NCBI GenBank assembly: GCA_045837725.1 | Contig: JBEWZL010000137.1 | Coordinates: 1 to 64,000, forward strand | Direction of reading: 5' to 3' | Length of the DNA: 64,000 bases | From: Vermamoeba vermiformis | Taxonomy: Eukaryota | Part shown: positions 1-64,000 of the stretch, one piece after another | Position numbering within the stretch: position 1 is the stretch's first letter | Layout: the number at the start of each line of letters is the position of its first letter | The notes under the pieces: generated by a model | Told to the model about the DNA's origin: nothing | Databases searched by the model: none | What the model saw: only the letters and a program-made list of their open reading frames with translations | Translations under genes and position numbers: made by a program

Positions 1-2537
1 CTCGAACCAATTCACTGATATGGTCTTGATCAAGTTTTGGACTGTCTCTTCCTGGAGAGGTCTGAGGAAGTTCTGCTGGCTCCTTTTCATCATAGTAAAA
101 GGAACGCCTGGGAACATCCCCCCGCATTCTGGTGAATCAAGCAACTCGGCTCCCCTTGTCATGACCTCATCGAATGCCGATGGGTCTGACGCAACAGGGC
201 CCGAGCCTTCGGTGGCCTTTTTCTTCTTGGCACTAACTGCAACTCCCTTCTTGAGCTTCTGTGCCTCGGCGCTCTCCTTTTGCTTGGTGGCCCAATCTAG
301 CTCTGTGGCCAGCAACTTCAGGTCGTTGCTGACAGGCTCGAGGGCGTTGGGGTCCTTGCGTGGAGTTTTCAAAGGTAGAGGTTCCTACAACAGGGGATTA
401 GTACTTGGAAAATAACAAATAACAAATAACAATAGGGTGACTCATCCTCTTACGGACCATAAGAGGACAGATCTTGACTCAGACAAAGTCCTAGTCACAA
501 CTCATCCTTTTACGGACCGTAAGAGGATGGGTCTTGGGCCAGGGAAAGTCCCAGCCATAACCCATCCTTTTACGGACCGTAAGAGGACAGGTCTTGACTC
601 AGACAAAGTCCCAGTCACAACCCATCCTTTTACGGACCGTAAGAGGACAGGGTTTGAGTAGGGCAAATACCCAGTCATGACCCATCCTTTTACGGACCGT
701 AAGAGGATGGGATCAACACTAATGATTCCTCTTATGGTCCCTTAAAGGACACTCTTTGAATTTATAATAAAAATCATTTAGTTCGTACCTCTTTTTCAAG
801 CTCCATGGGCTCCTCCTCCTCCTCTCCCTCAGGCTGTTCCTCTGCTGACTGATCGTCATCGTCGTCTAACATTGCTGTCAGGTCCACTTCACCTTTGCCT
901 TTCAGCCTGTCTGCGACCTTCTTTTGGGCTTCGGTCAGGCCTGTGGTATGCTTGACTGGGCCCTCGCTCACAGCTGCGTCGTAAGCCTCGCTCATGTTGT
1001 TGATCCTGGCCTGCCACTCCAGCCTGTTGTCCACTCGGCACATTTCCCATTGCTGGATGTGTCGATTTGTCTTGTCGACATTCCACATTGACTTTGCCGT
1101 CAGGCAGTAACCAGCTGGGTTCAAGGGGTCTGTGTAATCTACCATGGCCATCCAATGCGCTCCTGACGACTTGCGGATTGCAACAAACAGCTGCAGGCCA
1201 AGCCCCTTGATCGGATCTCCGCCTCCTTCGGGAAACAGCTCACCCTTGAACAGGATGACCCTCAGCTCAGGGTCTGGCTCCAACCACCAGCTGCCCTCGA
1301 CCTGGGAGGTCTCCCTCTTGAGGTTGCTGTAGCTACTCTTTGCTGTGTTGGCAGCAGTCATGTTTGGGAGCAGCTGGTAGACCAGGGAATTGGGAGACAT
1401 GGGCTCAGGCTGAGGTGGGGCCTGGGGTTGGGCCTGCTTGGCATACTCTGGGGTCAGTATTGCTGCCAGCTGGGTATCAGTGAAGCTGGTGTCGTTGTCC
1501 AAAAACGACTCAGAGGTGGCTGCTTGCTCCTGTTGGTGAGGCTCTTCCCTGGGTGGCGAGCTTGAGGACACTCTTGGCAGGACTGCTGGTGCTGGCTGGA
1601 TTGCACTTTGGTTGGCTGCCACTGGGGTTGGTACCTGAGCCGCTGCGCCCTTTGGATGCCTGGGGAGGGGGTTGGTCCCCTTGGGGTTGGCTTTGGGTGC
1701 TGGGCCCTTTGTCATTGATGTGGTTGCAAAGTCGTCCCACATCTCTGGGGTCATCTCTTCGATGACTGTTGATCTTGGTGGCTTGTAGGGTTGGTTGGGC
1801 TGGCCACTCTTTTTCCCGTTTCTGTAAAAATTGCGTCAGTACTTTGCAAAAAAAACTGTAAAACAAGACCCATCCTCTTACGGACCGTAAAAGGACAGGT
1901 CCCAAGACCCAGGCAGGATCCAAGACCAAGTCAAGACCCAACACCAGGCCAAGACCCATCCTCTTATGGACCGTAAAAGGACAGGACTCAACACTCAGGC
2001 AAGACCCAACACTGAGTCAAGAGCCAAGGCCAAGTCCAGACCCATCCTCTTACGGTCCGTAAAAGGACAGGTCTCCAGACCCAGGCAGGATCCAACACCA
2101 AGTAAAGACCCAACACCAGATCCAGACCCATCCTCTTATGGACCGTAAAAGGATGGGTCCCAAGACCCAGTCAGGATCCAAGACTAAGTCAAGACCCAAC
2201 ACCAGGCCAAGACCCATCCTCTTACGGTCCGTAAAAGGACAGGTCTCCAGACCCAGGCAGGATCCAACACCAAGTCAAGACCCAACACCAGATCCAGACC
2301 CATCCTCTTACGGACCGTAAAAGGACAGGTCCCAAGACCCAGGCAGGATCCAAGACTAAGTCAAGACCCAACACCAGGCCAAGACCCATCCTCTTACGGT
2401 CCGTAAAAGGACAGCCCAGAAAAAGAACAAAAACAAAAAAAAAAATTGACTGCACAACCCATCCTTTTACGGTCCGTAAGAGGATGCATGGCGAAATTTC
2501 ACTTGAAATTTCATCTGCTCGCTACTTACCCTGACAT
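1..2537 (-). CDS. Spliced, element-associated gene, 3' partial (exons 2530-2537, 789-1821, 1-384). Pro/Ala/Gln-rich N-terminus, WWLEPD-containing domain, acidic linker, then a possible ParB/Sulfiredoxin-like N-terminal segment at the window edge
   Basis: ATGTCAGG|GTAAGT donor at 2529; TACTGAC branch and TTTTTACAG acceptor at 1822 (phase 2 matches). GAG|GTACGA donor at 788; TACTAAT branch and TTGTAG acceptor at 385 (phase 0 matches). The 128 codons in 1-384 are open and end ...GVPFTMMKRSQQNFLRPLQEETVQNLIKTISVNWFE. Confidence 0.75.
441..750. repeat. Intronic tandem array with a 60-bp period, each unit holding a 23-31 bp palindrome
   Basis: Palindrome centres at 456, 516, 576, 636 and 696, plus a degenerate copy at 738. 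Typical copy TCCTTTTACGGACCGTAAGAGGA. Confidence 0.95.
1869..2485. repeat. Intronic tandem array with an 86-bp period, same palindrome
   Basis: Centres at 1884, 1970, 2056, 2142, 2228, 2314 and 2400, plus 2473. Typical copy TCCTCTTACGGWCCGTAAAAGGA; spacers are built from CAAGACC-like subrepeats. Confidence 0.95.
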
Positions 2538-2922
2538 GGCTCGCGCGTTCACTTGTGGTGCTCTGCGGTATGTGAAAAGTAAAAATAAAGGATTCAGATT
2601 TGATCCAATGCTTGCTTGGGTTTCCTCCCTGGGAGGATTTTTTCTGGGAGGATATTTCCTTTTTTGGAATTCCAGCAGAATTATTAATTCTGCTTACTTG
2701 CATAATGTCAGCCGCTTCATCCCTATACAGCTTCTTCAGGGACGCACTTTCTGACCAAGGATGTTGCTTCGAGATTTTGTTTCTAAAACTTGTCCTTCTA
2801 CGGTCCGTGCAAGGATCGACTTCATGTTGCAACCAAGATTGAGTCCCGTTGCAACAAAAGCTACTTTACTGGGGTCCTTCTACGGTCCGTAACAGGATGC
2901 TTCTGGTCTCGTTGGCACCCCT

Positions 2923-2933
2923 GGTTCGATTCC
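2923..2933 (+). promoter_or_regulatory. Isolated Pol III B-box-like motif
   Basis: GGTTCGATTCC followed by TGGCGCGGCCA, resembling a tRNA 3' end; no full cloverleaf. Confidence 0.5.
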
Positions 2934-3149
2934 TGGCGCGGCCAACTACTGGTGTGCGGACTTGAGTCACTCAAGACCCATCCCTTTACGGTCCCTTAAT
3001 GGACCAGTTTCATTGTTCCTCGCACCAGCTGGTGCTCAGAACCCATCCTTTTATGGTCCCTCGAAGGATTTGCTTCAACTCGCAAAAAAAGAATTCTGTC
3101 CTTCTACGGTCCGTAAAAGGATGCGTCTGCCTGGTGCCCCTTCTGCGCA

Positions 3150-3160
3150 GGTTCGATCCC
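3150..3160 (+). promoter_or_regulatory. Isolated Pol III B-box-like motif
   Basis: GGTTCGATCCC inside a CAGG-TTCGATC-CCTG T-arm-like hairpin. Confidence 0.5.
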
Positions 3161-3504
3161 TGGAGTCGTCAAGTTCTGCTCTGGGGACACGACTTGCCTC
3201 ACACATGACCTGTCCTTTTATGGTCCGTAAGAGGACTGTAGTTGACTATGCCCTGGGAACCATCCTTTTACGGCCCCTTAAAGGATCACTTTGACTGTCC
3301 TTTGTGCCAACTGGTACTCAGAATCCATCCCTTTACGGTCCCTTAAAGGATTGGCCTAAAATTTTTGAAAAGAATTGCATCCTTTTACGGTCCGTAAGAG
3401 GATCACTCACAGATTTTACCAAAATTTCATTTATTTTCTCATAAAATTGACAACATTTTCTGTTTTTGACATTTTTCTCAACTTAGTGGATCATCAAATC
3501 CTGC

Positions 3505-3543
3505 CCCTAACTCCTAGGAAAATGAAATAAGTGGGTATTAAAT
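3505..3543. repeat. 39-bp direct repeat, copy 1 (putative element terminus)
   Basis: CCCTAACTCCTAGGAAAATGAAATAAGTGGGTATTAAAT; 33/39 identical to 4412-4450. Confidence 0.75.
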
Positions 3544-4014
3544 ATGTTGCGCTCTTGGTCAGGCTCAATGTACCAGGTGCCAGCCTCAGTTCCGGTGCTT
3601 CGCACGTCGTCACTCCACTTGTTCATGCCTGCAGCATTACCAGTAGGGGCGTTGGGTATTTCAGCATCGACCAACGCCCGGGCACTACCTTGGCCTGCAT
3701 TTGCGCCCAGCAGCTTTGCCTCGGCCTCCGCCATCGCTCTCTCAGCCTGAGTGTCAGTGATTCCGTCATCCTCGATGCGGACTTGGTCGTCTCCACTCTC
3801 AGAAGAAGACTCGTCCGCCCCTTCGTCGACGTGGAACTTGTCGGGTGTGGCAAGCTGGGCTTTCGGAGCAACGGGTACTGGGGCTGCCTTTGCACGGCCT
3901 GGGCTAATGGGCTTCGGCAGGCGCAATGTCATATTGCCCTTGGGAGAGGACTTCTTGGGATTTCAGGGCACGTGGCTTACCTTGCCATATTTGGGCTCTG
4001 CAACTTGTTGTGCT
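3544..4014 (-). pseudogene. Truncated paralog of the 1-2537 gene
   Basis: GTWYIEPDQER matches GSWWLEPDPEL and follows a similar Pro/Ala/Lys-rich, acidic leader. Phase-2 acceptor at 4015 and in-frame TGA at 3963-3965. Homology stops at the 39-bp repeat. Confidence 0.6.
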
Positions 4015-4121
4015 CTGTGTTATGAAGTAATTAAAAATGACTAAGATTCGGTTTCTCGATTCTCTCAAAATTGCCTCCCTGCCTCCCTTTTGAAGGAGGC
4101 TTTTTATTTTTCGCCTCGCCT

Positions 4122-4132
4122 GGATTCGAACC
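4122..4132 (-). promoter_or_regulatory. Isolated Pol III B-box-like motif
   Basis: GGTTCGAATCC on the minus strand, upstream of the paralog. Confidence 0.45.
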
Positions 4133-4411
4133 TGCGCCTTCAAAGTTTTACAGGAGTTTGGCACTATTTCCTGATTCAGAGTCTGCCAGGAGCCCAGTTG
4201 CCCTGGTATCCTGATTCGCAACGGATCGGGATCGGGATTTTTCTTCCTGATTGGTGCCCAATCGGGATGTTTTCAAATTTTGACCAAAGCCATTACCTTT
4301 TTTCTGTGTTTTTCATGAAATTTACACGCTTTTTATTTTTACATCGTTATTGCTGGAAAATACAAGTTTTTAAATATTGCCCTTTTTCGACAAAAACACC
4401 TATTCCTATAT

Positions 4412-4450
4412 CCCTAACTCCTAGGAAACAGTAATATGTCAGTATTAAAT
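4412..4450. repeat. 39-bp direct repeat, copy 2 (putative element terminus)
   Basis: CCCTAACTCCTAGGAAACAGTAATATGTCAGTATTAAAT. Confidence 0.75.
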
Positions 4451-5026
4451 TGGTCCGTTGTTCAAAAGGCAACGGGCCAATCGCTCACCACTTTGAGTTA
4501 TCGAGGCGTTTCGTGTACACGAAACAATGTGTTGCACAGTTTTCGGCTGTTCATGCCCAATAATACTATTTTCTGTATCGTAAGAAGTGTGATTTTGGAT
4601 TAAATTTGCAAAGAAGATGCGATCTTAGGGAGTTTAAAAAATTTTACGAATTTATTCCCGATGCGCTATTTTGAAAGAATTTTTTCCCGGGTTCCCGTGC
4701 ATTTAAGCTGCGGGAACACTGCGGCAAACATTTATAAATCACTTACAATTGATTTTCCCGTGATAGTACGAAGATACCGAAGCGGACTTCAATTTTACCA
4801 AAAAAGGCCGTCACCGGGATCTGCTTGACTGTTTAAACATACTGACCGCGCCAGGTGGTTACGTTCATTCGTTACTTAAAAAAATTGTTCTGTGCATACC
4901 AGAAAACCAAACATTCTGTATATGCACAACGGTTAGTTTCGTGTATCTCACACGAGATTTTGTGTAGGCTAAATTTTATTTTCGCTTACACCGTCCACCA
5001 CGCGTTCGTTTTTTTGTTGAGTACGC

Positions 5027-5869
5027 ATGGGTCTCAAGAATTTACGTCGCGGGCGCATCCGTCAGGTATTCAGGCGTAAGATAATTTTGAAATCAAGGCG
5101 TAAGCTCGATCCGAATGTGCAACCACTCTCGGCTGATGACCCTATCCTCAAAGAATTTCAGGTAGTTAACGACGAGTAAGTAGCATTTTTATAGTATTAT
5201 TTTTGGCGTACTTATTTTAATTTAATAAATATTAGCTTTATTTTTTGGGATGCCGAAGGCAACGTGGCCATCCGTTTTTTCAAAAAGAAAATTCCTCTCA
5301 AATATTGCAACAACTTAGTGAAATCTTCTCGAGCCCTCAAACTGGCTGTCGGTCGTCCTGCTTGCCGCAACACCAGAAGCTACCATCTCGGTTATTGGCG
5401 GCGTTACCGTAAACGCCAGTTCCTTTCGCGCGACGGAATGGCCTGCTGCATTAAGCAAGGTGGCAGATTCTTTTACAACGTGCTGAACATGGAGCTGTTC
5501 AGAATAGTGGACAAGCTGTTCAAGCAGACGAGCAAGAAGCTGTACCAAGAATACTGCGACGTGGAGACCCCGGGCCCGCGACTTGTTGGCAAGTCGTTTT
5601 CAATGTGCGTCGTCAACTGGGGAACAACAGGCCCTCATTACGACCACATGGATCGTCCTGATGGCTTGTGTTGCGTTCTACCGTTTGGCAACTTCACAGG
5701 AGGAGATTTGGTCTTCCGTGACGAGAAGATCCGCATCCACTTTGAAAAGGGCGACATCATTTTCTTCCAATCTCAGAAGATGCTGCACGAGAACCTTCCT
5801 GTCATTGAAGGAGATAGGCAATCGATTGTATTTTGTACGGATTGGAACTCCTTTAAAACCGCCAAATAA
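5027..5869 (+). CDS. TET/JBP-like 2-oxoglutarate/Fe(II) dioxygenase (exons 5027-5175, 5236-5869; ~260 aa)
   Basis: HxD motif (HYDHMD), GLCCVLPFGNFTGGDL strand, distal His (LHENLP), 2OG-binding Arg (DRQSIVF) and an upstream YHLGYWRRY. The 60-nt GT-AG intron keeps frame. Confidence 0.8.
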
Positions 5870-6280
5870 ATCGTGCGCACAGAATACTGTGTACACTAAA
5901 TTTCTGGTATACAAAATGTACCGACTCTCTTTTCGTATGCGGTAACCTTTCTATTATTAACTTAGGTGCCCTAACCGTTAATAATTATAATGACAAAATG
6001 GATGCAATAAATGCAATTGATTGGGAGGACACTTTTCAGAGGACTGTATTGATCCGGGTGGTCGAGATTTTACGCGAGATATTTAAATACACAATTTTAT
6101 ATTTTAATCATTTATGTATTGTTTGATATAAAACAGTGACTTATTACAGAATGATTATTATTATTACATTCCCTTCGTCCCAGATCCGCCGGTAATTTCG
6201 GTGTATACATTTTTTCGTATGCACAGATCATAATATACACAAAAAGGAGGCGCGCAATTAGAAGTAATTAAAAAATTGAT

Positions 6281-6580
6281 TTATTCAAATAAAGTGGAGA
6301 ATACAATGACGTTGGAAAAGAGATCGCTATTCCACGGAAGAACATGTGAGACTACTGGGGCGTCTTTGTGTAGCTCGGCTCGGATCCAGACTTTTCCGGC
6401 TTTTGTTATAGCCCATGCCTCGTAGATCACTTGGTCAAGCGCGGTTGCTGGCGCTAGCTGAACCAACGGTCTTGCCTCTTCTACAGAGAGTCGTACGTAC
6501 TTGCGGTTTTCAGCGTCGGTAACGCAAACTCTGATGCAACTGCAGGTAGGGTAATTTACTGGGTTCCAGTCCATGTTCAT
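6281..6580 (-). CDS. Hypothetical protein, 99 aa
   Basis: ATG-initiated, GC-richer ORF in AT-rich flanks; no recognisable motif. Confidence 0.4.
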   Translation of the reverse strand: MNMDWNPVNYPTCSCIRVCVTDAENRKYVRLSVEEARPLVQLAPATALDQVIYEAWAITKAGKVWIRAELHKDAPVVSHVLPWNSDLFSNVIVFSTLFE

Positions 6581-6823
6581 TTGTGGTCGTGTTTTGCTGT
6601 TTGAAGTTAAAAAACTTATTTTTTTTTCCTAGTTGTTTTGTTACCGCGTCGAAGCCTCGACAACCAGAGCTCTTTGGAACAAACAGATTAAATGTCGATG
6701 TACACCACAAAGCTGCCTCGGAAACGGATTATAAGGTACTTAATTCGTAGCTGGCAGGCTGACATACTCACGTCAATAAAATATTTTTCACTTCACCTTT
6801 GTTTCTTGAATAATTTTTTATTA

Positions 6824-7220
6824 TTAATGGATATCAGCCCACTTAACATCGTTAATAGCGCGTAAGACTAAGGAACATCTTACGACTACGAATAATTTTC
6901 TGTAATATTTTGGATCCAGGTTTTTATAGCACTCAAGTGACGCACTACGCGGCGTTAATTCAAGTGTAGCATGTTTCAAAATCAAACCTTGCCTGTTGAC
7001 GCTCAGCTGTTGCGTCACTCCCAAAAGTCCTGCGATGAATTTTTCGGTACGTAAGAACTTACCTTTTCCAAACCTCTGAAGGGTTAGTTTAGGTCGTAAC
7101 ACGCGAGCTACGAGGTTTGCGAGGGTTTGAAAGCAGTGTGCGTCGTGGGTTTGCTAGAGGGTGATGAGCAAACCCTCTGTTACAACAAGGTAAGTAAAAG
7201 GGTCTGGGTTGTAATGTGTA
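6824..7220 (-). pseudogene. Possible degraded ORF
   Basis: The frame extends upstream of the 92-aa ORF through one TAG; no motif recognised. Confidence 0.2.
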
Positions 7221-8189
7221 TGACTAACAGTGTTAGCAGAGCGCGGAATTAATGCATTCATCAATTATTCCTGCCAAGGGCCAGCACAGATGGACGATAC
7301 ATCGTTTTGTATACACAATCAGTGTAATGTATACACAAAAACATTTTGTATACACAATTTACATAAATGACATATTATGTAAAAATAAACGTCCCTGTTG
7401 TACTGTAAACTCTCCTCAGTGTTTCATTGATAATGTTGGACTAATATATGCTTAAAAATTGAAGCAAATATCCTTCCCAAGTCCTAATGACCCAGGCGCC
7501 CTTTTATATACACATTATGGTTTATGTATACACATTCCTATGATCCTTACGAAGACCTGCCAACAACTTGTAGGCTGAAGAACAACACAATACAAGTATA
7601 TTAGTAGGTATTTCCTTCTAATGCTTTCCAAAAAGCAGATATGGAACCATTAGCAATAAAAGTTTAAATTTTGTATATACTTTTTTATTTTGTATACACT
7701 TTCCACGGCAAATGTAAAATCATTTAATGCCAAAAGCCTATAAACCTAAGCCAGCCTACTCCTAAGGCTATATATAATCATCGTTCTTCATGAGAATTAA
7801 CAATGAAATCTCATTAAATAAACATCACTTTAAAATATCAACTTCACTTTCATTCTCCTTTCTATGCGGGGGCTAACACCGCTAATATCATCATATTTTC
7901 GTACGCCTATCATATGACATTAAAAAAACAGCTATAGAAACTTTGTAGCTACTTTTTACAATATTTTATTTTTAACCCTCTCACCCCCAAACCCTAAAGC
8001 TATATTAATTATTGGAGCTATCATTTGATCCTATTGCGAAATTGAATAATCTCGTTACTGTTCAATTTCGCTCTTTTTGCGCCGATTTTTGCCAGATTTT
8101 TTCGGGGCCCCTCTCCGCCTCCAATTTCCAGTCTTTGGGGGCCCCTTCCTTGCTCCCTAACCCAAAGAGAAAAAGTAAAACCATTGTTT

Positions 8190-8768
8190 TCCAGCCAAGA
8201 TATAGCGAAACAAATTATCGAACAGGAAGTGCTACAATACCGGTTTGGTAGCATTGACGTACTTGCACAATTTGCCAACCCATAAACTAATTTTTTTGAT
8301 AGGATATTTGTAAACAATCCAAACTCAACACCCGACTGGTAGTTAACAACTGCGTGCTGATGAACGCATCTAAAAAACAACTGCCAGAGCAAATCAAGTC
8401 CTTAATTATTGACAACTTGGTCGACAAACAGCAGTCTTTATCTTACAAGCAATACAAGTCCATTGTGTTCCAAGGACACCGGTTCACAGTCGGAGACTGC
8501 TTTAGTTCTACCCAAGGTGATGGTGAACTCACTAAGTGAAAAGACATTCGGCCAGATTTTCACCATTATCAATGTAGACTCATATACAGCATTTGTTGCT
8601 CAGCTATTTGACTACGCGCAGCCAATGATCGATGAAAAACAAACTGAATTTTATTCCTTGATCAAAACCGATAGCTACGCTGTTGTAGACGTGCAAACTA
8701 CCAGTAAGGAACAGTTGCTTTACTGTGAAGACTTGAATTCATTTCTTGTAAACTTCTATTTTCACTAA
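8190..8768 (+). pseudogene. C-terminal fragment of a CACTA/EnSpm-type transposase-like gene with frameshifts
   Basis: SQDIAKQIIEQE, SIVFQGHRFTVGD and FGQIFTII segments lie in different frames, immediately upstream of a CACTA terminus. Confidence 0.5.
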
Positions 8769-8954
8769 ATAAATACTGCATGTTCGCGATCAATACATCA
8801 CCAACTTCAAACTTAATCGTATTGTTTTATCTGACCCAGACGCAAACTTTGGTACCTTAGTACATTATTGTTGAAACATAAACCACTCAGAAAAGGATGG
8901 ATTACACTAGTAATACTACTTTACATTGTAGGTGAATAGAACTGCGTGATGTCC

Positions 8955-9049
8955 ATCTCAGTGGGATACCAAATCACTAGTGATCTCATACTGAGATCAC
9001 TGCGCTACCCAAATCACTCTGAGATCGGGACTTTGTACTTTTCGTAGTG
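8955..9049 (+). mobile_element. 3' end of a CACTA-superfamily DNA transposon (TIR plus subterminal repeats)
   Basis: Reverse complement of 9035-9049 is CACTACGAAAAGTAC. Subterminal CCAAATCACT occurs twice, plus the inverted repeat AGTGATCTCA-tac-TGAGATCACT. Confidence 0.75.
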
Positions 9050-9099
9050 TCTCTTGTGTTGCTCTCTGAACTCATAGCTGTGTAGATTGCAGGTAGATT

Positions 9100-10398
9100 G
9101 ATAAAATTAATATAAAGGTTGGCGTGCTTGAAAAATAACAAAAATAAAATGGCAGTTCACAATGGTCATTTTCTCTCCACGCAGCCATGACAATCTATGA
9201 AGAGTTATTCAGCTCTCTATTTGCGCACAACCATTAAGTAATGTTAGATTCATAGTAATCCAGAAGAGTCTTTGGAATAGGGCAACCTACTTTTGGCAGC
9301 TATATCTCCAGAACTAGTTCTGGCTCTAAAAAAGGAAGGACTCATCAATTTTACATGCTTGTCTGAGTCTGGAAGGAGCCTATTCTCACGCCATCTTTAA
9401 AAGGTGTCTGAGATAGAGTGTAAAGAATTGTGCATTTTCTCTCAAAAATCTATGAGATTTCCATGGCAGTGACCGGTTGCAACCTTGATTTTATTAAACA
9501 AATCTTCCCTTTCAACCAGCACACTATAGTCCTCAACTGAAGGGGCCAACTTGATCCATAAATCTTACCATAAGCATATCTATATAATCTTAACTCTTAG
9601 AAGCAAACTGCACAGCATCTTGGATAGCCCTTGCTCTGCTGAAGTTAATCTGCCACTGCCTACATCTATCTATTTGTTGCCTAAATAAGAATTTAAAATT
9701 TTTAAGTATTGCAGGAATTTGTGCTGTTCTGAGATACGTACACATTTCAAAAAGTTTAGGTATCAAGTAAGTACTCCTCAAGGTCATGCCAGTAGCAAGC
9801 CCTTCAGCAATATGTCCTACAAATTTCAATGCTACAACAAATTGATGCACACAGTTGGGACAATTATGAGATGTGCTGTTATTTTGCTTGCTTAACAAGA
9901 GTTAATCACTGAATGCTTAGTCTATTTATCTCTTTTGAAGTTAGTGTAAGGGAAGTCAACTTCTCCTAAGTTAAATACAAGTTAGTGTTATCCCGTCGCT
10001 GAATTTCCACCTTTGTAACTAAGACTTTCCACCATGTTAACTCTGATGTACACGACGTCCTGGGCATTGTGACGTACTTATGGAGATTAGATGGAATCTT
10101 CCCAGCAGGATTTTACCTGTTGCTGCAGCAAGAACTCACGTAATGTGGGGCAAAGCCATATCAAGGCATGCATATCGATTTCAATGTTGTCCATTTCTGT
10201 AGCTGGCAAGTACTGAGCAATCAAAGGGATTGGGTCACTTCTTAGAGGTGGCCAATATTTATGTCAGTACCACTTTCTCAGATAGTTGCTAACAATAGTG
10301 CAACATTGGTACAAAAAATCTGTGTTCTTCTTCAGGTCCTGCAAAGTGTGCTCCATTTTGAAGGACCTTTTGCTAAAAAAGTTTTGTAGCCGGTTCAT
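9100..10398 (-). CDS. Possible multi-exon hypothetical gene or pseudogene in CpG-poor DNA
   Basis: ATG at 10398 (MNRLQNFFSKRSFKMEH...), exon-like SDPIPLIAQYLPATEMD...LLQQQ|GT, and the 9590-9898 ORF. The 3' end is unresolved. Confidence 0.3.
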
Positions 10399-11541
10399 TT
10401 GTTGAAACACAAGCACGAGGCCTCAAACCACAAAAAAAAAATTTCTGTTCACCCATAAAAAGGCAATTTTGCCCAACTACCATTTCTAATTATCATGAGC
10501 AAGCCAATGAGTTCCAGAGAGAAGCTCTAGAAAGAAAGACGGTCAAGAGTTCAGTAAATTAGTGGGTAGTTACCAGCTAAAATTCCTGTTTTAAATATCA
10601 CAGATTACTTTTGAAGGTGTGAGAAGCTATGTTTGGTTGCTTGATGCCAGGAGCAGTAAGCATTCAAATCAATTTATTCTTCTCTAACAATGACAAAGAA
10701 CAACTCCATATTCTTTGACAATGTGCAGCATCGCTATTCAAACTATCGGAAAGTGGTGAGAATGGAACGCTTTGGAGTGTGGGTTCCAAAAAGTGAACTT
10801 TGGTCATTGCCAGAGGGCTCTTGACCCACTGAAACACTTCAATAAGGTCCAATCTTTCCTTAGCTCAATTTGCAATGGAGGGAATATTCCATGTACGTCC
10901 TAACCAAAGTAACTGCAACACCACAAATGTCAGTGTAGACTTATGGTACATACCATGGCTGATGGAGGTTGTGAAAGTTTGATCAAGGCATGTAGCATAA
11001 AATGAAAATATACACCTATAAAGATTAAAATTAATGAATGCATCAAGGGATTGCCAATCCACAGAAGTGATGGGTCTACACCCAAGTGTACTGGGGTGAT
11101 TATTTGTTCTATCCTTCGTCAGCATGGTGTAAAGCTGGTCAGCAATTTGATCTCAATTGGCATAACAGGCACAGTTCGGCTTGAAGCTAAGCAAACAATT
11201 GAGTTATTTCTAGCAAATGGATGTGGGAGTACTGCAGCAGGTGGTGGTACAATACTTTGGAAGTATATTATAAGCAGAAAAGTGGCTGTAATAAAAAATA
11301 TGGAGCAGGAAATATGCTTGAAATACAGTGAGAGACCAACAAATCAAAGAGAAACAGTAAAGAATTGTTTTAGTGATTGGCAAGGAGTTACCAAGTAAAC
11401 CAAAGCTAAATTAAGACTTCAAGCATGTTGCAGAGATTTAAATCTGAACGTTAAAGGAGAATCAGAAGCTTAACAGAAGCTTTCAAGGCTGTAAATAACA
11501 AAGCATTTATGGTGAAGAAGTCTACTATCTTTACTTGAGCC

Positions 11542-14179
11542 TTACACTAAATTCAGCAAGCCCAACAGCACAACAATTGCACCTTGATATAACAATGTTG
11601 ATCCAGAGGTAATTCTTGTGCCTGACAAACAATATCAACAACTATTGCTAGCTTTCAAGCAGGACTTACCATCTGGATTGTACACACCTGGAGGATAGCT
11701 CCATGTGGCTGGATCATAGGAGAATCCTTGGGGACCTAACAGGGGTGAGTTGATGAAACAATCTTGTGATCAATGTATTGATTCTTACCAACAGCACCAG
11801 GTGATTGAGTGTTTGGAGCATTGAAGCTCAAATCTTGTCGTCCCATGTCAGCAAAGGCATCCAAGACTCTCTTCACACTTGGAATAGCTGCTGCTGCAGG
11901 ATCACCCTGAGTGAGGTTGACTGTGCGGTCAGGATAGTAGTAGAAGTTGGCTTCAGGTCCTCCACCGTAGAACTTGAGATCCTGATTCATCACTGACAAG
12001 AAGAGCACATCAACAGGGTTGTCTCCGATTTGATTCACTTTGCGTTCAGTAAAGGCTTTGTTGTCCAAACCAATGCTGGGCAGCACGTACGAGAACAGAC
12101 CACGGTAATTGTTGATCGTGCCGAGGACATTTGAGTCGTACATCATGCACTTGGCGCCCTGCAGCACCACACGCCCAGGAGGGCTGTTTGGCTTGCCCTC
12201 GACATACACGGCATTGATATCTGGATGTTTGCCCCAATCACCAGACTGTTCGTAATAGTAGTCACCGATGATCACATTCTGATTGTCGTACACTTGCAAG
12301 TTCATCGAGTTGCTGTACAGCACTGTCAACAGACCGTCTCGCACAGGTTCGTCACCTTCTACGATGAAAGGTAGGGCATTCAAGAACTCGACCAGAATAT
12401 ATGCACGAGCACTGTTGCGTACTCTCAGCATGCCGTTGAGCATTCGAATGTTGACGCTGTCCCCTTGCCCAAGTCCGTCAATAAGCAGCGAGTCTCGAGG
12501 CTCAGAGATCCGTTCAAAGCCGCTAGACACACCATAGATTCGGTCATACACCGTGTACGAAGTAGCAACACCTTCTTTGCGCACGTGATGAATTGCGATG
12601 GAACCAGTAAAGCCATCCTCCTTATAGAACCACATGCCACGCAAATGAACATTGGTTGGAGATTCGACGCGTACTATCGTGCCAGGGCCAGTATTCTTCC
12701 AGTCCAAACGTGTTATGTAGCCCGCACCTTCTAGGGCGTAATTGGCGCCATCAATCACTACCGTTGTGGACACCTTGTAAGACCCCTTGGGCAGGTAGCA
12801 CACGGCACCGTTGCCCTCTTGTTTGGCAGCATTGACGCAGTTTTGAATTGCCACTCCAGAATCCACTCCAGGTTTCGTGGCGTTGAAATCCTTGACGGCA
12901 TCGAAGACTTTAGATCCGGTCTCAGGAGCGAGAACTCTGAAGCTAACTGGTGCACTAAGTTTGTAGTCTGTCGGCTCGGGTCGTTCAATGTTCCACACAG
13001 GCCATTTGGCGGATCTGTTGTCGTAAAGAGCCGTGGATCCGTTAAAAGAGTTACCCGAGAATATTTTGTCCACTCTGTGGGTATATTTGTCGAGAGGTAT
13101 CAACGTGATGGGCGGATTAGAGTTCGGAGGATGAGCAAAGGTATTGTCGATGATCAGCAGAGGGTTCCACGTCTTGGTGACCACAGTGCCGTTCGTATTG
13201 GTCCACTTCTCCACGTAGCAGTTGTGCATAGTGAATTTCTGATTATTTGACTCTGCGGTGCTGATGAACATTCGCGATCCTGACGAAGTGCAAGAGCGGA
13301 TTGACACCGTGTACGATGGCTCACTGATCTGTAAACAGATTAACTTGATGGTACAATACTAATTAAATAGTACTTACATCAAAATCGGCAAAAGTACTGT
13401 TCTCGAAGTGACACCGACGAATGGATCCTGTCGCGAAGTACCACATGGTCACACCGACTCGATTGTCATAGAAGTCGCAATTAGTAATGATTTCGTTGTA
13501 GTAGTTTGGATCCTGCACGAAGAGAGCACGACCACAGTTGATGAACAAGCTATTCGACACTTGGCTTTCAGATGTTGCGAATTTTTGATAGTACGATCCA
13601 AAGCTGAGACATCTCTCGCGAATATTACGGAAGGTCTCGTACTCGTGCAGCACTCGACTTTCAAATTTAACTTTTGCAGCGTGCAAAAATCCGTGGTCGA
13701 CGTTGTTATTGCCTTCCCACGTCAAGCCAACAAATCGAGCGAGCGGATTGCCATCACTCACGAACATTCTCGAGTTGTTGCCCCCCGGGGAAGAGTCACC
13801 GTACCACGATATCACCGTCGCTCCTAATCGTATGAATATGATGAGCAAATGCGATTGGTGCATATCTATTGAATTTACCTCCGTGCCCAATCAAGGTTGA
13901 AAACTGTTTGTTGATCATCCACAGCGTGCGCGTGATCTTGTAAGTGCCGGGAGGAAAGTAGAGCGTGCCCGGACTGGTGTCATTTAGCGAGTCAATGGCT
14001 GCTTGGAGCGCGTTCGTGTCATCAGCGATGCCATTTCCAACTGCAGCGAAGTTGGTTTTAACGTTGATCCAATCTGAGCGCGGTATCCAATTCAATACTG
14101 GAGGCTCGCGAGAGGCAGATTCAGTGCCAATGAGACTGCAAGCTAACAAAATCACCACAAAATAATGAAATGTTGCCAT
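11542..14179 (-). CDS. Secreted, probably GPI-anchored protein with tandem right-handed beta-helix (pectate_lyase_3/GH55-like) domains
   Basis: Signal peptide; DWINVKTNFAAVGNGIADDTNALQAAID...LYFPPGTYKI and a second KVFDAVKDF...CYLPKGSYKV cap motif. Spliced hydrophobic tail ...SGSTLLYQGAIVVLLGLLNLV*. Confidence 0.8.
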
Positions 14180-14642
14180 CCTCGTTGCGTTTTGGTAAAA
14201 ATAGTCACAACGAAAATCGCTCGTTTATCTGTAAACGGAATCGCAACGGAACGCGGAACGACTCCTTCGCGTGTCATTACTTGCCTAGTACGTGCATACC
14301 TTAATAAGTAGCATGTAGCATACTTTGACGCTACACAGGCATTTCCGCTCCAAACAAATGGTGGATCTGAAACTAAGTTCGCTATAATCGTGTAAAACTT
14401 GTTAGTTTCCGACTTATGTCCATCAATATAATTTCTTTTCAAGTGTAGTCCCAATAAATTAAACAAATTAAAAAAATTAAGTAAATTAAGTAAATTATTG
14501 AAATTAAATTTAACACGATACACGTGTGTTTATTAAGCGGGAGAATTGCCGGTATTCACCTGACAGATTCACTCGTAATGTAGTTGAATTGTGTTGCTTG
14601 AATGAATGAATCATTTTTCTGGACAGAACTTGATAATTTTAT

Positions 14643-17600
14643 TTACAAATCATTTAACAAATAACCAACTATCAATACGTTGATAAGATTAGATAACAAG
14701 ATGATGATAGCAAACCATCTGACAGCAGTTCGCCTGTTGGCCCACGTTACATAGACAACAAGTGCCGATGAAGCGATAAATACGAAGATGGCAAATCTCA
14801 CATAGAAATTGTGCTCACTGTGTGCCTCGTCAGTAGTGCTGCTTGGTCTATCATAATCAACTGTTGTCGTTCCCGCACCAGGTCGAGGAGCTCGTGATTT
14901 AGTGGGAGTAGTGTGCTGCCCCATCGGCACTGGTTTAGGCTTGGGTGTCTTTGAAATAGGTCGCACAATGACCTGATCGGATGAAGGTACCACATCCGTT
15001 AACCAGGTGGCTACTCGCTGGATGCTTACTCCTTCTTCATCATTAGGATCGTCAAGGATGGTAGTGATTGACCGGCGACGTGCATTTGCCACAGTAAAGA
15101 GGTCAAACTCTCGCGTCAGATCCAAGGAGAAAGGTGACAAATCCGCTACCGGCAAAGGTTAGGTCCATTGCACATGATTACACCGATAAGCTCTTACCTC
15201 CATCTCCGTCCTTGACATCATACAAATAACGCATCACTTGAACAATTGTTTCATCGCGGCGTTTAGGGTCAGTGTCATGCGGATCGCGCAATTTGAAGGC
15301 AGCCAGGTGGAAGTCAGGGCGCACGACGAGCGCAGAGGCAGGAGATAGCATGGACTTCTCGGTGATGAGGGATTGCTGCCACTTGTCACGCGTTGCAACA
15401 CCGCTGAAAATTGTCACAGGATTGTTAAATTTCAACGCGCGGTCAAGACCGTGCAAACTGCGCGCCACAGCTCGTTCATCTACATCAGGTGCAGGTCGTG
15501 GAGTACTTTCGAAAGTCAATTGGAACTTCACTATCATGGGCAAGTTGTCTTGCACAGGCTCCGCCAAACCACGTGCGTCATCTTGTGCCAATCTGCGGTC
15601 GAGCACCAACTACAATCCAAGTCAAAACGAGCAGGCCAAGTATCAATGTGCTTACCTCTAGTTCGCCAGTGTTCAGCGTACCCACACCGAGGGGTTGTTG
15701 CGTGTGCACTGAAAATCTGAAGCTGTTATCTTGCATGAACGTCGTCTCAGTGATTGGATAGAAGTTGAAGCCGATAGGTTTGTCGTTGCGAATGTAGCGC
15801 TGTCTGAATGAGAATCCATTCAAATCGGTGAAAAATTTCTTCTCATTCTTAATTGAAGGGACGGTGTATCGATTGACAACTTCGCGGTTTTCTTTCTTCA
15901 AATCAACGTAGTTCTCAACTTCAATGTAGCGCGTGTTGTCCTCGTACTCATCGATGTGGAACAGACGAACAGTTCGCGAGACTATTTCGGGCAATTTTGT
16001 CATTGTTTCGGAGACCAACGGACCCTACCGAACGAGTGAGTCACAAAATTGAAGTCGATTGACTTAGTCAATACCTGAATCACAATGATTGGCTGGCTCG
16101 AGCCGGCAAATGATTTGGCAGGGCCTTTAGGCAAGAACAAATAAGCACCACCGCTAGCTTCATATGCAGCATAGTCTTCTTTGAACTCGCTGCGGAAGTT
16201 CAAATTGCGCACATTGATGGAGGTCATGAGACCAGTGGATTTGTCGAAAATGACGTCAAAGAAGCTGTTTGACAAGCGCAGCTCATCTAAGCAATCGTTA
16301 GCTGTTGTCATGATGCCGCGATTATTAGTGACGTACCTTCTAAGCTGTCAACGATGTTTTTGTCCAAGAAGGTGCTCGGCCATTGCGCTCTGAGCACGGT
16401 AATCTTCGGCACAGCACTAGCTTTGATCGCACTTGTACGGCGCACGAACAACGTTGACACAGTCGCTGCTGCCAGCTCAGCGCGGAAGTAGACCTTGTAT
16501 TGGCCAGTCTCAATGGTCAAATCTGCGTTACGAACGACTGGTGAAATTTGGAAGTCTATTGCCGCACCCTCTGCATCCACAATTTCTATTTTGGGAGTGT
16601 TCACGTGGATAGCCAATACCTAAACGGAATGTTTAACGCGTTCGTTCGCCATTAACTCAAGTTCCATTTGACATACCTCGTGGCGTGGTCTTGTGAGGGC
16701 GTTGTACAACACTAATGCAATCTCCTCATTCTCGACCAAGTCTAGTAACTTGGCGTGCACAACGTCATTTGACTGCGCTTGTTCATCGTTGACATTCAAT
16801 GAAATAGCTTGTGAAGCACCAGGCTTGCTGAGTAATGTCGGTAACACTTCTTGCATCACTGTCTTGGCGTTCCATAACGCAGTGTGCAGCATATTGCCGT
16901 AGTCCTGTTCAGTCATGAGACACATCCGATAATTTGCCGATAATTCCACGACTTACAACTACGACGTGTTTGCGCGCAGTGCCTGTCATGCCGTCGTGGT
17001 GCTGGAAAATTCCCCACAGTTTGCGACCTTCGAGCAACTTGCCAAAGTGACCTTGTTTGTCGAACTCCTCGCGCTTGGCATTGGGAATCAGACCGCGCGT
17101 CCAAGCGAGCAACATTTCAGCGGCGCGCATCGACGGTTCCATTTGACTGGCAAACGTCAGCTTCGTTGCTAGTTAAAATGTTTCCTGAACATACCGATCC
17201 AAGTTCTTCCAGAAAGGTCTGCTAGTGAAGTATCCAGACCAATAGTCCTCGCGCACATCATCGTACGTAAAGAAATCTCCCTTGATGACGGGGAAGAATT
17301 CTTTGTAATCGCGACTTTGAGCACCTTTTTGAACAACTTTTTCTGCGCTCTTTGCCACGGCATCGAAGTACTCGTTCAGTGTGGCGAATTTAACATTGAC
17401 CTACAGTATGTCAATCCTCGAATTCTCACAGCATCGAAATTACGTACCTTGAACTTGGATCTGTTCTCGTTGATATACTTAAACAACGGGTCGAAGTTTT
17501 TAGTCATAGCGTCCATGTAATTCTGATCGAAATATTTGAAATCATCACCCAAGGGAATCAACACATTGTTTCCAGTCTTGAACAACGCTGCTTTCTTCTT

Positions 17601-18970
17601 GTACTGATCAACAATCAACTTGGCCCTTTCGTCAATGTTGTCTTTACTGATGGGCACCACTGAATCGCCCCACAGCGTGCGTGAATTAACGAATTCAAAC
17701 TGACTGCAAATCTGTTGGATGAATTAGAATTGCGTTGTGGTTTCAACTACTGCGTACCTTCGGATTGGGACCGCAAGTGTGTGCTATGTCATAGCTGAAG
17801 AACGGGAACATGTGCGCGATCATCTCGTTGTTGCTGGTGTCCGTGTCCCACTGTTGACGCCATCTGAACTCGAGGCTCTTGTTCCACGCGAGCACTTTCT
17901 TAATGTAGTAGTGCACGCGATTGATGATCATGGCTTTGAAGCCTGCTTGGTTCAAAATTGACGCCATGGTCGGGGAGTGACCAAACGGATCAATAGCCCA
18001 ACTGATTACTCGTCAGCACGAGGTGTGGTTAAGCTTAACATCGACTTACCCCGTGGTAGGCACAACACCGATATTTTGTTCGAGCCAAATGTGACCCATC
18101 ATGAGCTGATTGATCGTCGCCAAGTAGTGCACGGTAGCTTCGTCATTCATCACCCAGCCTCCTGTCACAATTTCCAGCTGTTTGTTCGCAATCACTCTGT
18201 AGAGCATTAGTTTAGGTGTCAAGTAATTGATGTTTTAAATTACTTCTTCGCTTTGTCTTTCATCTTCTGATCGACTGTTTCCCACCAACGGCTGAAAAAG
18301 CTGATCTCAGCCCAGATGAAGCGTTTTGTTGGATCCTTGAACCATTGTTAATAATCCGAATTTTAATATTATGCGCGTACATTGTCGAGAGTGTTCACTA
18401 TGGTGTTAATAATGCCTTTAGTCTGTTGTTGAAAATAATCCTCAAATGTCTTCTGCCAACCCGGATCATTATGCGAGTGCATGACCTGCCTCAAATTTAA
18501 ATTCAAATCACAATCGATGTCGCTGCACTACGTACCACAAACACGTTCAAAGGCTCGTCATTCCATTTTTCATCGTCATATTTGATGTCCCAACCTTGAC
18601 GCCAGACTCCGCCTTCCAAATTGTCAAACAAAAATTTGCTGTCTTCAAGATAATCATCGACCTTAAATTAAAACGAAATTAATTAATTAAACGGGCATTG
18701 CAACAGAGTGCGTTTTACGAACAAATAAATAAATACAAAAAAATATTAATATTGTTAAGTTTGATTGTTTCGTTAGCATGTTTCCAAAATACGTTACGAT
18801 GTATAAACCAACGTCGGATTTTTTAAAAAATATTTTACCTCAATAACGTCTGCGGGAAGAGTCGGGATGTTGCTTGTTGGATCAGCCTCAAACCACGTAA
18901 AATCTCCTCGCACCGAGGTGGAGATTAGCAAAAGCACAACTAGGCCGATACAAGAACTGTTGTGCTTCAT
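14643..18970 (-). CDS. Glycoside hydrolase family 38 alpha-mannosidase (Golgi mannosidase II-like), multi-exon
   Basis: [56 protein letters not shown] and FFTDLNG motifs. Confidence 0.93.
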
Positions 18971-19219
18971 GGTAAAATTAATACAGTGGATCGCAGCCAA
19001 AAAAATCTGGCAACCTGGTTTTTCGGTTGCAAAAGATCAGATTTTCGATCAAAGTGACTACCAAAGGAGACTGACAAGGAGATCCCTTATTGTACCTACC
19101 CGCAGTCCTCTTATATTTCCTCGAAATGAGCTCTTCCTCGAATTCAACGCAATCCGGGCCCCGACAGCTGTGCATTTAAGGAGAAACTGGTTGCGGCCAG
19201 AAATTTATTTAAATTACAA

Positions 19220-21898
19220 ATGGCCACTAGAAAGCGCAAGGCAGAGCTGATAAGCGACCCAAACGAAAAAAATAAAGCTGATCGTGCCCCAAAGAAGGCG
19301 AAGCTAAGGTACGGTGGTAGTAACTTTAAAGACGATCTATTAACTTATTAATTTTAAGTCGGTCCACGTCTGATACTAAAAAGCAGCCAGCAAGCCAAGA
19401 TTCGGATGGTAAAAGGTAAAAATTAGTTCTTTGCGGTGTAGTTGTTAATCAATTTACGGGAAGTGTTGCTCGCTTTTGCCATCTCGAGCAGATACTGGAA
19501 AAGGGGAAGCCCGCCACACGAGTTTCTTGGGACAACAACAAACTCCAGTGCTCGTTATCGCCTGCTGAACTCGAAGATCATTTATTGATCCACAACATCG
19601 CTTCAGGGTGCATTATTTCCGGCAACTTATGGCCTGTAATTCTCGAAGACAGCGCCAATCCCCTCGCTCACAAAAGATCGTTGACTTTTATGCAGAAAGT
19701 CGTTGCTGAACAGCAGCTCTTGGCCCAGCTGAACGGGGATGAATTGAAGTTCTTTGGTGTTGGTGTGCGCGACTTATGGCTAGCAGATTCGCGTGGTCAA
19801 CTCTCCAGCCAAGAAAAGCAACTTCTCAGCCAAGTTGTCGCACTGCTTGACGATGACTTGATGGCTAGTGTCGAGGTCCAAGGCTTGACTTTCTCGTTTT
19901 GCCCCTCGAAGCATCGTCGCGTGCTCAAGGCCATCGAACACCTCGAAGAATTGACTTCGAATGCCGACGACTTTACACAGATGTTTGCTCGCATGGTGGT
20001 CCCTGGCGCAGAGCAAGTAGCATTCTATTTTGTTTGGGTTGATGCGCGCGAACTCTCCTACCACAATCTCGAGTTCATTCTGCCGTTGGATCGTGCGCTT
20101 GCCAGATCAAACAAGAAGAATTCTTTGGACTTCAAATTCACAAACGTGACGCCGTTGAGCAAGTCTATGCGCATTGTCAAGTGCAAGTTGGAAGGCGCAG
20201 ACACAGATTTGTTGTTGCAGCTTGACTCGCTTGGCTTGTATCAAAAGCCCTCCAACCACAGCACGCGCGGTGGCGAACGCTTCGTGTTTTCATCGTCCGC
20301 TCTCAGTCACGGACTCACCGAGGCCATCAAGTCCTCTAATGTGCTGCCTTCTCTCGTCAAGTCTGCCAAAGGAGGCGATTCATCGTTTGCTTTCGTCAAC
20401 TACGTCTTTCGTTGCAATCGCTTCGCTCCCGGCGACGCCAAGTTTCAAATGCATTTGGACACGCCATACTACGATTCAGCGCGCCACCACATCTCCAAGT
20501 ACACGATCTTGATTTACTTGAGCGGTGGCTCTGGCGATTCAATTCTCAAAGTACTTGGTGACAGCAAAACCAAAAGATCTGGAACAGTCAATGTCAATCG
20601 CGTGGAGTCATTGGAGTGCATCATATTTGATCAACAGTACGAGCACGAAGGACAGCCGTTCAACGATGGTAACAAGATATTCTTGCGCAGCGAGCTCGTG
20701 TTCGAAGATCACAACATTAAGCACGAGCCAGAGATCAGCAAATTGTTCAGTTCGGCCGTGTACATGACTGTAGAGAGTGCTTTTCAACCTGAACTCGCGA
20801 AACACGCGCACGAACTTTACGAGCAAGTCAATGCCGCGCACTGGGGCAACAAAAAGTCCTCGTCTGCTCCCTCGTCAGTACTGCACAAGTGTTTTGACAG
20901 TCAAATGCACTTCGCTTCAAATGGATTCGACTACTGGTTTCCTTTCATCAGCAAAGAGAAGTTATCCGAAGATTCGATTCTGTCCAACCCTTTGAGATTC
21001 TTGAAGGTAGCAGCAATCATTGTCGTGCTGGATTATTTCAACGGCCGCTTGAAAAGTGCGAAGAAACCCAAAGAAAAGGAGACAGTCATGGACGTCTTTC
21101 GAAAATTGTGTACTTCGAAGGCAATCAAGCCGCCAAAGAAATCATCGTCCTCTGATTGGATTATGAGTCACTTGTGGAGTTGCTTGGCCCAGAAACACGC
21201 TGATAATAATGACGTCGTGAAAGTGATGGACCGCGCCGAGAAACAACAATTTTTTGCGGACAGCTTGCGCGCAGAGAGATACAAGATTGGCCCTGACGAC
21301 GAGGACTGTTGTTGCGCCTATCACTGCACGACCCAGCCCTTGAACTCAGAGCTGGAATCCGATGAGCAACAACAATTCTATGCTTGGTGCTGCCGTGACG
21401 TTGTTGAGTGCTACGAAAAAGTTTGCAAGTCAAGCGAACAAAGTCTGCTCGCTGCTCCTGTGATGGTGCTCGATGAGAAGCTGTGTTTGGATGAAGCCAG
21501 CATTGTGATTGAAGACGACAAGATTTTTATCACTACCGACTCCGAGCACAAGTTGCGCTGTAACTTCGCCGGTATGGAATTGAATCAATTATAATTCGAT
21601 TCTTATTTTACTAATTTATTGTTTAGCCTGTTGGAATTGGAGTACACCTGAGGCTTGGATCGATATAGAAGAAACCATTCCGACTGCTAATTTGCTAGTG
21701 CCACCAATCACGTTCGTTCCAATTCCCGCGACAGACAAGACCGGACCTGGCTTCAGATTGATGCTCGATTTTTTCAACAATGATTGGTTGCTTCCTGAGG
21801 AAGTCGAGTCTAATGTGCTCATTCCGAATATGGAAAATAACGGCGAGGATCTGGTCGAAGAATTCGGACTGACTCGTCAATTTGAAGATGATATATAA
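19220..21898 (+). CDS. Protein with a prolyl-hydroxylase-like 2OG-Fe(II) oxygenase domain
   Basis: FRCNRFAPGDAKFQMHLDTPYY...YTILIYL...IFDQQYEHEG...FLRSEL (HxD...H...R); basic NLS-like N-terminus; spliced. Confidence 0.75.
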
Positions 21899-21964
21899 AT
21901 AACTTTAGGTGTTAATTTGATGTCAGAACGGTAAAAATATTCTGAAAATGTCTTCCCACCAATT

Positions 21965-23446
21965 TTATTCGTTTAGTTTGGGATAACAGCGAATAACTTC
22001 ATCGATGGCACGAGGGTCTAGATTCAAGGCCAATAACGCGTGAGTGGACAGTGCTACTTTGTCGTGGTTCTCGCGCAATATCAGTGCCAGCATCAAGTGC
22101 GACAATGCCTCGCAACAGTAATACGCCTTTTCAAGCAAGAACAGTGGCCAGTACTCAGGATGACTGGCGTGCACTGACAACTTGCTCGGTCGATCTTTGC
22201 CATAGGCCAATCCCTGTTTGCCAACGAAGACTGGGCCCACGCTTGTGGAAAACTGATCGATTTCTTTTTCTAGCAACAAGAAAATCATTCTTCGCATGCA
22301 CCGCACGACTGCTGGTTTGGGATGCTTGGAACGCGCGTTGAAATTCCCCGGAGACCACTTGTCACATATCTCTTTGAGGTATCTCTCGGTGACTTGGGCT
22401 GACATGTTGACACGTGCGATGATACTTGCAGCAGTCTGATCGAGCTTCCAATTGATCTCCTCGCTCTTCAACTTGTACAGCACTCGTCGTTCACTGAGCA
22501 AGGCCTCGTTGTTTGAGTTTCTAAAGTAAAAATACGAGGACTCGCCACTCGGCAAATTGTCCAGCATGGGCAAAGGGAACTGGTCCTTGATAACATCGAA
22601 TGAACCTGTGATCTTCGTGTGTTGAAGCAGCTCTGGCTCTCCCCATCGCTCCCAATGTGCGCAGTAGAGTGTGATTCGCTCTTTGTCAATCCACAGCGCC
22701 AGATTGTAATAGTAACGCTCACCTATATGATCTTCCCTATTGTAGTATTAATAACACAGTTAACTTTACTGCTTCGTACCAATACAATGCAGGATTTTCA
22801 GTCAACATGAACTGTAAATCTTCGGGCAGAAGGAGATGTTTCCAAATATCCTCTTGAGGAACTAATTCTAACATAAGCATGGGTAGTCGTTGATGCACCA
22901 GCCAATACAATCTAATGGCGAGTTGTGTTTCAGCAGCAGTCAAGTGTTCAATAGTTTTAATTTGCTCTAGATCTTTGTAAATCGTTGTCTTGTTCTTAAT
23001 TATCGCTTTGATATATGACTTATAACATGGGGTTATATACTCCACAACTCGAGGGCACAGTTGACGCTCGCGATTTGTGCCCAAGAGTGTCGATAACATT
23101 TTTGCTCGTTCTATCTCGGCAAGCCACAAATAATTCATTGCCAAATCATGGACTGTATCGGTGGACATTATTTCTGTGGCGGACGTTAATAAATAAACAA
23201 TTTCATGAAAATTATGAATATTCAATCATTTTTAAATCAATATTTAAATGTCACCATCGAGGATAGATTCTACCTACCGCGATAATGTAAGCGCCATAAA
23301 TCACTTTTTTTGATTAATTGACGCCAGTAAGTGTTTGTAGCATCAAGCAGGCGTAAGTCAAACACATCAAATTTGTGTAATATCTCTACAATTAGCTCTT
23401 GTGGCAGCTCGCCAAATACTCCTTTGCCGTCGTTATTTGTTTGCAT
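21965..23446 (-). CDS. F-box domain protein
   Basis: FGELPQELIVEILHKFDVFDLRLLDATNTYWRQLI; successive exons run to 21965. Confidence 0.75.
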
Positions 23447-23642
23447 ATTATCGGATATTTTAACTCTTTTAAGTGAAAGCAATTGAAATCAAAAGCGTGC
23501 CGAGGCTGAAAAATGACAAGGAAAGATATGCCCCAGTTGTGGATGACAACCAAGTTTTGTTGAGGTTAACACTTAACTAAGCTGCCGGGTCGCGAACAGT
23601 CCAAATTTTTACGTGCCAAATCTTTATAATTAACCTTTCACC

Positions 23643-24746
23643 ATGAGCACAAGCACAGAACTCAAAGAAAAGATAAAAGATCATTACAATAAGATATCAT
23701 CTTATTACAAAGAACTTTGGGGAGATAATATCCACCATGGCTTTTGGATTAAAGGCGACGAATCCAAAGAAGTCGCGCAGGAACAATTGATGCAAGAATT
23801 AGCAAAAGTCGGTGGAGGTAAACTTATTTACTGCTAATAATAAAAGCACAAAGCTGATAATTTGAGTAAGTTTTCAAAGGAGCAAAGATTGTAGATGTAG
23901 GCTGCGGAGTCGGTGGAGGCTCGATGTACCTCACTAAAAATTACAATGCCTCTGTCACAGGTATGTGGTATTTGCGTAATTTAAGTCCTAATGTTGCAAA
24001 GGCATTTCAATTTCGAGTGAACAGATCAAGATGGCCACGGAAGCTGCGTCAAAAGCAGGATTAAGTTCAATTCAATTCAAAGAAATGGATGCCGAGGCTA
24101 TTAACTTACCAGAGAGTGATGGCAAGACCGACTTCATTTGGATCGTGGAGGGTATGTATGGGAAATTTCATCGATTGAATTGACACCGGTGCTGTGCAGC
24201 GATGAGCCACTTCCCGCACAAAAAACAATTCTTGATGCACGCCAATCGATTGTTGAAGAAGAATGGACGCATTATAATTGCCGATTGGGTACGTATTGTG
24301 GCACAGCACTTGATCTGTAACATGTCTGATTAACCGTCAACAGTTCAAGTGCGAGCATTTAACGCCCGAGCAAGAGACAGGTGACTTGAAGAGCATTGAA
24401 GAGGGCATGTTGCTGCCTGAACTCAACACCATGTTCGATTACATCTCCTTCTTGCACGAGCGAGGTTTCAAAGTCGAGTACGTGCGCGACATCAGCCAAC
24501 AAACTGCCAAGACGTGGGACATTTGTTTGGGTCTCATCACCAACCCTTGTAAGCGCTTGAATTGATTCTATAACGGCGTGAGTTAACTGCTAATCTTTCG
24601 CAGCGTTCTGGTCGTTGGCCTGGCAGCACGGCAGCGAGTTTGTGTCGTTTTTGAAGAGCTTCAAATCGATGCGCAATGCATTCGGCACGACATTTAGATA
24701 CGGCATTATCGTCGCTGAGAAGATTGTTGATGCGCAACAGGCGTAG
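23643..24746 (+). CDS. Class I SAM-dependent methyltransferase (tocopherol/sterol methyltransferase-like)
   Basis: HYNKISSYYKELWGDNIHHGFW and IVDVGCGVGG motif I. Confidence 0.85.
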
Positions 24747-24778
24747 TCAGTCCGATGAGTAAACCTTGTAATGACACG

Positions 24779-25820
24779 TCATTTCCTTTCAACATGTAGT
24801 TTGGTCATCTCTTCCGCCAAATCATCGCCCAAGGGACTATTGATTGAGTGCTTCAGCACGGTCAACATCTGCGGTAAAGTTTCTTTGAGCTCAACGCTCG
24901 CCTGGCGCCACATCGGTCCCAGCACAGGATCTGCGTCTAATATGGCGGGCAAGTCTAATATCTCCGGCAATGCTCTTAAGGCACGCAATGCATTCGCTGC
25001 TTTGTCTTTGATAGAGTTTTGAGTGCGCAACTTCAAGTAGCCGTTGTCGAGGGTGTGCAGCACTTGCGCGAGAGATGAGAGCACGTTGTCGTCAATAGCC
25101 ACGTCCTGCTCGATGAGTTGCATCAATTGTTCGAAATCAGCCGCGCTCATCAAGCGTGACACGTGCTTCTTGAAGACTGACTTGGCCTCGGCAAGTGTGA
25201 AACATTCCTCGTTGATTTCTCGTTTCATGGCACTGACTTTCAACTTCTTGCCCTTGTCACTTTACCAGCGTTAGTACGGATGAAAATACGTTCGTACCAT
25301 ACTGCACGTACCGTATTTGCAGAGCTGTGTTTCTGAATCGGTTGATCTTCTTCTCTTCGCTCAGATCGAGTCCTGCTTCTTTGAAACGCTTGAGAATGCC
25401 GGTCACATCGTCAAGCCCAGCTCTTTGCAGTGCTAATCTGTATTCAGGCAGCCAGGTGCACGATCGAATCTTGGTCTGAAATACAATGCTCGAACTACCC
25501 ACTGGGACTGCGGCATTATATCGTGGCTTGCTGTTGTTGCTGCAATGCAAATAAGCGAACTCTCGACACGTATAGAACAACTGTGCAGCATATAAACCGG
25601 GCAGATCATCGTTGGCAATGTTGTATTGGAGCATTAGCTCTTGTGACTCGCGTGCCAAGTACTTGTCGAGCGTGGTGGTCTGATTTTTCGCTTTAATGTT
25701 GCCCTCGATGTGTCCTAATTCGCCATGAATAGAAGCATTTCGAGTGTCTCTGACTGCGATGCTTCGTTTGACTTGGATTCCGTCATGTTCAATGGCATTT
25801 GACGCCAATAATTTCTTAAT
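24779..25820 (-). CDS. Hypothetical protein, at least two exons
   Basis: Adjacent 183- and 154-aa ORFs joined by a short GT-AG intron; start uncertain. Confidence 0.55.
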
Positions 25821-26113
25821 CTGCGGCAGAAAGAAGTAAATTAACTGGCGTTAATAAAATAAATTAAACAATATTGGAAATAAATTTGAACCATAAATCG
25901 AGGATCGCGGGACTATGCGGATCGTGATCGGAAAACAGAACGCTGGTTTAAAACCTACCTCGTTATGCTCTAATAATGACTCTACAATAAATGCGTGGGC
26001 CATGGATGTGTTGTCATTACATGGCGATATATAATCAAATAAAATCCCGAAGCCGCGTCAAAAAAAATCAGGCACGTGCTTGTCCAAAAACTCTTATTTC
26101 ATATATTACACGG

Positions 26114-29662
<3,549 letters not shown>

Positions 29663-29797
29663 AGTGACCTAATTGAACGCAGCGGACAGAATAAAAAATT
29701 CAAATTCTGCAGGTGTTAAGCGCCCAAAAAGCGCGCGCTTTTACGAGCAACCGCGTTTTTTTAGTTTCAGTCATTTATTATTACAATCGCAAGGAAT

Positions 29798-31700
29798 TTA
29801 CAACTTTTCGGTTCGAATGAAGGTTAAATCAGCGCCACACTGCAACTGGGTTATTTTGCTAATTGCGTGATCGAATCTCATCAGCTGTGGTGAACTTGGG
29901 TTCTGCAAGTATCCCAAACCAAGGGCTCCGTGCTGACCAAAACCCCACGTATAGACGTGTCCCTTCTCTATTAGCTCGTTAGCAATCATACTCAAAAACA
30001 AATCCAATTATTAATAACTACCTGTTAGAACCGCACTGTGATCACAACCAGCAGCGATTTGAATAATCTTTTCGTGATCAAATTGTCGGTAGTATTTGTT
30101 CATGGAGACAGGTCGGTACTGATCCTCGGTAACTTCCGGCAGAGCGAGTTTAGCATCTTTGTGCGAGCCCCAGCTAGCAATGTTTGTTAGAAGTGATCCA
30201 AAGACTAGATAATACTTACATATACAGTTGATTGTCATCGGCCAAAGCGAGCGAGTGTGATTGCCCACATGCGATCTGCTTAATATTCGTCAGCGGCGCG
30301 AAGTTAATCTTCGACGGTGCGAACAACGTGTTGCTAAATGTATTGTCAGACACCGAAACTAAATAATGAAGAGCACTTACTGGTGACCCACACCACACTG
30401 GCCGTGTTTGTTGCTTCCCCAAGAATACACGTGTCCCTCACGTGTCAAAGCCAGCATGTGGCCCCAGCCAGCTCTCAGATTGGTCACATATTGACCGCGC
30501 AACGAAGCAACGTGCTCGAGTTGTTTGTAGTTATCGGCGTGATCACCAGTGCCGAGAGTGCCGTGCTGACCTTTGCCCCAGGTGTAGACCTCGCCCTTAT
30601 CTAAACGCCTCCGTTAGATCAATCAAAGTGGTCTTGACCATACCGTTGAGGAAACCAAACGAGTACTGAGCACACGCGGCGTTGGTGAAGTTAATCGAGT
30701 CTTGATAGAACACTGTTGGCGTGGTGTGACGAATCATTGCAGCTCCGTTCGAGTCGCGCAACAGTCCGAAAGAGTAAATATACTTCTTGCCTATCAATAT
30801 AGATCGGGGTAAGTATTAGGGTACAGATCGCTTGCGAGTAGATCCGCTCACCAGTTTTCTTGTCAGTGGCAAATACAAACGAGGACCAGGGACCGCACAC
30901 TGCCTTGGTAACCACCAAGTCGCGTTCAGGATTCAGTTTGTTGAGTGAAATCTCTGTGGGAACTGAGCGGTCTTCAAAGTCCCCGAGTCCAAGCTGGCAA
31001 CTTGTTGTTAGAACCAAGTATGCGTTGTCTGTTCAGACCTACCTGTCCTTCGTCATTTCTCCCCCATGCGAATAATTTGCCTTGATCTACAGAACTGTTG
31101 TTAATTGTTTACGTTCAATTTGGGCAATGAACTCACCATTGACTCCCATCGCGTGATTCAAACCAACGAAAATTGACGTTATTTTCATTTTAGATAATAC
31201 ATCGTGCTTAACGGGATGGGAATGGAGTTGCAAATAATCTCCGCTGCCCATCTGACCGTTGTCGCAGCTGCCTGTCACCCAAAACGTCGGCGGGTGTTGC
31301 GTAGTTGTAGAAGGGTTGTATGAATTGGATTTTGTCGTAGTAGTAGCTGTTTGTGTTTGGAGACAACGCGTACTAAGCCTATTTTTGGTGGATCGCGTCA
31401 AACCCCTTCGAGTCACGCGAGCGAGCAATCGAGATGCTAACTGGTAATTTATTGTTAATTAATGATAATAATAATTTTAATGCTATAAATATTCCTTTTG
31501 GGTAGGCTCGGATCAAGATCTGAGGCATTCATGAAAACTTTTTAAAAACAAGGATGGCAAATAGATTGTAATATTTATAAATAATAAGCAATCGCTCGTA
31601 TTCTTGCAATTAAAGTTAAGCTATGTAAATAACAGCAATGACTATGCTGCAGCGATCTCCAAATGAATGAGGAATAATATTATAGTTACTTGCTTACCAT
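29798..31700 (-). CDS. RCC1-repeat protein with a mitochondrial-type transit peptide (RCC1L-like)
   Basis: Repeated GQLGLG/ACGQSHSL/AGCDHSA motifs. ATG|GT first exon, then Arg/Ser/Thr-rich LASRLLARVTRRG. Confidence 0.85.
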
Positions 31701-31997
31701 TTTGATTTGTTTATTGTTGTGCTGATTGACGTAATTTAGGAATAAATTTGCCTGCCATTCACGAAAAAATCGGCGCCGCGAGACACGTGATTGTGGGGCG
31801 AAAACTACCGGAAATCTGTCGCGACTAAACAATTACTTTCCCCTCTTTAAGGAGCATGCACTGATACTAGTATTGATACACGGACCGTTTGTGTAGCTAA
31901 CCTACAATAACTTGCTGGAGCCGATCATGAATTAGTCCCGCATCGGGTCGTTTTGTAGTACATCAAGTTTAATACAAAATTCGCAAATAATTACAAT

Positions 31998-34101
31998 TCA
32001 ATATACATCGTCGAGTTGCATGCTTTGACCTTGCGTGTTCATGTCGTCAAATATGCCGTCAACATTTAATCTTTGTTCGGGCTCGTAGTAACTGACGTCT
32101 TTCCACAACTTTGACAGCGCTAAATATAGACCAAACGCGACAGCAAATGAAATGAACCACGTGTAGTCGTACAACTTGGCGAGCCAGAATGGAACTAAGT
32201 CTTCTGAGAGCACACCTGTGACCACCAAAAATCCTGGCACAGTGGGAAGTACCGACACGACAACAGCCACCAATGAGCGCCAGTTCCAGCCTCGTGCAAA
32301 TCTATACAGCCCGTGTGAGTCGTACAAATCATCGATTTGCAAGTGCCCTTTGCGCAAAACAAAGTAATCGGCGATCATCACTGCACCGATGCCACCCATC
32401 AGCGAGGCCGAAGCAATGAGCCACTGAAAGATGAATGAGTTCGGCGAGGCCAGCAATCTCCACGGCAAGAAGAGCACACTAATCAGTCCTGATATCACGC
32501 CACCGATGCGGAATGTAATTCTTCGTGGCCAGATATTCGAGACATCGTTCGCGGCACTTACAAGATTTGCCGCAACATTCGTGGACAGCGTTGCCAGAAT
32601 GATGAATACACTGCCAAATGCGGTCAACCAACCATTATCAATTTCGGAAATAATATCCACCTAAAACAGCGTTGAGATTACGTTACTAATTACGACGCGA
32701 TTCAACTTACCGGGTTCCACAAAGGCTTTCCATACAAGATAATTGTGGCACTCGTGATGAATATTCCAAGTGCAGCCAAGAATAGCGATGTCGTTGGCAA
32801 GCCGAGCACTTGACCGACAATTTGATCTTTTTGGTGTTTGACGTAACGAGTGTAGTCCATTATGTTTAGCGACATAGTCACCCAACCGCTGATGACACCT
32901 GTCACACTCGTGAAAAACAATCTGACACGTTGTGGTGGTTCAATCTCAATGCCAAGCTGCTTTGATGCGTCTAAAACTTGACTGAAATCTCCAACTGACA
33001 CCCACGCCCAGACAAAGGCTCCAATCGGGACCAAAACTAGAAACGGGACCGACACGAGCTCTAAAATCTTAATTTTCTCTGTTCGAGTGTTATTAAGGTT
33101 TCTATAAAAGGACTATTAAATACAGTTAAGCTCATACCTGGACCGAAGAATACAATTGCCATGTTTGCAATCCAAAATATCCAAAAACAAAAGAACTCCG
33201 CAACGTTAATTCCCTGGAACTCACCCATTGAAGGGGCGCTCTTAATGACAGCTACGAGTGCGTTAGATAATGTTGTGCTACAAAGGCCTGAAGAACTTAC
33301 GTAAGAATATTGCAATGAAATTATAGATAGCTGCTCCGCCGATCCAAGTTTGGATGCCAAACCAACCGCAGCCTGTAAAGTCCATATTAGATCTGTGCTA
33401 TTAACGGCAATGATCACGACGTACCCACTAAGCCACGAACAATCGCAGCGATTTTGGCGCCATTAAAACCGAACATGGATCGCAAGAGAACTGGAAATGG
33501 AATGCCGTATTTGACGCCAGGGAATCCGTTCAATATCATGGGTACTAAGAGCACTAAATTTCCAATAAATACTGACACTGCAGCGGTGGAATTAGGTTAG
33601 AATTTAGCCGATCGGAAGTTCCGAGTACTTACAAAGGGCCTCCCACCATGTCAAGCCACCAGTAACCATTGCTGATCCAATCATATACGACGGTATATTA
33701 ATCTTACTCGATATTAGCAATTAAAGTAATATTAACGTTCTGAGTCATACCACCATTCCCATCCACAACGCCATAATGCTCCATTTACTCCAAGATTTTT
33801 CCTCGGGTGGCGTAGGTTGCATACCTAAGTTGCATATCATTATTATAATTATTTCAGAATTTTAAAGATTTTTTTAGTGAAGCAGAATCATAATCTTACT
33901 TTCTACTTCTGCCTGACTGTGCCATCCTGTCGAAAATGCCTCGAGAAAATTTCTGTCGAATGTATAATGGTGATCCTCAAGTGAGATATTATAACCATCG
34001 TTGTCTGGAACTGGATCGTTGTCATCCTGAATCTGGAGTTAATATGCGGCTAATAATACCACCAGTTTTATTACCAGACGAGCATCTACATAATCGCTCA
34101 T
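31998..34101 (-). CDS. NCS1-family nucleobase/allantoin:cation symporter
   Basis: PGVKYGIPFPVLLRSMFG, MSLNIMDYTRY, LWNP, LSTNVAANLVS and MIADYF motifs; many TM segments. Confidence 0.9.
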
Positions 34102-34232
34102 TAATTGTGTTATTGAGCACCACTGAAACTACTGAATGGAATTTTCACTCGGAACGTAAGTAAAGGTTATTTTTAGACCAAGCCGTTTTTTGCACCATTC
34201 AATTGATAATAATACGGAGAAATTTATTACAG

Positions 34233-36103
34233 TTATTTCCAAAGACTCTTAGCGTACCACGCGCTAGATTGGAATTCTTCACGCAGAGGTTTGTTGCTCG
34301 TCAAATACTCCTGCCACAGACCACCAGTAATTTTGTACAAAAACGACAGGTAAGAAGGACTATTGAGGTATTAATACTACATTGAGTAGGGCAGATATCG
34401 CTCTTACCGAATATTATGCGGCTCCCAAAGACCAGCATAGAACACCAGCGCAGTGAAGAACGAGTACAACAACTCAGCACCGTAGGGCAGTGGCTTGATC
34501 TTGCCGAGCATTGTCAGATGATTGAACACGGTTTGAATGGCCTGTATTGTTGATCAATATTGTTGGTCAATATGGGTCGGTGTCTAATGACGGTTGACTC
34601 GTACCTTTGCAAAAATGTACATTGAAATCTCGAGTGATGAACTCAAATACGACGAGAGGCCTGCAATAAATCCCGCGACTAGTGTATTGATTGCGTCATC
34701 TTTTCCTCGTGTTATTCTGGATAAGCGAGGATTAGCATGACTGCAAAAAAAATATTATTACTTACCTCAAAATGCACTTGACGCAACGAGACAGCGCAGA
34801 AAGAAGACCTAAGAACAAGCCAAAGCGCAACTATGTGACATTAATAACATTGCACAACACAATAGCTTCTTACTTGTTGTTTGCCAAAGCTCTTCATGAT
34901 GACATCTTTCAGTGTCTTCGCGTTCAAGGCACGAATGCGCAACAAATTGGAAGCAAGTGCCAGCAGTCCCTTAAACACGATTACAACGCTATTAAGAGCT
35001 TATTGATACTTACTTTGAGCCCATAGCCAAACAAAAATGACTGACTGAAGTTTGTGATCCAGTGCACTTCGCAGCGAGTACCGTGTGTTCTGTGCGGGCA
35101 CACATGGTCCTTCTGGGGCTCTGAGAACGCATAAGCACTATATAATCAGTGAGCACTCTTTACCTTCGCCCAACAACGCGAGGCTGTGACCGCTCAACTT
35201 GCGTTCCAATAGTTGTGGTTTGCCCTCTTCGCCGTTCAAGAACTTCACGATCGCTCCTACATTATTAAGACACTCGGGCTTGTGTTTTTGATAGTAGCTG
35301 AGCACTGCCCAAGACACTGCAAATAAAATGCCCATGCTGTGCTTGATAGGCTTGACGACACCTGCGATGGATCCGTTAGGTCATCGGTATATTTACGGTC
35401 ATTACAAGAATTACCTCTATCAACGAGCATCCTCCATATAGTTTCAATTCCAACGTTGAATACATACACTGCTAGCTCTTTTCTGCGTCCTGGGTGCTCA
35501 ACGAGGATCGAGATCAAAGCTGAGATGAAGAAACTGCCAAAAAAGTACAATCGGTATGCTCTTTGTGTCAAACCAACCAATGTGCATTGCATGGCTACGA
35601 ACAAGCCTCCATATATTGCTGTGGGTACTGGATTAGTTCATCGATCCAAAATGTGATTCCAATAGAACATTTTATTTATTAAAAGGGAATTGCATATACT
35701 TAAGTAATGAATGAAATGATAAATTTTGTTATTAGAAAAAATGGGTTCGCTGGATCTGAGGACGGAAGTTAATTTCCGTCCAAAAGATTAATTCGGTTAC
35801 AAGCTCATCAAATTAAATAAATATTATAATTAATTGATATTGTATAATATTAACTTGCGCAATGAACTTACATAAAAAGGAGCTGCTCCGAAGGATCGCG
35901 GGTAAAGTTTTCTTTATCAAGTGCTGAAAGCTCTTTCGTCCAATAATGTGTGTTACCAAATATAGAGGACTATAGAGTTTCAATGCCGCGAGAAATGGAT
36001 ATAAGAACGCCTTGCCAGTGAAGTGCAGATGCGAAGGAGTTTTAGCGTGCAGTACCTCATTGCAGGGCTTATAAAACCAATGCAGCTCCTTTGAGTGCGA
36101 CAT
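34233..36103 (-). CDS. TMEM135/PMP52-like membrane protein
   Basis: PCNEVLH...LKLYSPLYL...ILRSSSFL and ISILVEHPGRRKELAVY. Confidence 0.75.
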
Positions 36104-36331
36104 CTCGTCCTCTGCTCACGATTGAAAGTTTTTTGTCCGAGGATCGAAAATCTTTTTTAGTAGATTTCAGCTTTGGTAACATCAGGGGACGAACCGGACT
36201 TGAAAAAAGGAATCACAAGTATATCAACCTGTGCCCATACTATTGTCCGCAGGCGTAGTCCGTAGGTCAAGTTGGAAGGCTCGTCCGAGTTAATTATGTA
36301 CATCGGGACTTTTAATTACAATACAAGACAC

Positions 36332-38335
36332 TTAGTCCCCAAAGTGCGAGTGTTTTGGTCGTTTGGCCTCAGAGCCGTGATTGTCATTTTGATGGGCCTG
36401 CGAACTGTCTGCTCGTTTGCGCTTGTTGTCGGTTGGAGTATTGACAGTATTTCCTTCTTCCGCAGCATCATGCCTCTGCGCACCATTTGCCGCATCTATA
36501 TTTACATTGGTGTTATTAATGTCGTTAATATTGCTTTCCTGATTGCCGTCTCCGTCCAAAGAGATTTCAATTTTGTTCTCGGTGCCACTTTGAGGATTTG
36601 CACTCGAGTTAGTATTATTTAAATTGATATTATTTAGCTGCATAATATTCATTTTGATCAAATTCAAATCAATTTTCTTGGCATTGAAGGCCTTTTTCTT
36701 TCGTTGATTTCGTTTTTTGTTCTCAAAATGACAATGTTCTGCTTGATGACCGTGGTTTTCACTCAAATAAGCTGGTTTGCCGTTAATGTATTGTCGTTTC
36801 ATGATGACTCGTTTGCGCTGTTCTGGATCTGGATTTGGTGAGCTCAATTTCCGATGCGCAGATATTTTGCGTGATATTTGCAATGACATGCGCGCTATTT
36901 GTGCATTCAGCTTTGGATCAGTTTCACTGAATCCCTTTCGCTTGGTGAGGTACGCACGGAGAATTGAAATTTCCGCAGTGCAGTCGTAACAATGATCAAT
37001 GCCTTCACCGCGAATGCTGTGTCGATAACGCCCCACGCGTGTGACAGTGTTGAAATGGAACATTTTCTCTTCGTACTCGGTGTTGTCGTATTCAATTTCA
37101 GGGGCGTTGAAATCAGCTATCAAGCGCGACTCTGTGGTCGTGACTGGACCCCACACGGGCAAGTAGATCTCGCCTGCGAGATACTTGGTTTTGCCTGCGC
37201 GCCACGACAGTCTGAACTTGAGCATGCTCTTGCGCGCACCCATCAACTTGTGCCACTGACTTTGATTCGCCATGTCTTTGGCCACTTGTTGCTCGGTCTC
37301 TTCTTCGGTCAGCACCGTCGGATCTGCGCTCCGAATGTCTGAAATGAACAAAATGTCTTTGTATAAAACACCGAACTCTTGTGCCAATTCATCCGTGAAC
37401 AGTGTGTTGGCACGCAATGCTATCTGCGGCAATCGTTCTTTGACCGTGAATGGCGCGGGATCCACGAGCACAAAGTTGACGTCGGGAAACATGTTCGACA
37501 AGTACTCAATGTGCGTGCCTGGTGCGGCCCCTGCATAGATCACAGTCGTGCCAGGCAGTGCGTGCAGAGTCAAGAACTCAATCTCGGACAACAACAGCTT
37601 GCGTTGTCCCCAATGAATCACTGTCTTCACCTCTTCGCGCCGTCGTCTGTACTTCATGCGCGGGGCATTGGTCTGCAACACGCGCGAGAAGCTGATGTCT
37701 GTGCGGCTGTGGTACTCGTTGTTGTGCTCGACTTGCTTGCAGTGTGGATTGCGCGTTAAATCTTCCCACGCAGCTAATCTCTCGCAGAGCATTGGTTGGT
37801 TAAACACATCCAGGACTAAATTTAGAAAAGACGTCAATTTATGAAAATTATCGTTGTCGCTATTTTATACAGTATACACGCTGTATCGTAAATATTAATG
37901 GTATTATAGATATCGCGCTCCTAAATTATTGATATTACTGAGGCCATTGTGCTTGGAAGAATTTGAACGATTCTAAATTATTTCTGTTTGAATTGTCTAA
38001 TTTTCAAAATATTTTACGTACCGTCATAATTAATTTCATCTATACTAGGTGCATTATTTGTATTTTCCTCTTTTTTCTCTTCCTCTCCAGCTTGATCCTC
38101 GCTATTTGTAATTAATTGAAACTCATCCGCATCTTCTTCCGCAGCGACATTCTCATCCTCATTGTACGATATTATAAGACTATCGTCTGGTGGTGACTCC
38201 ATTGAATGCAATACCTAGGCATAATCGTGTTAGTCGTGTCATCTGGATCCGTTGTGGCATAACAAGAAAACCACAATGGCAAAGCATGAATATTATAACA
38301 AATTTACATCAATTGAGCGCATGACTTACGGTCAT
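36332..38335 (-). CDS. Poxvirus VP39-like cap-specific mRNA (nucleoside-2'-O)-methyltransferase (exons 38330-38335, ~38021-38215, 36332-37815)
   Basis: [41 protein letters not shown] and ESRL motifs (K-D-K-E tetrad). Splice phases join an acidic N-terminal exon. Confidence 0.85.
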
Positions 38336-38435
38336 CAGTGCACTCTCGGGACACAAAAAGGAAAATTGTTGTTGCTGTTCATTTCAACTGTTCGGTGCAA
38401 TCACAACACCACACCACTCAACTACAATTATCAAC

Positions 38436-40186
38436 ATGTCGCAAAAATTAAAAGACGAATTGTCTTATATTGAAAAAGTCGGAAATTGCAAGTATCGCAT
38501 CAAGGAAGGCTTCGTTCCAAACATGAAAGTACCTGGCACTTTTTATGTTAACGATGCCTTGAAAGATATTTTGTTTGAAGAATTAGAGCACTCTGGACAA
38601 GGTGCTGGAGGATTCTTGCCAGCGGTAAGTGGGATCTGAAAAAATCAAAAAAAATTAGAAAAATATCTGAAATATTTCTAATTAGGTCAAACAAATAGCC
38701 AATGTGGCTGGATTGCCTGGTATTGTCGGTACCTCACTCGGAATGCCTGACATTCACTCTGGGTAAGTACTAGCCCTGGAGAAAATTAACAGAAATTACG
38801 GATCCAATTCAATTTTACGTAAACAACACTTATTTTGTAAACACGCAATATTTTGTGGCATATATTTGCTAATGTTCGAGTTTAGATATGGATTTGCTAT
38901 TGGAAATGTAGCAGCGTTCGACATGTCAGATCCAAAAGCTGTTGTATCGCCAGGAGGAGTTGGTTTCGATATTAATTGTGGTGTAAGATTGTTAAGAACA
39001 AATTTATCGCTTGAAGATGTATTGCCGGTCAAAGAAGAATTAGCGCAAAGTCTGTTCGATCACATCCCTGTCGGAGTCGGTTCGCAAGGCATTATTCCAA
39101 CCACTATGAAACAACTCGAAGAAGTACTCGAAATGGGCATTGATTGGTCACTTAGAGGTACGTATTAACACAAAAACAAAACTTAAACAAGTCCTAATTA
39201 TCATTGCAGAGGGTTACGCGTGGCCCGAAGACAAAGAACACTGCGAGGAATATGGGCGCATGTTGAATGCTGATCCACGCTGCGTGTCACAACGCGCCAA
39301 GAAGCGAGGTCTGCCACAGCTCGGCACACTCGGCGCGGGCAATCACTACGCTGAAGTCCAAGTAATAGAAGAAATATACGACAAACACGCAGCGAGCAAG
39401 TTCGGTCTCGACTTCAAGAATCAAGTGGTGGTGTTCATTCACTCAGGATCACGTGGTCTCGGCCATCAAGTCGCGAGTGATGCGCTGCGAGACATGGAAC
39501 GAGCCATGAAGCGCGATGGCATTCACGTCAACGACAGACAACTGGCCTGTGCGCGCATCAACAGCGAAGAAGGGCAGAACTATCTCAAGGCCATGGCTGC
39601 TGCTGCCAACTTCGCGTGGGTGAACAGACAGTCGATGACATTCTTGTGTCGCCAGGCCTTCGCCAAGATGTTCAAGTCCACGCCCGACGATCTGGACATG
39701 CACGTGATTTACGACGTGTCGCACAACATTGCCAAGATTGAAGAACACAGACTCGCTGACGGCAGTGTCAAACAGCTGCTCGTGCATCGCAAGGGCTCCA
39801 CACGTGCATTCCCGCCGCATCACCCGCAGATCCCAGTCGACTATCAGTTCACTGGCCAGCCCGTGCTGATCGGTGGCACCATGGGCACGTGCTCGTACGT
39901 CTTGACGGGCACCGAACAAGGCATGCGCGAGACCTTTGGCTCTACTTGCCACGGTGCTGGTCGTGCTCAATCGCGCAACAAATCACGCAAGTCACTCTCA
40001 CACCACGAAGTGTTGCAAGATCTGGCCAACAAAGGCATTTCAATTCGCGTCGCTAGTCCGAATCTCGTGATGGAAGAAGCACCCGAGTCCTACAAAGACG
40101 TCACTGAAGTCGTGAACACGTGTCACGAGGCAGGCATCAGCAAGTTGTGCGTCAAACTGCGTCCTATTGCCGTCATTAAGGGATAG
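38436..40186 (+). CDS. RTCB: RNA 3'-phosphate/5'-OH ligase RtcB (tRNA-splicing ligase catalytic subunit)
   Basis: [64 protein letters not shown] and C-terminal PIAVIKG. Confidence 0.98.
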
Positions 40187-40571
40187 ATATCGAACACTGC
40201 CGAGCTCAAGGGGACGGCGTGTGTATTGCGCCAGACGACCATAGAAATGTAATGTAGATCTGTTCAGATAAATTTGTACATAAATGCGGGATTAACTACA
40301 CGGTAACAGTCTTGGACTTGACGTGCAGTGACCCAATGAAAAAGCGAAATATTATTTGAAATCTCCAACAAAAGAGATAAAGACGCTTACTGGCCAAAAA
40401 CCATAAATAGTACTTCGGTTCAATTTAAATTTATTTCAAACAAACGCACGAACACCACACTAGCTTCACTAAGGTACGGAATTATCTAGAACCAGAACCC
40501 CCACACTCCCGACGAGCACCTAACCACCCTGATATTAAATTTTAAATTGCATTTTACGCACATAATATTAA

Positions 40572-43091
<2,520 letters not shown>

Positions 43092-43140
43092 GGAATTTTT
43101 GTATGTAGCGGTAGTAAACTTGTTAGTGTTATTGAATTTA

Positions 43141-45423
43141 TTATTGTATGTTACATTTATTGACAAAATGGTCCTCGAGAGCCTCGTGTTCAATGTGATG
43201 CGTCGATGTTAATTTCAGAGCAATGAACTTGATGAACGATGTGTTGAACAGCTTGTCATAGTCTTCAGGTGCTGCACGGTTGACAATGAGCATGAACTTG
43301 AGTAGATTCAAGAACTCGTCAGAGGAATGATAGCAATTCACGCTATCGATAGAGATGTGTCCACCTAGCGATTGCGAAGTGTTATTCGCTGAGTACAGTA
43401 GTAGTCTCACTTACCCTCGTACTTAATGTGCAACGTGTATTCGCAATCGTCGATAAAACCATAGTACACGAGCTTTTCTTCGAGTTCAAATTCCGCTGTC
43501 CTCACGTCAATCACGTGCTCGTCGTTACGGACGGTAAGCACGATATGATGTTGATCGAGGACTCGCGCGGCTTTATCAATGTGTAGTGGTTGATTGAAGT
43601 GGGTCCACAACAGACCAACGCAGTTAAAGTTCTTGTAATGCAGTGCATGCGCCACTAACTCCTCAGTCCACAGCGCATTCATCCAGGGCTGAGCAGAGTG
43701 TTGGTGATACAGCGCTATCAATCGCTGGAGAGCTCCGAGCATCGCTGTGTCACTAGGATCGAGCTTCGGAATGACTTTTAACAGCTTCAACAGCTCTCGT
43801 TCGGTCAAATAATCAGTCTGTTACTCCGTTAAATTACCATACGTAGTCATTACACTGCTTACTTTAACATCCGCATTCAACAAGCAGCACAACAGTGAGA
43901 GTGACATGCTCGGTGAATTCAACAGCATCTGAGGGACTGTCAGAATATTTGTGACACTTGTCTAATATCGTCAAATACTGACCTGCATGACAGTGAAGCC
44001 CTGGTCAGTCCTAGCTTCGAGATTGATCACCTGCATGTCAATCAGTGTTTGACACGCACCCGTCCGTCCAAGTGCAAAGGCACGGTGCAGCAAGGTATTG
44101 CCGTCAATGACAGCTGTCAACAAGGGTACTGCATCTGCTCCGAGCTACGCAATATGAGTGAGAGGTAGTCTAGGATTGACACGTGTCACTTACGAGCTCG
44201 CGCAAAGCTCTCAAACCACGACTTGCATCATGTGACGTGAGACAGCAGTGAAACACATTTAACGGCCCTGAGCGATAGTCGCGCAACAGCTGTGGAGGCA
44301 CGTGATTGAAGTCTGGAGACTGCGAGGGATTTAGTTCATGAACGCGCGGAACACTAGACACTTACATCGATCATGTGCGGAATATCGCTGCAAATGATTT
44401 GAAGAAGTTCATTCTGCAAATGAATCAATTGATAGCGATTACACGCGATTAGCAATTGACATGCATTTGCAACTGTCACGTGACCAGTCAAGCGTGACTC
44501 GCACCGCTCTTTGACACCTGTCAAACCGTAGTGTGCAGCTATCAATGACAGTCCAATCAATTGTTCCGGCTCTAGGCCGTTGAGTGACAGCGAACCTGAT
44601 CACCATGTGAGTATTTCCTAATTAGGAAATGTCCACTCACCAGAATAGAAGTGCTTGATCAGCGCATCCAAACACGGCACCAGCATCGCTTCTTGGTCCA
44701 CGAGCAGCGGATGAATGTCACGTGTTCGAATCACCCACGTGTACTGGCCGTCACTGTCACGTGACTCGAAAATAGTTGCAATGTTTTGCAGCACAATCGA
44801 GTGACAGTAATACGTGCCTGCGACCCCCTCAATCGTCACGTGACAGTCGCTGAACGGTGTCACGTGATCACGCTGCGGAGTGACACGTGTCAAATCACTC
44901 GCCAAGAGCTGCGAATGACGTGTGCGCTGCGTGTCAGACAACAGCTGCGGGTCGAGTGCGTAGAGCAGTGTATCCATGTCATAGCGCTGTCACGTGATCA
45001 GCTCTATCTCGCAGGGAGATTGAAGGCCTCGCTTACCTTGTACAGATCAACCAGGGCCTGGAGCTTGTCCTCTTGTTCTATCAATTGGTCGTCGTAAAAT
45101 AGTTGCAACAAATAGCCGAGCAGATCTGGCTTGTCAATGAGCTCTGGCAAGTAGACTACAGGCGCGTTATTATACTGTCCTATTTGATGGTCTAATAGCG
45201 CACGCAACAGTGCGGCACTGCGTGTATTAATGACGAACTGGTGGCACTTGAAATGATGCCGCGGATCTATCGCTTGAGCGAGGTCAGTGGTAGTGGAGAC
45301 TAGTATATCGTAGTGCCTTTCATTATTGAACCACTTTGCGAGTGATAACAGTGAACGTGGCTTAATGCGTGCTTTGAACCCAGATGTGATGCTGGAAGGC
45401 AGCCAGGTTGACGTCTCTTTCAT
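43141..45423 (-). CDS. Protein with tandem BTB/POZ-like domains and ankyrin-like repeats
   Basis: FKCHQFVINTRS...LLQLFY, FSDCHVTIEG...YCHSIVL, AAHYGLTGVKERCE and GNTLLHRA. Confidence 0.7.
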
Positions 45424-45770
45424 AATATTAGAATTTGTTGCTTAATTTTTAATATTCTTAATTATGCGGTGGTGTTTATATTTGTTGACATTCAGTCCAG
45501 CAAAAGAAACCTTACTTACTCTGCTTGTTGGGTGGTGGGGGCGGTGGAATAAGCTCCATATTGCACTGTATAGCAATCAATGAGTCACGAATCAATGAGT
45601 CATGAATCAGTGAGTCATGTTTTTTTTGGCTAAATTGTGTTGGGTTGTGTTTTTGGGCACCCCAAATTTCTGAAACTGACGGATGCGGCAGAGAAAGGAG
45701 CTCCTTGAAGCAGCAACTGAGTTCATTTAACGCTAGTATCATATACAATACAAAGGCTCACTAGTTCAGA

Positions 45771-47248
45771 CTAATCCATCGGTTTGCCCCAATTTGACAA
45801 ACCCCCAACTCCAGGCAAGTCTGGGAATCGAGAGCTCTTCGGTACGCGAGGGGCGTAATAGCCGCGCAAGTGCGTGTAATAGCGCACCTGTTCTCTGTTG
45901 GGGAATGCTGCGCTCGCGTACAGTGATTTGAACTCTTCTCCGGACACATCTGCCAATCCGATCTGTTTCAAGAGCTTGGTAAAGTCATTAGCAGCGTAGT
46001 CATCTATACTGTGCCAACCCTTTTCCTTCAATCGGTCCATAAGACTCTCGTCAGTATCATCTTCTTGCGGCGTGAAGGGCAACAAGAGCGAGCTGATTGG
46101 GGTATCTTGGAACCATTTGTTCTGATCGCGGTCCTCTGTCTCATCAGCATCATCTTCCTCATCTTCATCTTCTTCTCCTTCGTCATCGCTACAATAGCCC
46201 TTCATGCTCAGTGCTTGCGTTGAAAAGACTTGTTCGATCGGCTTGACTTGCGGCAGGAAATACGTCACGAGATTGAAGGCCCAAGCGCATGCAAAGTAGC
46301 TCGTAAGTGCCGTTAACTCGAGCACCTTGCCATTAGTTCCAATTACAATCAATTTGACGGGAGCTGTTGAAGTCACATCCCACTTATAGTTCTCATCTGA
46401 CCACTCTGCGGCTGCAAACACTTCGTAATACGAATAGATTACTCTGTTATTCCTATTTTTCACTATTAGCAAATCATAAACGACAAAAACACCATACCAT
46501 AATGAGTGGAGCTGCGGATGTGTTTTGAGGAATTCTTGTACTTGATCTACGAGTGTCTGTTGATACTCTTGACGAGCTACCTATTCGCAACAACGTTATA
46601 GAAGAGTATTGATACGTCTAGTACGTACAGTTTTGCTTAAAATCTGCAATCTCTGCAGATCTGACAGTTCAGAATTCTTGATGTGGCTGAGCAGTGATTC
46701 AACATGCTCAAGTGGTCGTTTAGAACGCGATAGAGCCCCATATAATCTGCGCCAGTCCAAAGCCTTAGCATTACTGGATAGCTTTCCGATCCGCCGCAAA
46801 CACAAGCCGCGCCAAATCTGCACTTCTGAAAAGAGTTTTTCGAAGTACTTAGAGGTCGTTAATAGCGAAATTATTTCGAATATATCTAAGTGTGCTGCTA
46901 TGTTGAGTAACGAGTCCTTGCTGAGCGAGCTCAAAGACGAAGTGTCCTCTTGTTCTGCCGCGGCACTTGGATCTGCTTTGAATCGTTTTGCAGCTCTTTC
47001 ATCGTGATCCTCCTTGCCATGGTGATTATTATGATCATCGTGATCGCTTTGGAACGAAACATTGGTGCAATTAATAACGGCTCTTTCGAATTTATCTATT
47101 AATTTCGGCTTACGCTTTGCGTTTTTTAGGAGGCTAATTAATACACGATGGTTAATATATATGCAATTGGGCAGTATTAATTAATTTATTCTTTGGTAGT
47201 ATTCGATACACTAATTGTAAACCTGTTTTAGTAAGGCTTACTTACCAT
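45771..47248 (-). CDS. F-box domain protein with an acidic region
   Basis: LSSLSKDSLLNIAAHLDIFEIISLLTTSKYF...WRGLC; ATG|GT first exon. Confidence 0.7.
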
Positions 47249-47427
47249 GGCTTGCAACAGCGAGAAAAACGGATCAGTTGTGGTGACTATATGTATGATC
47301 GTTTAATAATTGAATCCCTTCATGTCAAGCACGGGACCAGTTTTTCGACACAAAAGGGGATCTGTTCAAAAATTTCATTTTTGTTCTCGCACAACGAATC
47401 AACAGCACATCTTAATCAATATCAACC

Positions 47428-47655
47428 ATGTCAGATAAATACACCATCAACGGCAAGAAGATCGCCAAGAGCAAGTTCGAGGAGTTTAAGCGCACTTTAG
47501 AGTGGGACGAAGATCGCGGCGAAAACAAGACCGAAAAGGGTGGCGTTGAAGGTACTTACTACGAGAACGTCAAGGCTGGTGATGGTCGCGTGTACGAAAT
47601 GTTCTTGGGCGCCGACGCTGATGGCTACGACGTCTGTTACATCAACAAAGTCTAG
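47428..47655 (+). CDS. Small charged hypothetical protein, 75 aa
   Basis: Intronless ATG-TAG ORF with strong C/G-ending codon bias inside AT-rich flanks. Confidence 0.7.
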   Translation: MSDKYTINGKKIAKSKFEEFKRTLEWDEDRGENKTEKGGVEGTYYENVKAGDGRVYEMFLGADADGYDVCYINKV

Positions 47656-48315
47656 AGCAGTAGATGCAGCTTGATTTTGTTCGGGTCTGTATTTAAATGC
47701 ATCAGATCTATTTATTTCATAGCGCACTCATTTGTAAAAAGTTGAAATAAATGATCTGGCAATTAAAATATCACATCCTTTTTTCATTCAATAATTGCGC
47801 TTAATATTCGTAATATACACACAATAATTTGTGGATAAATATTGGTAATTATTGCCTATTAAACAGTGCTAGACTTCAATAGATCAGATTGATCGTTGAT
47901 CGAAAGCGAGTTAACTTATGTAACAAAGTAATGCAAGCAAGGCAAGGGTATAATTAAACAAGTGTATTTGGCGCAATTGGGACTCGATTTCAATCTGTTA
48001 ACGGTGCGGTTCAATCGATCCACGATACCCGTTGGCGTGTTAAGATCATTAAGTTCAGAATAGGCATTAATCGTCCGGATTGGCAGTGTCGCTGTTCATT
48101 ATTATAAGAACAAGCTAGTATACGAGTCGGAATCATGCTGATTGGTCCTCAGTCTGTTCGAGTGTACTCGGCGGAAGTAAAAACCAATTCTACGCGACCA
48201 GTCATACACAACACCACTGCGCTATCATACATCAGCAGCACAATTGCGTGATTAACATCGAATCATATTCCAGAAGTAGATATAACAAGCACTTCTTGGA
48301 GAAATTTGACGTGTC

Positions 48316-50335
48316 ATGGATGAGACTTCTGTTGGACTGGATCCAGCTTCAGAGTACGCTAAATGAATTATTACATATTTTACATTAATTATTATAGTTG
48401 TATTGACACTATTATATTCAAACAAGCGCAATTAGAATTTAATTCTGCAACAAATTCAAAAAATAAATTCCAAATAATTCCTAATATTTCTATTAGAATG
48501 GAAGTAGCGCCACACTCGCCTAGTATCAGTGAACCAAGTACTGTGGAGCCCATGAAAACAGATCTGCCACCGAAAAGACCACTTGAAGACGATACCACTA
48601 TTGTTACAAACACAGCTGACAGCGATCAGAATAGCTTCAATAACTTTAATACGAACAATACCCAAGACTATAATAGACTTAAAAGACCAGCCAAGCGCGT
48701 ATTGCGTCGAGCACGAGCACATCCGACCAGTGCCGCGCGTACGTGGAATGTGTTTGTCGGAGATCTGCGCTCAGAAGTGACTGAAGCTGATCTGCTGCAC
48801 GCATTCAGTGGTTGCGGACCTATTAATAGCGTCCATATTGTCAGAGACTCACTCACTGGTCAACAACGCGGATTCGGCTTCATTCACTTCAAGACCGCCG
48901 AGGCACAGCTCAATGCCCTCAAAGTACGTTACAATACGATGCATGTATTGAATACGATGCATATATTGAATGTGATACATATATTGAGTACGATGCATAC
49001 AGTACTCATATATATGGAGTACTCGCATCAGCCACGATACTAACCCCTGCCTATACACAGGAGCCCTACGCGCGCCAAGTGATTCGAGGCCGAGCAGTGC
49101 GCGTGTGCATCAGCGACGAGAAGAACACACTGCTGCTGCACAATCTCGCACCTGATTGGTCCGCTGAAGATCTCGAGCTCGAGATTACGCGTCTCGTATC
49201 GCACGTGCAGTCGGTGGAGATCAGAAAGCGCGCCTTTGAGCCGATGAGTGCTGTCATCACTTTCACCAATCACGACAGCGGAGATAAAGCCCGAAGAATT
49301 CTTGCAAAGACTCAACTGCGCGGTCAACGGCTGTCAGTCACGTGGGCTGAGACTGGTACGTCGTCAGTGACACGTGTCAATGAGCCACCACCGCGGCCAG
49401 CGAGTTATCCGCTCTATATTTGGAACTTGCACGCCACTGTTGACGCGACACTGCTGCGCGCACTGTTCTTGCAGTTCATGAACGCGCCCTCTGATCACGT
49501 GGGGCAGTGCACGTGTCTCGGCGAGGGTCGGGCGGTGTTGGAATTCAGTTCGCAATTTCTCCGCGCACGAGCTCTCAAAGCACTGACCAATGTGAAATTT
49601 CGTGGCAGCGCACTATATTTGGCAACGTCCCCGCCCAGCTCGTCGTGGCCCTCGCGCACCTTATTTGGCAATCACTCTGTAAATACCGCGTCCTTCAGTG
49701 AATCCAACTACCCTGTAAATAGCTACACTGTAAATACCTCCGCGCCACCCTCCCCGCACCGCTCCGCTCCCCGACACACCCGCGCGCGACTCGATGTCGG
49801 GCACGAACCCCCCGACATTTCGGGACTCAGCACGCGACCCACCAAGCGCGCTCGAGCCCCTGACACGCAGACCTCCGCGCTGACCCCGCACTACTACCAC
49901 TCCCCGCCCCCGACATTTGCAGCCCCGCACTTCAGTCCGGGCCCGACATTTGTCCCGCCCCCGACCTTCACGCAGCCCATGACACTCGTGACCTCCTTCG
50001 TGCCCGTGCTCGGCTATCAGACCGTCACGAACATCGCACCTGTCGGGCCCCTCGTCCCTGGCGCAGGTGTCCCATTGACAGGTGTCACCAACAGTGTGCT
50101 GCCAGTGAGTCCGTTCTACGTGCCCTCCATGTACAGCCCGTACTACACGCCACTGCACTCGTACGCACCGTCAGTGCCCAGCAGCGAGGTGCGCAGTGAG
50201 GAGCACGTGACAGACACGCACGATGAGGGGCACAACAGTAGTAATAGTGCGCCTAGTCTCGCTCACAGCAGCACTGCAGAACTCGCGAGTGAAGCGCATC
50301 CAGAGTCCGCTGAGGACAGTGAAGTGCGGCAATGA
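48316..50335 (+). CDS. Multi-RRM RNA-binding protein with a Pro-rich tail
   Basis: NVFVGDL (RNP2) and RGFGFIHF (RNP1), plus further LLLHNL and LYIWNL RRM starts. Confidence 0.85.
48933..49004. repeat. Intronic 18-bp minisatellite, ~4 copies
   Basis: AATACGATGCATRTATTG units. Confidence 0.8.
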
Positions 50336-50653
50336 ATTTGTATCATAGGCCCAGTATAATAGATATCGAACACTATGACCTGCGAATAAACACCCCCAGT
50401 TGTACATAACATGTGCTGTGTTACTCATAGTAACTAGCCTGATAACGGAACTGCCAGACTGATGGTACCAATACCACTATTTAGTTGGGATGTTCAGTCA
50501 CGCTGTCAGTCCCGTGTCAGGGCGCGCAAGATTTATCAATTTTATTTTGGAACTGAATCTTGGCGAGTGTGCGACATTAATAATTCCAAATTACAAGACA
50601 ATAGAATCTAGCACATTTGTGTTGCGTATTTGTCGATAATTAATATTGCAATA

Positions 50654-52427
50654 ATGTCAAAGTTGTACTTGTTGTTCGTTGTTGTCGCCGTTGCGCAGAT
50701 GTGCCTCGCGCAAACGGTCACTCAGCAGAAATGCTCTGATAAAGGAGGTACGCAGTATTTAATGTTAAATAATTTACTCGGTTATACCAGCGTGGTTAAA
50801 ACCGCTCGGCAATTAACCAACAAATCCGTTCGATCAGATTTCGCCAGTTCGAAATTTAGTTTCGTAATACATTGGGTAATTAATTAATATTATGCAGGCG
50901 AGTACTCGCAAGTGTTCGGTAATGCTATTTTCACCAACAATGCCTGGACCACGCTCTCTAACAACAGAAACGTGACTTTGGCCTCGGTGTGCATCAAGTT
51001 CCACGAGGACTGCTTGACTGAAGGCACTAACTGCCCGCTGTACATTACGTTGGGCACAAACTACGCGTACTTTGACCGAGTCGACGGCAGCAACCAGGTA
51101 CGTGCGCTCATTGCAAGACCATTGCAGAGAACAATTTATTAACGGACCGAATGAATTGGTTCCGCTACATTTATTGCATGATAGTGCAACGAATATGATG
51201 CTAATATTATGACGGTATACATTGTCATTTGACGAAAGATACGGCTGAACTCCGCACGTGGCGGATGTGTCACGCGTATCGATCTAAATTTTATTTGCGC
51301 TGTATTGTCGCAAAAAAGCGACATAATATTAAAATAGTATTATATCGCTAATCACATTATTCAGATCATCGTCGTGGAAGCTGAGTTTGATTGGACCTCA
51401 GATTCGCTCTACAACCTCGGCAGTCCAATCAAGAACTCTTTTGCCGCCATTCCGCGCGCCGTTGCAGCGCACTTCCCTGGCCTCGACAAGGCTCGCGTCT
51501 ATTTAGTCGGCTGGTCTAGTGCTGCTGGTACGTATTCACCACTCCCACTCTAGTACTAAGTGCACTGTACTCACTGGATCTGTTCGCTGCACAGCGGGTA
51601 TCTCGCGCGGTTTGATGGAAACTTTCCGCGGTGTTGATCAGTCGCCTTATGGCGGCACCTCCAATGTCTACGCTGCTGGTGAGTACTGTTGATATGACGT
51701 GTATTTGTCGTGCAAACCTCTCATTGACACGTGTCAAACAGTGGCCGCTATTGGTGCGTGCATCACTGCCAACGACGCCACGGTGTGGGGCCGTCAAGTC
51801 GACACCAAGCTGTGCGGTCAGTTCCACGTGTTCAACACTGTCGGTCAGAACGACACGACCTACACGCGCGACGAGTGTCAAGTTGCCCTGCAAGACCTCG
51901 CTGTCACCAACAAGTGCTCGCGCGTCAACTCAGGCTGGTGCTACGCTCAAAAGAGTAAGTCACGTGATAGTTAGTCCAGCGCGCGTATTGACACGTGTCA
52001 AACAGACGACCCCTACGCCCCCTACGCTGACGAGGGTCTAGTGCGCTACCTTGACTTTGGCAGCTGTCCCGGCGGTGACGTGCGCGGCTACTCCTTCGTG
52101 GGTCAAAAGAAAGTCACGACCTACACGAACACCAACCCCGACACTGACGCCTATCAAGTGGTCTGGACCTGGCTGCAAAACCGTCAAAAGCCGTTCGGTC
52201 AAGGTCAATTGGGCCCGCACGAAGGCACACTGCAGTTCTGCAATGCTACAATGACCCCTTCACAGAGCTGGACCTATCAGCGCGAGGACTGTGATTTGAA
52301 CGCTGCGTTTGCGACTGCTGACGCTCAATACACCATCACCATGCCTGTCTCTGGCCGCATCAGCGCTGCCTCCTCCCTCGCACTCACTGCTAGCGTGCTC
52401 CTCGCTGCTGCTGTGCTCTTGGCCTAG
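50654..52427 (+). CDS. Secreted, probably GPI-anchored, Cys-rich alpha/beta-hydrolase-like protein
   Basis: Signal peptide MSKLYLLFVVVAVAQMCLA, LDKARVYLVGWSS nucleophile-elbow-like motif, GPHEG, and hydrophobic C-terminus ...SAASSLALTASVLLAAAVLLA*. Confidence 0.6.
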
Positions 52428-52801
52428 AGTGCCTGGTACTTGTAGTTGTAGAAGTCTCTTGCTAGTCTCTGCTAGTAAAGACTATTTATTCGAGTTTGTG
52501 CAATTGGTGGTGCCAAAGAGTAATTTAGATCCGGTACCAATAGGTTTCCACACCGAATCCGAGTCAAATTATCGTATTGTACATGAATCAATCGCAGAAT
52601 CCAGCTTCGTTTGCTGATTTAATGGCAAGCCATCATTCTGCTGTTTCCAAAGTGCTCACAGCTGAATAAGTTGCACCATTTTGTCCGGACCTGGTAAACG
52701 CGAGCTGGTGCGTTAAAGCACAACAAGAGATTCATCCAAAAGCGTATGTGGAGAGGACGGGCAGCCCAACGCGCCTCACTAATTGGCTCATTAAGAAAAT
52801 A

Positions 52802-54199
52802 ATGCGCAGCTTCTTATTCACAACTGATTACACCGTGTGCGACTCTTTTTTTGGTTTATTTATTCATCCACTATACATAGCAGAGTTTGGCCAGGGCTTC
52901 CTGATGAGGTTATCGCTATAATATTTTGTCATATTGACACGATATCTCTTTTCAGGTAAGGTTGATTCATCCAAACCAAAAATTTTATTGCAATCAAATT
53001 ATTTATTAATATTTTTGTAGTATGGCTCAAGTATGTAAACGGTGGCAATGGGCTGTGTGGCAGAATGTATCAAACGTTAATCTCACAGGCAAAGTTGATT
53101 ATTATAATAGAGACATGGGCCTAGATGCAAAACAAAAAGTAGTCCTACTCGCATTTTCCCGCCTGGCTTATCTTCGTGTGCAAGAGATTTCTGTGCCTGG
53201 GTTTGTACTTGAATTTGGGTATGATGTGATTACTTTATTACTGTCAACAATCATTAATAATGCTGTCACCTCGTAGTTCAGATACTTTGGCTAAAATGAC
53301 CAATCTCCGTTCATTATCCATCTCTACGAAGGATTATTATCACGTTGCAAAAGACTTTGTGAGCAAACTTACTACGTTGACTCGTCTCACATCGTTATGC
53401 ATCCCTATCAAATTGAAAGAAGAAGACGCATCTCACCTCACGAGATTATCTCGGTTGTAATACTTGTATTTTCACCATCCAGATCTACATTCACTGGATT
53501 GGATTGTTAAACTACAACATTTGCACACTCTACGCTTGGAAGATTGGTCTTGCTATGAGTGGAATGGCACTCAAATAACCAGTTTGACATTAACCCATTG
53601 CAAAGAGAAGCATATGACCAAAATATTACTATTCACACAGTTAAAAGAGCTTCGTTTGTTAAACAATTATTATGATGCCCAACTGGCGCAGTTAACTAAT
53701 CTCACGTCTCTCGGTGTCGGGCGGTTTCCATCTTTGAAGGCTGAGGATGAGATGCCTTCACATATCAAATCATTTTCAGCAAAAGTACTGCACACAAAGA
53801 AACTCTGGTCGTTTACTTGCCTTAACGAGCTCTACACAGGTACATCTATCAATCTATTCTAAAGCATTAGTGTTGAACTATAATATTTAGTATTTAGGGG
53901 CAAGTCTAAGTAAATTTACGGTTCTAAGCACATTGCCACAACTTCATACACTAGTAATATATGTTGGTACATTGGACCTTGTATCGCAACTGACAAATCT
54001 AACCCGTCTTGGACTGGAAGACTTGCCTTATCTTGAACCCCGAGATACTTTTTCAGTATTCAGTCGCTTGTCAAATCTTCGCGTGTTGGAATACTCCACT
54101 CGTGGTGACTCAGATATACCACCTTCATCAATTGCTGATGTGTTTCCGATCGGAAATGTGTTAATCAGAAGACGTCCACTTATTGAAGGCTATGACTAA
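52802..54199 (+). pseudogene. F-box/leucine-rich-repeat gene with an in-frame stop
   Basis: LPDEVIAIIFCHID F-box and LTNLTSL-type LRRs; TAA at 53458-53460 falls inside LSRL*YLYF. Confidence 0.65.
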
Positions 54200-54269
54200 T
54201 TACTGATCAGGCGTTTTTTCTTTCCTTGCCTTGTGAATATATTTTACATAAATACACATCAATACAAGC

Positions 54270-56987
54270 TCATTCGTCATTAGTTTTGTTCTCTGTACTC
54301 TCCACAGCTTGCATTCCCTCCCCAGTGTCGAGGTGCTTGTTCGCGGCACTGTCCTCTGCGGGCTGGTGACTATTGTTCCGCTCGACTAACTCCGGCATCG
54401 ATGTCTCGCTGACGATAACATTGCTGTTGTTCTCTTCGTTCACTGAACGGCTGTCACTCTTCGCTTTGAGCTCGTCCATGGCACAGCCAGTCATCAGATG
54501 CGTCAAGTGCACTTGAACACAGCGCTGCAGCGAGTCGAGATCATACCCGCCCTCGAGCACGCTGATCAGTCTGCCGGCACAGTGCTTCACCGCGAGGGCT
54601 TTGAGCTCTTCAGTCATGTACGCGTAGTCTGACTCGTCCAGGCGCAAACACTGCACTGGATCGTCTTTGAAGGCGTCAAAGCCTGCTGACAGCACAATCA
54701 GCTCGGGCTTGTACTCGTCAATGGCCGTCAAGATCTTTTCTCTGAACGACACGTGTTAGTCATGCACACCGTTCACTGAAACACTCACTTGAAAGCTTTG
54801 CGGAACTGAGCACTGGTTGAACGGTTTTTGAGCGGCACATTGATGATATTTTTGGCGGGTGAAGTGAGGCCAGTGTGCGGATAGACCTCCGAGCAGTGCG
54901 ATGAGATGAAGAGCACGTGATCTTTGAAGCGCTGATTGGTCGCCATGATGTCTTCTGTGCCGTTGCCGTGGTGCACATCTGTGACGTGTCAGTGACATGT
55001 GACACGTGTCAATGAGCAGCACGTACCGAAGTCGTAAATAACGACACGTGTCAGTCCTCGGTTGAGTGCGTAATTGACACCGACAGCGACGTTGTTGATG
55101 AGACAGAAGCCCTGGGACTGTGCCTGCGCGTGCCCTGAGTGACCTGCGTGGTGCCCTGGTGGACGATCAGTACAACGTTTCAGTGAACGAGATATTCCGT
55201 ACCTGGAGGACGCACTGCACAGAACACGTGACGCACTTGCGCCAGTTCATCGTCGAGCGGGGCAATGTACAGCGAGTCAGGCTGCGTGTTGCTCTGCGAA
55301 TCGAGTTGTTCCGCTGGTGGCACGTGATCAGCGAGCACAATGTCTACTGCGCGACACACGGCACTCGCACTGGCCAGCGCGGCATCGAGTGAGTGACGCG
55401 AGACAAATCTGCGACAGGTGAGTGAGTGACACGTGTCAAACAGCGCACTGGACTAACTATCACGTGACTTACGTGTCCTGTTGCTCCGAGTCACGTGACT
55501 GTTCTTGACTCAACTGCGTGCCGTGCTGGGGCAAGAAGGACAGACTGCGCGAGACACGTGCCTTCATCTTGGCGAGATAGGCCTCGCTGTGGATCTGACT
55601 CAACTGATCACTTGCCAAATTAGGCAAGTCGTTCAGCTTGACGACCATCATATGTTCCGCGACGACTTTGCGCAGCTCGTCAATGCCACTCAAGATGTAT
55701 TTGAGTCGCTCTGGCTTCTCCAAGTGCCACTCGGGCACGATGTGTGTCAGACAGGCCTGGTGCGCGTTAATATATATTAAATATCTAGATATCTGTATGT
55801 ATATGATGTGTATACTATATATAGATATCTGTATACAACTAGGTACCTCGTCGTACAGGATGGCCAGTTTGTGTCGTGCACTGAATGAGTACCCGCGCAG
55901 GGCGATCTGATCGACATATTTGGCAATCCACGTGGCACGTGCGCGTTGCGGTCGAGTGCTGCGTGTCGGTGTCGCGTCACTTGCCTTATTTGTACTGCTG
56001 TCTGTTTTGCGCTTCTTTTTGTCGCGTGACGGGCCCCAATCAGCGTCCTCTGCCACGTCATCAGCCGAGTCTTTGCGACTCTTTCGCTTCTTTCCTTTTT
56101 GGGTCTTGGATTCGGTCTCCAGGGCCTCTTTGGGCTCAGTGCTGTCGCTATTTTTAGCCTCGCTGTCACCATGCAGTACCGCACTTGACACTTCTTCAGT
56201 GGGTGTCAACGACTGCTTGACACGTGTCTCGAGTGTCTGGTGCTCATTGCCTAATTTGGTAACATCACGTGCCTCGTCCTCGACAGCTTTGTCTTCTTTG
56301 TCCGTGTCGTCGCTGTACACTTCCGGCGCGAGGGTGGAGGTCGAGCGCGTCAAGTCACGTGACTCGTGCGGTGCCACCAAGCGGTACACGTAGCACTTGC
56401 CTGATAAGGAAATCTTGTCGCCCAATTTGAGCATGTACTCTTTGTCGGCACTGAGCTTGAGGGGCTCGGAGTGATCTCCGGCCACGAGATACATCGTGTT
56501 GCCACCGAGCTGCACGAGAATTAGAGCGGGTGACACTAATAGCCTTAAATAGATCTATCGCAGCTAATTATAGATCACATCCGTTCACTGAACACGCACC
56601 TGTTTGATCTGCGCGCTGTTCTTGCTCACTGCCGTAAGGACTGCTTGGACGCGCGAGATGGAGTGGATGGGCCGCGACTCTTCAGCGACAACATCTCTGC
56701 GGCCTATTGACACTGGCTTATTCAACTCGCTGTAGTGTTGGCTGCTCGTTAGTAGTGCAATGCGCGGCAGTTAAATTAATTCGTTGAAAAATACTGCAAA
56801 ATTGATTTTAATGTTGGGACGATTGATGTTATTGCCGCAACACTATGAATATTATATATAATTCCGTATTAATTTACTGGCCAAGGAGCGGTGATGTTTG
56901 AACAGATCGAGTCGCAACAACAACTTACAGCGGGATCCAAGGGTTTTCACCCGACTCAGGCTTCAACCAAAATACAGGATCAGTCAT
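54270..56987 (-). CDS. Class II-like histone deacetylase with an N-terminal FHA-like domain
   Basis: HLEKPERL, RPPGHH, GFCLINNVAV, DFDVHHGNGT, SAGFDA and LEGGY motifs; N-terminal SIGR...ISRVQ...QLGGN. Confidence 0.9.
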
Positions 56988-57091
56988 GCTAGTGTTCGGT
57001 GATATCAATCGCGTTCCTATTCACAAATCAAGTTGAAATGTGGTGTTGACAGCTCGATCAGCATTAATAATTCTGTGCGCAATGCAACACC

Positions 57092-59969
57092 ATGGAGCTC
57101 GATGAAGAGGCTGATAATGTGCTCGAAGTGGTGCCTGTTGTTACTGGCGACGAGGAGGACGATGAGAGCGCGAATAAACGATTGAAGGTAATGCTCGAAT
57201 GGAGAATATTTTGTTCTGCCGTGTGGATCTTGCAGCCACATCGTTGTATAATTAAAATATAATACTATAGGCTACTCATCACCGGTATGAACAATATGAA
57301 CACGTTAAACAACAATATGAAACGATTAAGCAAGAGGTTGACACCGATCTGCGCAATTTCACTGAAGTACGGCTCACTGCGCACTATTACCTGCAAATAT
57401 GGTGCATAAATCGCACTGCTATCAATACTAATGTTATATTTGCACCTTAGAAAGTCTTCGCGCGGAACAAAGAGGTCCTGAAACAGATTGAACAGTTGGT
57501 GGCGCAGCAAGAGTCACAACTGCGCGAGAAATACTATTGTAAGTCATAATATATACATACATATATATATACTGCCGCATATAGGAGTGCATTGGACTGA
57601 TGACGAGCAGTTGTACCGCACTGTTATGCCGCGCAGATCCAAGCACGACCCCGCAGCACACAGCTCACTATGACGCAGGTGCCCCTCACCCCTATACACA
57701 TGCCCCTCACCCCTATACACATGCCCCTCACTTCTATATACATGCCACCACATGCCAGCACACCACACACCACAGCACACGTGACTGTACGACACAATGT
57801 AGCGGTGCACGGCTTTGAAGAGTACTCGCGCCCGCGCTATTATGCACCGTACTTTGAGGTATAGACGTATATAGATATAATATATAAATAGATAGAGTAC
57901 TGCGGTCAATACTGACGACAGCCAGGACGGGGACGCAGAGGCCGATGAAGAGACAATACGCAAATATTATTATGCACCCCCGCGCTACTTCAACGACGTG
58001 GCCACTGAACTGCAATTGTTCCGCTTGCTGATGCTGCTAGAGGATAAGCGTGAGTCCTAATTAGGAAATAGTGCAGTATTCGACCAGCTCGTTCATGAAC
58101 TGACAGTGCCACCAGACACCTCGGAAGAATTGATTTCACCTGACAGCCTTGAACTCGCGTCACGTGTCAGTCGCGTGCCAGCAGCTGTCATCAAGTACTA
58201 GTGCGTGACACGATGATATTTCCTAATTTAGACATGTCACTGAGCGATTGTTCCGCAGTTTCACTGAACACCGGGGCTATCTGCAGTGGAAGACACAGCG
58301 CGCCACGACACACAGCACGGTGATGAGTCACGACGAGTTCTGGGAGTGGTACTGTCGCCAGTGCGCGGTAGGACTGTCGCTAGCACGTGATCGGCACTGA
58401 CACTTTCCAAATATAGCAATTCTTGTGCGCGCGACACGACCACAACAACAAGTGGCGGCCAGTGCAATGTGCGCGGCGTGCGAGTGCGTTGAACGAGGTC
58501 GAACTGCACAGCCCCGCACCCTGCTCTGACACCTGTCACTCCACGGTACGTACGGGCAGCTGTTTGACACGTGTCACTGACAGCACTACAGACTCCAGTA
58601 GGCGAATTCACACGCGTCATTTCAGCCCTGCAGATGGAACTGCTGCGCAACGGACTGATTATCTTTGCTAAAAATTATTGCCAAATTAGGAAATGTCACG
58701 CGCCTAAACTGACATGCGCAGAGGTAATTACATGTACTATGATCACCCCATCATCTCATGACACGTGTCATTTGCAGGTACGCGACTACTGCGTGACACG
58801 CTTGAGTGACGTCAAATCATTGCCTAAATTGGCAGCACCACAGACCAGAGACTGGAAGATCCTCTCGCGCAAGAGGACGGGCGACAGAGGTACGTGACAC
58901 TGTGCGCGCAGTCCACCGATTGACAGGTGTCATTCAGAGCTCGCTGCGTATCAGCCGTGCAGTCACGAGGGCAAGTGTCACAAGTCCGCCAAGTGTTACT
59001 GTTACGCGCACAATTTGCACTGCGAGAAGTACTGCGCGTGCGGCGAGTTGTGTGGCAATCGCTTCAAGGGCTGCAAATGTACGGCACGGAGGTTTCAGGA
59101 CTGCACTGACTTTCCTAATTAGGCAAGCACACCAGCAGCGCGACAGACATCACGTGCGCGGGACTGAACTGCGAGTGTGTGCTGCACGGCCGCGAGTGCG
59201 ATGTTGACACGTGTCAATGTGACCCACAGACCTGCGGACGGCGAGATTTGCAGACAAAGCAACCAAAGGTATACAGCGGTATAAGTCACCCCTCGTTCGA
59301 GTATACTTATTCCAAATTTAGCACCTGTGGATTGGTGCCAGTGCCGTGGCTGGGTTTGGTCTGTTTTCAGTGAACAGAATTCAGTCGGGTGAATTCATTG
59401 GCGAGTATGTCGGTGAGGTACGTTGAGCTCTATTTTTAGAACTACGCGCTGACTTGCCAAATAAGGTAATTCCCACCAACGAAGCAGAGCGACGCGGGTT
59501 GATCGCCGACAAAATCAAGCGCAGCTATCTGTTCGACACTGGCTCCGATCTGTGCGTGGACAGGTACGACGCTGTTGATTGGTTCATGAATTGACTGATT
59601 TGTAACACTCTGTGAACAGCACCAAATTTGGTAATCGACTCAAATTCGCCAATCACTCGTCCACACCCAATGTGCAGCCCAAACAACTGCGCGTGAATGG
59701 GGAGCTGCGTCTGGCCTTCTATGCCATCGAGGACATTGGTGAGTGACACATTTGACAGGTGGTTCATGAACGCACACTGACACGTGTCATTTGCAGAGCC
59801 GAATGAAGAGCTGTTCATCAACTACGACTACGCAGACCCGAGCTCGAAGGGCATCACCAACGAGCGGCCAATCGACGTGCTCGCGAACAAAGGTCACGTG
59901 ACTCTGTTGGAGATGCAATCTCCCGGAGATATTGGCGAGCTGATGGACTCCGAGGACTCCACTGACTAG
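57092..59969 (+). CDS. Enhancer-of-zeste-like CXC-SET histone H3K27 methyltransferase
   Basis: YQPCSH...CEKYCAC...NRFKGCKC...RECD CXC domain; GFGLF, FIGEYVGE, EAERRG, SYLF, GNRLKFANHS and ELFINY SET motifs. Confidence 0.88.
57681..57743. repeat. Intronic 21-bp minisatellite, 3 copies
   Basis: GCCCCTCACCCCTATACACAT units. Confidence 0.85.
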
Positions 59970-60160
59970 CGATGCAGAGTGATTGTCATGTAACAGAGGT
60001 GTAATCTAGCAGTAGTGTATGATAGTATACTAGTATAGGAGAAATTGTAGTGGTGCCACTAGTATTGACATCGCTGTTGAGCGATAATAAAACTTTTTTT
60101 GCATTCGTGTCAGATCCAAGAGCACAACGCGGAAGTACGTACTTTATATCATCATATGCA

Positions 60161-60905
60161 ATGGACGCGCCGTTAAGCGAAGAAGAACGACAGCAGAAAA
60201 TACAGGAATTTGAAACATTTATCAACGAGAAACTAAATGTGGATCTGGATCTGGTACTACAACAGCGAGATGGATTTTACGAAGACTTGTCAAAATAGTA
60301 AGCAGATGATTATATATGATATATTAGAGGCCGCTCAATATTTTAGAATTTTTTGTAATTTTTCTAATTATGCACGCATGGCTTCTGTTGCTTTGATGCT
60401 AATAATTTATCGTATTAGTTTAGAATTGAAAAATACAATTTTAATGATAAAAGATCATCAATTGAAAGAAATGAAAACGATGATCAACCTCGGATCCGAA
60501 TTTTATGCTCAAGCGCGAATGTAAGTGCTTCACGCCACCACTTGGACCGTACACTAACCGAAATACATATATATAAGCCCCGACACCTCGAAGATTGTAG
60601 TCAACGTGGGATTGGGCTTTCACATCGAGTACACATTGGACGAGGCACTCAAGTTCATTGACGCCAAAGAAAAACATCTCAATGCGTGCGTACCCCCCTC
60701 AGTCATATTGACGCGAGTATACTCACATTTCATAGGCACGTCGCTCGGCTGTCAAACAAAGCGAATGACATCCGTTCCAAGATCCAACTGGTAAGTGATA
60801 CCTTATTATTTAAGAAGCTGAAACTCACTTGTTGCTCAGATGTACTCATACTTGCGACAACTAATGGGCGTAGATACACTCACAGACGAAGAGCTCGTGT
60901 CGTGA
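60161..60905 (+). CDS. UXT: Prefoldin-alpha-like protein UXT
   Basis: FETFINEKL...DL, MINLGSEFYAQARIPDTSKIVVNVGLGFHIEYTLDEALKFI. Confidence 0.85.
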
Positions 60906-61195
60906 GCTCAGATCTGCTCCTCAACCCTTGTACCATAGTCACTGTTTCATAGTAAAATAATACCACTCGGTATTTTTACAAAAGCACGGACCTTTGTTTA
61001 TTAAGATATATTGATACAGCAGTATATACATTCAAAGGGCCAGTCACATTCACATCAGTGGGTTGCTGCTAACTAGAGCGGATCTAGCGCAGGGGGTAAG
61101 GGGTGGTTAAAGGGTTATTATGCCACAGTCATATACACTAATGACTGTAACACGGCAATAGAGTGGGCTAGTCGATATATATAAGGGGGGATGGT

Positions 61196-63201
61196 CTATA
61201 CAGAGGGGTAGTCAACGCTGAGCAGTTCAAACTCTTGCGACGAGCTCAAGCTGATCTCGCTGTGTTCTTGCGCACAACTCGCGCCATTCATCACTGGATT
61301 CTGACGCGTGGAGCTCGAGCGACGTGTGCGACTCTTTTTGTTGGGAGCCATCAACACGTGTTCGTCCATGCTGCGCGCGAGAGGATTGAAGTGGTGGTGC
61401 GAGGCAGTGGGACTGGTCGGTGGCAGATTGGTGGAGGCAGTGAGCAGACTGTGCGAGCGCTGCAAGTTCATCTCGTCCGCTGTTCTCTTGCGCGCAGAGT
61501 ACATGGGCGAGCACGGCGGGGAGGGAGGACTGTTGAGCGGTGAAGTAACAATGTACTCGGCGAGTGGATTGCACTTGATCTCACCGCACGTCGACAATCG
61601 ATCGTAGCCCTGACTGTGCTGCTCTGCGCGGTCTTCAATCTGCTCCAAGATCTCCGCAGTGCTCGCGGGGGAGAAACACACTGTGCTCTCGCGCAGCTCG
61701 TCGAATATTGTCTGGTGCACAAAGAGGTACTGTTCTTCGGTCTGCACCATGCCTCGATTGCGTTGACGGCGCAGGGAGAGCACAATGTCTAAGATATTCA
61801 CACCGAGCGGATTGTTGCAGTAACAGCGCGAGAGCTCTTTCAGTCGGTGATTGACGTTGTTGTTGTTACTCGCACTCTCCACATCCATCATCTCCACATC
61901 GTCGCATGACTCAGCGTGACTCGGATTGAAGTTCGTGTTCGTGTTCAGCACAATGTGTCGTGAGCCTCCGTTGTGCTCTGGTTTGTTTTCGTTAAAATAA
62001 TTGGTGCCACAGTACAGCTTCTCCAGGGCCACAGATATGGCTAAAAATGCGCCAGTTCTGCCAATGCCAGCCGAACAGTGCACTACTGTCGGGCCAGTGA
62101 CGCCCTTCTGCGAGGCTGTCTGTCTGTACATGTTGGTGAGGTGAATCAATTCGCGGATTGGTCTTGTCGTTTCAGGCACGCCAAAGTCAGGCCAGCCTTT
62201 GAAATGCAGTTGTACAATCTCGCGGGTCTTCTTTTCGTGCGTGTTTTCAATTTCCAAAACTCGAATCTTGATCTGGGCAAGTTGATTGGCCTATTAGCAA
62301 CAAATGCAAAAACAAAGTATAAACAATAGAGAAAACAGAAGTGTTAGAGTTGATAGCATTTGCTTCAGTTTGTTATGGAAAGGAAATAAATTTGAATTGC
62401 CGAAAATAAAACAGAATCCAATAATAGAAAATTATCTTTGACTGAATGGTCTTACCACGCGAAATGTAAACGACTTCTTTAACGTTACTCTAATCTTGCC
62501 GAATGATTTAGTCTCTTTCAGTTTGTTTGGCCAATACATGTGGCCTTTAATCCTTCCGTTCTCTTTCATTCGCATCAAAACAACAACAACTGGAACATTC
62601 TGCGATTGAATACGTTAATATATTGTCAGTTATATTATATTACGTTATTTGACGCGCAAATTAGCGTTTAAGTAACGGAGTTCGTGCTCCACCCTTCGAT
62701 TGGAAATCCGTAGAAAAACTCACTGGTTTCATAACGATTTTGAATTAAAATGCTTACCTGCTCCCAAACCATACGCCAAAAGTCTTCAAATGTTTGAGGA
62801 AGAGGTGCTTGACAACATATAAAGCACGGAGAAGATGAGAACTCTCCTCGAACAAAATTTGCATTTATATAATCAGACCTGTAATATAATTATTGTTAGA
62901 ACAATAACGTATTTAATTGAGTCCTCTGGAGCATAGTTGCTATTATTTCTCCGGGGTTTTTAGAGATACACGGAATTAAGGAAATTATGAATCTCGCTTA
63001 CCCTTCTCTTCCGGGTTCATAAGCTAATCTAACAATCGTCTCTTCCACTGGTAATACATCTCCGTATCTATTTTTTGTCTTATTACAAAATAAATTTGCG
63101 CTTTGGTGCATATATTTGAGCTCGATGGAGGAGCGGGGTTTTGTTGTTAATGCAGTGAGCTTTGCAAATTCTTGTTTAATAGCTGGAACATCGAGGCTCA
63201 T
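61196..63201 (-). CDS. Classical protein tyrosine phosphatase
   Basis: [30 protein letters not shown] and MVQTEEQY motifs. Confidence 0.95.
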
Positions 63202-63629
63202 TATTTTTAGAGGTTTTTAAAATAATATGTCAAGATCGCGCTAAGGAGCTCCGTTGTGTTACTTTCTATTCCTCGCTTGAATATTTTTGCGTCCAGAGAG
63301 GCTGGCCGAAAAAAAAATAAGGAACAAAAAAAAATTAATCCCACGAATCAGCGCGCGAGATTGGCTGAAATTTCATCCGGTTTTATTCGGTGCTTTCTGA
63401 AAACCTCCAGAAACTGGGCGAAGCAACGCTCGTTTTATCCGCGGCGCAATGACCAAACACACAAGTTGTGACGAAAAATTGGTGAAATTAATTGAAAAAT
63501 GAAGCGGATGTGGTCGAAAACAGTTTCCGTTCTCGCGAGAGCTTCGCTGTTATTAAGTTCGCGGTGCAAATCTTTGATTTTTATTTAATTAAATACCAAA
63601 CGACGTCACACTAGATTCGAAATAATATA

Positions 63630-64000
63630 ATGCTTTCGGTGCTTAACAAGAAGTTATTGACACTCCTTGTGTCTCCCTCCAAAGCTACAACAACGAAGCT
63701 CATTTCATCAAACTATGCTACTCGTGCACCGGACAATGATCAAAACATGGTTCTGGGTAATAAAGGGCTCATGACACCACGAACGCACTTTTAATTCTGG
63801 ATTTGTACAGATCCCAAAGAACATTTGAGCAAACAGGGCACAAAGCACGATCAAAGCAAGCCCGGTAAAAAGGCCAAAAAGGGTGCAGCGCGCTCTGAAT
63901 CAGGCCTCGAAGGTGAGTTGGATGTGCAGGATCGCCAAGAAGGCAACATGATCCACAGCTCAGGCACTGAGAACAGAACTCCTGGTGAGACCTACAATGT
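63630..64000 (+). CDS. Hypothetical protein, 3' partial, with a possible mitochondrial presequence
   Basis: MLSVLNKKLLTLLVSPSKATTTKL..., a phase-1 intron, then an open frame to the window end. Confidence 0.55.

Follow-up and report, generated by a model that had tools for sequence, protein, structure and literature searches.

Palindrome arrays in the introns and upstream region of a probably mobile gene of Vermamoeba vermiformis, with a possible ParB-like and TET/JBP connection

Eukaryotic proteins of the ParB fold are known almost only as sulfiredoxin. Two recent algal genome papers propose ParB-like transposon proteins that bind arrays, on weak homology and, in the text available, without experiments (PMC12477816; bioRxiv 10.1101/2025.02.11.637652). 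The red-algal PAG3 is described as a ParB-like part combined with a 2OG oxygenase, carried by Plavaka (EnSpm/CACTA) transposons, with tandem arrays of inverted repeats alongside; its domain calls are weak (HHpred E 0.29 and 0.016), and its authors propose that the element binds and modifies itself (Petroll et al., bioRxiv 10.1101/2025.02.11.637652). In Ectocarpus, an accessory protein of Sola1-1_Ec32 is reported to join a ParB-like domain to a DNA methyltransferase (PMC12477816). Biochemical work in 2026 demonstrated a ParB-like activator for phage TET/JBP enzymes (5-methylpyrimidine dioxygenases, 5mYOX), reporting that one subclass of the phage 5mYOX enzymes requires this activator on dsDNA and characterizing the ParB-dependent enzymes as thymine dioxygenases (O'Toole et al. 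2026, PMC13229309). Many fungal DNA transposon lineages, finally, are described as carrying TET/JBP cargo (Kojima 2025, PMC12730594).

Here, we analyzed a 64-kb stretch of V. vermiformis DNA (the window), at the left end of which lies a minus-strand gene with a 23-bp palindrome repeated in its introns and upstream region. This gene and its upstream region are called unit A, and a truncated paralogue beside it is called unit B. The features are as follows, in window coordinates.

1..384, minus strand: exon 3, partial, with the frame open from the acceptor up to the window edge
385..788, minus strand: intron 2, 404 nt, phase 0, with a GTACGA donor at 788 and the acceptor TAG ending at 385
435-757: six intron 2 palindromes, period 60 nt, higher order 120 nt
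789..1821, minus strand: exon 2, predicted reading frame
1822..2529, minus strand: intron 1, 708 nt, with a GTAAGT donor at 2529 and the acceptor CAG ending at 1822
1863-2492: eight intron 1 palindromes, period 86 nt, higher order 172 nt
2530..2680, minus strand: first exon, 5' leader, and core promoter block, conserved with unit B
2537-2535 (ATG) plus 5 nt, minus strand: first exon, 8 nt, predicted from sequence
2783-3410, no strand: nine upstream palindromes, irregularly spaced
3505..3543, minus strand: boundary motif of unit A, 39 nt, family D7, 85% identical to 4412-4450
3544..3959, minus strand: unit B, truncated paralogue, its ORF corresponding to P0002 residues 44-184 and cut at the unit A edge
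3960..4450, minus strand: upstream region of unit B, with no palindrome and with the boundary motif 4412-4450 at its edge
5027..5869, plus strand: TET/JBP-type 2OG-Fe(II) dioxygenase gene, two exons, ~260 aa

By description, not by sequence comparison, this locus is like PAG3: a gene of a mobile element (here a probable one) with a weak ParB-like resemblance, an associated 2OG oxygenase (here a candidate), and inverted-repeat arrays, which here take the form of two tandem arrays and a duplicated block holding 23 palindromes altogether. The layouts differ. PAG3 has its ParB-like part at the N-terminus, joined to the oxygenase in one protein, whereas here the candidate part comes after the orphan beta-rich domain and a separate gene encodes the TET/JBP enzyme; within the visible 480 residues there is no oxygenase domain, the rest of the protein lying outside the window. 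The PAG3 arrays lie beside the gene, whereas those described here are inside two introns and upstream, and no transposase is visible in the window. With the phage systems the locus shares a TET/JBP-family enzyme beside a candidate ParB-like protein, a ParB fold that would be repurposed for base modification and not segregation; those systems, however, consist of bacteriophage genes, and here it is adjacency alone that suggests a TET/JBP partnership. Sola1-1_Ec32 offers a eukaryotic transposon whose ParB-like module is proposed to attach to the element that carries it and alter it epigenetically, but through a methyltransferase fusion and not an oxygenase link, and with no palindrome arrays reported in the text available (PMC12477816). 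The fungal transposons share a compact TET/JBP gene among repeated, methylation-targeted elements, for which an anti-silencing role is proposed; their main-text description contains neither ParB nor binding-site arrays (PMC12730594), and the window again differs in showing no transposase. Independent proposals on transposons of red and brown algae agree with the general idea of the preliminary description, a eukaryotic mobile element whose ParB-like protein binds its own arrays.

The likeness to bacterial ParB/parS lies in palindromic sites clustered near the gene of their presumed binder, but here there is no detectable sequence membership, no ParA among the 31 window ORFs scanned, a site unrelated to parS, and an intron-bearing nuclear gene. 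In baculovirus hr elements, the EBV oriP family of repeats, and yeast 2-micron STB, tandem units of ~30-70 bp serve as enhancer, origin, or maintenance sites on viral or plasmid episomes; in hr and oriP, each unit contains an imperfect palindrome to which a dimeric protein encoded by the element binds. Unlike these, the present arrays are chromosomal, some of them lie within introns, and nothing indicates a role in replication.

The gene model was read from the sequence. Its reading frame is preserved across both predicted splice joins, and an alignment of units A and B shows that the ATG, the 8-nt first exon, the leader, and the GTAAG donor are all kept in the paralogue. Three RNA runs labelled as the same species placed 0 reads on 1-6000, a result that does not count as a test of expression or splicing. 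Introns elsewhere in the window measure roughly 50-60 nt. That of the TET/JBP gene (5176-5235) has 60 nt, and the ends of the ~11 ORF pieces of the MCM2-like gene, which are ORF limits and not splice sites, are separated by a few tens of nt; the introns of 708 and 404 nt are unusually long, as had been noted beforehand. Minus their arrays, both would be about 80 nt.

The repeat finder assigned 23 palindromes of 23 bp in the 64-kb window to a single family (D2), in agreement with the six, eight, and nine copies counted earlier in intron 2, intron 1, and the upstream region. Searching the 64 kb with the IUPAC pattern TCCTYTTAYGGWCCGTAARAGGA at ≤3 mismatches returned 43 strand-positions, equal to 22 distinct sites spanning 445-3402; the 23rd palindrome, at 2981, was called by the repeat finder alone and falls outside the pattern matches. 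No match arose in 100 shuffles (chance expectation 0), and the same search found none in the exons or the rest of the window, as the preliminary description had stated. Within the core, 8-10 of 11 positions pair in each copy, and in many copies the palindrome stretches to about 33-37 nt. The shorter ACGGWCCGT occurs 15 times in the window, at 31880 for its sole occurrence outside the palindrome region. Each 23-bp site holds two CpGs. Five copies of a CCCTTAA-type variant of the palindrome are distributed throughout unit A, and an upstream block of about 282 bp is an old duplication with three sites in each copy. The palindrome was amplified independently at three places, namely the two introns and the upstream region.

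The sites stand out against the base composition of unit A, which shows a CpG observed/expected ratio of 0.34-0.66 versus 1.0-1.2 in the host part of the window. In exon 2 this ratio is 0.34, and that of TpG plus CpA is 1.49. In the introns, 23 of the 27 CpGs lie within palindrome cores, and outside the cores the ratio is 0.09; across cores, 35/46 CpG positions are intact. This methylation-type mutational footprint spares the palindromes. Identity among repeat units follows the same division, at 0.954 in the core versus 0.861 in the spacer for intron 1 (6 full units) and 0.957 versus 0.712 for intron 2 (4 full units). In the duplicated upstream block, 60/69 core positions are identical (87%) versus 61/112 (54%) outside the cores. 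In line with the preliminary description, the palindromes act like conserved cis sites and not like neutral filler, with cores exceeding spacers in identity and CpGs kept in the cores.

These arrays could in principle be functionless minisatellites, in which a hairpin-prone palindrome of 23-37 nt was spread by slippage or unequal exchange. The regular periods of 60 and 86 nt with higher orders of 120 and 172 nt would suit such an origin, as would the confinement of the arrays to places harmless to coding and the methylated, decaying appearance of the element; moreover, the 37-nt forms are predicted to fold as DNA hairpins (-9 kcal/mol, z about -4). Unequal exchange can also keep tandem cores alike without selection, which counts against our best explanation. 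Pairing is not kept at palindrome positions 5/19, however, so hairpin formation is not the conserved feature. One core is retained in three unrelated spacer contexts, the old duplicate cores have diverged far less than their surroundings, and core CpGs persist against the depleted intronic background. We consider neutral spread doubtful on this evidence.

The right-hand edge of unit A indicates that the gene probably sits in a repeat-like, mobile unit, as the preliminary description proposed, on the evidence of a boundary motif, an interrupted paralogue, and contig junctions from DNA run X1. Unit A terminates exactly at 3543, at the end of the 39-nt motif. This motif has only two matches in the window, 3505-3543 and 4412-4450, and no inverted copy there that would form a terminal inverted repeat. 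The ORF of unit B, in which 138/141 residues are identical to intact P0002, stops at 3540-3543, and the window lacks the other 174 residues of P0002. Intact B-type P0002 and a second A-type copy, P0001 (99%), are on other contigs, so that unit A inside the unit B ORF and intact P0002 provide a filled-versus-empty comparison at one sharp boundary. Two X1 contigs part from the window sequence directly after 3543; in one contig (492 nt), 295 letters cover 3541-3832, and the remainder appears to continue beyond the break at the unit A edge. Further X1 break points fall at 3960, 3976, 4088, and 5919, and one contig piece starts at 4449. Run X1 placed 309 contig pieces on 6 kb, 182 at 99% or above and 127 at 95-99%, and these copies and alternative junctions may include allelic or strain variation. 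No transposase, target-site duplication, or terminal inverted repeat was seen in the window. Unit A is best read as one end of a repeated accessory-gene cassette, probably mobile, in this intron-rich eukaryote. The upstream region of unit B carries short repeats, three copies each of TCCTGATT and ATCGGGAT, but a pattern search of its 490 bp returned no palindrome, and the palindromes are therefore not a family-wide feature.

The 480 visible residues of the protein comprise, from exon 2, an N-terminal region that is disordered and rich in Pro/Gln/Ala, a beta-rich domain of ~130 aa that is conserved, and an acidic tail and, from exon 3, a Lys-rich linker followed by a stretch of ~35-50 residues that had been called ParB-like. 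The orphan family is tiny, with 4 representatives among 1.84 billion. The candidate ParB-like part lies almost wholly left of position 1; at most 35-50 of its residues are inside the window, and the diagnostic ParB motifs, including the Arg-rich nucleotide-binding box (GxRR-type, as in aligned GERR/GHRR columns), would fall beyond its edge, as would any DNA-binding domain. On this visible part, the ParB identity put forward in the preliminary description gained no profile or BLAST support. ParB_N (PF02195) was not matched at E ≤ 10 in Pfam, PHROGs, or NCBIfam, and phmmer found no ParB among PDB chains. A tblastn search of 72,556 plasmids gave only 2 chance-level matches, neither on a ParB gene. 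Alignment to ParB_N profiles with hhalign gave P 0.76 for 2 sequences and P 0.44 for 22 sequences, the latter profile consisting of 20/22 ParB_N matches from one search plus 2 from another and leaving out L102 (internal stop) and L093 (a near-duplicate of L092). A genome scan using the 2-sequence ParB_N alignment found nothing.

The lone positive sign came from Atlas, a language-model feature search, in which ParB_N clusters ranked top for exon 3 residues 75-128 with scores of 0.86-0.87 against a lead threshold of 0.9. The top three named clusters scored 0.87, 0.86, and 0.86, with PF02195 in 10%, 12%, and 75% of their members. Among the ten best matches with a family, 10/10 belonged to ParB_N or its clan, although only 82-86 of 256 features were shared and one third of shuffled proteins also reach ten of ten in one clan. 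We take this ranking as a lead only for a ParB-like terminal stretch.

Further searches with parts of the protein were likewise negative. The beta-rich domain scored ≤0.80 in Atlas, and its fold was not predictable with AlphaFold2 (pLDDT 42.4 with a 6-row alignment and 36.3 for the domain alone). Foldseek gave 0 matches to this domain in the PDB at E ≤ 0.001, and VIA-align gave 0 at Z ≥ 5 among 48,161 chains; its best match, a Ran-binding domain (2y8f_A, Z 3.8, rmsd 3.7, 81 aligned), is too weak to name the fold. For exon 3, a set of 5.8 billion proteins yielded 319 "longer" and 2 "near" candidates, none scoring. Pattern matches to exon 2 in metagenomes (183) and to the family alignment in viral contigs (66) included no relative.

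These results bear on a second alternative, in which the cassette is the same but the ParB resemblance is spurious, and the arrays are enhancer or autoregulatory sites of another factor with no tie to TET/JBP. Fungal Zn2Cys6 factors typically bind inverted CGG triplets, and bZIP factors bind TTAC/GTAA halves. The binder could be a transcription factor of the host that reads half-sites of the form CGG-N-CCG or TTAC...GTAA, or else some unrelated protein of the element. The uniformly negative profile and BLAST tests are in keeping with this alternative, as are the excess of core over spacer conservation and the clustering of palindromes around the gene start. However, the Atlas lead names exactly the family that had been named before that search, and the published PAG3 description is matched by the joint occurrence of inverted-repeat arrays with a 2OG oxygenase and a ParB-like start. 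A different binder is in our judgment somewhat unlikely, though a serious contender.

The oxygenase in question is encoded in a unit spanning 4451-5919, which has contig break points at both edges and loose ends at 5919. It matches Pfam Tet_JBP (PF12851) at E 4.7e-07 with 29.6 bits, under the cut-off of 34.9, and 2OG-FeII_Oxy_3 with 26.9 bits versus a cut-off of 27; PDB chains of Naegleria Tet-like proteins match at E 0.02-0.03. By eye, its translation contains an HxD and a distal His (HxD...H motif). The unit shows no CpG depletion (observed/expected 1.28). It adjoins unit B, not unit A, and its gene lies 1.5 kb upstream on the opposite strand.

The rest of the window speaks to a third alternative, also raised in the preliminary description, in which an extrachromosomal element with a genuine ParB/parS-like system for partition or replication has become integrated here. 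Palindromes clustered near a gene with a candidate ParB-like start would fit such a system, and EBV oriP and baculovirus hr elements do use palindrome arrays for maintenance. The locus is nevertheless chromosomal, in one stretch with ordinary host genes, among them MCM2, RtcB, ubiquitin, and a permease, and its gene has spliceosomal-type introns. Pfam identified no ParA/CbiA-type ATPase, replication protein, or transposase among 31 window ORFs, one of which has a weak sub-threshold AAA_13 match (E 0.0017). The palindrome pattern had 0 exact matches in the viral contig collection and 0 in metagenome contigs. A partition function is unlikely, and an integrated partition or replication system of this kind is highly improbable. 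Scans of the window gave 0 tRNA genes and 0 Rfam families, so its T-arm-like GGTTCGA motifs do not belong to tRNA genes.

Our best explanation, which as a whole we hold tentatively and with somewhat less than even confidence, is that unit A is neither an ordinary host gene nor a partition locus but a probably mobile cassette with arrays that act as binding sites in cis, possibly, by analogy, for an anti-silencing module of a ParB-like and a TET/JBP protein. The palindrome cores would be bound by a dimeric protein that recognizes their sequence. The foremost candidate for this binder is the protein that the cassette itself encodes, which enters a further, possibly ParB-like domain at the window edge. 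If red-algal PAG3 and the phage ParB-dependent TET/JBP enzymes are a guide, such a protein could load onto the arrays and then recruit or activate the TET/JBP dioxygenase, which would keep the regulatory DNA of the element free of 5-methylcytosine; the outcome would be a cis-acting anti-silencing device. The most specific form of this proposal, that a ParB-like clamp loads on the CpG-bearing arrays and engages TET/JBP so that the sites stay unmethylated and the element escapes silencing, strikes us as distinctly unlikely as yet. In that form, the survival of CpGs only in the palindromes (35/46 kept versus a ratio of 0.09) would be the footprint of the protection.

The locus unites a candidate ParB-like gene, a compact TET/JBP gene, and arrays of a 23-bp site in another eukaryote. 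If the most specific form of the proposal holds, the phage ParB-dependent TET/JBP enzymes would have an equivalent in a nuclear genome, and the idea advanced for PAG3 would gain a second, independent case. Should the missing part of the gene prove not to be ParB-like, the locus would still be a clean case of selected intronic palindrome arrays in a mobile gene. If that part is ParB-like, the result would be a small and directly testable system with only three parts, a protein, an enzyme, and a 23-bp site, and it would bear on how transposons resist silencing by DNA methylation.

We read the gene of unit A, the palindrome-bearing cassette at 1-3543, from the sequence and its reading frames on the minus strand, where it runs off the left edge of the window.

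Predicted structure of the unit A gene
2537-2535, minus strand: start codon ATG, then five bases
2529-1822, minus strand: predicted intron 1, 708 nt, with a GTAAGT donor at 2529 and an acceptor CAG ending at 1822
1821-789, minus strand: exon 2
788-385, minus strand: predicted intron 2, 404 nt, phase 0, with a GTACGA donor at 788 and TAG ending at 385
384 to the window edge, minus strand: exon 3, with the frame open throughout

This reading reproduces the lengths of 708 and 404 nt given for the two introns in the preliminary description. Unit B, a truncated paralogue of this gene (ORF 3544-3959, upstream region 3960-4450), keeps the leader, ATG, tiny first exon, and GTAAG donor, which speaks for the predicted first intron being real. 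Introns elsewhere in the window are short; that of a TET/JBP-type gene measures 60 nt, and an MCM2-like gene consists of about 11 ORF pieces with gaps of a few tens of nt. Palindrome arrays make up the bulk of both long introns (about 630 of 708 nt in intron 1 and 323 of 404 nt in intron 2), so that without them the introns would be of ordinary size.

The repeat finder recovered a single repeat family (D2) of 23 copies, bearing out the palindromes previously counted as six, eight, and nine.

Palindromes of unit A located by the repeat finder
435-757: array in intron 2, 6 copies at a spacing of 60
1863-2492: array in intron 1, 8 copies at a spacing of 86
2783-3410: upstream palindromes, 9 copies, irregularly spaced

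Tandem Repeats Finder likewise recovered the periods of 60 and 86, with higher orders of 120 and 172, respectively. The degenerate pattern TCCTYTTAYGGWCCGTAARAGGA, allowing at most three mismatches, gave 43 strand hits at 22 distinct sites, all confined to 445-3402, and none in 100 shuffles; the copy at 2981 comes from the repeat finder only and is not among these 22. Thirteen positions are invariant in all 23 copies (T1 C2 C3, T7 A8, G10 G11, C13 C14, T16, and G21 G22 A23). Within each core, 8-10 of 11 positions pair, and in many copies the palindrome extends to 33-37 nt, a form that folds as a DNA hairpin at about -9 kcal/mol. Core positions 5 and 19 vary without retaining the pair, indicating that the conserved feature is the double-stranded site rather than a hairpin. 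Such a site would fit the expectation for a dimeric DNA-binding protein. GGTTCGA motifs, resembling a tRNA T-arm or Pol III B box, occur at 2923 and 3150 on the plus strand and at 4126 and 2 on the minus strand, two of them amid the upstream palindromes and one in the upstream region of unit B. Scans of the window with ARAGORN and Rfam returned no genes for tRNA or other RNAs, and we rejected these motifs as tRNA genes.

Unit A carries a methylation-type footprint. Its observed/expected CpG ratio (CpG o/e) is 0.34-0.66, compared to 1.0-1.2 in the window's host sequence, and exon 2 combines a CpG o/e of 0.34 with a TpG+CpA value of 1.49. Depletion of this kind is expected where methylated repeats undergo deamination, or where the sequence is of foreign origin. 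The palindromes are conserved and bear CpG: 23 of the 27 CpGs of the two introns lie inside palindrome cores, and intron sequence outside the cores has a CpG o/e of 0.09 (4 CpGs in 790 nt). Core CpG positions are intact in 35 of 46 cases; six of the 11 lost ones are TpG or CpA, and five lie in a CCC variant of the site. Cores are more alike than spacers in all three contexts, with identities of 0.954 versus 0.861 in the six full 86-nt units, 0.957 versus 0.712 in the four full 60-nt units, and, by pairwise alignment of an old 282-bp upstream duplication, 60 of 69 positions within cores versus 61 of 112 outside. The palindrome and a short flank are all that the three contexts have in common. 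Homogenization of the arrays could explain part of this conservation, but it hardly accounts for the conserved cores of the old upstream duplicate. That the arrays are neutral minisatellites we regard as improbable. A second strongly CpG-depleted block lies at 8001-12000 (CpG o/e of 0.37-0.40 versus 1.0-1.2 in host sequence), where none of five scanned ORFs matches Pfam at or above the curated cutoff. This block may represent another decayed repeat, or it may belong to the same large element.

Unit A is a cassette that occurs repeatedly, has a sharp boundary, and is inserted into a paralogue. A 39-nt motif occurs at 3505-3543 and again at 4412-4450, with no third copy in the window, and unit B sits between the two. 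The unit B ORF shares 28% identity with exon 2 of unit A and corresponds to residues 44-184 of P0002, a database relative representing the intact B type (138 of 141 identical). This match breaks off at 3540-3543, and the remaining 174 residues of P0002 have no match anywhere in the window, indicating that a B-type gene is broken by unit A precisely where the motif ends. In contigs of the DNA sequencing run X1, aligned to the first 6 kb of the window, two contigs part from the window directly after 3543, and one of 492 letters covers 3541-3832 with 295 letters; we infer that its remainder continues beyond the break. Further contig breaks fall at 3960, 3976, 4088, and 5919. The 309 X1 pieces on these 6 kb (182 at ≥99% and 127 at 95-99% identity) show variant copies or strains together with alternative junctions and give no measure of copy number. 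Another contig bears a second copy of the A type, P0001 (99%).

Besides being truncated, unit B looks internally deleted (3960-3996). In the window sequence only about 27 nt separate its conserved ATG and donor from the ORF, which is out of frame with them, and the first 43 residues of P0002 have no counterpart within the window. Its upstream region contains three copies each of TCCTGATT and ATCGGGAT within about 100 nt (4169-4268), and the pattern search found no copy of the unit A palindrome there. The paralogous cassettes may carry different sets of sites.

Ordinary host genes lie in the rest of the window (MCM2, RtcB, ubiquitin, purine-cytosine permease, tyrosine phosphatase, F-box, and RRM proteins), so the locus is chromosomal; that it represents a true partition or replication system is very improbable. 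Among these genes, a long ORF at 36332-37864 on the minus strand matches PF01358, the family of the poxvirus-type poly(A) polymerase regulatory subunit and cap 2'-O-methyltransferase (E 2.9e-19). Taken alone, the reading of unit A as a cassette with its own cis-acting sites appears likely to us.

The visible part of the encoded protein comprises about 480 residues.

Layout of the visible protein
N- to C-terminal: disordered region, conserved beta-rich domain of ~130 residues, acidic tail, Lys-rich linker, start of a further domain

No Pfam family was found in it, and the conserved domain gave no usable fold prediction and no structural match. An exhaustive HMMER search of 1,835,955,588 representatives (E ≤ 0.001) returned four proteins, P0001 (A type), P0002 (B type), P0003, and P0004, none with a protein name; a word-index search yielded one protein among 2293 candidates.

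The proposal of a ParB-like domain, made from about 35 residues at the window edge, is met by mixed evidence. Pfam, PHROGs, and NCBIfam give no ParB match at E ≤ 10, and the sole phmmer match in the PDB is a RhoGDI chain (E 0.27). The last 50 residues, searched by tblastn against 72,556 plasmids, gave two chance-level matches, neither on a ParB gene, and hhalign comparisons with two ParB_N profiles, built from 2 and 22 bacterial sequences, gave P 0.76 and 0.44, in each case over a single aligned column. A language-model feature search with residues 75-128, however, ranks PF02195 (ParB_N), the family named in advance, first. The top three clusters carry it, with scores of 0.87, 0.86, and 0.86, where anything below 0.9 counts as a lead; 10%, 12%, and 75% of their members belong to PF02195, and they share 86, 84, and 82 of 256 features with the query. 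All ten best matches with a family fall in PF02195 or its clan, a result that a third of shuffled proteins also reach. The motifs that would be decisive for ParB fall outside the window, past its left edge. With the literature and the TET/JBP context counted in, we give a ParB-like domain roughly an even chance. That a different binder occupies the palindromes, with neither ParB nor a TET link, is less likely than not in our estimate, the negative profile searches notwithstanding.

The cassette has a TET/JBP-type neighbor.

TET/JBP-type gene
5027-5869: compact gene of two exons, Pfam Tet_JBP E 4.7e-07, below the curated cutoff

It matches Naegleria Tet-like chains at E 0.02-0.03, and an HxD...H motif is visible by eye in the translation. 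The surrounding unit (4451-5919) is flanked by X1 contig breaks, with a piece starting at 4449 and loose ends at 5919; by eye, it starts with a hairpin of 11-nt arms (about 4450-4481). Its CpG o/e is 1.28, not depleted, unlike that of the nearby unit A. Downstream, in AT-rich DNA without clear ORFs, a second short palindromic motif, TGTATACACA, is clustered at 6200-7700, which holds 11 of its 13 window matches at ≤1 mismatch (window-wide expectation 4.5); these fall partly into two arms of 34 nt in inverted orientation, at 7328-7361 and 7665-7698.

Related arrangements have been reported. Fungal DNA transposons carry TET/JBP genes as cargo in many lineages (Kojima 2025, PMC12730594). Giant Plavaka transposons of the red alga Bostrychia carry PAG3, described as a ParB-like protein with a 2OG oxygenase, adjoined by tandem inverted-repeat arrays and proposed by its authors to bind and modify its own element; the domain calls reported there are weak (HHpred E 0.29 and 0.016, no InterPro domain) (bioRxiv 10.1101/2025.02.11.637652). 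An Ectocarpus Sola1 element protein is described as joining a ParB-like domain to a methyltransferase (PMC12477816), and one subclass of phage TET/JBP-family enzymes reportedly requires a ParB-like activator on double-stranded DNA (O'Toole et al. 2026, PMC13229309). A survey of the ParB-CTPase fold names sulfiredoxin as its commonest eukaryotic representative. Our literature search for ParB with JBP/TET in eukaryotes or fungi gave only the cases cited here.

The palindromes are candidate loading sites for a dimeric binder, which would most likely be the cassette's own ParB-like product; working with the TET/JBP enzyme, this product could keep the control regions of the element unmethylated. 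We advance this whole chain, from cassette through ParB-like binder to joint action with TET/JBP, tentatively, at somewhat less than an even chance. The Vermamoeba locus would then be a variant of a kind already proposed since 2025, in which a transposon combines an accessory ParB-like protein, inverted-repeat arrays, and a 2OG oxygenase. It differs from those proposals in that the arrays lie inside introns, TET/JBP is a separate gene, and the N-terminal domain is an orphan, as well as in its CpG footprint, which suggests what such a system protects.

What the first reader, a model, noticed from the sequence alone, without database searches (positions are those of the whole stretch)
51955..55472. 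Near-identical introns in unrelated genes (introner-like)
Seen: intron 51955-52005 (+, hydrolase-like gene) and intron 55409-55472 (-, HDAC) share an identical first 25 nt, GTAAGTCACGTGATAGTTAGTCCAG, and then both continue to TTGACACGTGTCA. The HDAC intron also shares GCTGTTTGACACGTGTCACT with an E(z) intron near 58559. Two hydrolase introns end identically in ATTGACACGTGTCAAACAG, and two E(z) introns end in TGACACGTGTCATTTGCAG. Known: introner elements create families of similar introns. Inference: recent intron propagation or conversion.
Basis: partly seen in the sequence, partly recalled or inferred. Interest (0 to 1): 0.72.

Follow-up and report, generated by a model that had tools for sequence, protein, structure and literature searches.

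The report
Look-alike short introns sharing palindromes
Two tiny introns in neighbouring, unrelated genes really are near-copies of each other, but most of the likeness among introns here comes from a 12-letter palindromic DNA word packed into five adjacent genes, so nothing yet shows a jumping "introner".

Summary
Introns 51955-52005 (+) and 55409-55472 (-) match at 42 of 46 bases without gaps, from the GT through TGACACGTGTCA. They are the clear outlier among 1275 intron pairs. The first is spliced in RNA contigs. The second is inferred from reading frame and collinear HDAC-domain matches.

TGACACGTGTCA ("P12") occurs 11 times in the window, all within 43.4-60 kb: 8 in introns, 3 in exons, none in intergenic DNA. 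In 6 of 10 P12-type introns its TGAC sits 12-16 nt from the 3' end, where control introns carry their branch-site-like motif. Other palindromes are confined to the same five genes: GTCACGTGAC, CC[AT]AATT[AT]GG and GTTCATGAAC. In exons they exceed what codon usage predicts.

The HDAC intron is a mosaic. Its 5' 25 nt equal the first intron and a 3' 20 nt equal an E(z) intron. I read this as patchy DNA copying (conversion or template switching) between nearby palindrome-bearing introns.

A true introner or mini-MITE family is not excluded. The genome was not available. No target-site duplications were seen, the 3' tails differ, and only one further locus with the same ends turned up in metagenomes.

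Verdict: partly supported, moderate interest.

The parts
51955..52005 (+). Intron I1 (51 nt, phase 1) of a secreted-protein gene. It reads GTAAGT-CACGTG-A, then a 22-nt spacer, then TGACACGTGTCA, then AACAG.
   Evidence: RNA contig joint 51954/52006 GT..AG; sequence; open spliced frame.
55409..55472 (-). Intron I2 (64 nt, phase 2) inside the HDAC domain. Its first 46 nt match I1 at 42 of 46 positions. Bases 29-48 are identical to E(z) intron 58546-58591. An 18-nt unique tail follows.
   Evidence: open frame; Hist_deacetyl collinearity across exons. Its joint was not among the rows printed.
58546..58591 (+). E(z) intron 8 (46 nt). It shares GCTGTTTGACACGTGTCACT (20 of 20) with I2, and a separate CTGAC lies 11 nt from its 3' end.
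   Evidence: The intron is inferred from frame only.
51679..51741 (+). Intron 4 of the secreted-protein gene. It ends in CTCATTGACACGTGTCAAACAG and shares its last 19 nt with I1.
   Evidence: RNA joint 51677/51741 (cut +1).
54979..55026 (-). HDAC intron 5 (48 nt) with CTCATTGACACGTGTCAC, followed by CTGAC 10 nt from the 3' end.
   Evidence: The relative's RNA reads skip 54970/55029 with 10 unaligned letters.
58724..58777 (+). E(z) intron 9, ending in TGACACGTGTCATTTGCAG.
   Evidence: Inferred from frame.
59739..59796 (+). E(z) intron 15. It ends in TGACACGTGTCATTTGCAG. Its 5' end GTGAGTGACAC pairs with the 3' GTGTCATTTGC (MFE -21.7 kcal/mol, z -2.56).
   Evidence: the flanking exons match the SET profile.
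58890..58937 (+). E(z) intron 10, carrying the variant palindrome TGACAGGTGTCA 5 nt from the 3' splice site.
44145..44193 (-). Intron of the BTB/ankyrin gene that has the palindrome at its 5' end (GTAAG-TGACACGTGTCA).
   Evidence: Inferred from frame.
44881..44892 (.). Exonic copy of TGACACGTGTCA in the BTB/ankyrin gene. The exon (44641-44986) holds 8 CACGTG sites.
49336..49379 (+). Exonic two-box unit in the RRM-protein gene: AGTCACGTG, 23 nt, TGACACGTGTCA. It has the same layout as the first 46 nt of I1 and I2. It overlaps an in-frame GT..AG stretch of 45 nt (49356-49400) that is retained in RNA.
   Evidence: X6 contig 49069-49769 has no gap, and the relative's reads cover the stretch.
59205..59216 (.). 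Exonic copy of the palindrome, encoding part of the E(z) CXC domain (VDTC).
   Evidence: Exon 59149-59268 matches preSET_CXC at residues 2-23 (E 2e-4, below the curated cut-off).
43144..59969 (.). Palindrome island. Five genes (BTB/ankyrin, RRM protein, secreted protein, HDAC, E(z)) contain all of the window's copies of G[AT]CACGTG[AT]C (20 of 20), TGACACGTGTCA (11 of 11), GTTCATGAAC (4 of 4) and CC[AT]AATT[AT]GG (7 of 7).

Best explanation
This is an unidentified intron-rich microbial eukaryote. Five adjacent genes carry a dispersed family of short palindromic words. The main one is TGACACGTGTCA (P12, of the form TGACA-NN-TGTCA), and a frequent partner is AGTCACGTGA/GTCACGTGAC.

In introns, P12 mostly lies where the branch site should be, and its TGAC(AC) probably serves as the branch sequence. 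That placement, followed by ordinary 3' splice signals, is why many intron ends look alike.

On top of this, short stretches next to the palindromes have been copied at the DNA level between nearby copies. I favour short-patch gene conversion or replication template switching anchored on the shared palindromes. This produced the 46-nt near-identical pair I1/I2 and made I2 a mosaic of an I1-like 5' part and an E(z)-intron-8-like 3' part.

Shown: the motif statistics, the intron, exon and intergenic distribution, the outlier status of the pair, the mosaic, and splicing of I1.

Inferred: branch-site use, the copying mechanism, and that both introns already existed before the copying.
For: (1) The pair is real homology.
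- 42 of 46 identical without gaps.
- Top of 1275 intron pairs: score 36.5 against a next-best of 20.5 and a median of 6.
- Still top after masking the splice sites and P12: 23 of 24 identical.

(2) I2 is a mosaic.
- Bases 1-25 equal I1 (25 of 25).
- Bases 29-48 equal E(z) intron 8 (20 of 20). The 8 bases flanking P12 match intron 8 at 8 of 8 but I1 at only 3 of 8.

(3) The flanks of the 11 P12 copies reassort. Among the 22 outward 5-mers, AACAG occurs 4 times, ATGAG 3 times, CTGAC 2 times and TTTGC 2 times, in different left-right combinations. CTGTT-P12 is found in both orientations relative to the gene. That points to copying of DNA rather than to an RNA signal.

(4) The similarity ends at the palindrome and not at the 3' splice site (tails of 5 and 18 nt). 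This is what a tract anchored on shared motifs predicts.

(5) The three loci involved lie within 6.7 kb.

(6) Branch-site position. In 6 of 10 P12-type introns the A of TGAC is 12-16 nt from the 3' end. In 17 control introns the last yTRAy is 10-17 nt away in 13 of 17. None of the 17 control introns outside the island contains CACGTG (read).

(7) Motif enrichment.
- P12: 11 observed against 0.01 simulated.
- G[AT]CACGTG[AT]C: 20 observed against 0.35 simulated (200 local Markov simulations).
- P12 density is 3.4 per kb in introns, 0.34 per kb in exons, and 0 in 5.6 kb of other sequence.

(8) A third gene, from a metagenome, has an intron with the same 12-nt ends but an unrelated middle. The ends therefore recur without whole-intron copying.
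Against: - No direct evidence shows that I1 and I2 pre-existed at their positions. Orthologous DNA from relatives could not be obtained, so creation of one of them by insertion is not excluded.
- Gene conversion normally needs longer homology than two 12-13-nt anchors.
- Exonic copies (3 P12; 32 CACGTG against 8.3 under synonymous shuffling, 0 of 200 shuffles reaching 32) show that the palindromes do something, or are generated by something, unrelated to branch sites.
- In I2 the P12 lies 27 nt from the 3' end, and in one BTB intron it lies at the 5' end.
- Metagenome DNA contigs of run X5 match the window up to 51743 and up to 59797 (2 contigs each) and then run into unrelated sequence. These points are just past two P12 introns. 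It hints at more look-alike intron ends elsewhere, which would fit a larger repeat family.
- Only 64 kb of the genome, plus 2.5 kb of a possible relative, could be examined.
Confidence: 0.5

Rival explanations
1. Mini-introner or mini-MITE. A mobile unit of about 46 nt (GTA-AGTCACGTGA, 22-23 nt, TGACACGTGTCA) inserts into genes. It brings a 5' splice site and a branch site and borrows a downstream AG. I1 and I2 would be its youngest copies, and older copies would keep only the two boxes.
For: - The same two-box layout with the same spacing occurs in four places: I1, I2, the metagenome GGPPS-like intron (spacer 23 nt), and an exon of the RRM gene (spacer 23 nt).
- The two boxes are imperfect inverted repeats with a CACGTG core.
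- The 3' tails differ, as expected if the AG comes from the host.
- X5 contigs diverge just past two P12 introns.
- Introners are commoner in aquatic organisms (PMC9860276), and this organism turns up in water metagenomes.
Against: - Only one pair has a homologous spacer.
- No target-site duplication appears in any of the four flanks (read).
- Borrowing an AG 5 or 18 nt downstream would delete coding bases, which is awkward for frame.
- The mosaic structure of I2 needs recombination anyway.
- The pattern scan found one further locus in metagenome contigs and none in genome contigs or viral contigs. The window's own loci were also absent there, so that sampling is poor.
- RNA folding of I1 and I2 is not exceptional (z -0.61 and -0.49).
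Confidence: 0.27
2. Selection only. The palindromes are binding sites for dimeric DNA-binding proteins (TALE-homeodomain-like TGACA-NN-TGTCA, bHLH-like GTCACGTGAC, MADS-like CC[AT]6GG) or RNA structure signals. Under this view the introns look alike by convergence, without any copying.
For: - Several different palindromes co-occur in the same five genes.
- Exonic copies exceed the codon-usage expectation.
- 5 of 7 single-mismatch variants change only the central CG to CC or GG, keeping TGACA..TGTCA.
- TGACAGCTGTCA is used as a TGIF1 site in PMC6158717 (search listing and abstract only).
- In 49192-49528 the relative's reads show 27 listed differences, none inside P12 or the five CACGTG sites (36 nt). 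The chance of that is about 0.05, and the list is truncated.
- CACGTG pairs spaced 31-32 nt apart account for 4 of 27 close pairs.
Against: - Convergence cannot explain 13 identical non-motif spacer bases in I1/I2, or the 8 of 8 flank identity between I2 and E(z) intron 8.
- There are no copies in 5.6 kb of intergenic and other sequence inside the island, where promoters would lie.
- The assignments to transcription-factor families are resemblances that I recalled. They are not tests.
Confidence: 0.13
3. RNA-level intron transposition. A spliced intron reverse-spliced into another transcript, was reverse-transcribed and recombined into the genome.
For: - The identity starts exactly at the first base of both introns.
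- There are no flanking duplications, which resembles the seamless fungal cases (PMC8469720, abstract).
Against: Reverse splicing copies the whole intron. Here identity ends 5 and 18 nt before the 3' splice sites, and I2's 3' part matches a different intron.
Confidence: 0.05

Closest known systems
Introner elements (Micromonas, Aureococcus, dinoflagellates and others; Gozashti et al. 2022, PMC9860276, passages read)
   Same: Similar introns sit in unrelated genes. The organism appears to be aquatic. The intron ends bear inverted-repeat-like boxes.
   Different: Known families have at least 4, and usually hundreds, of copies. Many of them show TSDs or TIRs. Here there is one homologous pair, no TSD, a unit of only 46 nt, unlike 3' tails and a mosaic structure.
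Fungal introner-like elements and 'sister' symmetrical (stw)introns of Hypoxylaceae (PMC8469720, abstract read)
   Same: Integration is seamless without flanking duplications. Symmetry or complementary ends are a feature. The introns are of near-normal length.
   Different: The fungal elements have 45-55-nt terminal inverted repeats and scores of copies. Here the boxes are 9-12 nt, and folding is not better than shuffles for I1 and I2.
Single intron duplications reported earlier in this scan (Naegleria P450, e1-671734 and e1-673023)
   Same: A short intron of about 50 nt is copied almost exactly to a second site nearby, with no sign of a spreading family.
   Different: Those copies lie in one gene and are full-length. 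Here the copies lie in two unrelated genes on opposite strands, and they are partial and recombinant.
Palindromic homodimer site of TALE homeodomain proteins (TGIF1 bound to TGACA; PMC6158717, listing and abstract; the wider MEIS/PKNOX assignment is recalled)
   Same: The form TGACA-NN-TGTCA is shared. The exact published 12-mer occurs once in the window, at 44108.
   Different: The commonest centre here is CG, which also makes an E-box. The sites lie in gene bodies and not in intergenic DNA. No binding data exist.
Palindromic repeats that sit in-frame inside coding genes (Rickettsia palindromic elements; recalled, not checked)
   Same: Short palindromic repeats are tolerated inside open reading frames.
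   Different: Those are bacterial, 100-150 bp long and clearly insertions. The E(z) exonic copy here encodes conserved CXC residues, so it is not an insertion.

Membership tests
Introner elements | A family of at least 4 similar introns in unrelated genes of one genome (criterion in PMC9860276) | tested here: inconclusive
   2 of 51 introns examined in the 64-kb window are homologous beyond shared motifs. No whole genome is held.
Introner elements | Similarity covers the element from end to end and accounts for both splice sites | tested here: not met
   Identity runs from the GT for 46 nt and stops 5 nt (I1) and 18 nt (I2) before the AG.
Introner elements | Target-site duplications and/or terminal inverted repeats | tested here: inconclusive
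   No TSD was seen in the 4 two-box units. The end boxes AGTCACGTG and TGACACGTG (reverse complement) match at 7 of 9. Four units are too few for a statistical TSD test; the paper used at least 15.
Introner elements | Recent gain: the intron is absent at the orthologous site in relatives or other strains | not testable with these tools
   Only RNA reads of a 90-95% identical relative were laid, and RNA cannot distinguish a spliced intron from an absent one.
Fungal introner-like elements / symmetrical sister introns | Unusually stable predicted secondary structure or long terminal inverted repeats | tested here: not met
   I1 z -0.61 and I2 z -0.49. Only E(z) intron 15 reaches z -2.56 among the 9 P12 introns folded (8 of the window and the L001 intron).
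Patchy gene conversion or template switching between dispersed repeats | Mosaic identity to different donors, with tract ends in shared sequence and the donors close by | tested here: met
   I2 bases 1-25 equal I1 and bases 29-48 equal E(z) intron 8. The tracts end at P12 and at the 5' splice site. All three loci lie within 6.7 kb.
Spliceosomal branch site | A yTRAy motif 10-20 nt upstream of the 3' splice site | tested here: met
   This holds for 6 of 10 P12-type introns (A at 12-16 nt). Two more have a separate CTGAC at 10-11 nt, and 2 do not fit. Actual branch use was not tested.
Transcription-factor binding palindrome (TALE, bHLH or MADS type) | Matches a known site, lies in regulatory DNA and is bound by the factor | tested here: inconclusive
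   The form matches. There are 0 copies in intergenic and other DNA of the island. Binding is not testable here.

The most novel reading that the evidence does not exclude
The 46-nt two-box unit (5' splice site plus AGTCACGTGA, a 22-23-nt spacer, then TGACACGTGTCA) is the smallest intron-making mobile element yet seen. It would spread within gene bodies by palindrome-primed DNA copying rather than by a transposase. It supplies donor and branch site in introns and is tolerated in-frame in exons. The palindrome island would then be a snapshot of introns being built and homogenised by self-propagating palindromes.
Probability: 0.2. Interest if true: 0.78.

Novelty: new variant of a known kind. 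Interest (0 to 1): 0.45.

Why it matters
How new spliceosomal introns arise, and why some introns look alike, is still debated. The known routes are transposon-type introners, reverse splicing and repair of DNA breaks.

This locus offers a clean case of intron sequence moving between unrelated neighbouring genes in a recombinant, patchy manner. The copying is tied to a palindromic word that doubles as the likely branch site and is also written into exons against codon expectation. If genome-wide data show that the two-box unit is widespread, it would be an unusually small intron-generating or intron-homogenising element. If they do not, the locus is still a useful warning that shared motifs can mimic introner families.

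Tried and rejected
- **Whole genome of the window:** not held. The genome-wide all-against-all intron test could not be run.
- **Earlier notes of this scan:** nothing on this genome or this sequence. A word search gave only analogies.
- **Collection scans** with GTAAGTCACGTG-N(8-38)-TGACACGTGTCA: one further locus in metagenome contigs, seen in two assemblies (L001, L002). There were 0 hits in genome contigs and 0 in viral contigs. The window's own two loci were not in the metagenome collection, so these zeros say little.
- **The rest of the L001 contig:** could not be searched because the record is not held.
- **The search for related loci** with the last exon of the secreted-protein gene in genome contigs: no relative found.
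- **Rfam on the whole window:** 0 matches.
- **Literature:** searches for the 12-mer and its variants and for palindromic motif, short introns, CACGTG and branch point found nothing on such an intron motif. I therefore found no prior description in the library searched.
- **Protein atlas and a 'longer' RtcB homologue search:** gave no lineage information. The CMTR1-like ORF has its best named hits in Capsaspora (56%) and Monosiga (50%), so the lineage remains open.
- **Gene finders:** my first three automatic intron and gene finders gave wrong or noisy models. The final models were curated by hand against the RNA joints and checked for open frames. E(z) intron 3 (57539-57610) remains uncertain.
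- **Masking control:** the first version was faulty because N matched N (second half). It was redone.
- **RNA hairpin as the general explanation:** rejected, because z-scores are mostly unremarkable.
- **Codon usage as the explanation of the exonic motifs:** rejected.
- **General purine-pyrimidine alternation:** considered, because CACGTG, GCGCGC, CGCGCG and TGCGCA head the list of palindromic hexamers. The other alternating palindromes are not in the top 15, so I dropped it.


Full report
**1. Observation**

I read 50.5-60.5 kb of the window.

The 25-mer GTAAGTCACGTGATAGTTAGTCCAG occurs exactly twice, at 51955-51979 (+) and 55448-55472 (-). No other site lies within 3 mismatches, and none appeared in 100 shuffles.

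Aligned without gaps, the two introns agree at 42 of 46 positions, from the first G to the end of TGACACGTGTCA. After that they end differently, in AACAG and in CTCACTCACCTGTCGCAG. The repeat finder reports this pair as the longest inverted repeat in 43-61 kb (46 nt, 91%).

**2. Are they introns?**

No genome is held for the window, so I laid public reads. RNA contigs of run X6 skip 51955-52005 precisely (GT..AG). They also skip:
- the other four introns of that gene;
- four E(z) introns (57859-57925, 58050-58115, 58201-58258, 59269-59321);
- a BTB-gene intron (44987-45036).

Only 15 of 98 joints were printed, and the HDAC intron 55409-55472 was not among them. I curated models of the five genes by hand. 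Four translate without internal stops. The RRM gene's start was one base off there, and was corrected without a new translation.

Exon-by-exon Pfam matches are collinear:
- Hist_deacetyl profile positions 1-56, 73-110, 112-149, 151-216 and 220-297;
- preSET_CXC and SET for E(z). The short exons score below the curated cut-offs.

So 10 of the 34 island introns have exact RNA support, and 2 more have inexact support from a relative's reads. The rest rest on frame and domain collinearity.

The 'hydrolase-like' label has no support: two exons gave 0 Pfam families.

**3. What else is shared: a palindrome island**

TGACACGTGTCA (P12) occurs 11 times in the window, all between 44177 and 59789. CACGTG occurs 71 times, against a mean of 21.5 (maximum 32) in 200 local Markov simulations.

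The following motifs lie entirely within 43.4-60 kb, with simulated means of 0.35 or less:

| Motif | Copies inside the island |
|---|---|
| G[AT]CACGTG[AT]C | 20 of 20 |
| P12 | 11 of 11 |
| GTTCATGAAC | 4 of 4 |
| CC[AT]AATT[AT]GG | 7 of 7 |

With my gene models, P12 has these densities:
- 3.4 per kb in introns (8 copies in 2370 nt);
- 0.34 per kb in exons (3 copies in 8847 nt);
- 0 in 5609 nt of intergenic sequence and of the AT-rich neighbouring genes.

Exonic counts exceed what the proteins and codon usage give, and no synonymous shuffle out of 200 reached them:

| Motif in island exons | Observed | Synonymous-shuffle mean |
|---|---|---|
| CACGTG | 32 | 8.3 |
| G[AT]CACGTG[AT]C | 12 | 0.9 |
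| CC[AT]6GG | 6 | 0.3 |

In five control coding stretches elsewhere in the window, CACGTG was 7 against 2.9, with 5 of the 7 in RtcB. The longer motifs were absent there.

One exonic P12 encodes part of the conserved CXC domain, so it is not an insertion.

Of the 7 single-mismatch variants of P12, 5 change only the central CG to CC or GG. The general form is therefore TGACA-NN-TGTCA.

**4. Position in introns**

In 6 of 10 P12-type introns (9 in the window and 1 in L001), the A of P12's first TGAC lies 12-16 nt from the 3' end. In 17 automatically predicted control introns outside the island, the last yTRAy motif lies 10-17 nt from the end in 13 of 17.

Two further P12 introns have a separate CTGAC at 10-11 nt. 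In I2 the P12 is 27 nt from the end. In one BTB intron it abuts the 5' splice site.

None of the 17 control introns contains CACGTG (read). P12 is therefore not the organism's general splicing signal.

I recall that the bases following a branch A can extend pairing with U2 snRNA, which TGACAC would do. This is recalled and was not tested.

Branch-site placement plus ordinary acceptor sequences (AACAG, TTTGCAG) explains why pairs of introns 'end identically' over 19 nt.

**5. How special is the I1/I2 pair?**

Local alignment of all 1275 pairs among 51 introns (34 from the island, 17 controls) puts I1/I2 first. Its score is 36.5, the next is 20.5, the median is 6 and the 95th percentile is 10. 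No control intron appears in the 20 best pairs.

After masking the first 6 nt, the last 3 nt and P12, I1/I2 is still first. The score is 21.5, with 23 of 24 bases identical. The next pairs, at 15 and below, are due to the CC[AT]6GG palindrome or to AT-rich runs. The 99th percentile is 11.

Only this pair is homologous beyond motifs.

**6. Mosaic structure**

I2 bases 1-25 equal I1 (25 of 25). I2 bases 29-48 equal E(z) intron 8 (20 of 20). The 8 non-palindrome bases in that segment match intron 8 at 8 of 8 but I1 at only 3 of 8.

More widely, the outward 5-mers of the 11 P12 copies repeat: AACAG 4 times, ATGAG 3 times, CTGAC twice and TTTGC twice among 22 flanks. Left and right flanks occur in different combinations. 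CTGTT-P12 occurs both as an internal segment (I2, E(z) intron 8) and, reverse-complemented, as the acceptor end (I1, intron 51679-51741).

Copying that ignores gene orientation and reassorts flanks points to DNA-level exchange at the palindromes.

**7. Other loci**

A scan of metagenome contigs for GTAAGTCACGTG-N(8-38)-TGACACGTGTCA found one further locus in two assemblies. It is a 50-nt intron in what reads as a geranylgeranyl-diphosphate-synthase-like gene (my reading of the translation). It has the same 12-nt ends, a 23-nt CG-rich middle unrelated to I1, and P12 3 nt from the AG. Another intron of the same gene carries TGACACCTGTCA near its 3' end.

An exon of the RRM gene in the window holds the same two-box layout: AGTCACGTG, 23 nt, P12 (49336-49379). 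It is present in RNA contigs and in the relative's reads.

CACGTG pairs spaced 31-32 nt apart make up 4 of 27 pairs closer than 100 nt, which is only a modest peak.

Prokaryote-genome and viral collections gave no hits.

In run X5 (water-metagenome DNA), 2 contigs match up to 51743 and 2 match up to 59797, then run into unlike sequence. These points are just past two P12 introns. It is a lead that more look-alike intron ends exist, but the matched lengths were not shown.

**8. RNA structure**

P12 introns fold to between -6.9 and -21.7 kcal/mol, against 0 to -10.9 for seven control introns. Against dinucleotide shuffles, however, only E(z) intron 15 (z -2.56) stands out, together with a BTB intron holding the 18-nt palindrome ATTTCCTAATTAGGAAAT (z -2.84). 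I1 and I2 give z -0.61 and -0.49. A hairpin is therefore not the general explanation.

**9. Interpretation**

*Best reading (about 0.5).* A dispersed family of palindromic words occupies the transcribed parts of these genes. In introns, P12 usually doubles as the branch region. Short-patch gene conversion or template switching, anchored on the shared palindromes, has copied neighbouring bases between nearby copies. That gave the I1/I2 pair and the mosaic I2.

*Rival 1 (about 0.27).* A 46-nt two-box mini-element creates introns. It is favoured by the recurring layout and disfavoured by several points:
- there is a single homologous pair;
- there are no target-site duplications;
- the tails are unlike;
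- an insertion would have to delete coding bases.

*Rival 2 (about 0.13).* Pure convergence on protein-binding or RNA motifs. This may explain why the words exist. The form TGACA-NN-TGTCA resembles TALE-homeodomain sites (PMC6158717, listing and abstract), and the other family assignments are recalled. It cannot explain identical non-motif bases.

*Rival 3 (about 0.05).* Reverse splicing, which is contradicted by the unlike 3' tails.

What the palindromes do in exons, and why they avoid intergenic DNA, remains unexplained.

**10. Comparison with what is known**

Gozashti et al. (PMC9860276; passages read) keep introner families of at least 4 similar introns. They find TSDs and/or TIRs in 59.2% of assessable families. 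The Hypoxylaceae sister (stw)introns (PMC8469720; abstract) have 45-55-nt terminal inverted repeats, many copies and no flanking duplications.

The present case shares the look-alike introns in unrelated genes and the lack of duplications. It fails or cannot be tested on copy number, full-length similarity and recency.

I found no paper describing this motif in introns. Supplements were not consulted.

**11. Verdict**

The introner interpretation is partly supported: one genuine copied pair, with the remainder being motif sharing. I file it as a new variant of a known kind (intron-to-intron sequence copying), with an unexplained palindrome island attached. Interest is 0.45.

Noticed in passing
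window 443-707, 1864-2414 and on to 3397: Tandem arrays with periods of 60/120 and 86/172 nt, built around another palindrome, TTACGG[AT]CCGTAA. There are 24 strand-wise hits and about 0.04 expected. They lie in open frames at the start of the window.
   Followed up: partly
window 44612-44633, 55610-55630, 56245-56266, 58051-58072, 58217-58238, 58402-58422, 58676-58697, 58817-58841, 59109-59130, 59452-59472: A second palindrome family of the form CC[AT]6GG (for example ATTTCCTAATTAGGAAAT and CTTGCCAAATTAGGCAAG), found in exons and introns of the same genes. In three E(z) introns its A/T-rich half ends in the acceptor TAG or AAG. It resembles MADS-box sites; that resemblance is recalled, not tested.
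   Followed up: partly
window 44334, 49474, 58091, 59762 (and 59583, a shorter form): A third palindrome, GTTCATGAAC: 4 of 4 copies lie in the island, 3 in introns and 1 in an exon. GTTCA[CG]TGAAC occurs twice in the HDAC gene.
   Followed up: no
window 49356-49400: An in-frame 45-nt stretch with a GTACGT start, P12 inside it and a CAG end, which looks like an intron. It is retained in an RNA contig and in the relative's reads. The relative differs densely on both sides of P12 but not within it.
   Followed up: partly
window 57680-57746: A 21-nt tandem repeat (3.2 copies) inside an E(z) exon, encoding a repeated proline/threonine-rich heptapeptide.
   Followed up: no
window 48933-48999: An 18-nt tandem repeat (3.7 copies) filling the 137-nt first intron of the RRM gene. 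That intron ends with a canonical TACTAAC-type branch site.
   Followed up: no
window 45.4-48.5 kb and 52.4-54.3 kb: AT-rich F-box and LRR-like genes lie between the palindrome-rich genes. They carry none of the palindromes and have little or no RNA depth.
   Followed up: no
window 62599-62762: In the relative's RNA reads the joint is 62599/62762 (CT..GC, with 4 extra letters). X6 contigs use 62599/62758 (CT..AC). This is either a strain difference or an alternative splice site, in a highly expressed minus-strand gene.
   Followed up: no
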